A model generated the notes under the pieces. It made no database searches. It was not told the origin of the DNA and saw only the letters and a program-made list of their open reading frames with translations. Source: a virus (lineage: Duplodnaviria > Heunggongvirae > Uroviricota > Caudoviricetes). From it: a stretch of 64,000 bases of DNA. The stretch's first letter is position 1; the number at the start of each line of letters is the position of its first letter. Positions 1-64,000 of the stretch are shown in pieces. Made by a program: the position numbers and the translations under genes. The stretch spans positions 492 through 64,491 of IMG/VR virus record IMGVR_UViG_3300024287_000004; one strand, given 5' to 3'.

Positions 1-3000
1 CGTGTTGGGATGCTGGAAAAGCAAACCGTTGCAATCCTTAAGTTTAACCACGCTAGCACAGAAGACCTTGCAATTGCGAAGGAGCGTGCAAAGGTGGCAG
101 ATGAGATTCTCCGTGTGGAAGACGCTCGTAAAAAGCTTGAGCACTCTACGGGTGCCGCAAACTCCCGTGCTGCCGGAATGATGGAAGAGGCTAACGCTGT
201 CGCAATTTACGGCAATACTGCGAGGCAGACAGCCGTAGAAGCAGCGAAGCTGGAAGTCGCTAAACTGCGGTTGAATGGGACAGGTTCGGACGCAATCATT
301 CAAGCTCGTCTTGAATCGGCCGCAATGGAAGACCTAGGACGTTCTTATCTCGAATTGAGCAAACAAGCTGTTGAGCTTGCAAGACGAGAGGATATTGAGC
401 GTGCCGCTGGTGTTGCTGGCGTGATTGGTGCCGAGTCCGCTAAGGTTCAGGCTTACTATGAAACTACACAAAAGGCGCTTGAGTTCGACAAGCAGCGTTC
501 GGAGTCAGCGTATCAAACTGCGTTGGCATCCGGGGACGGCGTAGCCATTGGTAAAGCTTTGCTGGCTCTTGACGTTGTGAGAGACAAAGCCGCAGAAGTG
601 CAGCGAATTCTAAACAAGAATTTTAAGCTTGACTTCAAAGTTGCTGGCCTACGGGACATCTCAAATACGTTTAGCCGCTTGGCAAACGATGCTGCTGCAA
701 TGGGCGAATCATTTGCTCACGTTGCTACGGCACTAGACGGCCTTTCGTCTTCGTTTGCTAAGCTATCTGAAATCCAAGCCAAGCAAGGTATCACGGAAGA
801 GGAACGCCAAGCCCGTACCATCGGCGTTTATGGCGATATGGCTCAAGCCTCTGCTTCATTCTTCCAAGAGAACTCGAAGGGCTACAAAACGCTGATGGGA
901 GTTTCGAAAGTGTTCCACGCTATCGAAATGGCCCAGTCTATCGCACGCATCGGCAAGCTTGCTATTGAAGCCGTTCTTAACCAAGCTAAAGGCGACCCAT
1001 ACACTGCATTTGCCCGCATGGCTGCGATGGCAACGGCTGTAGCAGCACTGGGCTACGCTGTAGGCGGGGGGTTCCATACGGGATCAAGTGGATCGAGTGC
1101 GGCTGACGTTCAAAAGACTCAAGGCACAGGTAGCTCGTTTGGTGACGCTGATAAAAAGTCAGAAACGCTCACAAAGAGCTTGGAACTGCTAAAAGAAAAC
1201 TCAGACCTGATGCTGCCACTGACTCAATCAATGGCCAACTCGTTGACTAACATTGAGTCGTCTGTTGCTGGCGTGACTAACCTAGTACTCCGTTCAGGCG
1301 GTGTCAATAACGGTACGAATCTGGGTATTCAAACAGGCATCCTTGGTCAAGGCCCAAGTGGCATGTTGGGCTCTCTGCTTAGTAACATTGGCTCAAGTTT
1401 GCCTCTCGTTGGCGGGCTGCTAGGCGGGCTGCTAGGCGGCATTGCTAATCTTTGGGGTAAAACTTCAAAAGAAATTACTGACGCAGGCATTGCGATCAAA
1501 GGTACTGTAGCTGACTTGCAAAAGGGTGCCGGATACAACCAGTATGCAAACATTACTACCACTTCGTCAAGCTGGTTCGGCTTGAAGAAAAACACAAGTA
1601 GCAGTGTTCAAACTCAAGGACTAAGTACTGAGCTATCACAGCAGTTCGGGATGATCTTTACTAATCTAGAGGAAACTCTGAAAACCGCTGCTACGGCGCT
1701 TGGTAAGGATGGATCGGCAGTTGCAGCGGCCATTGACAATCTTGTAATTGATACCAAGGTTTCGTTGAAAGATTTGAAAGGTAAAGACCTTACCGACGCC
1801 CTTAACGCAGTGATCGGGAAGGCGATGGATGACGTTGCTCACGCTGCATTCCCACAACTGGACGCTTTTAGGCAGGTTGGAGAGGGCTACGCCCAAACGG
1901 TTATTCGTGTTGCAACTTCTGTTGAAAAAGCTGGCTCGGTATTGGAAGGTCTTGGCATCAAGGCCATCAAGTACACGGATATTACCAACAAGACTGGCGA
2001 TGTCGCTTTCGAAATTGTGAAACAAAGTATCGCGCTGAAAGAGGCTGGCTCAGGAGTTGGTAAGATCGTAGAGTACATGACAGGCTCGGTTGAAGATTTG
2101 ACCAAGGCTTACAAATCGCTTGTCGATATTCGCAGCACAATGCAGCGCTTGGGGCTAGGCTCTGGGCTAAACGCCGACACCGTTAAAGGTGCTGGTGGCC
2201 TAAGCGCTTTGTCAAGTGCTCTAGAAACATTCCAGTCTAAGTACTACAGTGCAGCAGAGCAGGCAGCTATCCAGACTGCTAAAGTTACTGACCAATTCGC
2301 GGCTATCGGGAAATCGCTGCCGGGTTCACGCGAAGAACTGCGTTCATGGATCGAAGCCGCTGCCAAAGTCGGTGACCAAATCCAAGTAGGTAAGTTGCTG
2401 TCGTTGGCGGACGCGTTTGACTCTTTGTTCAACACACTAGGCAAGCCAAGTCCGTTCTCAGATGACGCTGTGGCTAAAGCTAAAAAAGCATACGACGACG
2501 CTGTTGACGCAGCCGAGAATGCTTATAACAGGCTTGAAACAGCAGTGAATAAAGAGAAGGACCGTATCAACAAAGCGAAGGATGCTTTGCAGGACACCGT
2601 GAATAGCCTGAAAACTGTTCTCGACTCTCTTGCTGACGCGATTAAGGCCACAAGCCCGAAAATGTCAGAAGTCGAATCGTTCGAAGACGCGATGGCCGTA
2701 GTTAAGAAGGCTATTTCAGTTGCAAACGGTGGCGGAGACATCTCCAAAGTTTCCGGTTTGGATGACGCGTTTTCTACACTATCTAACCAGAGTGATTCTC
2801 CGTACAGCACGGCATTTGATTTCCAGCGTGCACAAGCTAGAGCTAATGCCGCGTTGAACGAGTTGAACGACTCTGGTAAGCGTCAGCTTACAGAAGCTGA
2901 AAAGCAACTTGACCTGTATCAGCAGCAGCTAGACAAGCTGGATAAAACACTTGAAGTAGCTAAAGCACAACTTGATGCCTTGAAAGGCATTGACAACAGC

Positions 3001-3657
3001 GTTCTTAGCTTGGAAGCAGCGTTGGCTAATTTCGCTAGCGCAATCAGTGCTGGTCAAATTGCTCAGTCTAACTACCAAGCTGTGTTGGCTGGTAACAATG
3101 GTAATGGTGCTTCCGATGCCATCGAAAAGCTGTATAACACCGTCCTCGGTCGTGACAGTGATACTGCGGGTAAGGCGTTCTGGTTGGATAAAATCAATAG
3201 CGGTGTTTCGTTCTCCGACATCACTAAAGCATTTTACAACAGTGATGAGTACAAGGGCTCGCATCACAGCGGGTCTGCTACCGCAACAATGCCTAGTTCG
3301 AGCAGCGGCTTTGGATTGACTAGTGGCGGTCCTATTTCTCTGTCAGCGATGCAGTCTGTCTACAATTCACTGCCGAAGTTCGACGTTGGAACGAACGAAG
3401 TGCCTCACGACATGATGGCTATGGTTCACCAAGGCGAGCGTATCATTCCGGCAGCGGACAACGCAGAACTAATGCGCCGTCTGGATGGAGAGGAAGGGAG
3501 TCAGCCTTCAAACGCGGAAGTTGTTGCTAAGCTTGACGAGCTAATTCAAGTCGTTATGCAAGGCGACGTAGCTAACGTGCAGAAGGCTAACGATATGTTC
3601 AAAATCGTCCGTGACTGGAACTTGACTGGTTTGCCGGGTACTAGAAGCGAGCAGTGA
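1..3657 (+). CDS. Large alpha-helical virion protein, tape-measure-like (C-terminal >=1215 aa; gene continues upstream of window)
   Basis: ORF open to position 1 (codons RVG precede first Met at 10). Long coiled-coil/Ala-rich sequence with Gly-rich segments; DUF4214-like segment near C-terminus (~aa 1035-1085: LYNTVLGRDSDTAGKAFWLDKINSGVSFSDITKAFYNSDEY). Followed by tail genes. Confidence 0.5.
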   Translation, partial: RVGMLEKQTVAILKFNHASTEDLAIAKERAKVADEILRVEDARKKLEHSTGAANSRAAGMMEEANAVAIYGNTARQTAVEAAKLEVAKLRLNGTGSDAIIQARLESAAMEDLGRSYLELSKQAVELARREDIERAAGVAGVIGAESAKVQAYYETTQKALEFDKQRSESAYQTALASGDGVAIGKALLALDVVRDKAAEVQRILNKNFKLDFKVAGLRDISNTFSRLANDAAAMGESFAHVATALDGLSSSFAKLSEIQAKQGITEEERQARTIGVYGDMAQASASFFQENSKGYKTLMGVSKVFHAIEMAQSIARIGKLAIEAVLNQAKGDPYTAFARMAAMATAVAALGYAVGGGFHTGSSGSSAADVQKTQGTGSSFGDADKKSETLTKSLELLKENSDLMLPLTQSMANSLTNIESSVAGVTNLVLRSGGVNNGTNLGIQTGILGQGPSGMLGSLLSNIGSSLPLVGGLLGGLLGGIANLWGKTSKEITDAGIAIKGTVADLQKGAGYNQYANITTTSSSWFGLKKNTSSSVQTQGLSTELSQQFGMIFTNLEETLKTAATALGKDGSAVAAAIDNLVIDTKVSLKDLKGKDLTDALNAVIGKAMDDVAHAAFPQLDAFRQVGEGYAQTVIRVATSVEKAGSVLEGLGIKAIKYTDITNKTGDVAFEIVKQSIALKEAGSGVGKIVEYMTGSVEDLTKAYKSLVDIRSTMQRLGLGSGLNADTVKGAGGLSALSSALETFQSKYYSAAEQAAIQTAKVTDQFAAIGKSLPGSREELRSWIEAAAKVGDQIQVGKLLSLADAFDSLFNTLGKPSPFSDDAVAKAKKAYDDAVDAAENAYNRLETAVNKEKDRINKAKDALQDTVNSLKTVLDSLADAIKATSPKMSEVESFEDAMAVVKKAISVANGGGDISKVSGLDDAFSTLSNQSDSPYSTAFDFQRAQARANAALNELNDSGKRQLTEAEKQLDLYQQQLDKLDKTLEVAKAQLDALKGIDNSVLSLEAALANFASAISAGQIAQSNYQAVLAGNNGNGASDAIEKLYNTVLGRDSDTAGKAFWLDKINSGVSFSDITKAFYNSDEYKGSHHSGSATATMPSSSSGFGLTSGGPISLSAMQSVYNSLPKFDVGTNEVPHDMMAMVHQGERIIPAADNAELMRRLDGEEGSQPSNAEVVAKLDELIQVVMQGDVANVQKANDMFKIVRDWNLTGLPGTRSEQ

Positions 3658-3664
3658 TGTTTCA

Positions 3665-3698
3665 AAGGGCGTTCCGAAAGGTTCGCCCTTTTTTCTTT
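3665..3698 (+). terminator. Rho-independent terminator after large virion gene
   Basis: aaagggcg...cgcccttt stem followed by T-run 3690-3696. Confidence 0.5.
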
Positions 3699-3727
3699 TT
3701 AGCTAACTTTCTAGTGAACTAGCTAGC

Positions 3728-3756
3728 TTGACAGGAAGTAGAAAACATGGTAAAAT
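3728..3756 (+). promoter_or_regulatory. Sigma70-like promoter (TTGACA-17-TAAAAT) preceded by CTAGCTAGC element
   Basis: ttgaca 3728-3733, 17-bp spacer, taaaat 3751-3756; RBS gagaggg before ATG 3805. Confidence 0.6.
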
Positions 3757-3804
3757 CATGCCTATAACGCGCAGCGTTACGGCAACATAAGAGAGGGTAA
3801 CAAA

Positions 3805-5622
3805 ATGAAAATTATTCGCCCGGTGGGTGTTACCCAAGCGGGTAGCATTACACGCAGTACAACTGCAACGTACTGGGATAAAAACGGAACACTGCAAACA
3901 GCACTTGCTAATGCACTTAGGGTAACTTACGATCCAGCTAGCCTATCAAATCCGCCGTATGCCATGATCGAGGCAGCGGGAACAAACGTAGCTTTGTACT
4001 CGTCAGACTTTACGAACGGGGCTTGGGTAAAATCAAACGGTGGGACAGGCACGGCCCCCGCGATCACAGCCGCAGTCGGTACGGCCCCTGATAACTCATT
4101 GACGGCTCAGAGAGTAACCATGAGCATCGGCGGTAGTAGCTTTGCAGACTTTAGCAAGGTGGCTCAATCAGCGACGATGGCTACTGCCTATTCACTATCT
4201 ATCTTCTTAAAATCAAATACAGGGGCAAATCAAAAAATACTCCTTATTGGCACAACAACTACTCAAGTAGTAACGGTTACTACAAGTTGGACGCGTTTCA
4301 GCCTCCCTGACGCAGCTAGCGGCTCTGCTACCCTCGGATTTGGACTCATGGGAGGCTCAGGGAGCGACAGTATTGCAGACATACTCGTTTGGGGTGCTCA
4401 AATCGAGCAGGGATCAGTTTCAAGCCATATCCCGACTACTAATGCGATAGTTACAAGGGCGGCAGATGTAGTGGCTACGAACGGCCTGATTTACTCGAAT
4501 GTGCCGGAAAATGATTACGCAGTGTGGGATGGTACAAAAATTTACGTGACTGGGGATCGTATTCTCGACCTTACAGCACATAAAATTTATGAGTCTGTTA
4601 CAGGCAAGACAGGCCCGGTGACACTCACTATCGCAAGTCCTTGCGTGGTTACCATGAAGGACTCTACGGGAGCGTCCTACGTTCCTGCTGCCGGAACAGC
4701 AGTCAGGTTCACCACTACAGGAGCGTTGCCAACCGGGTTGACTGCCAACACAGTTTATTTTGTAGTGAACCCGTCAGGTACTACCTTTTCTGTGGCAGCT
4801 ACCGTTGGTGGGGCCGCGATTAACACAAGTGGTTCACAGTCAGGAACGCACACGGGTTTTGCCTCGGCCAACTATAACCAAGCAGCACCAAACACTACCT
4901 ACTGGCTCGACGCGGGAAACGATAACCGTTGGAAGATGTTCGACCAGAGCATTACTTCGCAAACCACATTAGCAGGCGAGGTTGTTATTGCGTTTGCCCC
5001 CGGCCAACGCTTGGATTCGATTGTTGGACTTAACTGCGCGGCATCGTCCGCCACAGTGTCATTTACAGACATTGGGACAGGGCAGGTAGTTTATTCCGCT
5101 ATGGTGAATCTCGTCTCTAGTAGCGGTATTCAAGACTTGTATTCATACCTATTCGAGCCGATTACGCAACTCCCCGAGTTTGTAGTAAGCGATGTCCCAC
5201 TAGGCATCTCTACCAACGCTGTCGTTACAGTTCAAGTTAAAACCACGACAGGCAACGCCTCAATCGGGGGTTGCGTTTTCGGTCTAGCAAAAGACATTGG
5301 ATTTACCGAGTGGGGAGCGAAGGTTAGCACGGTTGACTACTCTGTAAAGACGAAGGACGGTTTTGGGAATTACGTAATCACGCCTAGGGCCTTTAGTAAG
5401 AAAGGCGACTTCACGGTTCAAGTACCAACAGGTTCAGTTGATTTTTTGCAAAACATGCTCGCCCAGTTCAGGTCAACGCCGGTCGTTTATATCGGCTCTA
5501 ATAGCGGGGATAGAACCCAGTTCAACTCCACTATTATTTACGGATTTTACAAAGACTTTACGATTGATATCTCATACAGTGCGTTTTCTGTGTGTTCGCT
5601 GTCGGTCGAAGGTCTGACTTAA
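3805..5622 (+). CDS. Tail protein (distal tail/tail tip or fibre), 605 aa
   Basis: Position after TMP-like gene; beta-rich Ser/Thr/Gly-rich sequence; RBS gagaggg. Confidence 0.4.
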   Translation: MKIIRPVGVTQAGSITRSTTATYWDKNGTLQTALANALRVTYDPASLSNPPYAMIEAAGTNVALYSSDFTNGAWVKSNGGTGTAPAITAAVGTAPDNSLTAQRVTMSIGGSSFADFSKVAQSATMATAYSLSIFLKSNTGANQKILLIGTTTTQVVTVTTSWTRFSLPDAASGSATLGFGLMGGSGSDSIADILVWGAQIEQGSVSSHIPTTNAIVTRAADVVATNGLIYSNVPENDYAVWDGTKIYVTGDRILDLTAHKIYESVTGKTGPVTLTIASPCVVTMKDSTGASYVPAAGTAVRFTTTGALPTGLTANTVYFVVNPSGTTFSVAATVGGAAINTSGSQSGTHTGFASANYNQAAPNTTYWLDAGNDNRWKMFDQSITSQTTLAGEVVIAFAPGQRLDSIVGLNCAASSATVSFTDIGTGQVVYSAMVNLVSSSGIQDLYSYLFEPITQLPEFVVSDVPLGISTNAVVTVQVKTTTGNASIGGCVFGLAKDIGFTEWGAKVSTVDYSVKTKDGFGNYVITPRAFSKKGDFTVQVPTGSVDFLQNMLAQFRSTPVVYIGSNSGDRTQFNSTIIYGFYKDFTIDISYSAFSVCSLSVEGLT

Positions 5623-5637
5623 AAGGAAAGAAAAACA

Positions 5638-6495
5638 ATGACAATTAGACTTCTACCTACCCCACCAAAGCGCACGGATGACCCGGTAACGTTTGTTAGT
5701 AGAGCAGACGGGCTGCTGTCCGCGCTTCCGGGGTTCGTTGATGATGCGAACACTTTGGCTGCACAGCTAAACACTGTTGCCGCTGGTGGCGCTTACGCAC
5801 TGCCGTATAAGTTTAGCTCCACTACAACAGACTCAGACCCCGGTAATGGCTGGCTGCGTCTAAGCAGCGCAGTACAAAACACATCTGGAGTTATCCGCTT
5901 GGATTTAACCGGGCTCGATAACATTGACTATACAGCCCTGATTGATACGTTCGACCTTTCAACAAGCGGCATTAAAGGAAGTATCAGGCTTACGAAGGTG
6001 GGTGATGTTGGCAAGTTCATCGTATTCAACGTAGTTTCAAGAGCTACCGTCGCCGGGTACAGAAACATTACAGTGTCTCCTGTTGTATGGAGCAGTGCTA
6101 ACCCGTTCGTGGATGGTGATACTGTTATCCTGCATTTCCAACGAGCAGGCGATTTAGGAGGGGCAGGGAGCTTGAATCGTCGCATGGTGTCGGTTGTCAG
6201 TAATGCAGCCCCGACCCCAGACATCTCAAACACAGATTGCTACGAGATTACGACACTAGCCGCCAATTTGATTGTTGGTGCCCCTGTCGGTGTGCCACAA
6301 AACGGTCAAACTTTGCTATTTAGGATTAAAGACAACGGCGTTTCGCGTACAGTCGCATTTAACCCTATCTACCGAGCATCAATTGAATTGCCGTTTCCCG
6401 CTGTGACGGTAGTAGGGAAGTGGTTGTATTGCGGCTTTATTTTTAATGCGGCAGATACTAGGTGGGACTGCATTGCATCTATTGGTAGTATGTAA
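5638..6495 (+). CDS. Hypothetical tail/structural protein, 285 aa
   Basis: RBS aaggaaag; location in tail module. Confidence 0.4.
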   Translation: MTIRLLPTPPKRTDDPVTFVSRADGLLSALPGFVDDANTLAAQLNTVAAGGAYALPYKFSSTTTDSDPGNGWLRLSSAVQNTSGVIRLDLTGLDNIDYTALIDTFDLSTSGIKGSIRLTKVGDVGKFIVFNVVSRATVAGYRNITVSPVVWSSANPFVDGDTVILHFQRAGDLGGAGSLNRRMVSVVSNAAPTPDISNTDCYEITTLAANLIVGAPVGVPQNGQTLLFRIKDNGVSRTVAFNPIYRASIELPFPAVTVVGKWLYCGFIFNAADTRWDCIASIGSM

Positions 6496-6503
6496 GGAAG
6501 GAT

Positions 6504-7574
6504 ATGGCTACTCTCTACGCTCTACCTTCTCTGGCGACTTGGACTTCTACAACAGGGTGGAGTTCTACATCTGGTGGAGCTTCTGCCGGGAGATCACCTA
6601 CTTCTACCGACGATGTTGTTTTTGATGCCAACTCTGGACCATCCCGTAGTATCAATACTAGCGGCGGGTTTTGCAATAACGTTAGCACTGTGGGCGCAAA
6701 CCCGATGACTTTTACATCCACGGGGGGCTGGCTCCAAATTTTCGGATCATTGGCAGATTTCACAGGCAGTGTAAGCGTTGCAAGCATCAGGCTTAGAAAC
6801 GGGTTGACCGCTTCTTCCACTGGCAGTGCCTCTCTTAAAGGACAAAATGTCTCATTTGGGACGATCTATGTTTCTTGCTCGTTAACTATACTATCTACAC
6901 TTATCGTTACAACAGGTTTAAACTTCGAGGATGTAACGGACACAAGCTCTAACGGTATCCCGTACAATTTTACGACTAACGGGTTTAACATTACAGCACC
7001 AGCCGTTGTTAAATCGAACGTAGGCGGGGGTGTCATGTTTGTGGACAATACCACTATGACGCTTACGGGTCCGAGCTATGTTAGCTCTTTGTTCTCTCCC
7101 GGAGGTAGCACTATAACAGGGGGGTCTTCGCTGACGTTGAAAGCTCAAGTGGCCGCTTTAACGAGCGATGCAACTATTACTGTCCCTGCCAACGCCACAG
7201 TTGAAATTGTTTCGACAGGCACAGGCGGATACTACGTTGTACTATATGCGACTTTTTCAAGTGTTGCGCTTAACAGCTTAACTGTACAAGGCGGTTGTAG
7301 AGTGAAATTCCAACAGGGCTTCACGTTTACAGCAAACAATTTTGCTTTTAATGGGACGTTTTCAAGTCCAATTGTAATTACATCTACCGATGCATCGACA
7401 AGAGCCAGTCTTGTTAAGAGCGGCGGAAGCACGGTGTACGTCGATGTTTGTACGTATTCCTGCCTAAACTTTTCACCGGCCAATACATTTTATGCCCGTG
7501 CTGGAACTGATGCTGGCAATAGCTCGGGGATTACCGTGTATAAAGCCAAGCCAAATATGTTTGCTTATTTTTAA
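6504..7574 (+). CDS. Tail fibre-like protein, Ser/Thr/Gly-rich, 356 aa
   Basis: RBS aaggaagg; low-complexity S/T/G-rich beta-repeat-like sequence typical of fibres. Confidence 0.4.
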   Translation: MATLYALPSLATWTSTTGWSSTSGGASAGRSPTSTDDVVFDANSGPSRSINTSGGFCNNVSTVGANPMTFTSTGGWLQIFGSLADFTGSVSVASIRLRNGLTASSTGSASLKGQNVSFGTIYVSCSLTILSTLIVTTGLNFEDVTDTSSNGIPYNFTTNGFNITAPAVVKSNVGGGVMFVDNTTMTLTGPSYVSSLFSPGGSTITGGSSLTLKAQVAALTSDATITVPANATVEIVSTGTGGYYVVLYATFSSVALNSLTVQGGCRVKFQQGFTFTANNFAFNGTFSSPIVITSTDASTRASLVKSGGSTVYVDVCTYSCLNFSPANTFYARAGTDAGNSSGITVYKAKPNMFAYF

Positions 7575-7583
7575 AGGAGTTGA

Positions 7584-7982
7584 ATGAAAAAGTATTTTAA
7601 AAACGGTGAACCGTTCGACATCAACGTTTTTCAGATTGGGAGTGATGGTACACAATACCCGGTCGGTTGGTTCTTTAGGCAAGAGAACCGGGATGCAATG
7701 GGGGTTGTGGAGTTGGATGATGGCCTGCCGCCTCCAAAAGTGATCCCGTATGAAGTTACTATGCGGCAGGCGCGTCTAGCACTACTTAAAAACGGATTGC
7801 TAGACATGGTGGACGCGGCTATTGAATCCTTGCCAAGCCAGCAAAAAGAAGAAGCTAGAATTGAGTGGGGCTATTCTTCCGCAGTAGTGAGGGACAGGGA
7901 GCTAGTGAGAATGATCGGCGCGGCACTTGGCCTAACTAACGATGAGCTAGATGGCTTGTTTATTTTTGCATCAACGCTGTAA
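7584..7982 (+). CDS. Hypothetical protein, paralog of next gene (possible tail-fibre assembly/chaperone), 132 aa
   Basis: N-terminus NGEPFDINVFQIGSDGTQYPVGWF matches NGQPFNVWIWQVMEDGVQAAPGFF of 8018..8635. Confidence 0.3.
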   Translation: MKKYFKNGEPFDINVFQIGSDGTQYPVGWFFRQENRDAMGVVELDDGLPPPKVIPYEVTMRQARLALLKNGLLDMVDAAIESLPSQQKEEARIEWGYSSAVVRDRELVRMIGAALGLTNDELDGLFIFASTL

Positions 7983-8017
7983 ATAAGAAGTTAAATTAAT
8001 AAGAAAGAGACAAAATA

Positions 8018-8635
8018 ATGTATATTCATAATGGACAGCCGTTTAATGTTTGGATTTGGCAGGTCATGGAGGATGGCGTTCAGGCTGCGCCGGGATTTTT
8101 CCTAGACGAATACTGGGCTGGTGTATACCACATCTACCAAGTACCTGATCCCGTACCTCCGACCATCACAGACCTGCAAGTGGTTGAGTTGGTTGAATTC
8201 CAACTTATTGGCGGAGTGTGGACGCCAATCTGGAATATTCGGGATAAAACCCCCGATGAGTTGGCGTACGAAGCTTGGCAGCTTTCCGTAGCTAAAGACG
8301 CGAAAAACAAGCAAATTAACAAGTGGCGCGAAGAGGCGAACCTAACATCGTTTCCGTTTGCAGGTAAGCAGATTGCTTGTGATTCCCTGTCATACAGGGA
8401 TATTATGAGCATCGCTGTGTACGTGCTTATGTTCGGAGACTTTGAGCCGGGATTTCCCGGTGTTTGGAAAGCTATGGACAACACCTACGTGCCACTGGCA
8501 ACGACTAACGATTTTAAAGCAATGTACGACGCAATGGTGGCGCAGGGGACCGCAAACTTCAACCACTCTCAGGAGTTGAAGGCGCAAGTTGCCGCAGCAA
8601 CAAAGACTAATCAGTTAGATTCAATCGTCTGGTAA
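8018..8635 (+). CDS. Hypothetical protein, paralog of previous (possible tail-fibre assembly/chaperone), 205 aa
   Basis: Shared N-terminal domain with 7584..7982. Confidence 0.3.
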   Translation: MYIHNGQPFNVWIWQVMEDGVQAAPGFFLDEYWAGVYHIYQVPDPVPPTITDLQVVELVEFQLIGGVWTPIWNIRDKTPDELAYEAWQLSVAKDAKNKQINKWREEANLTSFPFAGKQIACDSLSYRDIMSIAVYVLMFGDFEPGFPGVWKAMDNTYVPLATTNDFKAMYDAMVAQGTANFNHSQELKAQVAAATKTNQLDSIVW

Positions 8636-8681
8636 CAAACCTGCCACTAACGGGGCAGTTAACAACAATAAGGAAGCATCA

Positions 8682-9134
8682 ATGGAGCAGATTACCCTGA
8701 TTTTCACCAAGCGGAATTGGAGTCCCGGTTCTCTACTAATCCGCTGGTGCCTTCCCCGCAGTCGTTTTTATAACTCGCAATCATCACATTGCTTGATCGA
8801 AGATGGGGAATACCTCATCGAAGCCAGTATGACTCATGGCGTTCGAAGAGTAAAACGAGAAGAAGCCCTTAAGGGACTAACAGCAGTAAATACCGTGGCG
8901 TATAACGTGCCTAATGCGGAAGCTGGCCTTAAGTGGGCTAGGGAGCAAGTAGGCAAGAAATACGATTTTAAGGGCGCTCTCGGCTTGGCAATTGCACCTG
9001 ACCGTGACTGGATGGAGGATGATGCTTGGTTCTGTTACGAACTAGGCGCAGCTACGTTAGTCGCAGCCGGGAAGGATTGTTTTAGATCAGTAGGCCATAT
9101 TTCAGAATCAACGCTGCTGGCAATTAAGCCATGA
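8682..9134 (+). CDS. Permuted papain-like amidase (YiiX/YaeF, peptidase C92-like), probable cell-wall hydrolase
   Basis: N-terminal SHCLIEDG (cf. SHVGI) and C-terminal WFCYELGAATLVAAG (cf. CSELV catalytic Cys region); sits in lysis cassette. Confidence 0.45.
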   Translation: MEQITLIFTKRNWSPGSLLIRWCLPRSRFYNSQSSHCLIEDGEYLIEASMTHGVRRVKREEALKGLTAVNTVAYNVPNAEAGLKWAREQVGKKYDFKGALGLAIAPDRDWMEDDAWFCYELGAATLVAAGKDCFRSVGHISESTLLAIKP

Positions 9135-9439
9135 CCGATGGCGTATTATTTAGTATGAAGGAACTTATGGAATTAGAAGCTTTGAAGTACGTCCTTGGAC
9201 TCCTTCAATTGGTTGTTACCGGCTGGTGTGTTGTCATGTACAACGACCTCAAATCCTGTAAACAAGACCTAGCAGCACACAGGCTGCACATGGCAGAGAA
9301 CTATACAACCAAGAGCGAATCCACACGCGCTTACGACTCCCTGAGCCGTTCCCTAGAAGCTTTGATGGCTACTGTAAATTCTCGATTTGACAAGATTGAC
9401 AGTAAACTAGATCAGAAGATGGATAAGGGTGGGGACTGA
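9131..9439 (+). CDS. Membrane protein with one N-terminal TM helix and coiled coil (Rz/i-spanin-like candidate)
   Basis: LKYVLGLLQLVVTGWCVVMY hydrophobic segment then coiled coil; ATGA overlap with upstream gene; no embedded o-spanin frame seen. Confidence 0.35.
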   Translation: MTDGVLFSMKELMELEALKYVLGLLQLVVTGWCVVMYNDLKSCKQDLAAHRLHMAENYTTKSESTRAYDSLSRSLEALMATVNSRFDKIDSKLDQKMDKGGD

Positions 9440-9975
9440 TGAAGCTTTGTACAAGTTGTAGCGTGCTACAGCCTGTAGAGAACTTCCCAGTGAATAGGTC
9501 AAGATGTAAGAGCTGTAGGGATAAGGATAACTCTCAAAGAAAGGCGCGATGGTACAAAGAACACAGAGAAGTTAGCTTGCAGCGCGCTAGAAAGTTTAGA
9601 GCCTCCCTGAGCAATGAGCAGAAGCAGCGATACCGCGAGACAGCAAAAGACTGGTGGGCTAGGAATCACTCTCATACCTTGACTTGGAGAGGGGTTTATA
9701 GGGAGCAGCACAGAGGTAGAGTTAACGCGTGGGCAAAGAACTACAGAGCCAAGAAGCGCTTAGCTTTGCCTAGCTGGGCATCACTGGACAAAATAGAGGC
9801 CATATACAGAGAGGCGGCGAGGCTTAGTGAGGGCATTAGCAGCTTTCATGTGGATCACATCGTTCCGCTCCAATCTGATACGGTCTGCGGCCTTCACTGG
9901 GAAGGTAACTTACAAATATTACCGGCAGCGGAGAACATCTCAAAAGGAAACCGCCGTTGGCCTGATATGTGGTAA
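9439..9975 (+). CDS. HNH endonuclease (free-standing, inserted within lysis cassette)
   Basis: N-terminal CxxC..CxxC; HVDHIVPLQSD...GNLQILPAAENISKGNR HNH motif. Confidence 0.8.
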   Translation: MKLCTSCSVLQPVENFPVNRSRCKSCRDKDNSQRKARWYKEHREVSLQRARKFRASLSNEQKQRYRETAKDWWARNHSHTLTWRGVYREQHRGRVNAWAKNYRAKKRLALPSWASLDKIEAIYREAARLSEGISSFHVDHIVPLQSDTVCGLHWEGNLQILPAAENISKGNRRWPDMW

Positions 9976-9977
9976 AT

Positions 9978-10523
9978 ATGGACATTGAAAAGATCATTGA
10001 TGAAGTCATCCAAGCCGAGGGAGGGTACGTTTGTGACCCCTCGGATTCCGGGGGTGCTACCTGCTTTGGCATCACTGAAACGGTAGCACGCGCTAACGGT
10101 TTTTATGGGAACATGAGAGACTTGCCCCTAAGTACTGCGAAAACTATCTACCGAAACAGGTATTACTACGAACCTAAGTTTGACCAAGTTGCTGTTTTAA
10201 CCCCTAAAGTGGCAGCAGAGCTTACTGATATGGGGGTTAATATGGGGGTTAACTTCGCCAAGACTACTTTACAGGAATCACTTAACCTCCTTAACCGGCA
10301 GGGTGAAGACTATAAAGACATCAGCGAGGATGGGTCAATCGGCAAAGAAACGCTAGCAGCACTCGCGTTACTGCTAGCAAAGCGGGGCGAGGATTTGATC
10401 CTTAAAACGCTTATCCTCCTACGCGGGGCTAAATACCTAGCCATTTGCAAGAGTAACCCAACCCAAGAGAAGTTTTTAGTAGGTTGGATTTCTAACCGAG
10501 TACATTTGTATTGCAAGGACTGA
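9978..10523 (+). CDS. Endolysin, glycoside hydrolase family 108 N-domain + peptidoglycan-binding C-domain
   Basis: EGGYVCDPSDSGGATCFGIT matches GH108 signature EGGYxxxPxDxGGxTxxGIT; track ORF begins with GTG at 9969, ATG at 9978 preferred. Confidence 0.8.
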   Translation: MDIEKIIDEVIQAEGGYVCDPSDSGGATCFGITETVARANGFYGNMRDLPLSTAKTIYRNRYYYEPKFDQVAVLTPKVAAELTDMGVNMGVNFAKTTLQESLNLLNRQGEDYKDISEDGSIGKETLAALALLLAKRGEDLILKTLILLRGAKYLAICKSNPTQEKFLVGWISNRVHLYCKD

Positions 10524-10528
10524 GCGAT

Positions 10529-11074
10529 ATGGATTTTAAAGATTTGTCTAGCCTGCTAGCCAAGGCAGCACCTACAATTGCTACCGCCCTAGGCGGACCC
10601 CTAGCAGGAGGCGCTGTAGCGGCCCTAGAAGCCGTTTTCAGCGTTAAGGCTGAGGGAACTACCAGCGAGAAGCAAGACACGCTCCTAGCCGCGATTAGTG
10701 GCGCTACGCCCGAACAGCTACAGAGGCTTAAGGAAGCTGAGAACGCGCATGCAGAGAAGATGGCCGAACTGGGCTTTAAGAACGTGGAAGAATTGGCACG
10801 GATTGCCAAGGATGACCGGGACTCAGCCCGTAAGCGTGAGTCAGATGTAAAAGATTGGACCCCGCGAATTCTGGCTTACTTGATTGTGAGCGCCTTCGTT
10901 GGGGTAATTGTAGGGGTACTGGCAGGATGGGGAAAGGTGGATACCGTCTTGGCTGGAACTCTAGTTGGCTATTTGTCAGCAAAAGCAGAGCAGGTTGTAG
11001 CATACTACTTCGGTAGCTCAGCCGGTTCGAAAGACAAAACAGAGTTGCTTGCAAAAGCTCAACCTGTAAAATAA
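10529..11074 (+). CDS. Putative holin (2-3 TM segments)
   Basis: Hydrophobic segments AAPTIATALGGPLAGGAVAAL and ILAYLIVSAFVGVIVGVLAGWG; directly after endolysin; track ORF starts TTG 10511, ATG 10529 with RBS aagga. Confidence 0.5.
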   Translation: MDFKDLSSLLAKAAPTIATALGGPLAGGAVAALEAVFSVKAEGTTSEKQDTLLAAISGATPEQLQRLKEAENAHAEKMAELGFKNVEELARIAKDDRDSARKRESDVKDWTPRILAYLIVSAFVGVIVGVLAGWGKVDTVLAGTLVGYLSAKAEQVVAYYFGSSAGSKDKTELLAKAQPVK

Positions 11075-11095
11075 TCTCGCGTCATGGTAGTGTTT

Positions 11096-11125
11096 GCCCC
11101 CAGCCTTTCGGTTGGGGGCTTTTTT
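11096..11125 (+). terminator. Strong rho-independent terminator at convergence of + and - gene blocks
   Basis: gcccccagcc-tttc-ggttgggggc 10-bp stem then tttttt 11120-11125. Confidence 0.75.
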
Positions 11126-11126
11126 A

Positions 11127-11324
11127 TTACTCGCCTTTCTTACGGCGAGCAGGCTTCAACACTTCCGTTGACCCGAAAACGTCTCCTGCTTCCAGCTTAA
11201 CCGCTGGCGTAGCCGTCCCAATCTGGGCCTCTGCCATCACAAACAACTCCCGCATAACCTCCACCGGGAGAGTTGCGTAGTGGTTGTAGTGCGCCTCGTA
11301 GTTTTTCAGTTCTTCAAGAGTCAT
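11127..11324 (-). CDS. Hypothetical protein, 65 aa
   Basis: ORF with ATGA-type coupling to 11324..11656. Confidence 0.4.
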   Translation of the reverse strand: MTLEELKNYEAHYNHYATLPVEVMRELFVMAEAQIGTATPAVKLEAGDVFGSTEVLKPARRKKGE

Positions 11325-11656
11325 TAGTCCTCCAACGTGTCATTCAAAACAGTGTACAACGCTCCGCGTTCAATCGCTACCTCCGTCCCTTTCAGCTTGT
11401 CGTCGTCTTCTTTCGGCAAAGAATCTTCGAAGCGAGCACGCAGATATTTAGCAAGCTCAGCCTTCGGCAACTTGAACGTCACAGCCATACCCTCCACAGT
11501 CTCTTTAAACTCCGTAGCGGCGTTCTTAGCTGCTTCCTTAGCCTTGTGTTCAGCTTGCAGTTCGCCCATTGCGTATTTAACGCGAGCACGAAACAGGTCA
11601 GCGTCAACGGTTGCATCATGCTTACCAAACGAAACAGAAATTACTTCTTTAGTCAT
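11324..11656 (-). CDS. Hypothetical protein, 110 aa
   Basis: ORF, charged helical sequence. Confidence 0.45.
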   Translation of the reverse strand: MTKEVISVSFGKHDATVDADLFRARVKYAMGELQAEHKAKEAAKNAATEFKETVEGMAVTFKLPKAELAKYLRARFEDSLPKEDDDKLKGTEVAIERGALYTVLNDTLED

Positions 11657-11674
11657 TACTTTCCTTCTTAAAAA

Positions 11675-11839
11675 TTAACCAACAAAACCCATCAGGACGC
11701 CCAGAGGCGGGACGAATGCACCCACGACGCGGAACACTTCTAGCAGGCCGAATGTCGTTGCCCCGGCAAGCTTAACTATGTTGGCGATGTATAGCACTAC
11801 TGCAATAACACCTACCACAAATTCAAAAAAGTCACTCAC
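11675..11839 (-). CDS. Small hydrophobic membrane protein, 54 aa (GTG start)
   Basis: MSDFFEFVVGVIAVVLYIANIVKLAGATTFGLLEVFRVVGAFVPPLGVLMGFVG; RBS aagggg 8 nt upstream; not in ORF track (<60 aa). Confidence 0.35.
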   Translation of the reverse strand: MSDFFEFVVGVIAVVLYIANIVKLAGATTFGLLEVFRVVGAFVPPLGVLMGFVG

Positions 11840-11850
11840 TTAAATACCCC

Positions 11851-12327
11851 TTATTGTTCGTCCTCCTTAAGCCACAACGTAGCGTCGTGAGCGTGGAGAA
11901 CAGCTTCAAAAATAGCAATGAGGCGTTTCTTATCCCCATTACCCAGACCCCCGCCAATCAGCGGGAGGTGAATCGGAATACCCGGCATATACTGGTCAAC
12001 GTACTTAACAACGTTTTGCAGGCCCAGTACCACCGCATCATACGAAACGTACAGCGTGTACGGGTTACGCCCGTATTCCTTTTGCGTGATGACGTTGGCA
12101 ATGCAACGATCCTCGTAGGGGTTCTCCCAGATGATCGCCTGTCCCAGCTTCAAACCGTACCGGCGTTCAGCTTGTTTGTAAACTAGGTAGGCTTCCGGGT
12201 GAAGGTCTTTGATGATCTTTGCTACGCCCGACCCCATCACACCCTTAGCATTGCAGCCGTGTACTACTAAACAACGCTTACCAGCCGTAGCGTTAAACAA
12301 GTCGCCAATTTGAATGTCAAGCGCCAT
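11851..12327 (-). CDS. Macro domain protein (ADP-ribose binding/processing)
   Basis: IQIGDLF..LVVHGCNAKGVMGSGVAKII and LPLIGGGLGNG resemble macro motifs (VNAAN..GGGVxGAI; G-x-G loop); track start TTG 12336, ATG 12327 preferred. Confidence 0.75.
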   Translation of the reverse strand: MALDIQIGDLFNATAGKRCLVVHGCNAKGVMGSGVAKIIKDLHPEAYLVYKQAERRYGLKLGQAIIWENPYEDRCIANVITQKEYGRNPYTLYVSYDAVVLGLQNVVKYVDQYMPGIPIHLPLIGGGLGNGDKKRLIAIFEAVLHAHDATLWLKEDEQ

Positions 12328-12541
12328 ACGCAACAACCACTTTAACTTTCCGGGTGTTAAAATCCTTAACTACCCCGAACATCTCACGGCTAGTGCCGTC
12401 TTTGACGCCAATATCCTTGTCAAACGTGAAGACACTACAACCCCCGAGCAAGCTGGCGATGACTTTTGCCTCGTCCTCGGTTTCAATCGTCAAGGTGAAC
12501 GGCTGGAATGCCGGTTTAGTTTCGATTGGCGTGCGTTTCAT
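12317..12541 (-). CDS. Hypothetical protein, 74 aa
   Basis: ORF only. Confidence 0.35.
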   Translation of the reverse strand: MKRTPIETKPAFQPFTLTIETEDEAKVIASLLGGCSVFTFDKDIGVKDGTSREMFGVVKDFNTRKVKVVVAYGA

Positions 12542-12626
12542 TTCACATCTCCTTTCTGCTCAGGAGCATTACCCATCTTACGGCAATGCTCGCAATTTTT
12601 AGAACATTTCTTCATTACCTACCTCC

Positions 12627-12905
12627 TTAATGAAACGTTGAATCGCTGTAGCAATTAGCAGCGATAAACAGCCGCGTATCCCCACCGATAATGGCGACAC
12701 GCTTAACGGGGTCTTCTAGGTAAAACCACTCCCCAGCAAATTGCCCGTTAAGCGATTCGGCAGTGATTACATTCGGCTCACTGAGTTCCACAATTATGTA
12801 CAGGCCAAGCTCAGGGCAATCGTCCCCATCGGGGCCTACGCCAGCGTCAGCGTAGAAAACAGATTGCCCTACAGCCAGTGGATTGCCGAACATATCCACC
12901 AACAT
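12627..12905 (-). CDS. Hypothetical protein, 92 aa
   Basis: ORF only. Confidence 0.35.
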   Translation of the reverse strand: MLVDMFGNPLAVGQSVFYADAGVGPDGDDCPELGLYIIVELSEPNVITAESLNGQFAGEWFYLEDPVKRVAIIGGDTRLFIAANCYSDSTFH

Positions 12906-12914
12906 GACAACTCC

Positions 12915-14291
12915 TTACGCAACGAAGAAACGTTGGCCCTTCGAAGCTGTTGGACCCGCATCATATGCCTTCTTACCCTGCACCATAGCATGAGCACGGG
13001 CCATATCGCGGGTGTCGTAGAACTTAGCACCAACCGGGGCAGTGTGGTAGCGAACACGGCCACCATCGCTAGGCATGATCGGCACAGGCTTTAGCACAGG
13101 CCACGATGCCGCTTGTTGGGCGATGTGCGCAGCTTGCGACGGGGCCTTAGCAGCCTTGGACGATGCCGGGTTAGGAGTCGGCTTGTTCGTTACAGGAACA
13201 GCAGGCAATTGCACAACTTGCGGCTTGTCTGCCTTCGGTTGCAAGTAAGCCAAATCCGCCTCAGTGAACGGCTTACCAATCGCCTTCCAGTAAATAACGC
13301 CCGTACCGCTAACCAGCTTGCGATTAACGCTCTCGCTCTGGATGAAGATGTCAAAATTGCCATGATCGCCCGGATGCAGACGAACGTTACGGTCATCCGG
13401 CAGGCCCAGCATCTCACGAGCATCAGCTCCGGCGTAAATCTTGCCGGTGTTGCGGTCACGCACAGCAATCATTTTCGTGGGCTGAACACGCGGTTCCGTT
13501 TTGGTAAGCTGGTAGAAAGCCGAGCCTTTCAGGTATTCCATGCGATGACGCAGGATGAACGGACGAATCTCGATTCCGTTATCTTCTGATGGAACGACAT
13601 ATAGCGAAACGTCTTTGCCTTCCACCAGTTCAACCAGCTTGCCAGTGTCAACAGCCGAAGCCGAGGCGTAGAACACCGTGGAGCTAGTTTTGCCTGCCGA
13701 GCGCATAGCGGAGAAGCTATTCACAGCAGCTTGAGTAGCAGCCGTGGACTTAGCCATACCTTCCGCAGTGGTTTCCCATTCGATGATATTACCGTCTGGG
13801 ATGCCCAGCCCTTGAAGCTCACTGCGGAAGCCAACGGGAACACGGCCCACGAAGGTCCAACGGCCCGTAGCTTGCAAGGCAGTGATTTTCCGACCCAAGG
13901 TGAACTGGTTGTACTCACGCGAGTGGCGTTCTTCCCCGTCCGTGGTAATCATAACCACGTAGGAAACGTTCGGCATACGCGCATCCGGCAGCGATTCGAA
14001 CAACTCAATCATCTCTCCGATGCCATCATACAGCGGAGTTCCACCCGGCGTAGGCCACGAGGTAAGAGGCTTAAGAACGTGCGGGTTCGAGATGACAACT
14101 TGGCGTTCCACTCCGTAGCCGCCGTTGCCAATACCGATGCCGACGACAGAAACGATGGTGTCAAGTTCTTCACGGGTAGCTGCGTCTTTAACAGCCTTAA
14201 TGTTGACGTTGTAGTCAGCCATCGCTGCATTTGCCAGCGAAGCCATAGAGCCCGAGTGGTCATTCACAAAGCCCCAGTGTGTTTTATTCAT
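12915..14291 (-). CDS. von Willebrand factor A (vWA) domain protein, 458 aa
   Basis: MIDAS motif FVNDHSGSM (DxSxS) and VVMITTDGEE (TDG); Pro/Ala-rich linker; RBS aaaaggaga. Confidence 0.65.
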   Translation of the reverse strand: MNKTHWGFVNDHSGSMASLANAAMADYNVNIKAVKDAATREELDTIVSVVGIGIGNGGYGVERQVVISNPHVLKPLTSWPTPGGTPLYDGIGEMIELFESLPDARMPNVSYVVMITTDGEERHSREYNQFTLGRKITALQATGRWTFVGRVPVGFRSELQGLGIPDGNIIEWETTAEGMAKSTAATQAAVNSFSAMRSAGKTSSTVFYASASAVDTGKLVELVEGKDVSLYVVPSEDNGIEIRPFILRHRMEYLKGSAFYQLTKTEPRVQPTKMIAVRDRNTGKIYAGADAREMLGLPDDRNVRLHPGDHGNFDIFIQSESVNRKLVSGTGVIYWKAIGKPFTEADLAYLQPKADKPQVVQLPAVPVTNKPTPNPASSKAAKAPSQAAHIAQQAASWPVLKPVPIMPSDGGRVRYHTAPVGAKFYDTRDMARAHAMVQGKKAYDAGPTASKGQRFFVA

Positions 14292-14344
14292 ATTTATTCT
14301 CCTTTTAAGTTATCTAGCAGGCACGCTATCTCTAACGTGCCGCT

Positions 14345-14374
14345 ATTTTACTACGTTTCTACTTACTAAGTCAA
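14345..14374 (-). promoter_or_regulatory. Sigma70-like promoter on minus strand (TTGACT-18-TAAAAT)
   Basis: revcomp agtcaa 14369-14374; atttta 14345-14350. Confidence 0.45.
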
Positions 14375-14379
14375 GCTGC

Positions 14380-16023
14380 TTAGCCGTGCAGGCGTTCTTT
14401 GATTTCAGCGAAGGTTTGGAAACGAACAAGACGGCCATTCTCAAACACAACCTTAAGCTCGCCCATCACTTCCTGATAACGCTCTTGCTGGTCGTACAGG
14501 ACGAACTTACCACCTTCGTTCTCCACACGCAGCAGGCCCTTAGCAGACTTCTTAACCCCGTCGCCGGTTTTGGGGTCTTTCTCAAGCTCTCGCGCTTCCC
14601 CGTTCACCACGCCCCACGTAGCCTTAACGGCCATACCGAACGTGTCACGGGTAATGTATTGGTAGGTGTAGCTACCAATGCCGAACACCACGTTAGCAGA
14701 GCTAAAGCCCTTCTCCATCAGGCGTTGCAGGATAGCTTCGCAGCGTTCCAACGTAATGCTATCCCCGTAAATCAGGCTAACGTGCTTGTCGAGGGTCTTG
14801 TAACCCTTGTCGGTTACAGTACCGCCGAATTCATCCCACAGGCATTCCACAGCACCTTTAACTTCGTGCTCAGCAAGCTCCTTGCCCAGAACGATAGTGT
14901 CAACACCGCAGTCGTAACAGCAAGAAGCCTTCGTGTGGAATTCGTAATACTTGCCTTGATACTTCACCGCGTCAGCGTCACCTACAGTGTCGTAAGCGTC
15001 AAAAAGCCCTGTAAGCTGTTCCACTTCCACAACCTTGTAGCCGGTCAGAATCTTAACAGGATCGCCCGAGTCAGGACGGAACACCACCTTAGCGTTACCA
15101 AATGCGTCTTCACCACGGGCCATGATTTCCGGTTTAAGCTCTTCCGCAAAGCGGGTGATAACCTGCCAGAAGTCCCATGTATCCGAGACGATGGAGACAA
15201 CCCCTTTAGGGTACACTTTGGTAATCAGGCGACGGAATGTGCCGATTTCATCGGGGCTCCCGCCCATGCACATGACGGAGTGCTCTGTAGCCGGGACTGA
15301 GCCTGCTACAAGTTCCTCCGTTACGTCAGCGCCGTAGTAGTACTCCAGATAGTCGATAGCGAGCAGGGCATCCGTACCAGAGCCAGCGGCCATCAAGTGT
15401 GCAGCACCGCACTTGGCCGAGTCGAAGCGGCCCGACATACCGCGCATGGAAAAATCGTGTGCTTGCCAGTTGACGAACATCGGGTCAGCCCCGGTCAATG
15501 CTGCGTACTTACCGATGAGACGGCGGTACTCGAACGCGATGGTGCCAACCGTAATCGGCTTCCACAGATCACAGGATAACACCGTTTCAAGGTAGTTAGT
15601 CAGCCAATAGAACTGCGGCAGCGTGTTCTTGATCGTCAGGAACGGAACACGGATGTCAACACGGCTACCCTCTGGCAGTGCCTTAATTACGATAGGCAGA
15701 TAGCCAAGATCGTGCAGGGCTTCGATGTGATCGGTGCGAACTGCGTTCTCCCCGAGGAAGTTATCACAGCGCCGTTTGTACTCCGCCACCACTTCTACCC
15801 TCGGACGTTGGAAGAAACCCTCGTTCCATTCTTCAATCAGGAATTCCAGAATGAAGCCTTGCAGGCCCGTAAACACCACCTTGTTATCAAAGGTGGAAGG
15901 CATCTTGGCATGGGCTGCACTACGGGCCGTGAAGTTTGAATACACGTACTCCGTACCTTCCGGGTACTGGTCGATATGCCCTAATTTATAACTATCCAAA
16001 GCCAAATGAGGTCGTTTTTTCAT
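14380..16023 (-). CDS. Nicotinamide phosphoribosyltransferase (NAMPT/NadV) family protein; candidate Namat of an NAD+ reconstitution pathway
   Basis: Collinear match to NAMPT: LDSYKLGH, LPIVIKALPEG..FYWLTNYLETVL, HDFSMRGMSG, SVPATEHSVM, VSIVSDTWDFW, VFRPDSGDP, IYGDSITL, KKSAKGLLRV. Confidence 0.9.
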   Translation of the reverse strand: MKKRPHLALDSYKLGHIDQYPEGTEYVYSNFTARSAAHAKMPSTFDNKVVFTGLQGFILEFLIEEWNEGFFQRPRVEVVAEYKRRCDNFLGENAVRTDHIEALHDLGYLPIVIKALPEGSRVDIRVPFLTIKNTLPQFYWLTNYLETVLSCDLWKPITVGTIAFEYRRLIGKYAALTGADPMFVNWQAHDFSMRGMSGRFDSAKCGAAHLMAAGSGTDALLAIDYLEYYYGADVTEELVAGSVPATEHSVMCMGGSPDEIGTFRRLITKVYPKGVVSIVSDTWDFWQVITRFAEELKPEIMARGEDAFGNAKVVFRPDSGDPVKILTGYKVVEVEQLTGLFDAYDTVGDADAVKYQGKYYEFHTKASCCYDCGVDTIVLGKELAEHEVKGAVECLWDEFGGTVTDKGYKTLDKHVSLIYGDSITLERCEAILQRLMEKGFSSANVVFGIGSYTYQYITRDTFGMAVKATWGVVNGEARELEKDPKTGDGVKKSAKGLLRVENEGGKFVLYDQQERYQEVMGELKVVFENGRLVRFQTFAEIKERLHG

Positions 16024-16034
16024 CGTTGTTCTCC

Positions 16035-16328
16035 TTATCGGCTAGCCGCTGCTTCCGCTGCTGCTTCGTGTGCAATGTCGGCTACGTAGTCCTTTAGCAG
16101 CGTACCCAGCTTGCTTTCAAAAGTTGGCTCTGGCTGCTCGGAAGCCTTCTGTTCACTTAGAAGGTTCAGCTTCCGTGCAACGTCGATGTGCACAACTTTC
16201 TCAATCGTCTTTTTCGTGGGGTAAGAGTCGGAGAGATGGGTTTGGGAAGAGATGCTTACTTTTACAAACTCTTCTTTACTACCTTGCTTTCCGCTTACAT
16301 CACACACATAAGTGGTGATAATTGCCAT
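16035..16328 (-). CDS. Hypothetical protein, 97 aa
   Basis: ORF between NAMPT-like and PRS-like genes. Confidence 0.4.
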   Translation of the reverse strand: MAIITTYVCDVSGKQGSKEEFVKVSISSQTHLSDSYPTKKTIEKVVHIDVARKLNLLSEQKASEQPEPTFESKLGTLLKDYVADIAHEAAAEAAASR

Positions 16329-16350
16329 TTTTTGTTGTTCTCCTTATTAG

Positions 16351-17175
16351 TTAAATAACCAAACTAACCTTGCCAGATGCTACGGCTGCTTCGCCCTTAG
16401 CACCTACAGGGTTGCTAGTGTACAGCTTATCTACCAAGCCGTCAAACACTTCCACACCAGCCGAGAAAATGCCGTGCGTAACGTACAGCATTACTTGGCC
16501 GTCCGTCAGCTTACGCAGTTCCTTAGCAAGCTCGGTGAAGGTACGTCCGCCGTCGCAGATATCGTCCACGATGAGGAAGTCTTTATTACCTACGTGCTCG
16601 CTGTACACGGCAGTCCCGGTAACCTTCCCGGTCAGCACATCACGGGTTTTATCGGCCCGTACAACGTGCGCAAAGCCATGATCCTTGGCGATTCCCAGTA
16701 CTTTCTTGTTTGCTCCAGCATCCGGGCTTACAAGCACGGTAGTGTCGTGGTCCAACCATTCCAGCAGAGACGCAATCTTTTCCGTTGCAGGACGGTGCAC
16801 AAGGTTGTTAATAAGTGCTTCCGCAACATTGGAATGGAGGTCGTAACACACTACCTCGGTGAAACCTAGGCTGTTGATGAAATCAGCCACCACCTTAAGC
16901 GACAGGCTTTCACCGGGCGAGCACACCCGGTCTTGACGAGCGTAGGGCATGTACGGCATGACTAGAATAATTTCTACTTCGCTGCCATATTCCCTGCGCA
17001 GAGCGTCCACCAGCAATGCAAGGTCGATGAGGTCGCTGTTACTTTCGTAATTCAGCTTGATTGACAGCCCCCAAGCGGGCGGCATGTAGCCGAGACGCAG
17101 AAACGTTTCCCCGGCAGGGAATTGGCGAAGCTCGAAAGGGACAATGGCTCCGCCCACGAATAGTTTTAGGCTCAT
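16351..17175 (-). CDS. Ribose-phosphate pyrophosphokinase (PRPP synthetase) homolog, short form (274 aa); candidate ADP-ribose pyrophosphokinase (Adps)
   Basis: LKLFVGGA, DLALLVDALRR, MPYMPYARQDR, DLHS, LIVDDICDGGRT (PRPP-binding loop); RBS caaggag. Confidence 0.85.
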   Translation of the reverse strand: MSLKLFVGGAIVPFELRQFPAGETFLRLGYMPPAWGLSIKLNYESNSDLIDLALLVDALRREYGSEVEIILVMPYMPYARQDRVCSPGESLSLKVVADFINSLGFTEVVCYDLHSNVAEALINNLVHRPATEKIASLLEWLDHDTTVLVSPDAGANKKVLGIAKDHGFAHVVRADKTRDVLTGKVTGTAVYSEHVGNKDFLIVDDICDGGRTFTELAKELRKLTDGQVMLYVTHGIFSAGVEVFDGLVDKLYTSNPVGAKGEAAVASGKVSLVI

Positions 17176-17180
17176 GGTTG

Positions 17181-17375
17181 TTACTCCTTGTGGTTATCAT
17201 GTTGTTCTTCCTCGTTATCAGCGTAAGGACAGCTGAGAGGGCCGGGGCAGGGGCCTACAGCTTCCCCGTCGCACTGGCACTGTTCGCTGCGTTGTTTCTT
17301 ATGCTTCTCGGTCCGTAGCTCTGTTAGCTCGTCTTGGTCAAGCATTATCTGTGCCATATAAAAGGCCGGAAGCAA
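17181..17375 (-). CDS. Small Cys-rich acidic protein, 64 aa
   Basis: CQCDGEAVGPCPGPLSCPY; ORF only. Confidence 0.3.
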   Translation of the reverse strand: MLPAFYMAQIMLDQDELTELRTEKHKKQRSEQCQCDGEAVGPCPGPLSCPYADNEEEQHDNHKE

Positions 17376-17381
17376 GCCAGC

Positions 17382-17729
17382 CTACAGCTGCTGTTCGATG
17401 GCGTCAGCCAATTGCTCGAAGGTAGCGCCGTTGTCATTATGAACAGAAAGGCTCTCCGTGCGATCCTTAATACAGACTTCATCTTGCATCCAGACAAGGC
17501 CAGCCCAGTCTTGTACAGCTTCGGTAGGTACGCAGTATCCCTTGCCGTCATATGCAAAATCCCCAAATTGGTCCTTTACCCACGCACCTTGTTGGGAAAC
17601 GTCGCTGATAACACCCCAAGCGCAGAAGCAGTCTTCACTGCGGAGAAACATACGCCCCTGCTTATATTTCCCGCTGCGCAGGGCTTCAACGATTTTGGCT
17701 TTGGCTTCCGGGTTCATCTTCTTAGTCAT
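17382..17729 (-). CDS. Hypothetical protein, 115 aa
   Basis: RBS aaggag; promoter 17772-17801 upstream. Confidence 0.5.
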   Translation of the reverse strand: MTKKMNPEAKAKIVEALRSGKYKQGRMFLRSEDCFCAWGVISDVSQQGAWVKDQFGDFAYDGKGYCVPTEAVQDWAGLVWMQDEVCIKDRTESLSVHNDNGATFEQLADAIEQQL

Positions 17730-17771
17730 GTTTTTTCTCCTTGATAAGTTGGAATAAAGCTAGTGTAGCCC

Positions 17772-17801
17772 ACTTTCTAGCTACCTGTCAAGCTTTTTGG
17801 C
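17772..17801 (-). promoter_or_regulatory. Sigma70-like promoter on minus strand (TTGACA-18-TACACT) with CTAGCT upstream element
   Basis: revcomp tgtcaa 17796-17801; agtgta 17772-17777. Confidence 0.5.
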
Positions 17802-18280
17802 GTAATAATTTCAACACCCTTGGCTGTAAGGCTGTCGAACAAATCAGCCGGGATACTACGGATAGGGTGCAGGTAGGAGGGCTTCCCAAGCTCTGCCATG
17901 TAGGTAGCCATATCCAAGCTGCCTGTACTCTTATTAGGCCCCTCGGTAATTCCACTCCAAACAATAAGCGCCTCGTCAGCAAAGTCGCCCATCTCGTGAT
18001 TACGCCAGATGCCAGCTAGCAGGTTGAATTTCTTACCATCTCGTCGCGTTCTTACAACAGCCCCCGGCGCTTCAATGTCATCCCACTTGGCCGGGAAAGA
18101 GTGAATCTGTAGCCCATTCTTCTTGGCAAACTCTTCGCCCAGCGTATCAACCCCGTCAGCCTTCCCGCTCACTACTTCAATGCTTTTCTTGTGCTTTGCC
18201 CACAAGCCCGATTCGATGATGGCACGCTTTACCGTGTCGTAGCTTGTGATGCTGCGCGAGCCAGCGATTATGAGTTTCAT
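17777..18280 (-). CDS. YspA-type SLOG domain protein (DUF2493 family), 167 aa
   Basis: KLIIAGSRS, VVSGKADGVDTLGEEFAKKNGL..FPAKWD, AGIWRNHEM, ALIVWSG pattern matches DUF2493/SLOG Rossmann-like family; track TTG start 18301, ATG 18280 preferred. Confidence 0.65.
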   Translation of the reverse strand: MKLIIAGSRSITSYDTVKRAIIESGLWAKHKKSIEVVSGKADGVDTLGEEFAKKNGLQIHSFPAKWDDIEAPGAVVRTRRDGKKFNLLAGIWRNHEMGDFADEALIVWSGITEGPNKSTGSLDMATYMAELGKPSYLHPIRSIPADLFDSLTAKGVEIITPKSLTGS

Positions 18281-18486
18281 TTCTGCCCTTTCCGCACACA
18301 AACCATCTTAGGGTCGTAATGCCCCATGATGTTAAGCTCCCGGCCTGCCTTGCTCAATGCAGCCCCGGCTGCAACGCAAGCCTCTGGCGTGTTGAACTCA
18401 CCCATGTTTGCATACTCAACGCGTGGCCCATAGCCAGCGACAAAAGCTACTAACAAAATGTAAATCATTTCTGCTCCTTTGCCCAT
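18277..18486 (-). CDS. Small membrane protein, 69 aa
   Basis: MIYILLVAFVAGYG TM segment; ATGA overlap. Confidence 0.4.
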   Translation of the reverse strand: MGKGAEMIYILLVAFVAGYGPRVEYANMGEFNTPEACVAAGAALSKAGRELNIMGHYDPKMVCVRKGQK

Positions 18487-18749
18487 TTAACCGCAGCTAC
18501 AACAACATCCCCGTGACAGGGCCGAGGCTTACAAAAGCATCCCAGCCGTTTGCCGTCCAGAGAACGTAGGTAGCTAAGCGTTATATTACCTTGTTTGATT
18601 TGATCCCACAGCCATCCCCTGTACCATGCAATGACAACCTCTCGCGTATCTCCGATGGCGTCATTAATCGGACGCAGGTTTCCGAGCCTGCTACCCCGGC
18701 CTATATAGACATCGTAGGCTTCGTAGTGCTTGTTTACAACGGTACACAT
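18465..18749 (-). CDS. DUF4326 family protein, 94 aa
   Basis: DVYIGRGSRLGNLRP ... GCFCKPRPCHGDVV signature. Confidence 0.7.
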   Translation of the reverse strand: MCTVVNKHYEAYDVYIGRGSRLGNLRPINDAIGDTREVVIAWYRGWLWDQIKQGNITLSYLRSLDGKRLGCFCKPRPCHGDVVVAAVKWAKEQK

Positions 18750-18849
18750 TTGTTCGCGTATTCAACAAAGACTACAAACCATTCTAGCCATGCGTCTACG
18801 TCCTCTCCTGTGTACGGTGCTCCTAGTACAAGTACGGGTGGTAATGCAG

Positions 18850-19146
18850 TCATTCGTGGCCCTCCATAGTATGCAAGATAGCACGCGGATTGTCATCTAT
18901 CCAAATGTCAATGCAGATGCCATTAGCGAACATGAACTTTTCCTTGGCCTTACGCCCCGTGGCATAGAACCCGTGAACAGGGTGAGGTTTGCCCTCGAAT
19001 TGTGCATAAACTTTGGCCATCTCTCCGGGGAATCTCCAAGTTACGATGTACACTTTGTGCCCAGCTTCACGGAAGGTTTTGATAACCTCGTCCCAGAGCG
19101 CCGGGTCGCGGGTGTAGGTATCGTCGTAGTCAAGTCCGATGTTCAT
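18850..19146 (-). CDS. Minimal HAD-superfamily phosphatase-like protein, 98 aa
   Basis: Motif I GLDYDDT (DxDxT), motif II VYIVT, Lys GRKAKEK, motif IV IWIDDNP. Confidence 0.45.
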   Translation of the reverse strand: MNIGLDYDDTYTRDPALWDEVIKTFREAGHKVYIVTWRFPGEMAKVYAQFEGKPHPVHGFYATGRKAKEKFMFANGICIDIWIDDNPRAILHTMEGHE

Positions 19147-19595
19147 CGTTGCATCTCACGGGGAGCGTACAACCTGCCCCAGTAGGCGCCCTCGCGCTTG
19201 TTACGGCTTTCGAGTACTTTCATTTGTAACACTCCCTCACTTCCTCCCTCTTGGTTAGGTTGTGTCCACCCCGGTTGTTGAGATTCTGCCATTCGTTTTA
19301 AATCCCTGCCAACGGCATTGAATCGGTAATACATAATTTCATCTGTGCCACCTTTGGTGTCCCAGTCAAGGTCTACAGCAGTTCGCCCGTAAAGCTCTGA
19401 GCCGTCAGAGAGTATGACATCCACACGCTCAAAAATAGCAACAGGAGACAAGCGCGGCCAGCCGTAGGCCCAACCGTTACACCCCATTGCGAACCACCCA
19501 CCTTCACGTAGGTAGTTCGCAAACTCCAACTCCGCTATACGAGCTTTTAACCTGACTATCTCGCACTCAAGCATCGCCTTAGTCTTACGGCCCAT
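19143..19595 (-). CDS. Hypothetical protein, 150 aa
   Basis: ORF; promoter 19622-19651 upstream. Confidence 0.45.
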   Translation of the reverse strand: MGRKTKAMLECEIVRLKARIAELEFANYLREGGWFAMGCNGWAYGWPRLSPVAIFERVDVILSDGSELYGRTAVDLDWDTKGGTDEIMYYRFNAVGRDLKRMAESQQPGWTQPNQEGGSEGVLQMKVLESRNKREGAYWGRLYAPREMQR

Positions 19596-19621
19596 AATTC
19601 TTCCTGAAATAAGAAAAGACC

Positions 19622-19651
19622 AGTGTAGCCGAAGCCTAACCAGCCTGTCAA
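19622..19651 (-). promoter_or_regulatory. Sigma70-like promoter on minus strand (TTGACA-18-TACACT)
   Basis: revcomp tgtcaa 19646-19651; agtgta 19622-19627. Confidence 0.5.
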
Positions 19652-19660
19652 GCTACTTTC

Positions 19661-19975
19661 TTACTTATTTTTAAACGGCTCCAACACACCCTGCGGAACC
19701 CGTAGCAGTTCCATTAGGCTGCTAGCTAGCAAACCCATATCCGGGGTGTACACCTGCGGTACTGTGCGATGGCCTAGCGTCTTAAACACACGCATAGCCT
19801 CCGCATCCTCGTCAATCTTCACCACTTTATGCCTAATGCTACGGCGTTCTAGTTCTTGCACAACAGCCTTGCAGCCTGCACAGCCGTTACTTGAAAATAC
19901 CACCAACTCACTCACCTTTGTTCTCCCCGTACAAAATTGTCTGCCGGATATGCTCAGGAACCGGCACAGTTTCAA
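19661..19975 (-). CDS. Glutaredoxin/NrdH-like redoxin
   Basis: CAGC active-site motif, TVPQVY; adjacent to RNR. Confidence 0.7.
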   Translation of the reverse strand: MKLCRFLSISGRQFCTGRTKVSELVVFSSNGCAGCKAVVQELERRSIRHKVVKIDEDAEAMRVFKTLGHRTVPQVYTPDMGLLASSLMELLRVPQGVLEPFKNK

Positions 19976-20064
19976 GCTTCGCTGCCTGCGCCCATACGTC
20001 CAGTACTTGATAGCTAGGATGGTTGTAAAGGTTCAGAGGCGGGAAGTTATCATTCCACGCTATT

Positions 20065-20532
20065 TCACTCACACCCATTTTCCTCCATATACTTTAACAC
20101 CAACCGTATCTCATCTACGTTGGCGTCATTTTTATATCTGTTAGCCTTGTTACTTATTACTCGGACGTTACCCGGCACGTATCCCAGCTTAGGTCTCAGC
20201 CTGTCTAAGGAGGGAGTCCAGTCTATATCCAAAATCTTCAGCGGTTGCCCGAACACAGGACAGACGGCAGGAATAACAACGTCCCCTACGCTAATAGAGA
20301 ATGGACTTCCTTCCAGCTTTGCTCTCCGTTTAGCCCGATACCACATTTTGTACTCGTGGGAAGACTCCCGATATTCGCGCTTTGCCTTAGCTATTGAGCA
20401 GGCTTTGCACTTAGAGTTCTTGCCCATCCCAGTCATAGTGTGTGACCCAAACTCGCTTAGTGGCTTGAATGTGTCACACGTGTAACAAGGGCGCTGGCCT
20501 TCTGGCCAGTCTTTTACCCTCAATCGCTTCAT
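20065..20532 (-). CDS. HNH endonuclease (Zn-finger + HNH_3-like)
   Basis: CYTCD..CKAC; PSLDRLRPKLGYVPGNVRVISNKAN. Confidence 0.7.
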   Translation of the reverse strand: MKRLRVKDWPEGQRPCYTCDTFKPLSEFGSHTMTGMGKNSKCKACSIAKAKREYRESSHEYKMWYRAKRRAKLEGSPFSISVGDVVIPAVCPVFGQPLKILDIDWTPSLDRLRPKLGYVPGNVRVISNKANRYKNDANVDEIRLVLKYMEENGCE

Positions 20533-20533
20533 C

Positions 20534-22399
20534 TTACATTTCTACAGTGCACTGGCCCCCGGCACAAGCGGCTTCCATCGTGTGAGCCGTCATATCCTCT
20601 TCCTCGTTCACTTCCGTAAGGTCGAAAGAACCTTGTGCCTCGATATAGGCCATCAGACCTTCGTAAACCTCTTGTGAGCAGCTTTCGAACGGGGCTTGTA
20701 CGTAGGTGCCACCATCGTAAGGAAGAACGCTAATACCGTTGTATTCGTCCCTGTAGTCCCACATCCATTGGCCGCAAGCTTCCCACTCGTCGGCTTTCAG
20801 GCTGATGGTGCAACTAACGTTGTGTTTCTGCACACCGCGATTGTGGCCCGGTGCAATCCATTCCTGATTGAAGCGGCGTACACGCTCTAGCAAGTCCATA
20901 AAGCTTTCGCTACGCAGGATACTCCCTTCGGGCGCTTTCTGCGGGAAGGTCATCACGGCTTCCAGATGCGGCTTAAACTTGCAATCCTCTACCAGCAGCG
21001 GGAACTTAGCCATCATGTAATGGTACAGTGCTTCGTTCTTGCCAACACGCATACGGCGAATGTAAAACTTGTCATGCCAAGCATGAATGCCCGATGCAGA
21101 GCCAACCACAATAGAAGCTGTCCCTTCCGGCTTGTTAAGGGTAGTACGTGCAGCAGGGTTAATGCCAATGATATCGGCTACTCGAATATTCTCTTCCTTA
21201 ACAACCAAAGCTGCCTCGGTCAAGTCTAGCGGTAAGATAGCCCCAGAGCCAATGCCGGTAATCGAAACGCCGATCAAGGCGTCATCTTCCGTAACCTGCT
21301 TCCAAATCTCACGTAGGTAGTGGAAGTTGGTATAGCCCGCTTGCAGCGTACCAATGAATGTAGCAGCCTTCGACCGGGCATTTAGTTCATCCTGCGTGTG
21401 AATGTCATCCCCGTTAATCGTTGTCAGGTTGCAGAACGAGTACATTCGCAGCGTAGCTTCCACACAAGGGTTGCTTAGGATGTCCCGGTCATTCGTCCAA
21501 TACACGCCCGGTTCACCAGCGTTTGATTCCTCTACACGCTTCCAAATGTCCTTGAACGTCTTCTCGTCAATCGTACCTCGTAGCAGAACAACAGAGTTGT
21601 TAGCACGGCCACGTTGGGGGTTTAGCTCCCACCATGCACCGCTCTTGCAGGTAATCATTTCAACATCATCAGGGCTAAAGAAGGCAATCATAGCCGCACG
21701 GCGAATACCGCCCGACAGCACAGCGTCAGCAATGTGACACTGGATATCATGGCACTCTAGCGGGGTAAGCTTACGGCCTACAGCCCCGTTCAGGATGCAG
21801 GTAATGTTTACCAAGCAAACGCGCAACGGCTCAGGGCCGGGGGCTTTACCACCAGCGGTAATAAGGGGCGCTCCCTTTTCCCGGATATCCCGGAAATCGA
21901 AATCCGGCATTGCTTTATTGTCAAAATAGGCACGCATCAACACTTTAACGGCATCGGCCCAGCCCTCGATACTGTCACCGATCAGGAAGCGGCGTTTGTG
22001 TGCCTTAGGGCCTACAACAACCGGCAATTGTTCAACGTGGTGGCGTTGGACGCTGTAGCCAACCCCCGAACCACCCAGCAGCAGGAACATCGTCTCAGCG
22101 AAGGATACGTAGCTGTCAATCGGCAGGCAGCAGCAATTGAACATGCGGGTGTTGTTAATCTCGATAGGACGACCGCCAAACTGCATTGAACGCATGGACG
22201 GCAAAACTTTCTTGGTCTTTACGTAAGTGTCAAATACGTACTTAATTTCTTCTGCCAGTTGGGGATACTTAGCAATGTGCATCGCCATGTTGCGATCACA
22301 AATTTCTTCCCAAGTCTCTCGTCGGCCAAGGGCCGGGATGTATTTACTGTACTTATTGAAGGTCACTACTTCGCTCAAAATTCGCTGGGAGATATCCAT
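20534..22399 (-). CDS. Ribonucleotide reductase, class II (adenosylcobalamin-dependent), 621 aa
   Basis: NCCCLP...GGSGVGYS active-site region; C-terminal Cys pair ACAGGQC; paired with NrdH-like gene. Confidence 0.75.
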   Translation of the reverse strand: MDISQRILSEVVTFNKYSKYIPALGRRETWEEICDRNMAMHIAKYPQLAEEIKYVFDTYVKTKKVLPSMRSMQFGGRPIEINNTRMFNCCCLPIDSYVSFAETMFLLLGGSGVGYSVQRHHVEQLPVVVGPKAHKRRFLIGDSIEGWADAVKVLMRAYFDNKAMPDFDFRDIREKGAPLITAGGKAPGPEPLRVCLVNITCILNGAVGRKLTPLECHDIQCHIADAVLSGGIRRAAMIAFFSPDDVEMITCKSGAWWELNPQRGRANNSVVLLRGTIDEKTFKDIWKRVEESNAGEPGVYWTNDRDILSNPCVEATLRMYSFCNLTTINGDDIHTQDELNARSKAATFIGTLQAGYTNFHYLREIWKQVTEDDALIGVSITGIGSGAILPLDLTEAALVVKEENIRVADIIGINPAARTTLNKPEGTASIVVGSASGIHAWHDKFYIRRMRVGKNEALYHYMMAKFPLLVEDCKFKPHLEAVMTFPQKAPEGSILRSESFMDLLERVRRFNQEWIAPGHNRGVQKHNVSCTISLKADEWEACGQWMWDYRDEYNGISVLPYDGGTYVQAPFESCSQEVYEGLMAYIEAQGSFDLTEVNEEEDMTAHTMEAACAGGQCTVEM

Positions 22400-22424
22400 T
22401 TATTACAAAATCCTTTATACAAAA

Positions 22425-22450
22425 ACAAAAAGGGGCCGCAAAGCCCCTTG
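22425..22450 (-). terminator. Terminator-like hairpin + U-run in RNR 5' leader (between promoter and ATG)
   Basis: minus-strand RNA: aaggggc-uuugcg-gcccctt followed by uuuuuguuuu. Confidence 0.4.
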
Positions 22451-22467
22451 TGAAAATCCGGACCAAT

Positions 22468-22496
22468 ATTATACCACAAGGGCCGCTACTTTTCAA
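22468..22496 (-). promoter_or_regulatory. Sigma70-like promoter on minus strand (TTGAAA-17-TATAAT) with AAGCTAGC upstream
   Basis: revcomp tttcaa 22491-22496; attata 22468-22473. Confidence 0.55.
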
Positions 22497-22502
22497 GCTA
22501 GC

Positions 22503-23036
22503 TTATTTGCTATCTGGCGTCCAGCCAATATGGTAGTCGTAGATTGTCTTACGGGTGCCGTCAGGGTTAAACGGATCACCGCGTACAGCTAGCAGTAGGT
22601 CTTTAAGAATTTCAATTTGCATAGCCACCATCGTTTCGTTGTCCATCGTCAACTCAGGCGGGAAACCTTTCTCACTAAGTCCCTCGTCATCCTCGCCGTA
22701 GTTCCGTCCCGTTGTTAGCTGTTTAGCCATATCGTTAGCTAGGCTCAGGTCTTGGTAGCCTTGGGCAATCATACGATCCTCGGCAGTGGCGAACGGCCCC
22801 GATAGGAAGGAATCGTTAATTTCCACTTCGCCTACAATGCGGTAGGCAATAACAACATCTCCTTGCATGTTACGATGCTGAGATGGAACGTACTCAATCG
22901 GATAGTCCAAATCTAACCCCAGCATTTTGAGATAGGGAGCAATCAGCTTGTCGTTCTTGGGATCGATGAACTCAATCATCCGAAGGTGGCTAAGTTCATC
23001 AATCAGTTGCAGGTCTGTTACCGAGATGCTTTTCAT
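22503..23036 (-). CDS. Hypothetical protein, 177 aa
   Basis: ORF. Confidence 0.45.
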   Translation of the reverse strand: MKSISVTDLQLIDELSHLRMIEFIDPKNDKLIAPYLKMLGLDLDYPIEYVPSQHRNMQGDVVIAYRIVGEVEINDSFLSGPFATAEDRMIAQGYQDLSLANDMAKQLTTGRNYGEDDEGLSEKGFPPELTMDNETMVAMQIEILKDLLLAVRGDPFNPDGTRKTIYDYHIGWTPDSK

Positions 23037-23491
23037 TACTTTGCCCCTACCAAATCAGACAAATCCACCTTGGCGTAGGTAGAAGGCTTGCGAACTTTGC
23101 CGTTAGCATCTTTCAGCACAACCCGGTTGTACTTGGGGTTGGTGTAAAGCGTGAACTTCTCAGGGTTACCAAACACTTCTCCAACCTTCGGGAACTTGCT
23201 CAGGTTGTTCTCGTTAACACGCAGTAGGGCTTGTGCCACGTTGTAGCCTTGGGCTTCCATCTTCTGTAGCAGACCACCCAACACTACGAACATATCGCAA
23301 GCTTCCTTAAGGAACTCGGCTTTGTCGCCAGCCTCAAAGGCTTCGATTGCTTCGCTTAGTTCCTCAAAGCAGAACCCAAGCTGAGCGTCAATGCTTTCAT
23401 CCGTTACGTTGGTCAGATTGCCTGCGATATCGTTGAACTCACGCACGCCAGCGTAGGCGGTACGGATTACTTTAGTTGCTTCCATCTTCAC
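23036..23491 (-). CDS. MazG-like nucleoside triphosphate pyrophosphohydrolase
   Basis: LGFCFEELSEAIEA..D..EFLKEACDMFVVLGGL typical MazG EExxE/ D motifs. Confidence 0.7.
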   Translation of the reverse strand: MKMEATKVIRTAYAGVREFNDIAGNLTNVTDESIDAQLGFCFEELSEAIEAFEAGDKAEFLKEACDMFVVLGGLLQKMEAQGYNVAQALLRVNENNLSKFPKVGEVFGNPEKFTLYTNPKYNRVVLKDANGKVRKPSTYAKVDLSDLVGAK

Positions 23492-23804
23492 TTCCTTTCT
23501 TCTTAATCTCCAGCGGAGAAATAAGCTCTTGTTGCTCTAGCCAAGCACGAAGCACTGGCATTTCTTTGTAGTTGTAGGGAACCCCGTAGAAGTAATCTTG
23601 GAAGTCTCCCCACTCCCTCCCCGGTTCGAGCAAGGAAAACCCATTGCCATCAAACAGGGCAGTGATGCCGTCCGGCTTCTGGTCGATGATAAGCTCAGTG
23701 TTGTATATTTGCTTTAACATCACCGTGCCGTCATCGAAGCAGCAAAGAACGACTGGGAAATCCCAGCCGATCATTACTTGTACCATTTTCATTATCTGAG
23801 CCAC
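23472..23804 (-). CDS. Hypothetical protein, 110 aa
   Basis: ORF. Confidence 0.4.
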   Translation of the reverse strand: MAQIMKMVQVMIGWDFPVVLCCFDDGTVMLKQIYNTELIIDQKPDGITALFDGNGFSLLEPGREWGDFQDYFYGVPYNYKEMPVLRAWLEQQELISPLEIKKKGSEDGSN

Positions 23805-24019
23805 CCCAGTTCTTCGGCTTTGTCCAAGGCTTTACGAAGGTTGGCAGCGTGCGCCTTATTCTTGAGAACGATGTAGCGCCCACTATCGCAGTCGTCAATG
23901 GACACACCTGCGAGCCCGTGTTGCTCAAGGTGCGTAGCCCCGTAGTCCTCTGAGTCTGAGTCAGCGAACTTGATTTCTGTGATTTCCGGGCTGGTGTTGC
24001 GAATGTCAAAAATACTCAT
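23792..24019 (-). CDS. Hypothetical protein, 75 aa
   Basis: ORF. Confidence 0.4.
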   Translation of the reverse strand: MSIFDIRNTSPEITEIKFADSDSEDYGATHLEQHGLAGVSIDDCDSGRYIVLKNKAHAANLRKALDKAEELGWLR

Positions 24020-24045
24020 TATATTCTCCTTAGCTAACTAACTCG

Positions 24046-24933
24046 TTACAGTGGCATCAATTCCAGCACTGGAACACCGTCAATAATCAAGCCGCAGCCG
24101 ATGATGGGGCGTTTCAGGTTGGTGTTGTTGTAGCTAAAAGCGTAGCTACGGTCGTGGATAAGGCAACCTACTTGCATGCTAAAGTATGCTCCCAGCGGGT
24201 TAGCCCAGTAGTCTACACTAAACTTCTCGTGGTAGTGGCCCTGCACAACCGACATCCCCATAGCTTGCGACAGCTTCAAGCCGTCAGCTGCTTTGCCGTG
24301 GTGGAAGTACACCTTCTGCTCCGGGGTCGTTGCCGTCTCAGGCAGCGTAACCGTCAAGTCCATGTGCCACTTCCAGCCCTCTCCCACGCCCAGAACATCG
24401 TTGTAGCTCTTGATGTAGTGGCGTGGAATGCCGTGATGCTTTGCCTTCCTCCATACCAAGCTACCATGATTACTGTCTAGGATGTCCATATCCGGGAACA
24501 TCTGATAGACCTCCTGAATGATAGGAAGGGACTTGCGTAGCTCGTCACCGGCACTCATCAGGTCAGGGTCGCTATCATGGAAGGATAGCGCGTGCTTGTC
24601 AAGTTCATCCCCGATGCAGATAACCCGCGTAGGATCGTAGCGAAGCTTCAAGCCAGCTAGGAACGGTAGCATCTTGGGATGGTTGTAGGGGATGTGCATA
24701 TCCGAGATAACCAGAATACGCGAGTTATCCTTATTGTCTTCGGTAGCTTCTACTCGCCCCGGCTCGCAGCACATCTCATCAACACGGGCCTGAGCCTTCA
24801 TCTCTCGATAGGAACGAAGGTAGTCATTCACCGTGCTTTTACCCTTGCGAACAATACGGGCAATCTCCCGGTCTGACACCTGCAAGTCTGCTAGGCTAAT
24901 AGCTAGCTGGTGCCAATCTTGTGTGTTTTCCAA
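24046..24933 (-). CDS. Metallophosphoesterase (calcineurin-like) with N-terminal HTH
   Basis: ILVISDMHIP, CIGDELD, DSNHG phosphoesterase motifs; N-terminal helix-turn-helix-like segment. Confidence 0.7.
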   Translation of the reverse strand: MENTQDWHQLAISLADLQVSDREIARIVRKGKSTVNDYLRSYREMKAQARVDEMCCEPGRVEATEDNKDNSRILVISDMHIPYNHPKMLPFLAGLKLRYDPTRVICIGDELDKHALSFHDSDPDLMSAGDELRKSLPIIQEVYQMFPDMDILDSNHGSLVWRKAKHHGIPRHYIKSYNDVLGVGEGWKWHMDLTVTLPETATTPEQKVYFHHGKAADGLKLSQAMGMSVVQGHYHEKFSVDYWANPLGAYFSMQVGCLIHDRSYAFSYNNTNLKRPIIGCGLIIDGVPVLELMPL

Positions 24934-24975
24934 ATGCTTCTCCTATGAAAAGCCCCGCTGTGCGGGGCGTCCTTG

Positions 24976-25755
24976 TTACTGGGCAGTGGCTTCCAGCTTT
25001 ACGCGAGCCTCGGTAACACGTTTAACAGCGGCACGGTAGGCGTTGACCGCCTCTTGCATTGCTTCCAAAGCCTTTTCTTCCTCTGCCTCGGCCTCTGCCA
25101 CAGCCTGTTCCGCAAGCTCTTTGGCAGTGGGCTCTTTCACTACCACCCAAACGCCAGAGTCAATGTAGCTTTTAACCTCAGACTCGGTATAGATGTAGTA
25201 GCTCTCACCGTCCGGGCCAGTGATTGAGAAAGCGTCCAAGTCAACGTTGTACCGATTGCCGCTGGCTGCTACCTTAACCCTGAACTTTCGCGGCAGCTTC
25301 GGCGTGATGTCCTCAAGGAAGGTCCAGATGCCGTCATTAATGCACCCCAAGATGCGCTCCGTAGCCCAGAAAGAGCGCTCTTGGGAGGCGTTACCCAGTT
25401 GGTAAGCTTCGCCTACTCCTGTGCAGATATAGCCCGTAGCATCCTTCTTAGTCATACGATATGGCCCGGAGGGAGCTTCAAACGTAAACACATCAGGCAG
25501 GCTGGTGAGCTTCGCAACTTCAATACCGTCCTCGCACATGATGAAGTGTTTGCCGTCAATCTCGATTCCGTAGATGATCGTAGAAGACCCTACAGTATGT
25601 GGTGCCGCCACAATAACTTTACCCACATCCCCTGTTTTCGGTGTTTCCTTCCACTGGAACTCATTTAGGCCGTGCTTGACGGCCCACACTCCATACGTGT
25701 CGCAAGTGCGGCCAATGTTAGTGACACGAACGGTGCTGCCTACTTTGATAGTCAT
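24976..25755 (-). CDS. Hypothetical protein with C-terminal coiled coil, 259 aa
   Basis: ORF. Confidence 0.45.
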   Translation of the reverse strand: MTIKVGSTVRVTNIGRTCDTYGVWAVKHGLNEFQWKETPKTGDVGKVIVAAPHTVGSSTIIYGIEIDGKHFIMCEDGIEVAKLTSLPDVFTFEAPSGPYRMTKKDATGYICTGVGEAYQLGNASQERSFWATERILGCINDGIWTFLEDITPKLPRKFRVKVAASGNRYNVDLDAFSITGPDGESYYIYTESEVKSYIDSGVWVVVKEPTAKELAEQAVAEAEAEEEKALEAMQEAVNAYRAAVKRVTEARVKLEATAQ

Positions 25756-25772
25756 GTTGTTTTCCTTTCTTG

Positions 25773-26390
25773 TTAGTTGCCAAGTGCCTTGCGCGCTGCT
25801 TCGGCTGCTGCTAGCGCTGCTTCCGTCTCAGCCAGTTCCTTACGGAGTTGTTCAACCTTGGTGTCAGCTTCGCGCTTGGCTTTTGCTTTCTCCCCCCCTT
25901 GGGCATCCTCTTTCCACAGAAGCGCGCCAAACTTCTGAGGGTTTAGGTGGGCGAACGGGTGGGTTGGTGCCTCGTACACTTCCACGATGCGCAAGCTGTA
26001 TTCCTCTCCGAAGCGTGCGACATCCCAGTCACCCGGTTCATAAGCTACGCACTTAACCTGCTCTCCCTTGTAAGTGTGGTAACCTGTAACGATTGCGTAT
26101 CGGGCAGCAGACGTAAGCACGCGCATTCCCGGCTGGAGTTGCGACACAGAGAAGAACAGCGGCTTACCGCTTGCATCAACCCCGTTGGGGGTAACCAACT
26201 CGAAGCGGTTTTCGTTGTAGAAAAGCCCGCCGTTGTTATCACCGTTCACTTCCACTCGTGCGAAAGCTGTATTTTCCGCAAGTGCTGTAACAGTAACGAC
26301 ATCCCCGACGTTGATACCGTGATCGCGCATGTGACACCCAAGGGTCAACACCCACACTTGATCGCCTACCTTGAATCCGTTCTTAGCCAT
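25773..26390 (-). CDS. Hypothetical protein with C-terminal coiled coil, 205 aa
   Basis: ORF. Confidence 0.45.
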   Translation of the reverse strand: MAKNGFKVGDQVWVLTLGCHMRDHGINVGDVVTVTALAENTAFARVEVNGDNNGGLFYNENRFELVTPNGVDASGKPLFFSVSQLQPGMRVLTSAARYAIVTGYHTYKGEQVKCVAYEPGDWDVARFGEEYSLRIVEVYEAPTHPFAHLNPQKFGALLWKEDAQGGEKAKAKREADTKVEQLRKELAETEAALAAAEAARKALGN

Positions 26391-26412
26391 TTATGCTCTC
26401 CTTGGTTGTCAG

Positions 26413-26631
26413 TTAGTGCTGCACGGCTGCGTAGCCGTCAACCATGCCCTTAAAGTGAGCCACGCCGATTTGGGTAAATCCCGCAGCAGCCTCCCCGGTA
26501 AGTCCCATTTCTACCGCCCCTGCATTAAGGAACGAGACAGCGGAAGCAGCCAGTACTTCGAGGATTTCAAGGTTGCTCAGGCCGTCCATAGCGTCAACCA
26601 CTTTAGCGCCTGCTTGTTGTTTCTTGTTCAT
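26413..26631 (-). CDS. Hypothetical protein, 72 aa
   Basis: RBS aaggagaacgaac before ATG. Confidence 0.45.
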   Translation of the reverse strand: MNKKQQAGAKVVDAMDGLSNLEILEVLAASAVSFLNAGAVEMGLTGEAAAGFTQIGVAHFKGMVDGYAAVQH

Positions 26632-27172
26632 GTTCGTTCTCCTTAAAAATTTGAGTTACAAGCGCCCTTCGCTTGCTTTCATTGCTAACAGAAGTGCCAG
26701 TATACCCGTAAGAAGCTAGGAAAGCAAGAACTTTTTTCTTGTCCTTAAGCGCAGCCGTAACTTTCTTCTCTAGCTTCGCCTCTTCCAAGCTAATGCCCTT
26801 GCTCTGGGAGAGAGTGTAGCACTTGTGACAGGGCTTACACAATACCCGCAGGTTGTCAACTTCACAGTATAACCTGTTAACAAACGGGCCTATATCTTCG
26901 AAGCTTAGTATGCTACCAGCATCATGCGGGTAGTGGTCAACCTCGATATCATTAAGCATGAAGTAGTCGTTACAGAGGGCGCATTGCACTTCCCACTTTT
27001 GGCGCTTGTTCTGTCCCACATACGGCCTTCTAGCACGTTCAATGGCTTGGCTACGGGGTTTCCACTTGAGCCATTTGCTACGTAGGGCAGAACGAATCCA
27101 AGCTAGATACTGTGCCTCGGTCATCGTGCCAGAGCAGCGGGTTAGCTGGCCTTTGGTTTTCTTGGTAGCCAT
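26603..27172 (-). CDS. HNH endonuclease
   Basis: CALC...EVDHY...CKPCHK. Confidence 0.65.
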   Translation of the reverse strand: MATKKTKGQLTRCSGTMTEAQYLAWIRSALRSKWLKWKPRSQAIERARRPYVGQNKRQKWEVQCALCNDYFMLNDIEVDHYPHDAGSILSFEDIGPFVNRLYCEVDNLRVLCKPCHKCYTLSQSKGISLEEAKLEKKVTAALKDKKKVLAFLASYGYTGTSVSNESKRRALVTQIFKENEHEQETTSRR

Positions 27173-27732
27173 TAGACACCGTGCCTTTCTGAGTAGCCAG
27201 CAGCAGTATTCACCACGCTATCCCTGTACTCCGACGCCAGCCTAAACGCCTCTGCATCGCCATAGGTTGCTATCTTAAAAGATTTAGACCGTTGCCGCCC
27301 CGCCGCGTCGTTCCATGTGGCAACCCAGTGAGTGTGTGACTTTCTGGCTACTCCTACCTTTCCAGAGATATTGTTTCTACCTTTACGCCTGTTTTTGGCG
27401 TTCTCCTTAGAGGTCACAGCCCGCAGGTTGCTAACTTGGTTGTTGCTTCTGTCTCCGTCGATGTGGTCTATATACCTTCCTTCCAGTGGCCCATGTACCA
27501 ATTCGTACACGATGCGATGGCACTTATACGACTGTCCCTCGCAGTACACCGCCCAGTACCCCTTTGTAAGCATATGGCCTGCGGGGGAGCCTTTCGGCTT
27601 TCTCATATAAAGCTCCCCGCCAAACTTAGGCAGCAACCAATCCTTAGCTCGGCGTAGGCCACTCGGACTGGTGGGGTCGTAGTAGAAATGCTCAGACCAG
27701 TTAACGGATTTTGTATCTTTTAAGCGGCCCAT
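27172..27732 (-). CDS. HNH homing endonuclease (HNH_3 + AP2 domain)
   Basis: HRIVYELVHGPLEGRYIDHIDGDRSNNQVSNLRAVT; AP2-like GVARKSHTHWVATW. Confidence 0.75.
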   Translation of the reverse strand: MGRLKDTKSVNWSEHFYYDPTSPSGLRRAKDWLLPKFGGELYMRKPKGSPAGHMLTKGYWAVYCEGQSYKCHRIVYELVHGPLEGRYIDHIDGDRSNNQVSNLRAVTSKENAKNRRKGRNNISGKVGVARKSHTHWVATWNDAAGRQRSKSFKIATYGDAEAFRLASEYRDSVVNTAAGYSERHGV

Positions 27733-28851
27733 TTAATGAGGAACCTCCAGCTTGTCTAGCACCGCTTTAACGTCAATTTTGTCTCCATCAAACCTCAACA
27801 TCATAGCTAGCGTAAAGCACTCTTGCATGACGTAGAGCCAGTCGATTGCGATTTCACCCCGGAAGGTTGTTACGGTTTTCTTCTCAGGGTATAGCTTCTT
27901 AAAGACTCCTACCAGAGCCGTAAAAGCTTCCTTGTCGGTCTTGCAGTCTTTGAGAGCGTTGTAAGCGCCCTTCTCGGCCCACTTCAACTCGCTAAAGCAG
28001 TTGGCTTTGTAGTTGTCGCTAGTATCCCCGTTAGCTACTTGGAAATACAGCCACATCCGGCCAGCCCCATCCACTTTACCTTTGTCATCCAGCCACAGGC
28101 CCCCAAAGCCCTCGATCAGCCGTGGCTTGTCCTCCTTATCCGGGTTAAAGTGCCAGCCTTCGCTTTGCTTGCTGTCCTTATCTACCGCAACTCCAATGAC
28201 AACATCCTTGTCTTGCTTACCTCCTGCTTTCCAAGCTTTGTAGCCTGCTACAACGGCCATAGTGAACGCATCGTCGGTCTCAATGTCGTGCATCATCTTG
28301 GCGTTGTGGCGCTCACAAACATAACGTTTCATCTCGTCCAGCAGCAACGGCTTGAGCATATCTTCCCTGTTGCCTTTGTATGGTAGCAAGGTAGCTACCT
28401 TGTGCCTAAAAACCTCGCCTTCACCAGTGAAGCCGAAGTAGTTAGTGGTTCCCAGCTTGCCACAGATGCCCATGATAGTGTCGTCAATGATCTTCTTAGC
28501 ACCTTCCTCTGGCGAGATGAACGTATCCGGGGCGAACAGGTCGTTACCTTCCTCGTCCTCTCCAATCTTCTTACCACGGATGCGGAACGGGCGTGGGTTG
28601 TGGCCGTCCACTACCTCAAAGTCTTCCCATTTGTAGAAGTCGTTACCCGACACCTTGTTCTTAAAGCCGATCCAGCCACCCTCTTTTTTCCTCCAGTCGC
28701 CCCATAGCTCAGTACGGTTTTCAAACTTCATAACCTGCCCGGTAGGCTTGTGGGTAGCCGTGATGAAGCGTTCTTCTGCCACGCTAACAGCGTTGAAGAT
28801 AATAAAATCGTAATCGAAGCACAGGGATTTACCTTGTGTTGTTGGTTTCAT
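27733..28851 (-). CDS. 5'-3' exonuclease (T7 gp6-like)
   Basis: N-terminus CFDYDFIIFNAVSVAEE parallels T7 gp6 VMDGDWLVFQAMSAAEF; DKDSKQ cf. DKDFKT. Confidence 0.55.
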   Translation of the reverse strand: MKPTTQGKSLCFDYDFIIFNAVSVAEERFITATHKPTGQVMKFENRTELWGDWRKKEGGWIGFKNKVSGNDFYKWEDFEVVDGHNPRPFRIRGKKIGEDEEGNDLFAPDTFISPEEGAKKIIDDTIMGICGKLGTTNYFGFTGEGEVFRHKVATLLPYKGNREDMLKPLLLDEMKRYVCERHNAKMMHDIETDDAFTMAVVAGYKAWKAGGKQDKDVVIGVAVDKDSKQSEGWHFNPDKEDKPRLIEGFGGLWLDDKGKVDGAGRMWLYFQVANGDTSDNYKANCFSELKWAEKGAYNALKDCKTDKEAFTALVGVFKKLYPEKKTVTTFRGEIAIDWLYVMQECFTLAMMLRFDGDKIDVKAVLDKLEVPH

Positions 28852-29038
28852 ACGTTACTTCCTTGTAATTAAGAATTTCCCACTCACGCTCGCAACCTGT
28901 GCCGTCAATGTGAAAATTAACCCCGCATTCCGGGTGATCTAGCATGAACTGCACAGCGGTATCATAAAAATAACGGTTCTGCCCTGCCCAGTGCCTTACT
29001 TTGTGCTTATCACAGACGAGCGTATAAGTTGTGCTCAT
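28829..29038 (-). CDS. Hypothetical Cys/His-containing protein, 69 aa
   Basis: ORF. Confidence 0.35.
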   Translation of the reverse strand: MSTTYTLVCDKHKVRHWAGQNRYFYDTAVQFMLDHPECGVNFHIDGTGCEREWEILNYKEVTYETNNTR

Positions 29039-29118
29039 AAAGCTCCTAAATGAAAAAGCCCCTACAACCGCAAAGTCGTAGGGGCTGTTACTTACCTAGC
29101 TACCTAGTTGTCTTATTA

Positions 29119-30048
29119 CTAAAACGGAATGTCATCGTCCATATCCGCTGCCGGGGCAGGCGTAGGAGCCGGGGTAGCAACTGGCGTTGCCTTCTGCTTC
29201 GGTGCAGCTTTAGGAGCAGCCGCTTTAGCGGGTGCTACTTGCTCTGCTACCGGGGCCTGCTTACTGCCTTGCTCTGCCTCGAATTCCTCAATAGCCTTTT
29301 GCATCTGGCTACCTGCGTAGTTATGCGCAAGCTTAATCACCTTGATAATACCGGGGCGGATGATTCCGATGTCTTCCTTGGTAGCGTTCTCGAAAGTGAT
29401 GCACTTCGGCTCGGCTTTCAGGGGAGCAAACACCGGGATTTCTTCAACCTCGTTACCGTCTGCATCCGTGACGAACACCGGGGCAGGCTTAGAAGCGCCC
29501 TTGTAGTTAATGTTGGTGTAGACTATTTCGTTACCCTCTGCGTCCGTCTTGCCCGATGGGGTCTTGCGTACTTCCACATCAGCCAAGAACTGACCACCCA
29601 GCAGTTGAGAGATGTCCATATGTTGCTGGATATCCGGCTTACCAATTGCCTTAGCCAGCTTGGTAATCACACTGTTATCGTGCAACGCCCACGGTACGCC
29701 TTTGATCGTCTCTTTAGTATCCGGGTCTTTCGGCGGAGTTGGGAAGAAACCAATTCCTTTCATCTTGCCCTTGAACGTGTTGTTCAACATCAGACGGTAT
29801 TGCTGCTTACCGATTTCACCGCCGTAGTCCACTACGTCATTGACCAGATCAGCGAAAATTGCTACGTGCTGCTTTGGAGTTTTCTCCTTACCGTCATCGC
29901 CCGGTTCGCGGTCCTGAACGCCCAGATCAATGATAGTAGAGACACGAGCACGGCGCATACCGGGCTTCGGCTCAGGGAAGTTTTTTTGTACGTACTCACT
30001 GCCAGTATTGTTGGTGCTTTCACGCTGGCCCATTGGTTTAAAGCTCAT
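29119..30048 (-). CDS. ssb: Single-stranded DNA-binding protein with acidic C-terminal tail
   Basis: C-terminus ...DMDDDIPF (canonical SSB tail DDDIPF); Pro/Ala-rich linker. Confidence 0.7.
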   Translation of the reverse strand: MSFKPMGQRESTNNTGSEYVQKNFPEPKPGMRRARVSTIIDLGVQDREPGDDGKEKTPKQHVAIFADLVNDVVDYGGEIGKQQYRLMLNNTFKGKMKGIGFFPTPPKDPDTKETIKGVPWALHDNSVITKLAKAIGKPDIQQHMDISQLLGGQFLADVEVRKTPSGKTDAEGNEIVYTNINYKGASKPAPVFVTDADGNEVEEIPVFAPLKAEPKCITFENATKEDIGIIRPGIIKVIKLAHNYAGSQMQKAIEEFEAEQGSKQAPVAEQVAPAKAAAPKAAPKQKATPVATPAPTPAPAADMDDDIPF

Positions 30049-30143
30049 TTACTAATTTCCTTTTCAAGTTAATTATGCATAGCCCCTCGGCGTACCTTCG
30101 GGGTCTTACGCTGGGGCCTAACGCTTACGCGTTAGGCCCCCGC

Positions 30144-30172
30144 ATTTTACACTACTTAGCTAGCTATGTCAA
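30144..30172 (-). promoter_or_regulatory. Sigma70-like promoter on minus strand (TTGACA-17-TAAAAT) with TAGCTAGC upstream
   Basis: revcomp tgtcaa 30167-30172; atttta 30144-30149. Confidence 0.55.
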
Positions 30173-30179
30173 TAGCTGC

Positions 30180-30401
30180 TTAGAATAAAATCCGGCTAAA
30201 GAAACGGCGTATACCCCTACGCTGCAAGAGATCGTAAAGCCCACAAAGGCAAATGTACAAGTTGAGGAATGGGATCAAGCTCAGTAGGATCGCTGAGAGA
30301 AAATCTCCAACCGTAACAAAATCATCCGACCATTTGATTGCGGCCAGAATTACCCCAAACGGGATCAGGCACAGCAGTAGGTACATTACTAAAATATCCA
30401 T
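30180..30401 (-). CDS. Small membrane protein, 73 aa
   Basis: Two hydrophobic helices. Confidence 0.4.
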   Translation of the reverse strand: MDILVMYLLLCLIPFGVILAAIKWSDDFVTVGDFLSAILLSLIPFLNLYICLCGLYDLLQRRGIRRFFSRILF

Positions 30402-30604
30402 TAGAAGCCTCCATACTTAAAACGGTTATAGGCCATAACGCCCAACTCGGCCAGCCCAACGACAATCACGAGGCAATTAAGCACCGGGATTGCACTGATA
30501 GCAAGCACAATAAGCAGCATGAGAGTCGAGAACGGCACACGGTTAAAGTGCAGCACGAGGCTACATACAATCACACTAGTAATAAACAGTGCAAGAAACA
30601 TCAA
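30401..30604 (-). CDS. Small membrane protein, 67 aa
   Basis: Hydrophobic; ATGA overlap. Confidence 0.4.
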   Translation of the reverse strand: MMFLALFITSVIVCSLVLHFNRVPFSTLMLLIVLAISAIPVLNCLVIVVGLAELGVMAYNRFKYGGF

Positions 30605-30999
30605 CCCTCCTTTGGGAAATAAACAGTGTTACGGGTTTCAAAGACGCCTGTAGCTTCGTCGTAGCGGATCACCGTGGAAGTATAGACATCCTGTTCACCC
30701 AAGCGGGGATGGTCAAGGGCGTAAACAGACGCCAAGCTACCGAGCTTGATGTAAACAGGCCGAGTTTTGTCATAGTGCACCACAGGCTTAAGGCCCTTGA
30801 CAGGCACAACCCAGCCGTCAGGGTGCCTTGCTGCACCCTCAACGAACTCTTCGGTGCCTTCCGAGTCGGGTTCAAATAGAAAAGGGAATGGCTTCTGCAT
30901 CAGGTTGTCTTGGTTGCTGGGCTTGCTAATGCAAGCTTGTTTCAAAAGACCACGATCAGTAGCAACAACAAGCTGGCCCTCTTTAAATTTAGGTTGCAT
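30601..30999 (-). CDS. Hypothetical protein, 132 aa
   Basis: ORF. Confidence 0.45.
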   Translation of the reverse strand: MQPKFKEGQLVVATDRGLLKQACISKPSNQDNLMQKPFPFLFEPDSEGTEEFVEGAARHPDGWVVPVKGLKPVVHYDKTRPVYIKLGSLASVYALDHPRLGEQDVYTSTVIRYDEATGVFETRNTVYFPKEG

Positions 31000-31008
31000 G
31001 ATTTCTCC

Positions 31009-31386
31009 TTAGTTAGTGAACATTCGTTCAATTGATTTATCAATGTACTCAAACCGCTTCGTCTCTTGTACGAGCTTGGAAGCGTTGTACGGCGAGTAGC
31101 CGTTAGCGTGCAACCAGTCTAGCAGCTTAACTGCATTCACCTTATGCACGTTGGTGTTCAGGGTTTTCTCAACGATATGGCCTTTAGGAAAGTTCCTTGT
31201 GAACTTTACCCAAAAGGGGAACTCCATCAATACAGCTACAGGTTCCCCAGTACGGTATTCCATGCCACGATTGCGCATTACGACCTCGGTAGCAGCAAGG
31301 CGCATCTGTTCGTAGATGGCCTTGCTTGCTTTCCTAGTTTTACGCTTCTGTGCCTTTGTGGCTTTTACTCGCCTCACAGCCGCCAT
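31009..31386 (-). CDS. Hypothetical basic protein, 125 aa
   Basis: ORF. Confidence 0.45.
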   Translation of the reverse strand: MAAVRRVKATKAQKRKTRKASKAIYEQMRLAATEVVMRNRGMEYRTGEPVAVLMEFPFWVKFTRNFPKGHIVEKTLNTNVHKVNAVKLLDWLHANGYSPYNASKLVQETKRFEYIDKSIERMFTN

Positions 31387-31580
31387 ACGAAGCTGAGAAA
31401 TTCGGCTAGGGCTAGGAAACCGCCGAGTCCAAACAAGGCCATTCCAGCATTAACAACATAGCGCCAGTTGCTACGGTAGTCCAACGCCGTGTCCACGATG
31501 ATACCGACCTGCATTGAGAACGCTCCGGTCAGCAACAGAGTAAGAGCCAGTTTAAATAGGATGCTCATAATTAATCTCAC
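31374..31580 (-). CDS. Small membrane protein, 68 aa
   Basis: Hydrophobic. Confidence 0.4.
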   Translation of the reverse strand: MRLIMSILFKLALTLLLTGAFSMQVGIIVDTALDYRSNWRYVVNAGMALFGLGGFLALAEFLSFVWRL

Positions 31581-31594
31581 TTTGAACGCGGCTA

Positions 31595-32386
31595 TTACTT
31601 CCCGATGTTCACCATGCCCTTAAAGTCGTAAGGGATGACCACGGTTTGCACCTTACCAGCGGCGATGCCTTCTGCGATCTTAACTTGGGCCTGAGCCTGC
31701 ATGTAGTTAATAGCACCAGCGTTAGCGTTCAGAGCAGCGATTCGTTTGGATTCCTGCTCTGCCTTCTGCACTTCCACAGCGGCTTGCTTAAGCTCGTTCT
31801 GCGCACGAACAAGGTTATTGGCCGATTCTGCAATGGAACGTGGCGGTACTGCGTTCTTCACCAACACTTGCGAAACCAAGATGGAGCTACCCAGCTTTTC
31901 AGCGTCCAGCGTTTCCTTGATCGTTGCCAAAATTTCTGCTTCGATTGCTGCACGGTTGTCGTTCATCTTTAATGCTTCGTACTTGCGCACTACCTTGTAG
32001 ACAGCGTTTTTAGCAACAAGTTGAACGTAGGACTGCATCAGCAGCGTTTCGCCCTTTTCGTTGACTCCATGGAAGGAACGAGACTTGTTGATATAAAGGT
32101 CGCTCACGCTCGACGGATTAAGGTTGTAAACCACCGTAAGGTCAAAGTCAGCCATAGTTACGTTCTCCGAAGTCTGCGGTTGCAGGTCTTTTACCTCCGC
32201 GTTAATCTCGCGAATCGGGAACGTAAGGATATCTCCTACGATGGTCTGGTTAACGGAGCCTGCTACACGTTCGCTCTGCTCCACGGTTTTATCCCAGTTA
32301 ACACGAAGGCCAACCTCGCCAGTGTCAATACGTGTGCAACCAGCGAAAGCCACTGCCATTACGAGCATTGCAATAAATTTTTTCAT
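31595..32386 (-). CDS. SPFH/band-7 (prohibitin/HflC-like) domain lipoprotein
   Basis: Signal peptide with lipobox AFAGC; SPFH-like core; C-terminal coiled coil. Confidence 0.6.
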   Translation of the reverse strand: MKKFIAMLVMAVAFAGCTRIDTGEVGLRVNWDKTVEQSERVAGSVNQTIVGDILTFPIREINAEVKDLQPQTSENVTMADFDLTVVYNLNPSSVSDLYINKSRSFHGVNEKGETLLMQSYVQLVAKNAVYKVVRKYEALKMNDNRAAIEAEILATIKETLDAEKLGSSILVSQVLVKNAVPPRSIAESANNLVRAQNELKQAAVEVQKAEQESKRIAALNANAGAINYMQAQAQVKIAEGIAAGKVQTVVIPYDFKGMVNIGK

Positions 32387-32564
32387 GTGTTCTCCTTTGG
32401 TTAGTTAAATCCGGTGCCGCGTGCAGCAGCCTCGTCATTGGCGAAGTATTTATACTCCCACCCCGCTTCTTGCTTGTCGGCCATGCATTCATCCGGGGCG
32501 AGTTGCCACTGATCGTTGCTCCCCTCCTTTTTCCTATACAGCCTCATGTGTTCTCCTTGTACGG

Positions 32565-32912
32565 TTAAGCTTTTACAACTTCCTCGTCATAACGGGCCGA
32601 CTTGGTAAGAATCCGTTCACCGAGCTTTGTACGGTCCCACCACGTATTAACCAGCTTACGAGAGCTACTGTGCTCCATTTCCTTTAGCTTGTCAAGATAT
32701 TTCTTAATTTCCTGCTTATCTTCCTCGTTAAGCGGCTTGGGGGTGTTCTCAATTGCAGCTTGTTTACGCTGCTCGAAAGTGCCTCGGCGTTTAGCTTGAC
32801 CCACTTTACCCCCTTTACTTAAAAACGTAGGCAACAAGCATAACTGCCGCCATGAGCCATCCGAAACCGCCGCTTGGCTCCCAGTCCGCGAAACAAACAC
32901 TTGCCATTGCAA
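32565..32912 (-). CDS. Hypothetical protein, 115 aa
   Basis: ORF. Confidence 0.4.
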   Translation of the reverse strand: MQWQVFVSRTGSQAAVSDGSWRQLCLLPTFLSKGGKVGQAKRRGTFEQRKQAAIENTPKPLNEEDKQEIKKYLDKLKEMEHSSSRKLVNTWWDRTKLGERILTKSARYDEEVVKA

Positions 32913-32952
32913 GAAAGCCGAGGAACAGAATTACAAACAGTAGCATCATGGC

Positions 32953-33429
32953 TTAAATCTCCACAAAGAAATAACCTTCGGGTTTCGGCTCCACGTAGGG
33001 AAGGACACGGCAACGCTTGGCCATGCTGTTGTCTTGATAGCCCAGCAGTTCGCCTTTCCACTCGGGTTTTTCCTCCCAAGCGAAAACGTCACGCTCTTTG
33101 CAGTCACGGGTGAGGTAGTTAGCCCACGCCGGGACTTCGTACTTGATACCTTCGTGCTCGATGAGCCGGGTTGCTCCCGCTTTCACGATAACCCCATTAC
33201 GCAATTCGCATTCAGTGGAGCAATCTGCTGCAAAGAATTCCTCGCTAGTGCCGTAGAGGATTCCCCCGTCTTTCTCCGTGTACAGAAAGGGCCTATCGTC
33301 GTAATGCACACCTTGGTCGTTATCTGGAGAGCACATATCCCACTCATAACCAGCAGCGAACAGGGCTTTCTGGATTTGAACCGAATGATCCGTGCCATCC
33401 ACGCGAAATTTCATCTCTTTAAAACTCAT
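32953..33429 (-). CDS. Hypothetical protein with conserved N-terminal VQIQKALFAAGYEW domain, 158 aa
   Basis: Shares N-terminal motif with 39428..39850 and 40107..41351. Confidence 0.45.
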   Translation of the reverse strand: MSFKEMKFRVDGTDHSVQIQKALFAAGYEWDMCSPDNDQGVHYDDRPFLYTEKDGGILYGTSEEFFAADCSTECELRNGVIVKAGATRLIEHEGIKYEVPAWANYLTRDCKERDVFAWEEKPEWKGELLGYQDNSMAKRCRVLPYVEPKPEGYFFVEI

Positions 33430-33458
33430 TTTTTCTCCTTTGTTAGTTAGGAAGACAA

Positions 33459-33487
33459 CAGCTTACCCTGTTAGCTCACTGTTGTCA
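33459..33487 (-). promoter_or_regulatory. Sigma70-like promoter on minus strand (TTGACA-17-TAAGCT)
   Basis: revcomp tgtcaa 33482-33487. Confidence 0.4.
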
Positions 33488-33494
33488 AGTGTTT

Positions 33495-33779
33495 TTACTT
33501 TCTTCGCCTTTTCCTGTAAATCTTCTGCCTTTCAGCCCGCTTAGCCCATTGCTCAGGCTTAAACCTGTAGGTGGCGTTTAAGCTGTTAGCTAATAAGTGC
33601 GGTACATGCCACGAACCATCACGCGGGGTGGACCAGCCAGCTATTGCCCCGCTCGCTTTATGCCTCGCCCTCATGTAAGTACTACCACACACCACTTCAA
33701 AACCTAGTGCATGGTAGTACATAAACGTTCCCAGCCATGCTAGCGGTCTTTTATCCGCTTCGTCGTATGCTTTGCCCAT
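33495..33779 (-). CDS. Hypothetical basic protein, 94 aa
   Basis: ORF. Confidence 0.4.
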   Translation of the reverse strand: MGKAYDEADKRPLAWLGTFMYYHALGFEVVCGSTYMRARHKASGAIAGWSTPRDGSWHVPHLLANSLNATYRFKPEQWAKRAERQKIYRKRRRK

Positions 33780-34357
33780 TACCTGACTCCATGTGTGGCT
33801 GTGTAACCAGCACCTTGTTGATTAAGTTCTCCCAACATCTTACTCCTATACTCGCACGCTGACTGGTAGGCTACGTATTCCCCCAGTTGCTTGATATTAA
33901 ACCGCTTGTGGCCTCTACTGCCATCCGTCCTGCACCATACAGCTACCCAGTACTCCGTACCCCTCCCGTTAGTGCCCCTTGACACGCCAGTAACGCCAGA
34001 AATGTTATCCCTCCGTTTTGCAGCGTTCCTAGTGTTTATTGCATTAGGCACCGCTCGCAGGTTACCTACGCTATTGTTCAGATAATTACCGTCCAAGTGG
34101 TCTACTACAAATCCCTCCGGGATAGGGCCGTTGTGCATCTCCCAAATAATACGGTGTACTTTGTAACGCTTACCTGCCAAGAGCACGGTTGACCTCTCCC
34201 CGTTCTTCTTACCGGCAACATCGCCCTTTCTAATGTGGGTCAAGATGTTTTTTGAGTTGTAAACGTCAATCGCCCAACGGAGGAATGTTGGGCTTGTTTC
34301 GTCGTATACAAAGTAATCGGTCCACTTAATATGCGAAGTATCTAGCGGCTTCGGCAT
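33779..34357 (-). CDS. HNH homing endonuclease (HNH_3 + AP2 domain)
   Basis: HRIIWEMHNGPIPEGFVVDHLDGNYLNNSVGNLRAV; AP2-like GVSRGTNGRGTEYWVAVW. Confidence 0.75.
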   Translation of the reverse strand: MPKPLDTSHIKWTDYFVYDETSPTFLRWAIDVYNSKNILTHIRKGDVAGKKNGERSTVLLAGKRYKVHRIIWEMHNGPIPEGFVVDHLDGNYLNNSVGNLRAVPNAINTRNAAKRRDNISGVTGVSRGTNGRGTEYWVAVWCRTDGSRGHKRFNIKQLGEYVAYQSACEYRSKMLGELNQQGAGYTATHGVR

Positions 34358-34377
34358 ACAATCTCCTTAAAGTTGGT

Positions 34378-34406
34378 ATTGTACACCGAATGTCCACACT
34401 TGTCAA
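34378..34406 (-). promoter_or_regulatory. Sigma70-like promoter on minus strand (TTGACA-17-TACAAT)
   Basis: revcomp tgtcaa 34401-34406; attgta 34378-34383. Confidence 0.5.
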
Positions 34407-34417
34407 CAGCTAGGTTG

Positions 34418-36862
34418 TTAGTGAGTCTCAGCCCAGTTCCTACCTAACATATAGTCTGCTAGCAAAGTAACGTTGAGCTTGTAATACTCGCCTGACTCCC
34501 TAACGGCTTCACTCGTCAGTTCTCCAGCTAGGCAGTAGCCCATGTAGTAGCCCTTGGCCGTATGCCCAACCTCAGACCACCTAGGATTCTCAGCTTTAAA
34601 CGCCTTAGCCGCTTCCTCCGTTTGAAACGTCTTCCACTGAATAAGAGATTTATGTACCTCTAGGTTAGCCTCGTCGTGGTAGGCTACTAGTTGCTGAACA
34701 AAGACTTTGTTCTTCCAATCATCTTTCCAGAAATCTACTGTCATTCCTGCCTGTCGTAGCTTTCTTTCATGGATAACCATAGCCCGTTTTGCGCAGATAA
34801 CCCCCGCTGACTGGAACAAGCTGTTGATTAGGGCAGAAGCCGATCGGGTTGGAATTTTTCTCCCGTCAATGCCGAGAATGAACTTCTTACCCCCGGTTGT
34901 CTCCCAGTACTTCTTAAGGCGTTCTGCCAACATTTTAAGAGGCTTAGCAGCTTCCCAGTACGCCTCGTGAATCAATTTACCTGTGGCTAAATCACAACCA
35001 ACGGTCTTAGCAACCCTTGCAGGTTGAGCACCGTAAGCGCAAGCGTATTTAACTGGCTTAGCGGCTGTTCGACTGAAAGCCTGTCCGATAACATCTGCAA
35101 TCTTTTTAGCTGTAACCGTATGAATGTCATTTGGCTTAGCAGCGGTCAGCGATTTGCAATAGGACTTTTCTTCATCGTCATACCTCCAAGCGTAGTGTGA
35201 CTCGATCATCGCTTCTAGGCTAGCAAAGTCATAACCTAGTTGGTAAAACCCCGCCTCAACGTCAACGCCGAATAGCTCCCTCATCTCCGTGCCAAAGAGG
35301 GAAGTAACGCGTGGGATGTTAGCAACCAAGCGATGCTTAAAACGGCTTGTAGCAGCCCCGCAGGTATCAGCGGGAGTAGGAATTCGATGGTCAATGTTGA
35401 TACGATCAACCGAGAGCCAGCCCTTCTCCATTTCCTCTTCATCGTCGTCCGGGTCCACGTTACCCCCGAGAATACTGTTACGGCGATGGCTGTACGTCAG
35501 GTATTCACTGACCTCCTTAGCGTAAGCAAACTTCGCTTTCATAGCCTCTGACAACAGGGCCGGGTCAATCTCTTTCTCCTGCCCGATGGTCAACGTGGGA
35601 TTCGTATAAACCTTAAGAGGCCGCTTCATGTGGTCGTGCTCTTTAAGCTTAGCCCTCACCATCTCTCGGTCGTGGTAGATCGTGATACCCAAGCCCCTCA
35701 CTTCCGAAAGCTCCTGCATCCGGTCGTCCTTGAAAGGACCGTCAAACGTTTGGTCAACCCACTTGTCTACGGCAGCGTCAAACTTCTCCTTAAGCAGCTT
35801 CTTTTTCTTGCTGTCTACTGTTAAGTCACGCTCCTTATACTGGGTCGGATTCCAGCCCATCTCCACGAGCCAGCCCTTGATGTGGGTTGTGTCCTTAATC
35901 GTCGCAGGCATGTGTGTGAAGATTGGACCCTCTGGCAGTGGTAGTGTGTGCATTGTCCCGTACAACTCGGCCTTGTAAACTCCGTCAACCTCTTCCAGCT
36001 TGCCGCCGTGCTTCTCAATAAAATTGATGGCGTGGGCTGTAGGAGTGCCGTCCTTCTTAAACTGCTTAGCCGGGGGCGTGTAGTCCTTCATTGCCGTCTT
36101 GGTAAGAGGCTTAGGAGGAATCAACGGCTCGACAATTTGCCGTAGGGCTTCCATTTTTTCGTCTAGCACCTTGACATGCTCTACAGCCTTGTCCCGGTTG
36201 AACCAGAACCCGCGATGTTCCTGCCTCGTGATAAGCTCTTTGACAAGCTTCTCAAGGTTGTAAGCATCGTCCCAGTCCCAGTCGCCCCATTCCCGGATAA
36301 GGAAGTCGTGAACACGGTCAGTAACATCCAAGTCACGTTCCATGTACACAGCCATTTCGGGGTGAAACACCAAGAACTCCGCCCCTTTAGGAGCGTCGTG
36401 AGTACACAACCCAAGTTCTACAGCTTTGGCGCGCCAGTTGATTTTTTCCAGCCCAAGAATGCCGCCGAAGTAGTCTATACTGTGCTGTGGACGGTCAGGG
36501 TTAAGCGTCTTCGACATCACCAGCGTGTCGGTAATGATGATAGGCTTACCGCCTACCAAATCAGGCGCACCACCGTAACCAATCTCGTAATCCAGCCCGA
36601 TAGCAGCTTTCATTGCAAGATGGTCAAAGTTGATTGAGTTGTGGGCGATTAGCTCTGTCGCTGTGTCAAGGATGAACTCTTTTACTCTTCCGTTGTAAAT
36701 GTCATCTGCTAGAAATACCGTCTTCTCTTTGGTTTCCTTGTTTTTAAAACCAACGCAGTGAATAAATCTGCTATCCTTCAACGTGTATGGAGAAGCATTG
36801 TAGTCTACCCGTTGCGAGTCGAGAAGCCCGCGCGATTCAATATCCCAAACGTACCTAGTCAC
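34418..36862 (-). CDS. DNA polymerase, family A (T7 gp5-like) with 3'-5' exonuclease domain
   Basis: Motif A GYDFASLEAMIESHY, motif B KPVKYACAYGAQPARVAKTVG, motif C VAYHDEANLEV; GTG start with RBS aaaggaga. Confidence 0.85.
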   Translation of the reverse strand: MTRYVWDIESRGLLDSQRVDYNASPYTLKDSRFIHCVGFKNKETKEKTVFLADDIYNGRVKEFILDTATELIAHNSINFDHLAMKAAIGLDYEIGYGGAPDLVGGKPIIITDTLVMSKTLNPDRPQHSIDYFGGILGLEKINWRAKAVELGLCTHDAPKGAEFLVFHPEMAVYMERDLDVTDRVHDFLIREWGDWDWDDAYNLEKLVKELITRQEHRGFWFNRDKAVEHVKVLDEKMEALRQIVEPLIPPKPLTKTAMKDYTPPAKQFKKDGTPTAHAINFIEKHGGKLEEVDGVYKAELYGTMHTLPLPEGPIFTHMPATIKDTTHIKGWLVEMGWNPTQYKERDLTVDSKKKKLLKEKFDAAVDKWVDQTFDGPFKDDRMQELSEVRGLGITIYHDREMVRAKLKEHDHMKRPLKVYTNPTLTIGQEKEIDPALLSEAMKAKFAYAKEVSEYLTYSHRRNSILGGNVDPDDDEEEMEKGWLSVDRINIDHRIPTPADTCGAATSRFKHRLVANIPRVTSLFGTEMRELFGVDVEAGFYQLGYDFASLEAMIESHYAWRYDDEEKSYCKSLTAAKPNDIHTVTAKKIADVIGQAFSRTAAKPVKYACAYGAQPARVAKTVGCDLATGKLIHEAYWEAAKPLKMLAERLKKYWETTGGKKFILGIDGRKIPTRSASALINSLFQSAGVICAKRAMVIHERKLRQAGMTVDFWKDDWKNKVFVQQLVAYHDEANLEVHKSLIQWKTFQTEEAAKAFKAENPRWSEVGHTAKGYYMGYCLAGELTSEAVRESGEYYKLNVTLLADYMLGRNWAETH

Positions 36863-37568
36863 TTGTTTTCTCCTTTAGATAGCTAATGACAGCCTCATTC
36901 GCAGCTTCTTCCGTGTCAAACCTGCCAAGAGCTACCTGTTTGTGTTTTCCAGCCACTACCTCAGTAAGTGTAGCTCTCCACTTTGAACGTGCCTTGTCCC
37001 ACGATACCCCGTAAAAATTTGACGTTTTACGGCTGTACTGTCTTCTCCCTTTTGGTGTGGCCCCTTTGTTAGCTTTCACATAATCTACAACAGCTTGGTC
37101 GCCTAGCGTAGCCTTAATCTCTTCTGCCCGCTTCCGCAACTCTATTGCATCATCAACACACTTGAATACTCCGAGGCAGAGTGTAGTTTCGTTTACGTAG
37201 ATTTGGGCCTTCCATTTCCCTTTGTAATGGACTACACCGAGTCTGCCTGACTCGGTATCTTTTTCCGTGCGCCGGTTGTTTTGTTGAACTTTCTTAGTAG
37301 CCCAACGGCAATTGCTTGGCTCGTAGTTTCCGTCAACATCCTTACGGTCTAATGTAAGCCCATCTGGTCTCTCTCCGACTGCACCGAGAAAATTTAACAG
37401 GCCCCTTGGATTATCCCAACGCCATTCCTCGCAAACAGAGATGCCCCGCCCACCGTATCTGTTGTAACTTTGATGGTTCTTTGAGTAGCAGCGGTAATTC
37501 ATCATCCTCCATGTTGCGTATAGCGGGTGTGTTGTTGGTTTTTCTATTCCTATCTGCTTTACTAGCAT
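36855..37568 (-). CDS. HNH homing endonuclease (HNH_3 + two AP2-like domains)
   Basis: TLDRKDVDGNYEPSNCRWATKKVQ; track TTG start 37619, ATG 37568 with RBS aggaga preferred. Confidence 0.65.
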   Translation of the reverse strand: MLVKQIGIEKPTTHPLYATWRMMNYRCYSKNHQSYNRYGGRGISVCEEWRWDNPRGLLNFLGAVGERPDGLTLDRKDVDGNYEPSNCRWATKKVQQNNRRTEKDTESGRLGVVHYKGKWKAQIYVNETTLCLGVFKCVDDAIELRKRAEEIKATLGDQAVVDYVKANKGATPKGRRQYSRKTSNFYGVSWDKARSKWRATLTEVVAGKHKQVALGRFDTEEAANEAVISYLKEKTSD

Positions 37569-37590
37569 ATTATCTCCTAAAATAATTTGG

Positions 37591-37619
37591 AGTATAGCAC
37601 ACTCGTTACCACTTGTCAA
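37591..37619 (-). promoter_or_regulatory. Sigma70-like promoter on minus strand (TTGACA-17-TATACT)
   Basis: revcomp tgtcaa 37614-37619; agtata 37591-37596. Confidence 0.55.
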
Positions 37620-37636
37620 GGCACACCATTATGCCC

Positions 37637-39346
37637 TTAATCGTCTCCAAAAATAATCCTGTTCACTTCCCGCTGTTCCCGGCGAAAGTGCCTGTCAATG
37701 TCGGGCATCAAGTAGGGTGCATCGCTGCCGTACAGTTTGTAGTGAGCTAGCTTGCAGTCTCGCTCTTCCGGCTCGTCCTCTTCGCCCTCATCGTAGTGCG
37801 CGCCAGCGTCATATTCCTTACGAATCCGCCAATACTCAGCCTCACTCCCCGGAACCGTGTAGCCGTGCTTAGCCAACTCCAAGGCTTCCTGCACTGGGCC
37901 GTTAATCTCCAGCACACGCTTAGCACGCGTAACAGCCACGTACAAAAGATTCTCTTCTGCTTCACTCAGGCCGCAGTATTCACCGTCCTTCTTGTAGTGG
38001 CTTGGGAAATCATCAGCCAAAATCACTTGCTCCCACTCTCGGCCCTTGGACTTGTGAGCCGTGGTGTAGGTAGCAACCGGGTTTTCCGGGGCTTTGTAGC
38101 CTTCCAGAACGTCGATGTAATGGCCGGTAAGCCCGCCCTCTACGATGCCTTCCAGACGCTTCATTTCCCCGCCCACCTCTTCCGCCTCTTCCTTGAAGCG
38201 TTTCCAGTTGGCGTACGGCAGGATTCGTTCATGCTTAACCTGCTTCATAAACGCCTTGGCTTCTGGCTTGGTAGGGGCCTTAAACGCATCAAACAGGGCT
38301 TGAGCCGATTTAAGCACGGCTACGAAGTCCTTAACGTCAATCTCAACCGCTACCTTCTCGCCCTTGTCAATAGCCTCCACAGCCGCAGCCAGCAGGGCCG
38401 AGTTCGAACGGAACAGGAACGCATGTGGCTTGGTACGGTCCACAACGTTGAATCCGACGAGCGTTTCAGCACTCGTGCCAGTGAGCTTCATATCTCCCTT
38501 GAGAACGTGCGTAGCAACGTCAGCGATGCCTTGGCCGTAGCGGAACGACACCGATAGTGGGGCCGTAGCGCATTGCACCGATTGCATGGCGTTGATAGCA
38601 CCACGCCAGCCGTAAATAGCTTGGCGACGGTCACCCACCATCACAATCTTGGCGTGGCTCTGCTGGTTCATGATGATATCCAGAACACAGGGCGTTGTAT
38701 CTTGGAACTCGTCGGCATAAACCACTTTGTACGGCAGCACAGGCTTGCTCAGTTGGTACAGTTTTAGGTAGGTATCGTGCGTAGCAAGAACAGGGCTAGC
38801 AAGATCAGTGCGGTCTTTCCACAACCGTTTAGCGTATTTCAGCACGGCTGCTGCAAGCCACGGCTCCAGCATGAGAATCTTTTCCATATCCTTACGCGGT
38901 ACGTGTTTGGCAGACAGTTCATTGTCAGCGGATTGCTCGAAACGCTCCACGGTTTGCTTGACAAAAGCACCAATAGCAGCTTCAGAAACTACGTCCTCAA
39001 CTCCCTCAATATGGTAGTACCACGCAATTTCACTACCCGTACCGGCAACGTTCTTGTAGGCCCCTTTCGGGCGTGACAGCTTGTGCATCAGCGTGTGGCC
39101 GATGGAGCGGTAGGCTAAGCTGTGCGTTGTTTTAGCCGTAACGTGGCTAGGAAAACGCTGTTCTGCTTCCTCTGCCGTCACCTTATTGAAAGCGACGTAC
39201 AGGGAAGGCTCCTTAATGGCCTTAGCCACCATCTCAAGCGTAGAGGTCTTGCCACAGCCAGCCCCGGCTTCCATCTTAAGACAAGCCTCGGCTACAGCCA
39301 TAGCAATCGCGGTATTTTGTTGTTCTGTTGGGGTGCGTTCGGTCAT
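37637..39346 (-). CDS. UvrD/Rep/PcrA-like superfamily 1 DNA helicase
   Basis: Walker A AGAGCGKTS; motif II VYADEFQDTTP. Confidence 0.75.
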   Translation of the reverse strand: MTERTPTEQQNTAIAMAVAEACLKMEAGAGCGKTSTLEMVAKAIKEPSLYVAFNKVTAEEAEQRFPSHVTAKTTHSLAYRSIGHTLMHKLSRPKGAYKNVAGTGSEIAWYYHIEGVEDVVSEAAIGAFVKQTVERFEQSADNELSAKHVPRKDMEKILMLEPWLAAAVLKYAKRLWKDRTDLASPVLATHDTYLKLYQLSKPVLPYKVVYADEFQDTTPCVLDIIMNQQSHAKIVMVGDRRQAIYGWRGAINAMQSVQCATAPLSVSFRYGQGIADVATHVLKGDMKLTGTSAETLVGFNVVDRTKPHAFLFRSNSALLAAAVEAIDKGEKVAVEIDVKDFVAVLKSAQALFDAFKAPTKPEAKAFMKQVKHERILPYANWKRFKEEAEEVGGEMKRLEGIVEGGLTGHYIDVLEGYKAPENPVATYTTAHKSKGREWEQVILADDFPSHYKKDGEYCGLSEAEENLLYVAVTRAKRVLEINGPVQEALELAKHGYTVPGSEAEYWRIRKEYDAGAHYDEGEEDEPEERDCKLAHYKLYGSDAPYLMPDIDRHFRREQREVNRIIFGDD

Positions 39347-39383
39347 GTTCTTCCTTGGGATTGGTTATAAATAAGAAAGACCC

Positions 39384-39412
39384 ATTGTACCGAAGTACAA
39401 CGGGCCTGTCAA
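39384..39412 (-). promoter_or_regulatory. Sigma70-like promoter on minus strand (TTGACA-17-TACAAT) with CTAGCTACTTAGCTA upstream
   Basis: revcomp tgtcaa 39407-39412; attgta 39384-39389. Confidence 0.55.
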
Positions 39413-39427
39413 TAGCTAAGTAGCTAG

Positions 39428-39850
39428 TTAAAAGCTGCGGTTAAAACGCTCGTAGCTTTGCAACTCACGCAGCCAGTCGCTAGGAATATCAAGCCCCGCA
39501 GCGTGGTAGCGAGTGATGGCGTCAAGAATTTCCTTTTTACGGGCATTAACCACTTCTGCCACAGGGCGAAGGCCCAGCGGGGGCTTAGCAACTTCCGGTG
39601 TGTCGTAAGGGACGAAGAATTGCCCGTCAAGCAGCTTATATTCAGGGCTGGCATGATGGTTGAAAAAGTATTCATCGGCGTCCTCCTTAGTGACACTGTT
39701 GCTAAGCTGTGTGCCAGCGAAAAGGAATCTAGAGTTAGTATTTTGGATCGTACTGCCGCCGACCTGCCAATTATAACCCGCTGCGAACAATGCCTTCTGT
39801 ACCGCTTCCGAGTGTGCTGCGTCCTTAATGCGAATCTTCATTCCTTGCAT
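39428..39850 (-). CDS. Hypothetical protein with conserved N-terminal AVQKALFAAGYNW domain, 140 aa
   Basis: Motif shared with 32953..33429. Confidence 0.45.
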   Translation of the reverse strand: MQGMKIRIKDAAHSEAVQKALFAAGYNWQVGGSTIQNTNSRFLFAGTQLSNSVTKEDADEYFFNHHASPEYKLLDGQFFVPYDTPEVAKPPLGLRPVAEVVNARKKEILDAITRYHAAGLDIPSDWLRELQSYERFNRSF

Positions 39851-40110
39851 GTTTGTTTCTCCTTGTCTATAAGTTTGCTATGCAGGTAGGTAGAGCAAAT
39901 ACTACCCAACCCACCACCCAAGCCGACCGCTAACACTATCCAGCCCCAGCCGCTATGAACAACGTTCAACAGGATTGCTGCTTCGCATGCAGCCATGCAC
40001 ATGCTTGTTGGCAGAATCCAGCCGTACTTGCGGTGGACAACGTTGAGTTGTTGCCAACTCCGCAAGCCGATATTCAGGAAGCTAGTAATGAACGCTAGCA
40101 GGTAAATCAT
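39838..40110 (-). CDS. Small membrane protein, 90 aa
   Basis: Three hydrophobic segments. Confidence 0.4.
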   Translation of the reverse strand: MIYLLAFITSFLNIGLRSWQQLNVVHRKYGWILPTSMCMAACEAAILLNVVHSGWGWIVLAVGLGGGLGSICSTYLHSKLIDKEKQTCKE

Positions 40111-41351
40111 TTGGCGTCCGCAATCGTGTAGTGCCGTGGGTCTTTACCGGCGTGGACCACTTGAAGTTGTTTCACAATCTCCTTGAGCATTTCACGCTCT
40201 TTCAGGTAGCCGCTAGGGATTTGCCTATCGTCAATAAGCGTCCCTGATGCACGGGCATCTAGCAGGATAGCAATGTTAGCCAGCACACCACCCAGATTCG
40301 GGCAACCATCAGCCGGGTCAAATTCTTCGCCCTCGGCCCACGCCATCAAGTGACGCAAAGCAGCAGCGATGTAGATAGACGCCTCAACCTTGGTAGCACG
40401 GTAGTTACCACGCCCGTATTTCAGCGAACCGTTGTAGAGCGAAACAGCGCCGTAGGCACTAGCAAGCGGACTCCACAGGTTCAGCGGAATAGCCGACAGG
40501 CCATACTGACGCTTCGGGTTGGTGTCGGGTTCCACTTCTGGCACTTCAACAAAAACGTCAGGCTGTTTGGCCACTACATGGCAAACACGGTACGCCACAA
40601 TGTCACCGGGGCTACCGAAGTGATACCATCGCATTACGCCAGCACCATTTACCGGGTACACCTTGTGGCTATCGCGGAACTTGATTTCAACAAAGGTATC
40701 CTTGTCAACCGGGCACTCCCCACCACTCCAGAGGATGAAGCCGTCTTCGTCAGTGGTAACTACTTCCTTACCGCCAGCATCTTCCACAATGCCTTTCACC
40801 ATCTCTTGCACGCTAACCGTCTTCGGTTGTTCTGCGAGCTTATAGTACTCCACGGTCATATCGGGGTTGAAGCCGAATGGAATGCTATAGTCATGAGCCG
40901 GGTCAATGCCCGCAGCCCCACGGCCACGCACTTCTCCGCAGCGGAGCACAACAGAACCTACCTTACCCTCTGGCTTCGTACCCGTGTTCTTGATCCAGCC
41001 TTCGGTTAGCATACGTGTGTCTTTCTTACGGCGCTTGCTATCTTTTTTCCGAGCCTTACGGATGGCCTTCACTTCGTCAGCAGCTTGGCTAAGATCGAAC
41101 ATGGTAATTTCGCGGAAGTCCATGACTCGGCCAGTGTTGCAGAATTCAGTAGACTGCATCATGCGGTTGTCTTTATCGACATATACGTATCGCGTGTTAT
41201 ACCCGTCCCGCACGGTACGCCCGCCGCTAATCCACTGGAACCCCATCTTGAACATTAGTTCTTGCGCACGCTTGAATTCATCCACGTTAGCAACGTTGAT
41301 GAAGGTGCGCTTGAACTTATCAGTGAGGTGGTTGGTTTTAAAACTTTCCAT
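40107..41351 (-). CDS. Hypothetical protein, 414 aa (N-terminal FKRAQELMFKMGFQW domain)
   Basis: ORF; promoter 41383-41411 upstream. Confidence 0.5.
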   Translation of the reverse strand: MESFKTNHLTDKFKRTFINVANVDEFKRAQELMFKMGFQWISGGRTVRDGYNTRYVYVDKDNRMMQSTEFCNTGRVMDFREITMFDLSQAADEVKAIRKARKKDSKRRKKDTRMLTEGWIKNTGTKPEGKVGSVVLRCGEVRGRGAAGIDPAHDYSIPFGFNPDMTVEYYKLAEQPKTVSVQEMVKGIVEDAGGKEVVTTDEDGFILWSGGECPVDKDTFVEIKFRDSHKVYPVNGAGVMRWYHFGSPGDIVAYRVCHVVAKQPDVFVEVPEVEPDTNPKRQYGLSAIPLNLWSPLASAYGAVSLYNGSLKYGRGNYRATKVEASIYIAAALRHLMAWAEGEEFDPADGCPNLGGVLANIAILLDARASGTLIDDRQIPSGYLKEREMLKEIVKQLQVVHAGKDPRHYTIADAK

Positions 41352-41382
41352 TTAATTCTCCTTGTTAGTTTGTAAGGGAGGC

Positions 41383-41411
41383 AGCTTACATGGAAAGCTG
41401 CCTCTTGTCAA
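41383..41411 (-). promoter_or_regulatory. Sigma70-like promoter on minus strand (TTGACA-17-TAAGCT)
   Basis: revcomp tgtcaa 41406-41411. Confidence 0.45.
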
Positions 41412-41471
41412 GCATTATTCTCCGTGTGAGTCGGTGTAGCCTGCGCCCTGAGCATTTAGTTCTCCCACATG

Positions 41472-43121
41472 CTAGTAACCTTCTTGGCTATCTTCCATCA
41501 GTTGAACCTCCCACGTATCCGGGTTTAGCATAAAAGTATCACAAACACCTAGCCAAGAGTGAGTACGATTCTTCAAAACTACGATCCTTACCCGGCCACG
41601 GCTCCTATCTGGCATAATTTCGTTTTCCAATCCGAGGATCGTCCACGAAAGTTGTTCCAATGCAGCAGAACCGCGCATATGGCTCTTGTCTACCTTTGTC
41701 CAGTAGGCGTTTTCGTCTGCATCCTTGGGCGGCTTATTATCCCCGAAGGCACTCCGGTTAATATGGCTAATAGCGATGATGCCTACGTCATTAGATGCAC
41801 AGAACGCGGCAAGCTCAGTCATTGTATGGTCGAGAATCTTCCGCTCGTCTACGTCTGTTCCAGACCCCGATGCGATTAGCGTAAGGTGGTCCACAATGAT
41901 GTAGTCGCACTTCTCTACCAAGTGCATATGCTTAATCTTGCTCATAAACTCTGACACCGGCAAATTGCCGAAGTGGTCTAGAAACACGGCCAAGCCCTCA
42001 TTCACAATCTCGTCGTAGGCCGCTTTGATATCCTCCTTACTGGCCGTAGATAGTGGGTTAGCTTTGAACTTAGTGTAATTTACTTTTAGCTTATGAGCCA
42101 CCATACGCTGCAAAGTTTGCACCTTAGTTTCTTCTAGAAAAATCAGCCCGACCTTCTTCTTTGCTTTAATCATATCGGCTGCAAAGATCGAAGTAATGCT
42201 AGTTTTGCCTGTTCCAGAGCCGCTGCACAACAGGACAAGCTCACGTTTTCGGAAGGACTTAATTTTAGCCATCAGCTTCGGAAAGCTTGGGACTACAACA
42301 CCTTCCTCCGGGACCGCAATCAACTCCTCGAAGCTGATTTCGCTCGCCTTCATAATCTTCTCAGCCGAGTAGGGACGCTTGCCAAACTGCACCAGCTTAG
42401 CTAGCTCACCCGCTTGGCCTGCTTGCATCATATCTGAGGCGTCTTTGTGGCCGTCAGGGGTCGTCGTTACGAACAACGTGAGCGACGAACCCACCAGAGC
42501 GTTAGCAACGGCTTCCCGTGCCTCGTGGCCCCGCATGATGTTCTTCTGCTTCTCAGCCGGGGTGCAGTAGTCGTCATCAAAGAAGATGTTCAGCGAGTCG
42601 AAAGACTGTACAAACCCCTCGTTATGAAGAATGGATTCTACAGCGTTAGCGGTTCCCATAGGAATGCTGACAACAAACGGCTCCATGCCTTCGAACTTGG
42701 TTCCTTTGACGCTATCCACCACAGCCTGATAGGAGCTAAGAGCATCCCATTCGCCCTCGGTGGCAGTGAGTACAGCCCGTTTGCGATTAACCTTCTCAGC
42801 CTGCTCTTGACCGAACAGTTTATTGGTAATGACAACACTACCAACTGTTGACCAATGATACCGCTCTGCTTTATCCTTTGTTAAATCTTGTTTCTTGTAG
42901 CCAGTGATTTTGCCTTTCTGATTGTAGGATGGGAAGTAGACAGCCTCGATAGTCTGCCCATCTGCTTCGCTAAGGGCTACACGAACACCGAACTTTTGGC
43001 ATGTTTCCTTTGTAATCCCACGCTGGGGAATGTCCCTGAACGGGTACTTCTCAACTTCTTTAACTGTCTCCTTTGGAGTGTATTCTTCTTTCACTGCTTT
43101 GTATCCTTTTTCGTAAGACAT
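41472..43121 (-). CDS. Primase-helicase (T7 gp4-like: TOPRIM-type primase domain + DnaB-like hexameric helicase); no N-terminal zinc ribbon
   Basis: Walker A LLCSGSGTGKTSITS in C-terminal half, helicase motifs; N-terminal half primase-like; no Cys4. Confidence 0.75.
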   Translation of the reverse strand: MSYEKGYKAVKEEYTPKETVKEVEKYPFRDIPQRGITKETCQKFGVRVALSEADGQTIEAVYFPSYNQKGKITGYKKQDLTKDKAERYHWSTVGSVVITNKLFGQEQAEKVNRKRAVLTATEGEWDALSSYQAVVDSVKGTKFEGMEPFVVSIPMGTANAVESILHNEGFVQSFDSLNIFFDDDYCTPAEKQKNIMRGHEAREAVANALVGSSLTLFVTTTPDGHKDASDMMQAGQAGELAKLVQFGKRPYSAEKIMKASEISFEELIAVPEEGVVVPSFPKLMAKIKSFRKRELVLLCSGSGTGKTSITSIFAADMIKAKKKVGLIFLEETKVQTLQRMVAHKLKVNYTKFKANPLSTASKEDIKAAYDEIVNEGLAVFLDHFGNLPVSEFMSKIKHMHLVEKCDYIIVDHLTLIASGSGTDVDERKILDHTMTELAAFCASNDVGIIAISHINRSAFGDNKPPKDADENAYWTKVDKSHMRGSAALEQLSWTILGLENEIMPDRSRGRVRIVVLKNRTHSWLGVCDTFMLNPDTWEVQLMEDSQEGY

Positions 43122-43167
43122 TTAACCCTCTTAAAACAAGAACGGAAGCTATGCTTCCGTTCGGTTA

Positions 43168-43824
43168 TTACTTGTCTGCCACTACTTGGAAAATGGCGTT
43201 GATCTGCTCTGCAATAAGCCTCGCTAGTGCTACGTGCTCAGCCTGTGTCACACCTTCCTCCATACGGACTTCAAGGTAGTGAATCCATGATCGGATTGTA
43301 CCGTTCACGTACATACGACTCATAGTTAGCCCTTCCGGTAGTAGTACCCTAGCTACCTCCTTGGCAATCCCTTTATCAAGGGCTTCGCTGTAGCGAGCTT
43401 TGACCAAATCAAGAACCTCGTTTTGGACACCTACCCACCAGTTTGACAGGGACTCGTCCTCCGTGGCTAGGCTATTCTGGCGGTTCTTAATATCCTGCAT
43501 TCGCAAATCTCGCAAGCAGAACGCCTTTTCAAGCTGAGTAACGTCAGCATAACGTTGGCTAAACTCTTGGAATCGAAAGCTTGCATGACGGAGCACTTGG
43601 CGTGCAATGTCTCGCGGAGCCTCAAGCTCCACAACACAATTTGCCATCTCGAATGGACTCCAGTGCTTATGTCGTTTTAGGTAGCTAAGCAGCTTGTCAG
43701 CAGTAGCTGTGTTCATTTGGTTGCTAGGATTGGATACCCTAGCGCAGTACGCAATAAGCTCTCCTGCGTCGTTAATCCCTTCTACGACTGGTTGAGTTAC
43801 CGCGATTAGTTTTGCTTTCAACAT
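43168..43824 (-). CDS. thyX: Flavin-dependent thymidylate synthase ThyX
   Basis: ThyX motif LRHASFRFQEFSQRY (RHRxxxxxxxS-type). Confidence 0.75.
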   Translation of the reverse strand: MLKAKLIAVTQPVVEGINDAGELIAYCARVSNPSNQMNTATADKLLSYLKRHKHWSPFEMANCVVELEAPRDIARQVLRHASFRFQEFSQRYADVTQLEKAFCLRDLRMQDIKNRQNSLATEDESLSNWWVGVQNEVLDLVKARYSEALDKGIAKEVARVLLPEGLTMSRMYVNGTIRSWIHYLEVRMEEGVTQAEHVALARLIAEQINAIFQVVADK

Positions 43825-44366
43825 TTTCCGTGCCTTTCCGAGTAGCCTGCGCCACCCCTGTTCAAATTCTCTATCTCTAACTTCCGTCTCTCTACTGCCA
43901 ACCTTTTTGCCTCATCCTCGCCTAACTTCGATACAGAATAGTTGGCGTGCTGGGCCTTCCCCTCCAACATCTTCCAATGAGCCACCCAGTAGACAAACTC
44001 CCTCTTCCTGCCTTTCACCACAATCCGGGCCACCCCCGTAAGCCCGGAGGTGTTAGCCTTGCTGAGCCGCATATTCCGCTGGTTAACCTTGGCAGGGACT
44101 AGCCGCAGATTTTCTTTGCAGTTGTTACTTGGGTTTCCGTCCAAATGATCCACCTGCATTCCATCAGGTATTGGCCCATTAAATATCTCGTAGACTATGC
44201 GGTGTACTAGGACATTACTGTTTTCATGGCCTACCAACCAATATCCGTCTTCCCTTTGGTAACCCGCACAACTGCCAGCTACAGCCTTTGGGGGCCTATT
44301 GATTTTATTGCGAAGGAAGGACGGAGATGTTGGTGTGTATTCAAATAACTCCGTCCATACCGTCAT
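43818..44366 (-). CDS. HNH homing endonuclease (HNH_3 + AP2 domain)
   Basis: HRIVYEIFNGPIPDGMQVDHLDGNPSNNCKENLRLV. Confidence 0.75.
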   Translation of the reverse strand: MTVWTELFEYTPTSPSFLRNKINRPPKAVAGSCAGYQREDGYWLVGHENSNVLVHRIVYEIFNGPIPDGMQVDHLDGNPSNNCKENLRLVPAKVNQRNMRLSKANTSGLTGVARIVVKGRKREFVYWVAHWKMLEGKAQHANYSVSKLGEDEAKRLAVERRKLEIENLNRGGAGYSERHGKC

Positions 44367-44791
44367 ACTACTCCCCCATCTTCCACAGATACCTTCGCCT
44401 CGTACAACACGTACTGGAACAGCTTAACCCGGTCTTCTTTCTTAAGTAGGTTCAGACGCTTAGCAATGTTGGTAGCTAGCACCCACTTGCCGAAAAGGTC
44501 TTCGTCCATCGTTACGATGTAGTTGGTTGTGCCTTTCTTAAAGCTGGCCCAGCCTGCATCCTCTTCGAGGTCAACCATGATATCATAGCTCTCATCCCCA
44601 TCCGTGGTATAACCTTTGCCCTCCATGTGCTCGATGAAGTCAAAAGCCCCGTGAGTGCTCTTAATAAGCACAACAAAATCTTCGTCGGTGTCGGTAGGAG
44701 CCGGGTTGCAAGTAGTACGGCTACCAGAGGGGATGATTTTTAGAGCATACTGCCCAAGGTCTGGATGCTCCATTATTTCACCCCTCATCAA
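44363..44791 (-). CDS. Hypothetical protein, 142 aa
   Basis: ORF. Confidence 0.45.
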   Translation of the reverse strand: MMRGEIMEHPDLGQYALKIIPSGSRTTCNPAPTDTDEDFVVLIKSTHGAFDFIEHMEGKGYTTDGDESYDIMVDLEEDAGWASFKKGTTNYIVTMDEDLFGKWVLATNIAKRLNLLKKEDRVKLFQYVLYEAKVSVEDGGVV

Positions 44792-45104
44792 TAATTTTCT
44801 GAATTGCTACCTTCTCTTCCGGCGTAAGAACCCGGCCAGCGTGAACAATGGTAACTTCCTTAACAATTTCCTTGTACTCGAATAGCACGTTGCTGCTACC
44901 GGGCAGCTTGCCAACGTGGCAGAGACGTGGATACTCATATCCGTCGCCTCCATCGTTCGGACCCTCGAATCGTGGACAATCACTGCCGTCATCGCTGGTA
45001 AAGGTTACGGTAGTGCCAATCGGGAAACCGTGGTCATCCTTGTACCCACCTGTAATTACGTATTGCTGCCCTACAACAAAACCGGCTTTCTGTGCTGGCG
45101 TCAT
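44778..45104 (-). CDS. Hypothetical protein, 108 aa
   Basis: ORF. Confidence 0.45.
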   Translation of the reverse strand: MTPAQKAGFVVGQQYVITGGYKDDHGFPIGTTVTFTSDDGSDCPRFEGPNDGGDGYEYPRLCHVGKLPGSSNVLFEYKEIVKEVTIVHAGRVLTPEEKVAIQKIIDEG

Positions 45105-45559
45105 TTTACTTTCTCCTTATTCTTTGGTTTGTGGAACGTATAGAATACGTGTTTTCCTACAGTTAAAACTTTTTTCATCTTGCTAGCCCAGTAAGGCTGC
45201 ACATGCTTGGCATGGAAGTAGTCAGCGTTTGGCACAACCGGGCGCATTTTACTTACCTCGTCTAGCCTTTGCAACATGGCTTCATCTGTTACCAACTTCA
45301 TGCCACGCTTGTACCCCGAAAACTGGCTTGGCTGCTTAACTACTTCACAAGCCGTCATGTTACGAGCCTTCATACGATGTTTGATGACATCGTACACGGC
45401 TTTCTGGCCCTGCTTCGGCTCTCCCCGCGCCTCATCGTGGATGGCCCATGCCATACAGACATCATCCTCGCTGTAAGCCGGGGCCTTTGGCTCCGGCACA
45501 GCAGGAGGAACCTTCAACGGAACCGTAACTAAGGCCAGCAGTAGTAGCAGCCAACGCAT
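45101..45559 (-). CDS. Secreted SleB/CwlJ-like cell-wall hydrolase (Hydrolase_2 family)
   Basis: Signal peptide LLLLLALVTVPL; AWAIHDEARGEPKQGQKAVYDVIKHR matches EARGE..GQ.AV..V..NR. Confidence 0.65.
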   Translation of the reverse strand: MRWLLLLLALVTVPLKVPPAVPEPKAPAYSEDDVCMAWAIHDEARGEPKQGQKAVYDVIKHRMKARNMTACEVVKQPSQFSGYKRGMKLVTDEAMLQRLDEVSKMRPVVPNADYFHAKHVQPYWASKMKKVLTVGKHVFYTFHKPKNKEKVK

Positions 45560-45562
45560 CAA

Positions 45563-46180
45563 TTACGCTTCCTCGGAGACGTATTCACCTTCCACCAGCG
45601 TAATCTTCACCATGCCAACATGGGTTTGGCAGCGCCCGGCCTCGGCCTTTTCTGGCGTTGGGAAGGAAGTCCCAGCACGCAACGTGCCGTCCTCGTTCTT
45701 GTACACGTTAGCATACACAACATCAGTGACAGGCTTCGGCTCCACGTTGCGAAGATCGAAGTTGCTCTTTGCACCAGCTGCGTAATACTTGCCTTCGCTG
45801 GTAAAGATATCGGGGCTAGTCTTGTTGCCAATGTAGGCTAGCACTGAGTAATCACCACGGCCAGTTGTCGTGACGATGGTAACTGGCTTACCGTCTCGGG
45901 TTTCAACAGGTCTGGTGAAGTCAACCGCATCAACCACTTTCTCTACCGACTTGGTAGCGCACACGATTGCACGCTTGTTTGTGTAGGAGGAGTAGTCGAA
46001 GCCTTCACCGTCTACCACGAGCTTGGCGTAGTAGCCAGCTTCCGGGTGGACAGCGATGACGGTAGTAATCTTGCCGATATCTTTTGCCGAGATACCAGCA
46101 CCACCGTAAACCACTTTCACTTTGTCACCGACTTTGAAGCCATCAACCTCTACCTTGTCACCTTTTTTAAATTGAGTCAT
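45563..46180 (-). CDS. Hypothetical protein, paralog of 46453..47079, 205 aa
   Basis: DFTRPVETRDGKPVTIVTTTGRGDYSVLAYIGN vs DFTKPVFTAEGTPVQIVTTNGRDEKYPVLGYEGN. Confidence 0.5.
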   Translation of the reverse strand: MTQFKKGDKVEVDGFKVGDKVKVVYGGAGISAKDIGKITTVIAVHPEAGYYAKLVVDGEGFDYSSYTNKRAIVCATKSVEKVVDAVDFTRPVETRDGKPVTIVTTTGRGDYSVLAYIGNKTSPDIFTSEGKYYAAGAKSNFDLRNVEPKPVTDVVYANVYKNEDGTLRAGTSFPTPEKAEAGRCQTHVGMVKITLVEGEYVSEEA

Positions 46181-46204
46181 GTTGTTCTCCTTGTGAGTAG
46201 TTTG

Positions 46205-46432
46205 TTAAGCAGCAATAAGTTCACGGATACGCGTAACTTCGATGCCCATTTCTTCGTGAGCACGCAAAATCAGCGTAGCTCCAACGGGCAGCTTACCGCA
46301 GCGGATTTTGCTGATGACAGGTGGCTTAACACCCAGCACTTCTGCAAGCTTGCGATCACTTGCAATGTTGAATTCGGCCTTGAGTGCGTCGAACAGCTTG
46401 CCAGATTTGTCGTTGCTATACACTTTAGTCAT
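46205..46432 (-). CDS. HTH DNA-binding protein (Cro/CI-like), 75 aa
   Basis: RKLAEVLGVKPPVISKIRCGK helix-turn-helix. Confidence 0.55.
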   Translation of the reverse strand: MTKVYSNDKSGKLFDALKAEFNIASDRKLAEVLGVKPPVISKIRCGKLPVGATLILRAHEEMGIEVTRIRELIAA

Positions 46433-46452
46433 TTTCCAGTCCTCCTGTCTAA

Positions 46453-47079
46453 TTAAGCGATGCTCTTGGGCATACGGCCCTTGACGACGGTTACCTTGGC
46501 AACACCAACTCGCCTCGGGATGCGGCCAACACGGCTCTTGTACTCGTAGTCGGCATCAGCCTCTTTCACGCTATTGAAACGACCGTTACCGATAGCGCCG
46601 CCGTGTTTGACGTTGTGACGCGGCCCATTCGGCAGGAGGCCGATGTCGAAAAGGTTAACAAAAACAAAAACCTCCTTTACAGGCGCTCCTGCTACCTGAG
46701 TATCGGTCAAGTGGCGACGAGCGACACGGTTTTTGTTCTTGCCGTCCAGCGAAAACTTGGACAGGGTTTTTGCATTGCCTTCGTAGCCCAGTACGGGATA
46801 TTTCTCATCACGCCCGTTGGTAGTGACAATCTGCACTGGCGTACCTTCGGCAGTGAACACGGGCTTGGTGAAGTCAATCAGCAATTCAATTTGATCCTCC
46901 CCGAGGATTTGGTGGATTTCATCGCCGCGACAGTCAACGCCATCTACCCGGTAACGGTCAACGGAGTTGTACTTGGAATGGTAGTCAACGATAGTCGCCT
47001 CGCTACCGTTTTTCAAATAATGGTGCACGCTACCTGCCTCTTTAACACGAACCTTCTGGCCTGCTTTAAACTTTTGCAT
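46453..47079 (-). CDS. Hypothetical protein, paralog of 45563..46180, 208 aa
   Basis: See paralog. Confidence 0.5.
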   Translation of the reverse strand: MQKFKAGQKVRVKEAGSVHHYLKNGSEATIVDYHSKYNSVDRYRVDGVDCRGDEIHQILGEDQIELLIDFTKPVFTAEGTPVQIVTTNGRDEKYPVLGYEGNAKTLSKFSLDGKNKNRVARRHLTDTQVAGAPVKEVFVFVNLFDIGLLPNGPRHNVKHGGAIGNGRFNSVKEADADYEYKSRVGRIPRRVGVAKVTVVKGRMPKSIA

Positions 47080-47111
47080 TTGTTTTCTCCTTAGATTGTT
47101 GCGAGGACTGA

Positions 47112-47141
47112 ATCATAACCCAGCCCTCCCCGGTTTGTCAA
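47112..47141 (-). promoter_or_regulatory. Sigma70-like promoter on minus strand (TTGACA-18-TATGAT) with GCTAGCAAGTTAAGC upstream
   Basis: revcomp tgtcaa 47136-47141. Confidence 0.4.
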
Positions 47142-47172
47142 GCTTAACTTGCTAGCTTCTTTCCAAGCTTCT

Positions 47173-48081
47173 TTACTCGCTCATATCGCTCTCAGCCCGA
47201 ATGCAAATAAACCTAGCGAAACGTGGCTTATCTTTTACACCTACGTCCATAGAACGGTACTTAATGAACTTGCCCACAATTTCAGCAGGGTTATTGAAGT
47301 AGTGTGTTCGTTCTTCGTGAGTCATCTTTCCCGCTCCAACGTCGATTTCCATGCCGGAAGTTAAGTCCTTGCATACCAGCATACCTACCATCGCCTTGCC
47401 TACTTTGTTCTCTTTGTGGCTGCTACGCTCAGTATGGCCTAGCTCATTAATCTTGGCCTCATTCTGGTTTTCCATTGCTTCAACCAACCGCAACACTACA
47501 GCTTCTTTATCCGATTGTGGTTTGATACGCAGATAAGCCCCTGCTTTCACAGTTGCTCGACCGCTTTTGTGCATACCGTCAGGATCGCGTAGAACCACTC
47601 CCTCGTAACCTTCCTCTAGGCACTTCTCGTAGAAGGCTTCCACTTCCATAGCTGAATTGAGCATTGTGTAAGGGATAACACTAACACTTATGGCGTCCAT
47701 CTTAGCTTGGTTGGCGTAGTAGTAGTCCCAAAGGGCCTCGTACCTTTCCTTGTAGGGTTTGTGAACAACACTTGGGTGTAGCCAGTCAAACAAGTTCCAG
47801 CTAACGTTAGGTTCACCTGCCCTTGTGTTAAGTGCGGAAGTGGTGTCCCGGCACAGAGATTGTGAGGTAAGACCTCCTGCGGTAAGCTCTCCATCAAACC
47901 CTGTGCAGATGTCCAGAGAGTATTTAGATGTTATGAATTTATTCTCGTGCGGTTTAAGACTACGCCCCGTCATAGACCCTGTAATGTGAATTCCCCGAAC
48001 TCCGTCAATCTTCGGAAATCCCATTACAGGGTAGCTAATCTTGCTCAGGTCAGCGTCGCACGCCAGATGTGGTTTTAACAT
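47173..48081 (-). CDS. ATP-dependent DNA ligase (T7-type)
   Basis: Adenylation motif I KIDGVRG; ATG 48081 with RBS gtgagg preferred over track GTG 48123. Confidence 0.8.
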   Translation of the reverse strand: MLKPHLACDADLSKISYPVMGFPKIDGVRGIHITGSMTGRSLKPHENKFITSKYSLDICTGFDGELTAGGLTSQSLCRDTTSALNTRAGEPNVSWNLFDWLHPSVVHKPYKERYEALWDYYYANQAKMDAISVSVIPYTMLNSAMEVEAFYEKCLEEGYEGVVLRDPDGMHKSGRATVKAGAYLRIKPQSDKEAVVLRLVEAMENQNEAKINELGHTERSSHKENKVGKAMVGMLVCKDLTSGMEIDVGAGKMTHEERTHYFNNPAEIVGKFIKYRSMDVGVKDKPRFARFICIRAESDMSE

Positions 48082-48091
48082 ACATGTTACC

Positions 48092-48655
48092 TCACTTTCC
48101 GTGCCGCCCAGTGTAGTTAGCACCGGCAGCGTTTAATTGTTCAATCCTAGCCTTACGGTACTCTGTGGCCAGCCTCTTAGCTTCCTGCTCCCCGTACCTG
48201 ATAAAAGAAAAAGCTTTATGTTTAAGCTTTCCATTCTCTACCCAGTACGCAGACCAGTAGTCGTACTTCTTACCAAACCTATTGATTTGATAGGTCTGGG
48301 TTACACCTGTTATACCTGATTTATTTCTTGGTGTTTTTGAAGCATTCTGTGCATTGATCTTGGGAGTGGCGAGACGCAAATTTGCGAGCCTATTATCATA
48401 CCGAATTCCGTTGATATGGTCGATAGAAGCCCCTCTTGGGATCGTCCCGTTGTGTAGCTCCCATACTACTCTGTGGGCCTTCCAGTTTTCATCCCCGCAC
48501 TTACCCCTGTAGTAGCCGTAAGTGTCAAGGCTGCCAGCCTCGTCCCCAACACTGTGCAATAGCACACGCCCGTCTTTTCCTGCTCTTACTTCGACAGCCC
48601 AACGCAAGCCGCTTTTGCTCGTCTCGTCGTAATACAACCTATTTAAAACGCTCAC
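48092..48655 (-). CDS. HNH homing endonuclease (HNH_3 + AP2 domain)
   Basis: HRVVWELHNGTIPRGASIDHINGIRYDNRLANLRLAT. Confidence 0.75.
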   Translation of the reverse strand: MSVLNRLYYDETSKSGLRWAVEVRAGKDGRVLLHSVGDEAGSLDTYGYYRGKCGDENWKAHRVVWELHNGTIPRGASIDHINGIRYDNRLANLRLATPKINAQNASKTPRNKSGITGVTQTYQINRFGKKYDYWSAYWVENGKLKHKAFSFIRYGEQEAKRLATEYRKARIEQLNAAGANYTGRHGK

Positions 48656-48677
48656 TAACTAACTCCTTAAAGTTGGT

Positions 48678-48706
48678 AGTGTATCAGAACGACGGTTCGT
48701 TGTCAA
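48678..48706 (-). promoter_or_regulatory. Sigma70-like promoter on minus strand (TTGACA-17-TACACT)
   Basis: revcomp tgtcaa 48701-48706. Confidence 0.5.
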
Positions 48707-49071
48707 GCTTGGGATTTCCCACGGCTCCTTTTCTTCAAAATAGCAATCATGTTGTTAATCATCGCCACGCGGTAGGTTTGGATGACACTGGTTGGGGTGC
48801 GATGAACCTCCTTGGAGGTAAATTTAATACTTAAGAATGCCTCCATCGTAGGGAAGCCCCTAATGTGCTTTGCTACCAGATTACCCAAGCGATAGCGTGC
48901 ATCCATGATACCAAGCCGAGAAGCTGCTTTTCCAATTGCGTAACAAACGCAGCGCTCCTTATTCGAAGGTAACGAGAAGTTCCATCGGCCCCAAGTTGCC
49001 TTGGTCCCTTTCCACAGAAATTCATCCCGTGCCAGTTCCAGCACTTCGATAAGTTGTGTGTTAGTAGCCAT
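48703..49071 (-). CDS. Hypothetical protein, 122 aa
   Basis: ORF. Confidence 0.45.
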   Translation of the reverse strand: MATNTQLIEVLELARDEFLWKGTKATWGRWNFSLPSNKERCVCYAIGKAASRLGIMDARYRLGNLVAKHIRGFPTMEAFLSIKFTSKEVHRTPTSVIQTYRVAMINNMIAILKKRSRGKSQA

Positions 49072-49781
49072 TATTTACCCTCCCCTTCCAGTTCGTTTGC
49101 AATACGCTCCAGCATTTCCACCCGGAGCTGCTGCATCCAAGTCATTCCTTTAGCCTCAACGAAATCTTCGCCAAGCAAGCGGATAAGAACTTGTCTCAAC
49201 GTAGCACCACCCAAATCGTCAAGTTCAATACCAAGCACCTGTGCGATTTTTGCCTTTACCACGTTGGCAGCTTCGCTAACACCTGTGCGGCCGTGGCTCT
49301 CATGGTGCTGCGCGGCCCAGCGCACGGCGGAACAAGCGTATTCAGACTTGCACCATGCGTGCATAACTTCGTACTCATTTTTGCCGAGGTAAGCAAGGGC
49401 CTTACGTGCAAGCTCCGAAGGTTTGACAACCTCTACCCCAGTAGCCTTATACTTCGCCAAGATGGCTTCCAGCGTTTGCTTGCGGAAAGCCTGAATCTTT
49501 TCACGCTCGTAAATACCACGAGCAATGCAATAGCCTTTTGCGGTAGCAGAGCCCGGAATCTTTGCACGAATTTTTGCTTCCAATTCTCGCCCCAACGGGT
49601 GATCTCCAATATAGATCGGAGTGCCACGCTTGCCGTACACGACCTCCACGATGGCGAATTCTACGGCATGGCACATGTACTCAGGACTATTCTGGTATGC
49701 ATCGGCACGTACGCTTACCCCGTCCCACAGGCGGGCGATTGCGTTTTCAAGAATAGCGATGATGATTTGGTTGTCGGTCAT
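49071..49781 (-). CDS. Hypothetical protein, 236 aa (first gene of leftward early/replication block)
   Basis: ORF; promoter 49817-49845 immediately upstream. Confidence 0.5.
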   Translation of the reverse strand: MTDNQIIIAILENAIARLWDGVSVRADAYQNSPEYMCHAVEFAIVEVVYGKRGTPIYIGDHPLGRELEAKIRAKIPGSATAKGYCIARGIYEREKIQAFRKQTLEAILAKYKATGVEVVKPSELARKALAYLGKNEYEVMHAWCKSEYACSAVRWAAQHHESHGRTGVSEAANVVKAKIAQVLGIELDDLGGATLRQVLIRLLGEDFVEAKGMTWMQQLRVEMLERIANELEGEGK

Positions 49782-49816
49782 GTTAGTCTCCTTCTTTGTG
49801 TGGTTGATTAGTCGCT

Positions 49817-49845
49817 ACTATACTAACTAGCAAACTACTTGTCAA
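49817..49845 (-). promoter_or_regulatory. Sigma70-like leftward promoter (TTGACA-17-TATAGT)
   Basis: revcomp tgtcaa 49840-49845; actata 49817-49822. Confidence 0.55.
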
Positions 49846-49905
49846 GAATTTTTTTGCGTTGTAAAAACGTAGCGTGGTAGGTAGCTAGGAACAAAATTTG
49901 AAATT

Positions 49906-49979
49906 TCCGGCGAGTGGATTTTGAATTTGAAATTTTAGAATTTTCTGGAAAATGTACCGAAAATTTTCGCTTCTTCTTA
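49906..49979. repeat. AT-rich repeat element copy A (gaaattt/gaatttt units ... accgaaaattttcgcttcttctta); copy B at 55271-55322
   Basis: ~80% identity between 49935-49979 and 55278-55322; internal short direct repeats. Confidence 0.7.
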
Positions 49980-49984
49980 TACGC

Positions 49985-50026
49985 GCACGCACGCACCCGC
50001 ACATGCGGGTACGCACGCGAGAAAAG
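49985..50026. repeat. GC-rich imperfect palindrome (cgcacgcacgcacccgcacatgcgggtacgcacgcg)
   Basis: Inverted symmetry around cccgcaCATgcggg. Confidence 0.5.
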
Positions 50027-50100
50027 TTGCGTAAAAACAACAAAGTTGCTGAAAAGACACGAAACCCGGTAGCTAGGCAGAACGCCAGCTAGGAAGCGTG

Positions 50101-50121
50101 TTGACATTCCGCAATGCGGAA
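50101..50121 (+). promoter_or_regulatory. TTGACA hexamer abutting a perfect 7-1-7 palindrome ttccgcaAtgcggaa (operator-like)
   Basis: ttgaca 50101-50106; palindrome 50107-50121. Confidence 0.35.
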
Positions 50122-50576
50122 CGAGAAAAGCGTTGGACAATAGAACCCCGCTAGCGCGCAGGCACTATGAGACGGATAATACTGGGCTTACCCGGACATG
50201 TCAACTCCGAGTGTTAGATAGTAGCTCGCTAGTGTGGGGAGTTTGCAACACGAAAAGCGTTTCGCCATAGGACGGCGTTCTCTGGACTCTTAGAGGATGC
50301 GGCTGATCGCCTGTTTCGTAGGCTCTTGCCGCTGACGCTTAGCCAGTGAGACGATTATCCGTCAAAACTCTAGACGGGTCAAGAACTATTTTGAACGGTG
50401 GAAAATACGCAACAATGCCCACATAAGAGCCTGTTAAATTTAACAGTAGGACCATTCCGACAAAGACTAGGCACAGTCCTACAGCCTCCAAGTGGGAGCT
50501 AACCCATTGATTCCAAATACCTAACCTGTTTAAGTCAGAAAACCCGCTTTTTGTCAAACTTTTTAGTGAACAACCC

Positions 50577-50605
50577 TTGACTGTTACAGACGCCGGTACT
50601 ACTAT
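50577..50605 (+). promoter_or_regulatory. Sigma70-like rightward early promoter (TTGACT-17-TACTAT)
   Basis: ttgact 50577-50582; tactat 50600-50605; gene starts 50664 with RBS aaggagag. Confidence 0.5.
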
Positions 50606-50663
50606 GCATCCTGTCGTATTCGACAACCTGCCCAACTAGGGCTAAAACCAAGGAGAGATAAAC

Positions 50664-51536
50664 ATGCAAACCACCGCTTACGTTGGCCCCACAGAAATTC
50701 TGTGCCGCTATGACTACAATCTCAACAAGCCGGTTGTCTTCATTGCTCATTCGATGGGTAACGGGCAAATCCAAGTGTGGGACGGCAACGAAACCAAATT
50801 CGTGCCACTTCACGAATACCAGCGCACGGCCCCGCTGGCGAAAGCTGACGAGGATGTGTTAGCAAAACGCTTTGCAAAGCAAACAGGAGATAAAAGCGTG
50901 GTTGTGCGTCAACGCCTTCCGCGTACCCCTCGCACTCGTCCTGAGCGTTTGGCTATTACCAACACCGGCCCCGTCCCGGTTCCGGCTAAGGCCCAGCAGC
51001 AACAAAGCAGTCAGGACGTTCCGGCCCCGGCAGCAAGCCCGGCTGTTGAGGTTCCTACCACCACCGATCCCAGCGATGTTATCCTTGGCAAGATCAAGGA
51101 AGAAAGCGCCAAGGTTGCTATGTTGTCGGCGCAGGTGGCTGAATTCTCGCAAAAGCTGCAACAGGCCACCAGCGATCACGATGCGGCGCAACGTACCTAC
51201 ACCATCCTGACGGCACAGTATCAAGCTGCCTGTGAGCGTGAGGCGCAAGAAGAACTCCAGAAGCGGCAGCAAATGCTTGCCGAAGCTGTAGCCCCGCTGG
51301 GAGCACTTAAACAAGACTTCCCGCAAGGCCAGCAACAGCAGCAACAGACCCCCGAGGCATCCAGCCCCTCTGGTAAAAACGGGGTTCCGCGTGGGGCTGG
51401 CGGCAAGTTCCAGAAGAAAGCAGCAGGCAGTCCCCCGGCTGAACCCGATGCAGCGCTGACCGCCTTTAAGCAACTCTCCCCGGCACAGAGGGACGCCGCA
51501 TTAAAAGCCGCAGGGCTCGCCACCGGCCCCGCATAA
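50664..51536 (+). CDS. Early protein, 290 aa, Gln/Ala/Pro-rich low-complexity with coiled coil
   Basis: RBS aaggagag; ORF. Confidence 0.5.
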   Translation: MQTTAYVGPTEILCRYDYNLNKPVVFIAHSMGNGQIQVWDGNETKFVPLHEYQRTAPLAKADEDVLAKRFAKQTGDKSVVVRQRLPRTPRTRPERLAITNTGPVPVPAKAQQQQSSQDVPAPAASPAVEVPTTTDPSDVILGKIKEESAKVAMLSAQVAEFSQKLQQATSDHDAAQRTYTILTAQYQAACEREAQEELQKRQQMLAEAVAPLGALKQDFPQGQQQQQQTPEASSPSGKNGVPRGAGGKFQKKAAGSPPAEPDAALTAFKQLSPAQRDAALKAAGLATGPA

Positions 51537-51561
51537 AAACAACGGGCAGTTAAAAAATCGC

Positions 51562-51590
51562 TTGCAGGTAGTTAGCTAGGTATGTAAGAA
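51562..51590 (+). promoter_or_regulatory. Sigma70-like promoter (TTGCAG-17-TAAGAA)
   Basis: ttgcag 51562-51567. Confidence 0.35.
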
Positions 51591-51650
51591 TTGTCTTACT
51601 GCGCGGAGAGCAGCGCAGGCATACCAAACCTAACTACCTGAAAGTGATAT

Positions 51651-51890
51651 ATGAATGTTGCTAATCACCCCGCAGTAAACGCAGTGCTGGCAATCATGTA
51701 CAAACTGCTTCCCCGCAAAGTCAATGGCTATTGGACCGTTACGCTTTCCTCGGATGAGAGCAACGTCCAATATCGCTCTCTCAACAAGGCCAATGCACAA
51801 GATTGGCTCAACGACAACCAGTCCCACGACGACTTGAACGCTCAGGCAGGCGTGAGCGTGTGGCGCGCACGCTCCCCGGAGGCCGCATAA
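51651..51890 (+). CDS. Early hypothetical protein, 79 aa
   Basis: ORF. Confidence 0.4.
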   Translation: MNVANHPAVNAVLAIMYKLLPRKVNGYWTVTLSSDESNVQYRSLNKANAQDWLNDNQSHDDLNAQAGVSVWRARSPEAA

Positions 51891-52004
51891 TGCCCCGTCC
51901 CTACACTCCACGCGATTACGCAGCAGAACAGGTCCAGCGGCTAGCAATGTACCGGGCCTTCCGAGAAGCGAAAGCGGCAATTCTGCAACAGAACAAATAA
52001 AAGC

Positions 52005-52033
52005 TTGCACAAATCAAAAAACGTCTGTAAGAT
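52005..52033 (+). promoter_or_regulatory. Early promoter, conserved family (AAAGCTTGCACAAAtcAAAAA ... TAAGAT)
   Basis: ttgcac 52005-52010, 17-bp spacer, taagat 52028-52033. Confidence 0.55.
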
Positions 52034-52070
52034 AGCAAACACTAACAACCAAACCTTAGAGGGCTACAAT

Positions 52071-52562
52071 ATGAACACCACCGAATACAAAGGCTTTAAC
52101 ATCACCGAAAACAATGGCCGTCTCTTTGTGAGTGCTTGCGGCGGTTATCCGCACGATAGCTTTAACCCGGACGGCTATGCCACCATGAACAACGCCAAGG
52201 GCGCTATCACTAAGCACTTGAAAGCGGTAGAAGAACGCCACAATGCCTTCTGCGACGATGTAGCGGGAATGGCGAAGGAAGACAAAGACGCCCCCACCCC
52301 GAAAGAGCAAATCAGCCGCGCATTGGCCTCGGAAGTAAAGGCCGCCCGCAAGAACAAACCCGCTACCAACGACAAGGCAGACAAGGCTAGCGATGCGGCA
52401 GCGCACCCGCTTGAAGTAGCAACCGGGATGCCGTTTGCTGATAAAATTGCGGATATCGTAAACCTCCACAGCCGTAACAAGCGGGAAGGCCGCTATGCTG
52501 GTAAGAGCCGGGGTAGCCATAGCCGCGCCCGTTGCAACCACCTCAAGAACATCAACGCATAA
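52071..52562 (+). CDS. Early hypothetical protein, ~164 aa
   Basis: MNTTEYKGFNITENNG with RBS agaggg; internal start of track ORF 52005..52562. Confidence 0.45.
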   Translation: MNTTEYKGFNITENNGRLFVSACGGYPHDSFNPDGYATMNNAKGAITKHLKAVEERHNAFCDDVAGMAKEDKDAPTPKEQISRALASEVKAARKNKPATNDKADKASDAAAHPLEVATGMPFADKIADIVNLHSRNKREGRYAGKSRGSHSRARCNHLKNINA

Positions 52563-52816
52563 CCACAAGCGGGGCCTTAGTAGCACCGCCTTCCTGATAG
52601 AGACGAAAGGAACCAGATTCATGTGCCACAGCAACGAAACGTTTGTTCGCTCCCGTAAGCCTGCGCACCGCCGTGAGGCTCGCCCGGAACAGCCCCAGCA
52701 GCAACGCCGGAAAGCTGCCCCGGCTGGCAAAGCATGGCAGCGCACGGACAAGCGCGCTATGCTCGCTGACCACTACGCAGAAGCCTACTAGGTAATGTGG
52801 TTAACTAGCAACACAC

Positions 52817-52850
52817 CCCGCACCCCTGTAAAAAGGGGTGCGGGTATTAT
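52817..52850 (+). terminator. Rho-independent terminator
   Basis: ccgcacccct-gtaaaa-aggggtgcgg stem then T-rich tattattgtttgtgtt. Confidence 0.6.
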
Positions 52851-53112
52851 TGTTTGTGTTGTGGAATATTATTCATCGGTGGCGTTGTGCTGCCGAGATA
52901 ACTAAGAGCGGAGCTAACTATGACCTACGCAGTAGTAGATACCCAAACCAACACCGTAGCCAAGGACGCCGGGGGCAACGGCCATATCTACAGCACCAAG
53001 ACCCAAGCCCAACAGGTTTGCGAGGAATTGAACAAAGCCGGGGATGCAACAGCCCCGGCTGGCATGGAGTGCAGTCGGTTTACGGTCAAGCCGTGGTAAA
53101 CAATAATAAAGC

Positions 53113-53141
53113 TTGACACAAGCAAAAAGCCCCTGTAATAT
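53113..53141 (+). promoter_or_regulatory. Early promoter, conserved family (AAAGCTTGACACAAGCAAAAAG ... TAATAT)
   Basis: ttgaca 53113-53118; taatat 53136-53141. Confidence 0.6.
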
Positions 53142-53176
53142 GGGGCCTTCCTTAACCACCAAGCGAGCTAAGCATC

Positions 53177-53728
53177 ATGGAAAACAACACCAACACCCCG
53201 GCCCCTGCGATGAAAGACCCGTTCTTTGTCGTCAATCGCGGCCCTGCTGACTTCGTTATTATCGACCAAGCTATCTGGGACGGGGAAAAATACCGGGGCA
53301 AGTACAGCGGCGAAACGCTGGAACAGATTCGTGAGCGTATGGAACTCTTGTACGTGAACGGTGTTACCGACTACGAAACCCGGTGGAAAGCCAATGCCAA
53401 CGCAGAGCTTATGGAGTGGGAGCAAGCATCTGCAATGCTTGACGCTGCCCAGCGTGCTAAATACGTAGGCCCGGTTAAGGAGATTACCAAAGACCGCTTT
53501 TGGTATCTGCTGGAAGTGTTGCCCCCTGTAGGCTGGAAGCGGGGCGAAGGTTCGGAAAGCTTTAAAATGTCAGAACGCCTTACCGGCAGCATCACCACCA
53601 TTGCCGCTCGCATCGGGGAGAAATACTATGAATTTAACGACAACATTACCATGTCGCATGATGCTGTGATCGAGAAAATCCAGCAGGCAATCAAAGACGG
53701 CTCACTGATCCCTAAGGAACCCGGCTAA
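53177..53728 (+). CDS. Early hypothetical protein, 183 aa
   Basis: ORF. Confidence 0.5.
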   Translation: MENNTNTPAPAMKDPFFVVNRGPADFVIIDQAIWDGEKYRGKYSGETLEQIRERMELLYVNGVTDYETRWKANANAELMEWEQASAMLDAAQRAKYVGPVKEITKDRFWYLLEVLPPVGWKRGEGSESFKMSERLTGSITTIAARIGEKYYEFNDNITMSHDAVIEKIQQAIKDGSLIPKEPG

Positions 53729-53738
53729 AACAAACGAA

Positions 53739-53765
53739 AAGGCCCCTAGCGGGCCTTTTCTGTCT
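53739..53765 (+). terminator. Rho-independent terminator
   Basis: aaaggcccc-tagc-gggccttttc. Confidence 0.55.
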
Positions 53766-53845
53766 CTGGTCAATACCCCGATAGCCCCGGAGGATTAAAA
53801 CGTCTCTGGGGCCTTTTTATTGAATCCTATTGATCGGAGTAAATA

Positions 53846-54058
53846 ATGAGCAAACCGCTAGATTATGTCCAAACCCTGCATGAAATGTGCGGGTCACTAG
53901 GGGAACTGATAGAAATGAATGAGCACTACTTGATGACTTGGGAGGACGCCGGGTTAATCAGCATCACCGACACAGCAGAGCTAGAGCTAAGGCTACAGCG
54001 CCGCCAGCATGAGGCCCTGTCCTTCGCCTTACAACAACTTGCCACTGTAGCAGCCTAA
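53846..54058 (+). CDS. Early hypothetical protein, 70 aa
   Basis: RBS ggag; ORF. Confidence 0.45.
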   Translation: MSKPLDYVQTLHEMCGSLGELIEMNEHYLMTWEDAGLISITDTAELELRLQRRQHEALSFALQQLATVAA

Positions 54059-54080
54059 CCACACACCACAGAGGCCCCAG

Positions 54081-54120
54081 AAGCGCGTGCGTTAATAAAC
54101 GCTTGCGCTTTTTTATTTTT
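54081..54120 (+). terminator. Rho-independent terminator (overlaps next promoter)
   Basis: aagcgc...gcgctt stem then ttttattttt. Confidence 0.5.
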
Positions 54121-54131
54121 GTGTGTAATAT
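54103..54131 (+). promoter_or_regulatory. Early promoter, conserved family (ACGCTTGCGC ... TAATAT)
   Basis: ttgcgc 54103-54108; taatat 54126-54131. Confidence 0.5.
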
Positions 54132-54158
54132 GGGCTTATTCAAACAACGGAGGCCAGA

Positions 54159-54314
54159 ATGAGCGCAAACATCGGATGGAACGTCTACCTTAACGGGAAG
54201 AAAATTGACACAGTGTATTTCACGCCCGGCTGTGATGCAGAATATGTGCGTAAGTCCCTCATCAACCATGACGGCTACAACGCCGATATCGTAGTTAAGA
54301 TGGTGAAAAAATGA
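54159..54314 (+). CDS. Early small protein, 51 aa
   Basis: RBS ggaggcc; ATGA overlap with next gene; not in ORF track (<60 aa). Confidence 0.4.
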   Translation: MSANIGWNVYLNGKKIDTVYFTPGCDAEYVRKSLINHDGYNADIVVKMVKK

Positions 54315-54505
54315 AAGCAAACGGCTTCGTAACGGTCGAAATTGCACGGCCTAACAAGAACAGCGTGTCCCGGCTACCGTGCTACGTGGCAGTCGATAAA
54401 ATTTACACCCTGACCCGTGCTTATTGCCGTGAAAGCCTGCAACAGCTAAGCGGCATTCATGGCGAGAACAAAGCCCGAATTCTTTCCTACGAACTGAACG
54501 GATAA
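54311..54505 (+). CDS. Early hypothetical protein, 64 aa
   Basis: ORF. Confidence 0.4.
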   Translation: MKANGFVTVEIARPNKNSVSRLPCYVAVDKIYTLTRAYCRESLQQLSGIHGENKARILSYELNG

Positions 54506-54510
54506 CAGCT

Positions 54511-54870
54511 ATGGCACGCAAACTAATCACAGCAGCAGACGGGCTTGCAGCCCGCATTTTCCACCCTGACGGCAAAGGGCTACGGGGCGTCACCCTATTG
54601 ATGCCTAGCGGCGTGCGTGGCCTGTCCCTGAGCGTGGCTGTCCACGACGAGAAAGGCAAGCGCAAGGCGATGAATTGCCTGTCCCTCAAAGGGCAGGATT
54701 TCAGCCTGCAATGGGAACGGGCTATTTTGCAGATTGCCGACTACTACCGCATCCTACCGAGTGACCCCCTGTACAAACAAATGCTGGAGGCGAAAGAGCA
54801 GTTTTTGACCCGCTACGGCATGACGCTGGAAACGCAGACAATCACGTTCCAACAGGCGCAACTGGCCTAA
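54511..54870 (+). CDS. Early hypothetical protein, 119 aa
   Basis: ORF. Confidence 0.45.
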   Translation: MARKLITAADGLAARIFHPDGKGLRGVTLLMPSGVRGLSLSVAVHDEKGKRKAMNCLSLKGQDFSLQWERAILQIADYYRILPSDPLYKQMLEAKEQFLTRYGMTLETQTITFQQAQLA

Positions 54871-54896
54871 ATAATACGCCACCAAGAGAACGACAA

Positions 54897-55247
54897 ATGT
54901 ATAAAAAAGTAGTGATGAATTCGGGCCGAGTTGTCAATGCGCCTGTTAAGCTTAGAACGGTTTATATGTTCCAAGGCGAGATTGTCAAGACCAACCGAGG
55001 AACAAGTTTGGAGGAAGCGGCAATCAATATCGAGAGGCATGTGCAACGGAATTCCTACGGGGCGACATACGTTGAAGTGCTGGACGCCGACACGGAACAG
55101 CTTTACTATTCCGCGAAGATTAAACGCGTCACCGAAAAGGGGAAATTCATTCTTAAAAAAGATGGTATTTACGAATGGAACCCCGAGGACACGGAAAGAA
55201 AATATGGCGTATCTGCCCTATTTGCGAAAGGGAAGAACGGGAAATAA
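54897..55247 (+). CDS. Early hypothetical protein, 116 aa
   Basis: ORF. Confidence 0.45.
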   Translation: MYKKVVMNSGRVVNAPVKLRTVYMFQGEIVKTNRGTSLEEAAINIERHVQRNSYGATYVEVLDADTEQLYYSAKIKRVTEKGKFILKKDGIYEWNPEDTERKYGVSALFAKGKNGK

Positions 55248-55248
55248 A

Positions 55249-55275
55249 AAGGAGGGGCCGTAGGCCCCTTTTCAA
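55249..55275 (+). terminator. Rho-independent terminator
   Basis: ggaggggcc-gta-ggcccctttt. Confidence 0.6.
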
Positions 55276-55322
55276 ATTTGGAATTTTCCGTGAAATACAC
55301 CGAAAAATTTCCATTCTTCTTA
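55271..55322. repeat. AT-rich repeat element copy B (see 49906-49979)
   Basis: caaatttggaattttccgtgaaatacaccgaaaaatttccattcttctta. Confidence 0.7.
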
Positions 55323-55345
55323 GGAGCATCCAAGCCTTATGCGAG

Positions 55346-55494
55346 ATATCCACACCTGAAAACCGACTTATCCACAGAAAAGTTGTCAAAAAGCAGCAAA
55401 TTGTGGATAACTTGAGCTTTGCCTGTGGATAACAGTCCTTAGCGTTGTACAGGCGCAACACATCGTTGCTGCCGTAGCAACAACTTGTGGATAA
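55346..55494. repeat. DnaA-box cluster 1: five 9-mers (atatccaca 55346; TTATCCACA 55368; TGTGGATAA 55402, 55424, 55486)
   Basis: Four perfect matches to DnaA box consensus TTATCCACA in 150 bp, both orientations. Confidence 0.75.
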
Positions 55495-55727
55495 CTGTAC
55501 GTCTCGGCCAAGCGACGGCTAGCCAGCCTAGCCAAGAGGCTAGACAGCCAAAGGAGGGGCCTTTTACAGCCCTACCGTACGCTAGCACACTACGCCACGG
55601 AACGCAAGCACGAGAACAAGTTAAATAGTGCTTGTGCTTATTGCGGCATGGTGCTAACATGGCGGTTCCTTAACACCGTAAAACAACATGACCCAGAACG
55701 AGTGGAAGCAAGCCAATAGAAATAAAC

Positions 55728-55760
55728 ACAAGCCCCTTGCGGGGCTTGTGTTTTCTTGTG
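55728..55760 (+). terminator. Rho-independent terminator
   Basis: aagcccc-ttgc-ggggctt then gtgttttcttg. Confidence 0.5.
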
Positions 55761-55808
55761 TATGGGTTTATTATTCGTCCTGTCACTAACTCACTAGGGA
55801 ACCGAATC

Positions 55809-56000
55809 ATGGCAATCAAACTTACCCCGCGTCAAATCTCCATCGGCTACTTCGGCAAGGTGGCGCAAGAGTGGCAAGCCAAGTGGGGCCGTCCTGCCGC
55901 TGAACGCATGATTTTGGAAGCTTGCGAATATACCGAGTGCCTCAAGATCAGCGACCGCTTTACAATCTGGGAAGTAGCGGATGGCAAGCGCGTTGCTTAA
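55809..56000 (+). CDS. Early small protein, 63 aa (between DnaA-box clusters)
   Basis: MAIKLTPRQ... with RBS aggga; internal start of track ORF 55737..56000. Confidence 0.4.
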   Translation: MAIKLTPRQISIGYFGKVAQEWQAKWGRPAAERMILEACEYTECLKISDRFTIWEVADGKRVA

Positions 56001-56023
56001 CCAAACAGCCCAGCCACCAAAAC

Positions 56024-56050
56024 AAGGCCCGTAAGGGCCTTTTCTTTTAC
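56024..56050 (+). terminator. Rho-independent terminator
   Basis: aaggccc-gtaa-gggcct then tttcttttac. Confidence 0.6.
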
Positions 56051-56095
56051 CTATCTTCATTCCTTCCTAGCAACATTCCTACCTGTTTTACTAGG

Positions 56096-56248
56096 TTGTC
56101 CACACGAACGCAGTGAGTTATCCACATGCCCCTAAAACGCGTCAAAACGCGCTAGGAGGCGCGTAGAGCTTGGTTGGACACTCGCTATCAACTCGACCCT
56201 GCGCGTCTCCTAGGCCCCTTATAATCGCTCCTAGACCCATGTGGATAA
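56096..56248. repeat. DnaA-box cluster 2 (ttgtccaca 56096; TTATCCACA 56118; TGTGGATAA 56240)
   Basis: Two perfect and one 1-mismatch DnaA boxes. Confidence 0.7.
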
Positions 56249-56429
56249 CTCAAAAACCTGTTGATAAGCTGTGTATAAGGAAGAATTCACACTTGTAACA
56301 CAGCGTTTTTACACAACTTGCAACCACTCATATAGATGAAAGTCGGCAAACAAAGCGGCAAGGAACGGGCCGTTAGACGCCAAAACATCAATAAAATCAA
56401 GCACTTGAGTCTTATAGCAGACCGGCAAA

Positions 56430-56490
56430 ATATCATCTATATGAATTCATCTGTATTACCTGTCTAACATAAGACATATCATCTATATGA
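56430..56490. repeat. 15-bp direct repeat atatcatctatatga x2 (56430-56444, 56476-56490) in AT-rich DNA
   Basis: Exact 15/15 identity, 46-bp spacing. Confidence 0.7.
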
Positions 56491-56619
56491 CCACTAGGAA
56501 TTGCAACATTTAAAAAGCTGGCACGATTCCTGCTACGCGTACGCGCAACGCGTGTGGCTGTGGACAAGAGGCCATTTATACACAAAGCTACCCACATACA
56601 ACACAGAGCAAATAAACAC

Positions 56620-56648
56620 TTGCACAAACAAAAAATATGGTGTACAGT
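56620..56648 (+). promoter_or_regulatory. Early promoter, conserved family (ACTTGCACAAACAAAAAA ... TACAGT)
   Basis: ttgcac 56620-56625; tacagt 56643-56648. Confidence 0.5.
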
Positions 56649-56697
56649 GTTGTTCATGGGCAGCGCATGGGGCGCGGCGATAGATGACAAGGAGTAG

Positions 56698-56934
56698 ATG
56701 ATGAACAAAACCGAACAAGCTACGATCCGCAACATTGTCGCTCGGTTGAAAAAGCCTAATTGCGGCTGCGCAAATAGCATAGGCACCGAACAAATCGTCG
56801 CAGCCGCCAACGAAAAAGGCATCGAGGCCGTGTCCCGGTTGTACCTCGACACTTGGGTTATTCCTGCGCTCGAACTGCTGTTGTCGGGCGAACGTCATAA
56901 CGTCGAATTGGCACGCGACTTGTCCGCCGCCTAA
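56698..56934 (+). CDS. Early hypothetical protein, 78 aa
   Basis: RBS aaggag; followed by repeat gccgcctaacaccaaccacag. Confidence 0.45.
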   Translation: MMNKTEQATIRNIVARLKKPNCGCANSIGTEQIVAAANEKGIEAVSRLYLDTWVIPALELLLSGERHNVELARDLSAA

Positions 56935-56961
56935 CACCAACCACAGATGACAAAGGGGTAG

Positions 56962-57153
56962 ATGATGATTTCGAATCAAGCTTACGCGGAGGCAGTCGCT
57001 GTGCAACAAGAAACTGCTGCGCGCGCCGACGCATATCGCACTGCACTTGTGGGCGCGCTCGAATTGATTGAGCTGCTGCGCAAGAACTGTTCCGACCGCG
57101 TGACCGTCAGCGATGAGCAGATTGCTGCACTTCGTGCCCCGCTCGCCGCCTAA
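56962..57153 (+). CDS. Early hypothetical protein, 63 aa
   Basis: RBS aaagggg; same 3' flank repeat as previous gene. Confidence 0.45.
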   Translation: MMISNQAYAEAVAVQQETAARADAYRTALVGALELIELLRKNCSDRVTVSDEQIAALRAPLAA

Positions 57154-57176
57154 CACCAACCACAGGAAGGAAAACC

Positions 57177-57401
57177 ATGTTTGCATACCACCTGAGCAAA
57201 ACCGGGAAACCGGGCGGCAAGCCCCAATGCGGGCGCGGAACCACTACCACTAGCGGCCTGTCGGTTTCGGCTGAACAGTTTGCCAAATCCGAAGACCGTT
57301 GCGGGCATTGCGCTAGAACGACGCTGGGCAAGGCCGCAATTGCCAAGTACAGCCCGAAGGCAGAGGCTAGCCCGTGCAAGTGTGGGCGATGCGTCAGCTA
57401 A
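57177..57401 (+). CDS. Early hypothetical protein, 74 aa (Cys-containing)
   Basis: RBS aggaagga. Confidence 0.45.
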   Translation: MFAYHLSKTGKPGGKPQCGRGTTTTSGLSVSAEQFAKSEDRCGHCARTTLGKAAIAKYSPKAEASPCKCGRCVS

Positions 57402-57475
57402 AAACAGTGCTGATTAGCCAATGCCTAGCGTGTCTAGGCATTCCCTAACCCACTGACAACAAACGAAAGGTTATC

Positions 57476-57817
57476 ATGCTGCGCTCTGAATACATGAATC
57501 ACCCTTGCCACCTCGTTAGCAGCACGCCAGAGGAACGCGCCAAAGTTCATCGCCAATATTACAGCCAGTTTGTCAACACTGCCACCATCGCCTGTGTCGT
57601 GTCTTACATCGGGGCCGATGCCTTGAAAGCCTCGACGGACCCGCACCTTAACGACATTCCGCTTAAACGCTGGGACACTGTAGCGCAGGCGTCCTTACCC
57701 GTGGCTGTGTCGTTTAAATCCGTTGGCGACTACGCCACCCTTAGCGGTTTGGTGTGCGTGGCTAAAGAGGCTGCGCGGCAATGGTTGGAAGCACAAGCAA
57801 ACAAGGACGGGGAGTAA
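57476..57817 (+). CDS. Early hypothetical protein, 113 aa
   Basis: RBS aaagg. Confidence 0.45.
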   Translation: MLRSEYMNHPCHLVSSTPEERAKVHRQYYSQFVNTATIACVVSYIGADALKASTDPHLNDIPLKRWDTVAQASLPVAVSFKSVGDYATLSGLVCVAKEAARQWLEAQANKDGE

Positions 57818-57825
57818 GTTCGACA

Positions 57826-58154
57826 TGAGCCAGCTTAAGAAAATCAACCCGAACGATTACGCCCGTATTGCTATCCTGCTGGATTGCTTCGGCCATGACA
57901 CCAACGGCAACCCTATAGCACAGCATACCGTGTTTGCTTATGCCGACGCATCACAGGCCCTTAGCAGCCCCACGGCAGAGCTTTACAAGACCCGCAGACG
58001 GCAGCAAATCGGGGCAGGCACCAACCGTGACGACTGGGCACCTAGTGCCATGCGCTATGCTGGATTGCCCTACACGCTGCCCCTTACACGCACCGAAGGC
58101 AGCAGGGCAGAGGGCGCAATGTGGCTTGTGTACGATTTGCAACAAGAAAAATAA
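57826..58154 (+). CDS. Early hypothetical protein, ~109 aa
   Basis: MSQLKKINPNDY... with RBS ggggag; internal start of track ORF 57723..58154. Confidence 0.4.
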
Positions 58155-58158
58155 AAGC

Positions 58159-58187
58159 TTGCATAAGCTAAATGAGCCTGCTAATAT
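58159..58187 (+). promoter_or_regulatory. Early promoter, conserved family (AAAGCTTGCATAAGCTAAAT ... TAATAT)
   Basis: ttgcat 58159-58164; taatat 58182-58187. Confidence 0.55.
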
Positions 58188-58218
58188 AGAGGCTCATTAA
58201 CGCATTGGAGGCAGCAAA

Positions 58219-58557
58219 ATGGATGCACGTATTGGTCAACTGACCCGCGACGGTAAGGCAGTTTTCTACAAGAACGAGGGCGGTTATGTGGAAGGCACCT
58301 TAGAGCGAGTGGAAGCCGCTTTGGGCCTGCGTGCTGCCCCTGTAGCAGCGACCCCGGTTGTTGAAAGCAAAACCTACAATGTGCGCCTCACGTTCCAGTT
58401 TCCGGCATGGGACGAGAAAGACGGCATCCCGTACAACGGCATCACCGCAGGCAGCAAACAAGAGGCTAACGCCATTGCTCGCAGGCTGGCTCACAATGAC
58501 GGCCACCTCAACGGAGGACAGGGCCGCGTTACCTTCACCGCTACGGAAGTGCAATAA
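58219..58557 (+). CDS. Early hypothetical protein, 112 aa
   Basis: RBS ggagg. Confidence 0.5.
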   Translation: MDARIGQLTRDGKAVFYKNEGGYVEGTLERVEAALGLRAAPVAATPVVESKTYNVRLTFQFPAWDEKDGIPYNGITAGSKQEANAIARRLAHNDGHLNGGQGRVTFTATEVQ

Positions 58558-58561
58558 ACGC

Positions 58562-58589
58562 TTGCACAAACCAAAAAGGGGCCTATACT
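58562..58589 (+). promoter_or_regulatory. Early promoter, conserved family (ACGCTTGCACAAACCAAAAAG ... TATACT)
   Basis: ttgcac 58562-58567; tatact 58584-58589. Confidence 0.5.
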
Positions 58590-58620
58590 CAAGGCTCCTT
58601 AACTGATTTACCTACCACCC

Positions 58621-58779
58621 ATGACTACCATCTACATCACCCAGACCGAGGCAGGCTACGAGCTGGAAGACAGCAACGAGGTTCCGCAAGGCACAGCGGA
58701 AACGTTGGATCAGGCTATTGAATCCGCTAGACAGTTCGTCGAACTGGGGTTGGCTGATGCGTGGGTAATCAACGAATAA
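58621..58779 (+). CDS. Early small acidic protein, 52 aa
   Basis: MTTIYITQTEAGYELEDSNE...; not in ORF track. Confidence 0.35.
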   Translation: MTTIYITQTEAGYELEDSNEVPQGTAETLDQAIESARQFVELGLADAWVINE

Positions 58780-58798
58780 CTTGACAGGAGCAGCCACC

Positions 58799-59020
58799 AT
58801 GCCCGGACTCTACGAAAAAACCGTCACTGCCATCTTTGGCGGTAAGAACAAAACCAACAGCCAGAACCGCACGGAATGCGAACAAGCGCGTGCGATAGCA
58901 CGCACACTGGGCCACTACACAGCCGCTCGCTACCTTGCTCTGCGTGGCTGGACGCTCGACGGGGCGCTGTATGTCCTGCTCGGCACGGAACAGAAACACG
59001 AACAGCTTGCGGGGGCCTAA
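58799..59020 (+). CDS. Early hypothetical protein, ~73 aa
   Basis: MPGLYEKTV... with RBS aggag; internal start of track ORF 58781..59020. Confidence 0.4.
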   Translation: MPGLYEKTVTAIFGGKNKTNSQNRTECEQARAIARTLGHYTAARYLALRGWTLDGALYVLLGTEQKHEQLAGA

Positions 59021-59021
59021 C

Positions 59022-59252
59022 ATGAAGTCCTTTCACACTTGGTACAACGGCAAGAAATACCGGGTTGATCTTGACGATCAAACAGGTGAAATCATCGGCT
59101 GCGCCGTCGAAGTGTTTGCGCGTGGCAAGCGCGCAACAGAGCGTAAGCTGTGGCGTAAAGATGAACCAAAGCCAATGCCTCAGACGGTGAGGGACGTTAT
59201 GAACATGCCTTCTACGAACGATGCAATTGCACGCTGGATGAGGCGGGAATAA
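59022..59252 (+). CDS. Early hypothetical protein, ~76 aa
   Basis: MKSFHTWYNGKKY...; internal start of track ORF 58935..59252. Confidence 0.4.
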   Translation: MKSFHTWYNGKKYRVDLDDQTGEIIGCAVEVFARGKRATERKLWRKDEPKPMPQTVRDVMNMPSTNDAIARWMRRE

Positions 59253-59374
59253 CCCATTCCAGCAACACAAACATCCCCTCCGGGGCTTTTGTTGTTTGTT
59301 ACAAATTAGTTCTTGCGCTACCTGTTTGGCTGTGTAATAATCACCTACATCAACTAACCAACTAGGAACCTACC

Positions 59375-59590
59375 ATGACCACCTACTTTAAACACGGCAT
59401 AACCAACATCACCGACCTTTTCCCGTACATGCGCGTTCGTAGGGCTCTAACTTCCTTGCCCCAGCCACGGACTCCTGAGGTGAACGCTATGATTGACGAG
59501 GTTGACAGGAAGGTTGCGGCTTTCTGCGCACGGAAGGGCATTTACGAACATACAGCGTGGGCAGAGTATGACAGACAACCAAGCAAGTGA
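59375..59590 (+). CDS. Early hypothetical protein, 71 aa
   Basis: RBS aggaa. Confidence 0.45.
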   Translation: MTTYFKHGITNITDLFPYMRVRRALTSLPQPRTPEVNAMIDEVDRKVAAFCARKGIYEHTAWAEYDRQPSK

Positions 59591-59632
59591 GCAAAGGCCC
59601 AGCGAGGGACTCTAAACATAGGCAGGGTAAAT

Positions 59633-59869
59633 ATGAGACAACGTTTTCCAATCGGTTTGATCTTTGCTAAGAAACGATTTCCTAAAGCAAAAGAAACAAC
59701 GGCCTATCAGATTGACGATGTGTACACCACACGCAACAATGCCGGTGTTATCGTTAGCATAGAATACGTTGTTTCACATGAGTTCATGGGGCAGCGTATT
59801 CAAGAACGGATGGTGGATACAACCATCGCTCGCAGCCTGAGCAATGAACAGTTGAAGCAATACGCCTAA
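59633..59869 (+). CDS. Early hypothetical protein, 78 aa
   Basis: ORF. Confidence 0.45.
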   Translation: MRQRFPIGLIFAKKRFPKAKETTAYQIDDVYTTRNNAGVIVSIEYVVSHEFMGQRIQERMVDTTIARSLSNEQLKQYA

Positions 59870-59874
59870 TCGGT

Positions 59875-59905
59875 AGGCCCCGTGAGGGGCCATTGTAGTT
59901 TGTTT
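59875..59905 (+). terminator. Rho-independent terminator
   Basis: aggcccc-gtga-ggggcc then attgtagtttgtttg. Confidence 0.45.
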
Positions 59906-59916
59906 GCAATAAGTGC

Positions 59917-59945
59917 TTGCACAAGCTAAAAAGCTGTGGCATAGT
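59917..59945 (+). promoter_or_regulatory. Early promoter, conserved family (GTGCTTGCACAAGCTAAAAAG ... CATAGT)
   Basis: ttgcac 59917-59922; catagt 59940-59945. Confidence 0.5.
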
Positions 59946-60022
59946 GGACTAGGAAAGCGTTGCAGCGATTGAAGCGGCAAGCGTAGACGCAACACAGGCC
60001 CCGTAAGGGGCCTTGTTGTTTT
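59946..60022 (+). ncRNA. Candidate ~75-nt small RNA (promoter-to-terminator unit without ORF)
   Basis: Promoter 59917-59945 followed 50 nt later by terminator caggcccc-gtaa-ggggcct-tgttgttttt (59995-60022); no ORF with RBS. Confidence 0.3.
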
Positions 60023-60044
60023 TACGCACCTGTGAAATAAAAAC

Positions 60045-60073
60045 TTGCACAAGCTAAACGTATGTGAAATAAT
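60045..60073 (+). promoter_or_regulatory. Early promoter, conserved family (AACTTGCACAAGCTAAAC ... AATAAT)
   Basis: ttgcac 60045-60050; aataat 60068-60073. Confidence 0.5.
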
Positions 60074-60106
60074 GTCTTCATTGGATCAACAAACATAGGG
60101 CAGAAA

Positions 60107-60355
60107 ATGAAAGCTTACGAGGCAAAGAAAGAGGGAGTGGGCCAACGCGGTATTATCCAAATGTCCATAAAAGGCAAGGCTGAGGAAGTGCGCAAGGTGG
60201 AAGCCATCCTCAACACTAACGACCTGTTCACTAACGACCTGTGTGACGATGAAGACGAAGATGGAACCCTAGAAATCGGCTACTACGTGGACCGCAACGA
60301 CAAGGCCGAATTCATGGCAGCATACAAGGCAGCTAAGGCAGCTATAGCTAAATAA
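60107..60355 (+). CDS. Early hypothetical acidic protein, 82 aa
   Basis: RBS aggg; ORF. Confidence 0.5.
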   Translation: MKAYEAKKEGVGQRGIIQMSIKGKAEEVRKVEAILNTNDLFTNDLCDDEDEDGTLEIGYYVDRNDKAEFMAAYKAAKAAIAK

Positions 60356-60361
60356 TAACCA

Positions 60362-60392
60362 ACAGGCCCCGCAAGGGGCCTTTTCTTTTGCC
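60362..60392 (+). terminator. Rho-independent terminator ending the rightward early block
   Basis: caggcccc-gcaa-ggggcc then ttttcttttg. Confidence 0.65.
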
Positions 60393-60429
60393 CTGTCAAG
60401 GGCCAGCTTCCCCGGCTAGTGTTTCACGT

Positions 60430-60800
60430 GGAACATAGGTAGATAACATAGGTAGCACTACATAGGTTATACTACTTAGTTATTACTTTAAAAATAACTA
60501 CTTTATAATACTACTTAATATCCCCTCACTCGCCTAGCGGCTCGTTCGGGGTGGATGGTAGCATACAAACCCTAAAAAGTCAATACTCAAAAGAACAACT
60601 TAGAATGATTACTCTAAAATAATAAAATAGAAATACTAAGAAATAGATAAAAAAGCAAAATAAAGAGTGTGCTACATAGGAGCTTTGCTTTCGTAGGGCA
60701 ACTACATGCTGGTGCATGTCCATTCCTACATAGACTCCTATGCTATAGGCCCTAATAGCCATAGGAAAGCGTAACAACCCATATAGTACTACATAAGCTA
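60430..60800. repeat. Iteron-like repeats of (a)ACATAGG(t) / CTACATAG flanking an AT-rich core (60540-60665)
   Basis: acataggtag at 60433 and 60446, acataggtta 60460, ctacatagg 60673, ctacatag 60724, ccatagg ~60760, ctacataag ~60790; tactt(t/a) repeats 60470-60520. Confidence 0.55.
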
Positions 60801-61004
60801 CCCTCTCTGTGTGTGGGGCCTAGCCTACAGGCAGGGCAGGGGCAGGCGGGAGGCTGGCCCGATGTTTTCCCCCTAGTGTGTGGGACAGGGGCAGATAGTG
60901 CGGTTTGCAAGGAACAACGTAGTTGTTTAGCCAAACCGGGCGACTCTTCTTAGAGTTGTTCCAGAGTTATGGAACAGGCCCGGCCAAGGCCAGCCAAACT
61001 CGTT

Positions 61005-61366
61005 CCAAACGCGAATGATTCTCATTCCACCCCATCCCTACCCCAGCCAAGCCCCCTGTCCCTACAGGACAGGGTAGGCCATAGCCCCTGCCACAGAGGG
61101 AGAAAGCCCCTCCAGACAGGCCCCTACGGGGTGGCGTCAAAACCCTAGATGTCCGTGTAGTGTTTTGACCGAAGCGATTAGAGGGCTTTAGAGACGTTTT
61201 CTCTGTTTTGGCTACCCTCTATCGTCCTGATGTGTGATCGCGTCTCCTATGGCCTATACGCAAGCCCTAGACCCATTCCTGAGCCATGCCGAGGCCACCC
61301 CTTCCCCAGCCTGATATTTTTGAATGAGAATGAGAATGATTCGCATTCGCGTTTGGGCCGTTAAGC
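61005..61366. repeat. 13-bp perfect inverted repeat CCAAACGCGAATG (61005-61017) / CATTCGCGTTTGG (61354-61366) flanking ~336 bp; adjacent inner direct repeats caccccatccctaccccagcc / caccccttccccagcc; tandem gaatga x3
   Basis: Read directly from sequence; extended imperfect IR ~21-33 bp. Confidence 0.7.
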
Positions 61367-61499
61367 AGCCCACTCGCTCCCCCGTGTTTTACAAATAGCT
61401 AAATATGCAACACCTGATATTATAATTTTAGTATTTATGCAACGAGGTAGCTACGAACGTTGGGTGTAATTTTTTTTTTAATTTTTAATCCTACAAACA

Positions 61500-61528
61500 A
61501 AAAGGCCCCTCACGGGGCCTTTCCAATA
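61500..61528 (-). terminator. Rho-independent terminator for minus-strand gene 61532..62575
   Basis: minus-strand RNA aggcccc-guga-ggggccu followed by uuuuuguuug. Confidence 0.65.
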
Positions 61529-61531
61529 CGC

Positions 61532-62575
61532 TCAGCGTGTCGCCGGGGCGTACAGGGGTGACGACTTGGCAACGCACAAAGCCAATTTAGCCTGTGCTTT
61601 GTCGATGCAGAGCAGTTCATGCTCGCGGTCGGTGTGGCCCTTAACCCGTTCCTCGATGCACTGGGCAGCTTCCACCACGAAGCGGCTATTACACATGTCG
61701 CGGAGCGGGTTCAGGTTGGGAGGTTGACCGTCATTAGTCGTTGTGCAGCCCAAGCCCGTCAAGGCGCACCAGTTCGGCAGGGGAGGTGGCGGCAGGTTGT
61801 CAGGTCCGGGGCGCTTGCCCTGTACCGGCACGGTGCAGGCCCATATGCCTGCCGGTGGCGGGATAAACACGCAACTGCTTTTCAGCGGGGTTGCATCGTC
61901 AGGGCTCACACCTTCCCCGCTTCCCCCACCCCCACCCCCACCTTCACCTTCACCACCCCCTCCGTCAACAGGGGGATTGGGTTCGACCGGCGACGGCATC
62001 GGCGGGAGGTCGCCCCCGTCACGGTGGCCCGGTACATCAACAATCGGAGTGCCGCCCCCATCATCGGCGGATTCGTTGCTGCAATTGTCGCCACTGCCAC
62101 CCTTGCGATGGGATGCTCCCCCTCCTTGGCGTCCTGTACGCAGGCAGTTGTTTGGGGCTGGCCGTGCTTTGCCGGTGATGTTCTTTGTGGCTTGTGTTAA
62201 CCGTTCCATGAACAAGTCAACGCTACGCGCTTGATCGAACGGGGTGCGTGTGCTGTTGCTAGTGGGCTTAAACGTGATTAACGGCGTGGTGCCATCGTTA
62301 GCCAGCGTCACTTGTACCTCTACCCCCTCCATTACGTAGGTAGGTACAATGGGTAGGCATGTGTCGGGCAAGGCAGGGCCGCTAGCACACAGCCTCCAAT
62401 ACTCGCCTTCCTGCACGATACGGCTTACCACGCCCTCGCCTTCCAAGAGCTTTGGGTTGATGCCTTTCGACACCAGTGTAGGTGCGGTTGCCGTTTTTAC
62501 TGGCGGAGTAGAGAAGGCAGAGGAAGATTGCAGCGCAATACCTGCAAAAACGATAACAAGGAAATGTTTTTTCAT
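61532..62575 (-). CDS. Secreted protein with Gly-rich acidic linker and Cys-rich C-terminal domain, 347 aa
   Basis: Signal peptide MKKHFLVIVFAGIALQSSSA; GGGGEGEGGGGGGGSGEG linker; 12+ Cys. Confidence 0.55.
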   Translation of the reverse strand: MKKHFLVIVFAGIALQSSSAFSTPPVKTATAPTLVSKGINPKLLEGEGVVSRIVQEGEYWRLCASGPALPDTCLPIVPTYVMEGVEVQVTLANDGTTPLITFKPTSNSTRTPFDQARSVDLFMERLTQATKNITGKARPAPNNCLRTGRQGGGASHRKGGSGDNCSNESADDGGGTPIVDVPGHRDGGDLPPMPSPVEPNPPVDGGGGEGEGGGGGGGSGEGVSPDDATPLKSSCVFIPPPAGIWACTVPVQGKRPGPDNLPPPPLPNWCALTGLGCTTTNDGQPPNLNPLRDMCNSRFVVEAAQCIEERVKGHTDREHELLCIDKAQAKLALCVAKSSPLYAPATR

Positions 62576-62788
62576 GGCTGAAAGGCCCCTTCAGAGAGGG
62601 GCCAAAGGGAGTAGTCTAGCTGCTGTGAGGTAGGGAAAGAAATATTGCCATAGCCAGCAGCATAGCTATGGCGAGGGATGGGAGTGGTATCTTGTCTGGG
62701 ATTCAGCCCTGCCTTTCTACGCCCTTAGTCGGAGAACGTAGAAATAGGTTAGCAAAATGCTCATCCACGGCCTTGAGGTCAGACAAGC

Positions 62789-62977
62789 TCAAGCTTTGCG
62801 CTCCATCTCGTCTATGACTTGTGCTATAGCCTTGTAGGCTTTCACAACAATGGATTGTTGGCCGTGGGCCGAGAACTCAATTGCGAAAAATAGGAACGAT
62901 CCTATAAGCAAGCAGTCTTTCCACATGGCAACCCCTTGAGTAAAAAGAAGCCCCGACGAGGCAGGGCTGTAAAGCAC
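62789..62977 (-). CDS. Small membrane protein, 62 aa
   Basis: Hydrophobic ORF. Confidence 0.3.
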   Translation of the reverse strand: MLYSPASSGLLFTQGVAMWKDCLLIGSFLFFAIEFSAHGQQSIVVKAYKAIAQVIDEMERKA

Positions 62978-63197
62978 TGGGAAGTGCTGAGGGAGAACGA
63001 CACAAGCTCAGGATACAGGAAGTTCCCCTAGTTGTTTTGATTCAAATCAACTGTCGTGCAGGGTGTAGCGGTCGAGGCAATATCCGACATCTTCATACCA
63101 TTCATCACGTGTGCCGGAATAGTTAGCTTTTCCCTGCCAGTCTAGTAGCTTGCAATCTCCTAGGCAGTGCAGCTTGCGCCATATCCAATACCATTGG

Positions 63198-63359
63198 CTA
63201 GCCATATAACACCCAAGCAGCGTAGCTGATAGCGAGCACCCCTACAACATCACAGATAACCCCTCCCACGAAATAACCTCTGTGATATTGGTCGTGAGCA
63301 ACAAGCAATAGCGAGATGCCGCAGATGACGTTAAGAATACACAAAATAATTAGGCTCAT
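63198..63359 (-). CDS. Small hydrophobic protein, 53 aa
   Basis: MSLIILCILNVICGISLLLVAHDQY...; ATGA overlap with upstream gene; not in ORF track. Confidence 0.3.
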   Translation of the reverse strand: MSLIILCILNVICGISLLLVAHDQYHRGYFVGGVICDVVGVLAISYAAWVLYG

Positions 63360-63574
63360 TTTATCTCCCCGTATAGTGGTTGCCAGTTTATGTGACTAGG
63401 GCAGGCTTTCAAACCACCCTCGCCACGCAACTCTGCTGCAATCTTAGGATCGTCGTAGTAATACCACCTAGGCACTACGGGCCACGGGTAGTTTTGTAGG
63501 GTAGTCATTACCAAATTGCCTGCATCGTCGAGACGGTTGCAACGCCAAGCCACAACCTGTAAATCTACGCCCAT
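63356..63574 (-). CDS. Hypothetical protein, 72 aa
   Basis: ORF. Confidence 0.35.
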   Translation of the reverse strand: MGVDLQVVAWRCNRLDDAGNLVMTTLQNYPWPVVPRWYYYDDPKIAAELRGEGGLKACPSHINWQPLYGEIK

Positions 63575-63858
63575 GACGGCTTTCCTGCTGCCATGCCAAA
63601 GCTGCTACCTACGTTCCTAGCAAGCCTCTTCCTGCGCGTCTTAAACAGACGACCCTCAGTTTCTGCTTTCCTAGCTTGACTCATCTGCCTACAATTTGTG
63701 CATCGAGAGTTGCTGACATACCTAGGGGCTACATGTCCCCATATGCAAGGTTCCCCGGTGAAGTAGGTTTTGCTACCGGCAGCAATAGCTTGCTTACGTA
63801 GCATCTCTTCCCGAGATTCATCTAACACGGGCTCTGCTTGGTCGATGAAGCCACTCAT
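63565..63858 (-). CDS. Hypothetical Cys-containing protein, 97 aa
   Basis: ORF; CIWGH...CTNC. Confidence 0.35.
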   Translation of the reverse strand: MSGFIDQAEPVLDESREEMLRKQAIAAGSKTYFTGEPCIWGHVAPRYVSNSRCTNCRQMSQARKAETEGRLFKTRRKRLARNVGSSFGMAAGKPSWA

Positions 63859-64000
63859 GCCAACACCGCCTTAACCCGGCTCAGGGCTGCTACAAGGGCA
63901 TCTGCTGCCTTGGTGGCTTCCTGCAACTGGGTAGTGTCTACGTCAACAGTGAGCTTGGCAAGCTGGTTGGTAGGTTGTGGGCTGGCAATGATGCTAGCAT

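Follow-up and report, generated by a model that had tools for sequence, protein, structure and literature searches.

Conserved DnaA-box arrays between the early operons of an uncultured virulent phage: candidate docking sites for host DnaA

The early region of an uncultured, virulent phage of about 90 kb, kin to the Felix-O1-like phages (Ounavirinae), contains two long non-coding gaps that separate early operons, and both gaps are occupied by arrays of DnaA boxes (Table 1). The stretch analysed, called the window below, comprises 64,000 nucleotides of a 90,368-bp contig whose ends lie about 17 kb and about 9 kb beyond it; 78.8 kb of the contig was rebuilt for the scans, with record positions 1–11179 and 89951–90368 left out. 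The phage has its own polymerase and primase-helicase, as the initial annotation had stated, and both genes were located: a Pol A-type polymerase is encoded at 34418–36862 and a T7 gp4-like primase-helicase at 41472–43121. It also encodes its own ribonucleotide reductase. No phage RNA polymerase was seen among its proteins, no tRNAs were found, and none of the known RNA families reached its gathering score. An Rfam match to the sraL sRNA at 55604–55754 was set aside at 28.7 bits against a gathering threshold of 39, the match being mostly the terminator hairpin T2.

Table 1. Features of the two non-coding gaps, in window coordinates
Feature	Position	Strand	Remark
Terminator hairpin T1, bidirectional	55253–55269		Closes first early operon (last gene 54897–55247)
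Conserved inverted repeat TGGAATTTTCCG...CGAAAAATTTCCA	55279–55313	+	Within the earlier "AT-rich repeat" 55271–55322
DnaA box ATATCCACA, 1 mismatch	55346–55354	+	Same sequence in sister phage
DnaA box, perfect	55368–55376	+	22 bp beyond box 55346
DnaA box, perfect (top strand TGTGGATAA)	55402–55410	-	Faces box 55368 over 25 bp
DnaA box, perfect	55424–55432	-	22 bp beyond box 55402
DnaA box, perfect	55486–55494	-	Sister phage has TGTGGACAA at the corresponding place
Candidate degenerate copy of early-promoter family, TTGTGC-N17-TAACAT	55632–55660	+	Proposed from family similarity
Terminator hairpin T2, 13-bp stem	55724–55753		3' end of sub-threshold sraL-like match 55604–55754
63-aa ORF between arrays	55809–56000	+	Gene call in source assembly
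Terminator hairpin T3, then conserved CT-rich stretch	56024–56041		Conserved gap-2 module begins here
DnaA box TTGTCCACA, 1 mismatch	56096–56104	+	Perfect in sister phage
DnaA box, perfect	56118–56126	+	22 bp beyond box 56096; spacing equal in sister phage
Non-box core CCCCTAAAACGCGTCAaAACGCGCTAGG ... GGTTGGACACTCGCTATCAAC, highly conserved	56127–56194		Between facing arrays
DnaA box, perfect	56240–56248	-	Exact column not retained in sister phage
DnaA box TGTTGATAA, 1 mismatch	56259–56267	-	Perfect in sister phage
DnaA box TGTGTATAA, 1 mismatch	56270–56278	-	11 bp beyond box 56259; sister phage retains tandem pair
Near-palindromic 12-mer TCATATAGATGA (motif A), first copy	56328–56339		
Perfect IHF consensus AATCAAGCACTTG	56395–56407	+	One of three in the window
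Packed palindromes in low-stability DNA	56409–56490		Motif B GTCTTATAnnAGAC at 56409 and 56462; motif A at 56433, 56447 (2 mismatches) and 56479
Sigma54-like -24/-12 element TGGCACGattcCTGCT	56519–56534	+	Sister phage TGGCACGctatTTGCT, a perfect consensus
DnaA box TGTGGACAA, 1 mismatch	56559–56567	-	Perfect in sister phage, at 7278
DnaA box TTATACACA, 1 mismatch	56576–56584	+	Ends 35 bp before -35 of early promoter
Early promoter, family AATAAAnnCTTGCACAAnCnAAAAA-N-TAnAnT	56609–56648	+	-35 at 56620–25, -10 at 56643–48; operon start 56698

Perfect boxes (TTATCCACA/TGTGGATAA) occur six times in the window, all within 55368–56248, and the rebuilt 78.8 kb of the contig contains no further one. Shuffled versions of the window held 0.40 perfect boxes on average and three at most, and six were reached in 0 of 100 shuffles. 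With the six one-mismatch boxes of the same stretch, the total comes to 12 boxes (at most one mismatch) in 1.24 kb (55346–56584), whereas by chance about 12 would be expected in the whole 64 kb. Nine of the ten window matches to the Schaper–Messer consensus TTWTNCACA fall in the box region, and the GTTATCCACA context of the oriC R1 and R4 boxes surrounds five of the six perfect boxes. Weaker boxes are not in excess, with three two-mismatch boxes in 1.45 kb against a background of 2.8 per kb; enrichment of CTAG in the gaps is only modest. Positions and shuffles thus bear out the initial annotation in its claim of two dense clusters of consensus boxes far above chance. The eight boxes that it listed are real, but four others, at 56259, 56270, 56559 and 56576, had been overlooked.

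In both clusters, two rightward boxes 22–23 bp apart face two or three leftward boxes. A sister phage (L011/L014), with 65% amino acid identity in the flanking 116-aa gene, carries 11 boxes at the same two places, and the geometry common to both phages is a rightward pair spaced by 22–23 bp followed by a leftward pair spaced by 22 or 11 bp. Downstream of cluster 1, none of the genes of one phage is related to those of the other, and the spacing between the clusters is 0.75 kb in one phage and 3.6 kb in the other. Gap 2, flanked by unrelated genes, is the sole large non-coding block that still aligns (67–82% identity). Judged from this alignment, the arrays are under selection, their geometry having been retained while the surrounding genes were swapped. 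Since the boxes are real and far more frequent than chance allows, and since the sister phage retains their positions, spacing and orientation, host DnaA can soundly be expected to bind them.

In both phages, each array lies 3' of a terminator and 5' of a member of the early-promoter family. The distance from array to next promoter is not the same in the two phages (136 versus about 230 bp; 342 versus about 390 bp), which argues against a classical activator or repressor of fixed geometry. It had also been suggested that the boxes control the small ORF between the arrays, which has no family match, no sister-phage homologue and no relative in IMG/VR; this idea loses weight, as seven unrelated genes lie between the arrays of the sister phage. 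The AT-rich repeat elements described earlier beside the arrays do exist, though not as simple repeats of the DUE type, that at 55279–55313 being an inverted repeat and those at 56430–56490 near-palindromic 12-mers. The sister phage retains the inverted repeat with altered arms, and a related copy lies at 49953–49981.

Beyond the sister phage, the arrays are absent from about 30 more distant relatives that have the same type of replisome. No DnaA-box cluster was found in Pseudomonas phage M1, the closest cultured relative read, or in the IMG/VR relatives retrieved through the 116-aa gene (L001–L007) and through the ligase (L143–L159). As the arrays are missing in close relatives, their role must be dispensable for this phage type. 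The non-coding part of 54800–57000 had no match among 50,697 phage records by megablast and blastn, and bacterial genomes, searched with the primase-helicase for a possible host, gave no match either.

Array 2 belongs to a conserved control region of about 700 bp that includes a putative IHF site, palindromes, a sigma54-like element and an early promoter. The IHF consensus of this region has its counterpart at the aligned place in the 13-kb sister locus, where it is the single one, and the putative site lies about midway between the boxes at 56240–78 and those at 56559–84, with boxes 120–180 bp off on each side. Copies of motif A are present at 56328 and again at 56430–56490 and nowhere else in the window, and the palindromes of 56409–56490 are alike in kind and order in the sister phage. 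The -24 and -12 parts of the sigma54-like element are conserved between the two phages and its spacer is not. In the sister phage, 34 bp separate the end of the box at 7278 from the -35 of the promoter that follows. No recognisable promoter or hairpin is present in the non-box core, and the conserved core had no exact-pattern match in IMG/VR or in 185,579 bacterial genomes, so there is no sign of a module copied from a host origin. This core, the palindromes and the ACGCGT motifs, which DnaA does not explain, may be the elements on which the function of gap 2 really depends.

Several repeated motifs without a known partner in gap 2, together with early proteins that have no recognisable domains, would also suit 9-mers that are sites of a phage-encoded protein sharing the DnaA-box sequence, or simply neutral repeats. 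We consider this very unlikely. Pfam and PHROG scans of 25 early or neighbouring proteins revealed no DNA-binding, initiator or DnaA-like domain, and a DnaA-type DNA-binding domain was absent from the 35 proteins scanned. Moreover, the exact 9-mer recurs in the GTTATCCACA(G) context of oriC R1/R4 in unrelated T5-like, T7-like and HMO-2011-type phages, and the shuffles and the conservation exclude chance.

The region had initially been read as an oriC-like architecture, a DnaA-dependent origin with a DUE. It does contain the DnaA-box cluster that such an origin calls for and, like E. coli oriC, P1 oriR, RK2 oriV and pSC101 (the last three being DnaA-dependent plasmid or prophage origins), combines R1/R4-class boxes with an IHF consensus, an AT-rich stretch and short repeats. 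It differs in that its box sense is inverted relative to oriC and in that it lacks GATC clusters, 13-mers, graded weak sites, an adjacent Rep gene and a skew signal. The outer boxes of oriC run R1(-)...R4(+), whereas both clusters read (+ +)(- -) in both phages, which is the inverse; GATC occurs once in 1.45 kb; and cumulative GC skew, a weak test for phages, shows no inflection at 55–56.6 kb. The skew minimum lies near 69,930, about 14 kb away, in the same place as the least stable DNA of the contig. Given the inverse orientation, the missing GATC cluster and the missing inflection, a chromosome-type origin is not supported.

In a more specific form, gap 2 would be a DnaA- and IHF-assisted origin for the T7-type replisome of the phage, with cluster 1 as an auxiliary site. 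Facing arrays, IHF bending and transcription from the adjacent promoters would open the AT-rich stretch 56382–56515, and a phage initiator on the palindromic 12- and 14-mers would provide single-stranded DNA for loading the gp4-like helicase-primase. Boxes, conserved IHF consensus, iteron-like palindromes and the fifth least stable stretch of the 78.8 kb (among stretches of 80–120 bp) do lie side by side, and gap 2 outdoes the neighbouring genes in conservation, as an essential cis site would. The gp4-like primase-helicase and Pol A encoded by a phage in which no phage RNA polymerase was seen would fit as well, and in 11 IMG/VR contigs of HMO-2011-type podoviruses a DnaA-box cluster heads the operon of a gp4-like primase-helicase and Pol A.

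However, besides the inverse box orientation, the missing GATC cluster and the lack of a weak-box excess, a distance of about 100 bp separates the unstable DNA from the nearest strong box, and the flanks of cluster 1 are of average stability, with no unstable DNA adjoining. By eye, no conserved DnaA-trio run is evident in the 3' flank of the tandem pair 56259/56270 in either phage. Palindromic 12- and 14-mers are present, as would suit an iteron-type origin such as P1 oriR or RK2 oriV, but no neighbouring protein matches a replication initiator in Pfam or PHROG, and no plasmid or plasmid origin has sequence similar to the region. The relatives without boxes have the same replication proteins. 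Two other repeat-rich non-coding gaps are equal or better candidates, among them the 1.15-kb gap at 60390–61495 with its arrays of CATAGG repeats, a kind of gap conserved in the sister phage. An origin in gap 2 is, on balance, unlikely.

Arrays of the same box are found on other virulent phages. DnaA boxes in T5 were reportedly described by Heusterspreute in 1987. In the left terminal repeat of this phage, boxes at 6121 and 6194 lie in a divergent promoter region, and boxes at 9437–9510 lie directly 3' of a terminator, within the annotated injection stop signal. T5 resembles the source phage in being virulent with its own replisome and in having consensus or near-consensus boxes in extended untranslated DNA between small (pre-)early genes. 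In both, two clusters lie a variable few kb apart, one 3' of an operon terminator and the other in a promoter region, and the arrays stay conserved beside genes that vary. The arrangements differ, however, in that T5 pairs are 12 bp apart start to start, with a single sense per cluster, (+ +) ... 3.2 kb ... (- - - -), and three perfect boxes, whereas the source phage has a pair spacing of 22 (or 11) bp, both senses within each cluster and six perfect boxes. The pairs of the T5 stop signal lie 3 bp apart inside the inverted repeats IRC/IRD; here the gaps are 13 bp or 2 bp, and no long inverted repeats carry boxes. Unlike the source phage, T5 is a siphovirus (Demerecviridae), and its boxes lie in a 10-kb terminal repeat, whereas our arrays are placed on the contig only. 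A role of DnaA in the T5 injection stop is itself only a proposal (Davison, bioRxiv 10.1101/866236).

The direct terminal repeats of some T7-like phages are filled with such arrays, with seven boxes in 238 bp in Klebsiella phage Kp7 (ON148527) and eight in 177 bp in Shigella phage A7 (NC_048180). They share with the source phage the 9-mer and its flanks (GTTATCCACAG / CTGTGGATAACT), the spacings of 11 and 22 bp and the non-coding location, and are the DNA expected to enter the host cytoplasm first. In contrast to the arrays described here, they have one box sense and lie in terminal repeats of 177–238 bp adjoining packaging genes, in podoviruses of 40–46 kb. Across IMG/VR, the 22-bp box pair was found in at least 120 contigs, against three for a reversed-sequence control. 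These clusters are mostly intergenic and, among the matches listed, the commonest kind of flank is a divergent junction, accounting for 35 of the 84 fully flanked loci. No cluster is present in Roseobacter phage CRP-361, which is a cultured relative of the marine contigs that carry boxes. Literature searches on DnaA boxes in Ounavirinae, in HMO-2011-type phages and in T7-like terminal repeats found nothing relevant.

Twelve sites, six of them perfect, go far beyond ordinary DnaA-regulated promoters, so a sink or an anchoring site fits as well. As a sink, the six perfect and six near-perfect boxes of each genome, multiplied by replication, would soak up host DnaA in the manner of datA, here from an accessory early region, stopping rounds at the host origin and de-repressing DnaA-controlled genes. 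Such titration would agree with sites that nearly all belong to the strongest class, with graded weak sites missing, with arrays gained in one sublineage within a hypervariable host-takeover region, and with positions that are free relative to genes and to each other. Arrays of 5–11 perfect boxes are, additionally, common in viral contigs across many G+C contents. The putative IHF site that accompanies the arrays recalls datA, which likewise has DnaA boxes and an IHF consensus outside an origin; in datA, the boxes lie on either side of the IHF site and no more than about 100 bp from it, which is less than the box-to-IHF distance seen here. Nevertheless, titration would work without the conserved 22-bp spacing and facing orientation and without a place at operon boundaries, and it leaves the terminal-repeat siting in T7-like and T5-like phages unexplained. 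Nor is it obvious what a phage would gain that already encodes polymerase, helicase-primase and ribonucleotide reductase. We regard a sponge as improbable.

The facing boxes could also act as in the E. coli reactivating sites DARS1 and DARS2, head-to-head DnaA pairs stripping ADP and raising ATP-DnaA, with over-initiation in the host as the outcome. The facing sense (+)(-)(-) does match that of DARS1, TTATCCACT-N5-TGTGGATAA-N3-TGTGTATTA (PMC6868365), in which opposed boxes stand head-to-head with a third box close in tandem, and in DARS2 an IHF site also lies midway between binding sites (PMC11724364). The head-to-head dimer model, however, requires a gap of 5 bp, whereas the opposed boxes are 25 bp apart in cluster 1 and 113 bp apart in cluster 2, and the chromosomal DARS have three boxes against five to seven here. 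This reading is barely credible.

We favour the reading that the arrays are genuine docking sites for host DnaA on early DNA which act as boundary or gate elements, and give it a probability of about 0.35. From their match to the consensus and their conservation, the sites are probably bound by DnaA and IHF, and the gating step is speculative. Each array marks the exact border of two early transcription units, with a terminator before it and the next early promoter after it. Two boxes of the same sense, two helical turns apart and facing two or three opposite ones, would favour cooperative binding and a bridged DnaA complex, and in gap 2 bending by IHF could bring about a single DnaA-IHF nucleoprotein complex round the promoters and the AT-rich operator cluster. 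Most probably the arrays would serve as a host-factor gate, in which bound DnaA holds or insulates the DNA past the first early operon, either by blocking read-through or, in line with the proposal for the injection stop signal of T5, by blocking further DNA entry. Bound DnaA would also set how active the following early promoters are, until it is displaced or diluted over the replicating phage genomes. In phage lambda, host DnaA tunes an early promoter through a few weak boxes downstream of it, near pR and ori-lambda, unlike the arrays of perfect boxes described here.

DnaA is known to initiate chromosome replication and to assist a few plasmids and temperate phages. To our knowledge, a role for it on the DNA of virulent phages with their own replisome has never been tested, the T5 boxes having been known since 1987. 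We propose, tentatively, that consensus DnaA-box arrays are widespread and essentially undescribed host-factor docking sites on virulent phage DNA, in the long terminal repeats of T5-like phages, the short ones of T7-like phages, marine podoviruses of the HMO-2011 type and the early region of the source phage. Host DnaA would in that case act quite generally as a first-contact factor on phage DNA, incoming or early, and might protect its ends, anchor it to the membrane, ratchet or pause its entry, or gate early operons. The source phage would then be a variant in which the arrays were shifted to operon boundaries and combined with IHF. The arrays are common, often terminal, and found in easily cultured Klebsiella and Shigella phages, which provides ready experimental models. 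The effect of host DnaA on incoming phage DNA hence becomes a testable question. Its answer matters for DNA entry, the timing of early genes and host shut-off, and for designing therapeutic or engineered phages.

All six perfect DnaA boxes (TTATCCACA or its complement) in the 64-kb window lie within 55368-56248; shuffled versions of the whole window had a mean of 0.4 and a maximum of 3. Six boxes with one mismatch fall in or beside this stretch, giving 12 boxes in 1.24 kb against ~0.25 expected, and 9 of the 10 window matches to the classical consensus TTWTNCACA also fall in this box region. The dense consensus boxes that the initial annotation had reported in the early region are thus confirmed and extended. 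No further perfect box was found in the 78.8 kb (the window plus two flanking loci) that we rebuilt out of the 90,368-bp source contig (ENA ERZ27256725, k141_973345). The GTTATCCACA context seen at R1 and R4 in E. coli oriC recurs at five of the six perfect boxes. Sequence identity, flanks, spacing, conservation and recurrence in unrelated phages make it very probable that host DnaA binds the arrays; that the 9-mers serve another protein or are neutral is highly improbable.

The box region is part of a 9.7-kb block (50664-60355) in which small genes all read rightward, and its two clusters lie in unusually long non-coding gaps, gap 1 and gap 2, that flank a 63-aa ORF. A terminator hairpin stands at the start of each gap and an early promoter at its end, which places each array at a boundary between two early transcription units. 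The early promoters belong to the block's own family, with the consensus (A/C)AATAAAnnCTTGCACAAnCnAAAAA, then TAnAnT 17 bp past TTGCAC, and one member stands ahead of each early transcription unit. The early block starts in an 880-bp divergent region, where a strong sigma70-type promoter and another perfect IHF consensus besides that of gap 2 are located. The sister phage retains, with altered arms, the inverted repeat TGGAATTTTCCG...CGAAAAATTTCCA that precedes TTCTTCTTA; a related copy is found near 49.9 kb, among divergent promoters. A match to the Rfam family sraL, an Hfq-binding sRNA, ends at terminator T2 and depends mainly on that terminator, which is missing from the sister gap, and on a 5' stem; membership was rejected because the score (28.7 bits) is below the gathering score of 39, and the segment may encode a small RNA.

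Positions of the DnaA-box arrays and other features in the window and in contig L014 of the sister phage
Feature	Window	L014	Remark
Gap 1	55248-55808		
Gap 2	56001-56697		
Cluster 1	(+)55346, 22 bp, (+)55368, 34 bp, (-)55402, 22 bp, (-)55424, 62 bp, (-)55486		
Cluster 2	(+)56096, 22 bp, (+)56118, 122 bp, (-)56240, 19 bp, (-)56259, 11 bp, (-)56270		
1-mismatch boxes	55346, 56096, 56259, 56270, 56559, 56576		
Terminator hairpins	55253-69 (gap 1); 56024-41 (gap 2)		open the gaps
Early promoters	55632-60 (gap 1); 56620-48 (gap 2)		close the gaps; gap 1 copy degenerate
Early promoter family	52004, 56619, 58561, 59916, 60044 (+ strand)	about 3511 and 7330	AATAAAnnCTTGCACAAnCnAAAAA-N-TAnAnT
IHF consensus, gap 2	56395-56407		perfect; one of three in window, only one in sister locus
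Motif A/B repeats	56328-56490	6984-7210	putative operators or iterons
Sigma54-like -24/-12 element	56519-56534	7238-7253	TGGCACGattcCTGCT in window; TGGCACGctatTTGCT, perfect consensus, in sister
ACGCGT	56137, 56535, 56548	6801, 6887, 7254, 7261	
Inverted repeat	55279-55313	about 3040-3075	related copy 49953-49981
sraL match	55604-55754		below threshold
Second IHF consensus	50500-50512		perfect
Sigma70-type promoter	50578-50606		TTGACT-N17-TACTAT
Convergent gap	60390-61495	10460-11490	candidate origin, packaging site or genome end
Recombinase and HD_4 genes	~68,170-68,890 (outside)		L019 3693-4403
Skew-minimum region	~69,900-72,500 (outside)		L019 78-2100; candidate origin or genome end

A homologue with 65% identity to the flanking 116-aa gene (54897-55247) is encoded on JGI contig Ga0247690_1000235 (L011), from a sister phage that is also present on a 20-kb ENA contig (L014) of the same sample as the window. 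The sister's 11 boxes, six of them perfect, occupy the same two places: array 1, directly after the 116-aa homologue, reads + + + - - -, and array 2, in the second gap, + + - - plus one more box. Both phages share the 22-23-bp spacing of the left pairs, the facing sense, the tandem 11-bp pair and an isolated box downstream. Genes upstream of the arrays are homologous between the two phages (48-65% aa), no gene downstream of cluster 1 is, and the operons past cluster 2 are unrelated; the arrays are separated by seven unrelated genes (3.6 kb) in the sister and by one ORF (0.75 kb) in the window. At the DNA level, no large non-coding block other than gap 2 (56020-56664; 67-82%) can still be aligned with the sister. 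The retention of boxes and layout while the neighbouring genes were swapped indicates that the arrays have been kept by selection. Comparison of window 53100-56700 with L014 770-7370 shows a mosaic: non-coding regulatory DNA (promoters, terminators, gap 2) persists and the early genes in between have been exchanged, which suggests recombination at shared sequences.

The window also encodes a tape-measure protein, a Pol A-type polymerase, a T7 gp4-like primase-helicase, a Dda/RecD-like helicase, a ribonucleotide reductase and a nicotinamide phosphoribosyltransferase. The primase-helicase is 62-64% identical to its counterparts in Pseudaeromonas phage KLEP7 and Pseudomonas phage vB_PsaM_M1, an 89-kb myovirus classed under Ounavirinae, which points to an uncultured virulent phage of ~90 kb related to the Felix-O1-like (Ounavirinae) phages. 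The leftward block past the window holds a serine recombinase gene (Resolvase, PF00239), unexpected in an otherwise strictly virulent-looking phage, and an HD_4 domain gene. The arrays are lineage-specific: boxes and long gaps were not found in relatives with 57-60% identity in the 116-aa gene (L015-L018, L160), in seven IMG/VR relatives (L001-L007), in seventeen relatives found through the ligase (L143-L159) or in the whole M1 genome.

Alignment with the sister phage picked out further elements of gap 2, which follow the order terminator and CT-rich run, box pair, core, tandem boxes, IHF site, palindromes, sigma54-like element, box 56559 and early promoter. The core (CCCCTAAAACGCGTCAaAACGCGCTAGG ... 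GGTTGGACACTCGCTATCAAC) is nearly invariant between both phages; bacterial genomes searched with its pattern and with the primase-helicase yielded no host assignment. Motif A (TCATATAGATGA), whose four copies are confined within the window to gap 2, and motif B (GTCTTATAnnAGAC) are ordered alike in both phages. These near-palindromic repeats, packed beside the IHF site and confined to the gap, look like operators or iterons, and the palindromes occupy DNA that ranks fifth among the least stable 80-120-bp stretches in the rebuilt 78.8 kb. The palindrome ACGCGT is ~20-fold enriched in gap 2 of both phages, in the conserved core and just past the sigma54-like element. Both halves of the sigma54-like element are conserved but its spacer is not; the sigma70-type early promoter follows 100 bp downstream, and the phage proteins scanned included no enhancer-binding protein. 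Because the IHF site is flanked by boxes on both sides, at 127-157 bp (tandem boxes) and 162-179 bp (boxes 56559/56576), or 160-171 and 185 bp in the sister, a sharp IHF bend could join the two sets of DnaA sites.

The initial annotation had likened both clusters, which it placed beside AT-rich repeats, to a DnaA-dependent origin with a DUE. Gap 2 does contain part of what such an origin needs (boxes, IHF site, unstable DNA and short repeats), but the flanks of cluster 1 lack unstable DNA, and the region departs from an oriC-type origin in its defining details. The outer boxes of E. coli oriC are R1(-)...R4(+), opposite in sense to both clusters in both phages; GATC occurs once in 1.45 kb, and there is no excess of weaker boxes; and cumulative GC skew has no inflection at the arrays, its minimum lying near coordinate 69,930 beside the contig's least stable DNA. 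That gap 2 alone is a DnaA/IHF-assisted origin would be consistent with its conservation and with 11 marine podovirus contigs in which a box cluster heads an operon of gp4-like primase-helicase and Pol A. This nevertheless seems unlikely, since the details of box sense, GATC, weak boxes and skew also tell against it, no Rep-like gene was found among the neighbouring proteins scanned and no plasmid origin similar to the region, and relatives having the same replisome dispense with the arrays. Another repeat-rich non-coding gap, of 1.15 kb, separates the rightward early genes from the leftward genes that converge on them. (C)TACATAGG is repeated ~7 times in it, alongside very AT-rich tracts that rank with the contig's least stable DNA, long inverted repeats (61005-27/61334-56) and GAGAATGAGAATGATTCGCAT; its sister counterpart, with CATAGG arrays, is of the same kind. 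Past the window, a ~1.8-kb gene-poor stretch coincides with the global minimum of cumulative GC skew and with the least stable DNA of the contig.

The boxes face each other in the same sense as those of E. coli DARS1, which in the MG1655 genome reads TTATCCACT-N5-TGTGGATAA-N3-TGTGTATTA. However, DARS requires opposed boxes 5 bp apart (PMC6868365), and those of the phage are 25 and 113 bp apart; the arrays are therefore not a DARS, and even a DARS-like element is scarcely credible. A datA-like sink that soaks up DnaA would suit the fact that most sites are of the strongest class, as well as the gain of the arrays by one lineage inside the host-takeover region and their free placement, but it leaves the conserved geometry unaccounted for, and we consider it doubtful.

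The best-supported functional reading, to which we give a probability of roughly 0.35, is that the arrays act as boundaries or gates on the early DNA of the phage. DnaA complexes, with IHF, would insulate or hold the DNA past the first early operon and may tune the promoters that follow. Such a gate would be akin to what is proposed for the T5 stop signal: the DnaA boxes of T5 are conserved in 25 T5-like phages, and it has been proposed, without experiment, that membrane-bound DnaA stops T5 DNA entry at them (10.1101/866236). Other virulent phages offer the closest parallels to the arrays. The T5 sequence has (+) boxes at 6121 and 6194, between divergent promoters, and (-) boxes at 9437-9510, 140 bp past a terminator and inside the annotated stop signal. 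In both systems boxes come after an operon and its terminator, and two clusters, separated by a variable few kb, stand among small early genes; box spacing and sense are not the same, however.

Two perfect boxes 22 bp apart occur in at least 120 IMG/VR contigs, against 3 in the reversed-sequence control. Among the matches listed (L021-L140; 30-54% G+C), many contigs have 5-11 perfect boxes inside 100-300 bp. These clusters are mostly intergenic, with a divergent junction as the commonest flank type and terminase and portal genes as the most frequent neighbours; among the whole-contig loci listed, 17 of 47 have the cluster near a contig end, twice the 8.2 expected. BLAST with one such array retrieved cultured Autographiviridae. 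Seven boxes lie in the 238-bp direct terminal repeat of Klebsiella phage Kp7 (ON148527 1-238) and eight in the 177-bp terminal repeat of Shigella phage A7 (NC_048180 1-177); we found no literature on box arrays in terminal repeats of T7-like phages. With arrays in T5, Kp7, A7 and the IMG/VR contigs, DnaA-box arrays look like a general, little-studied feature of terminal or early phage DNA.
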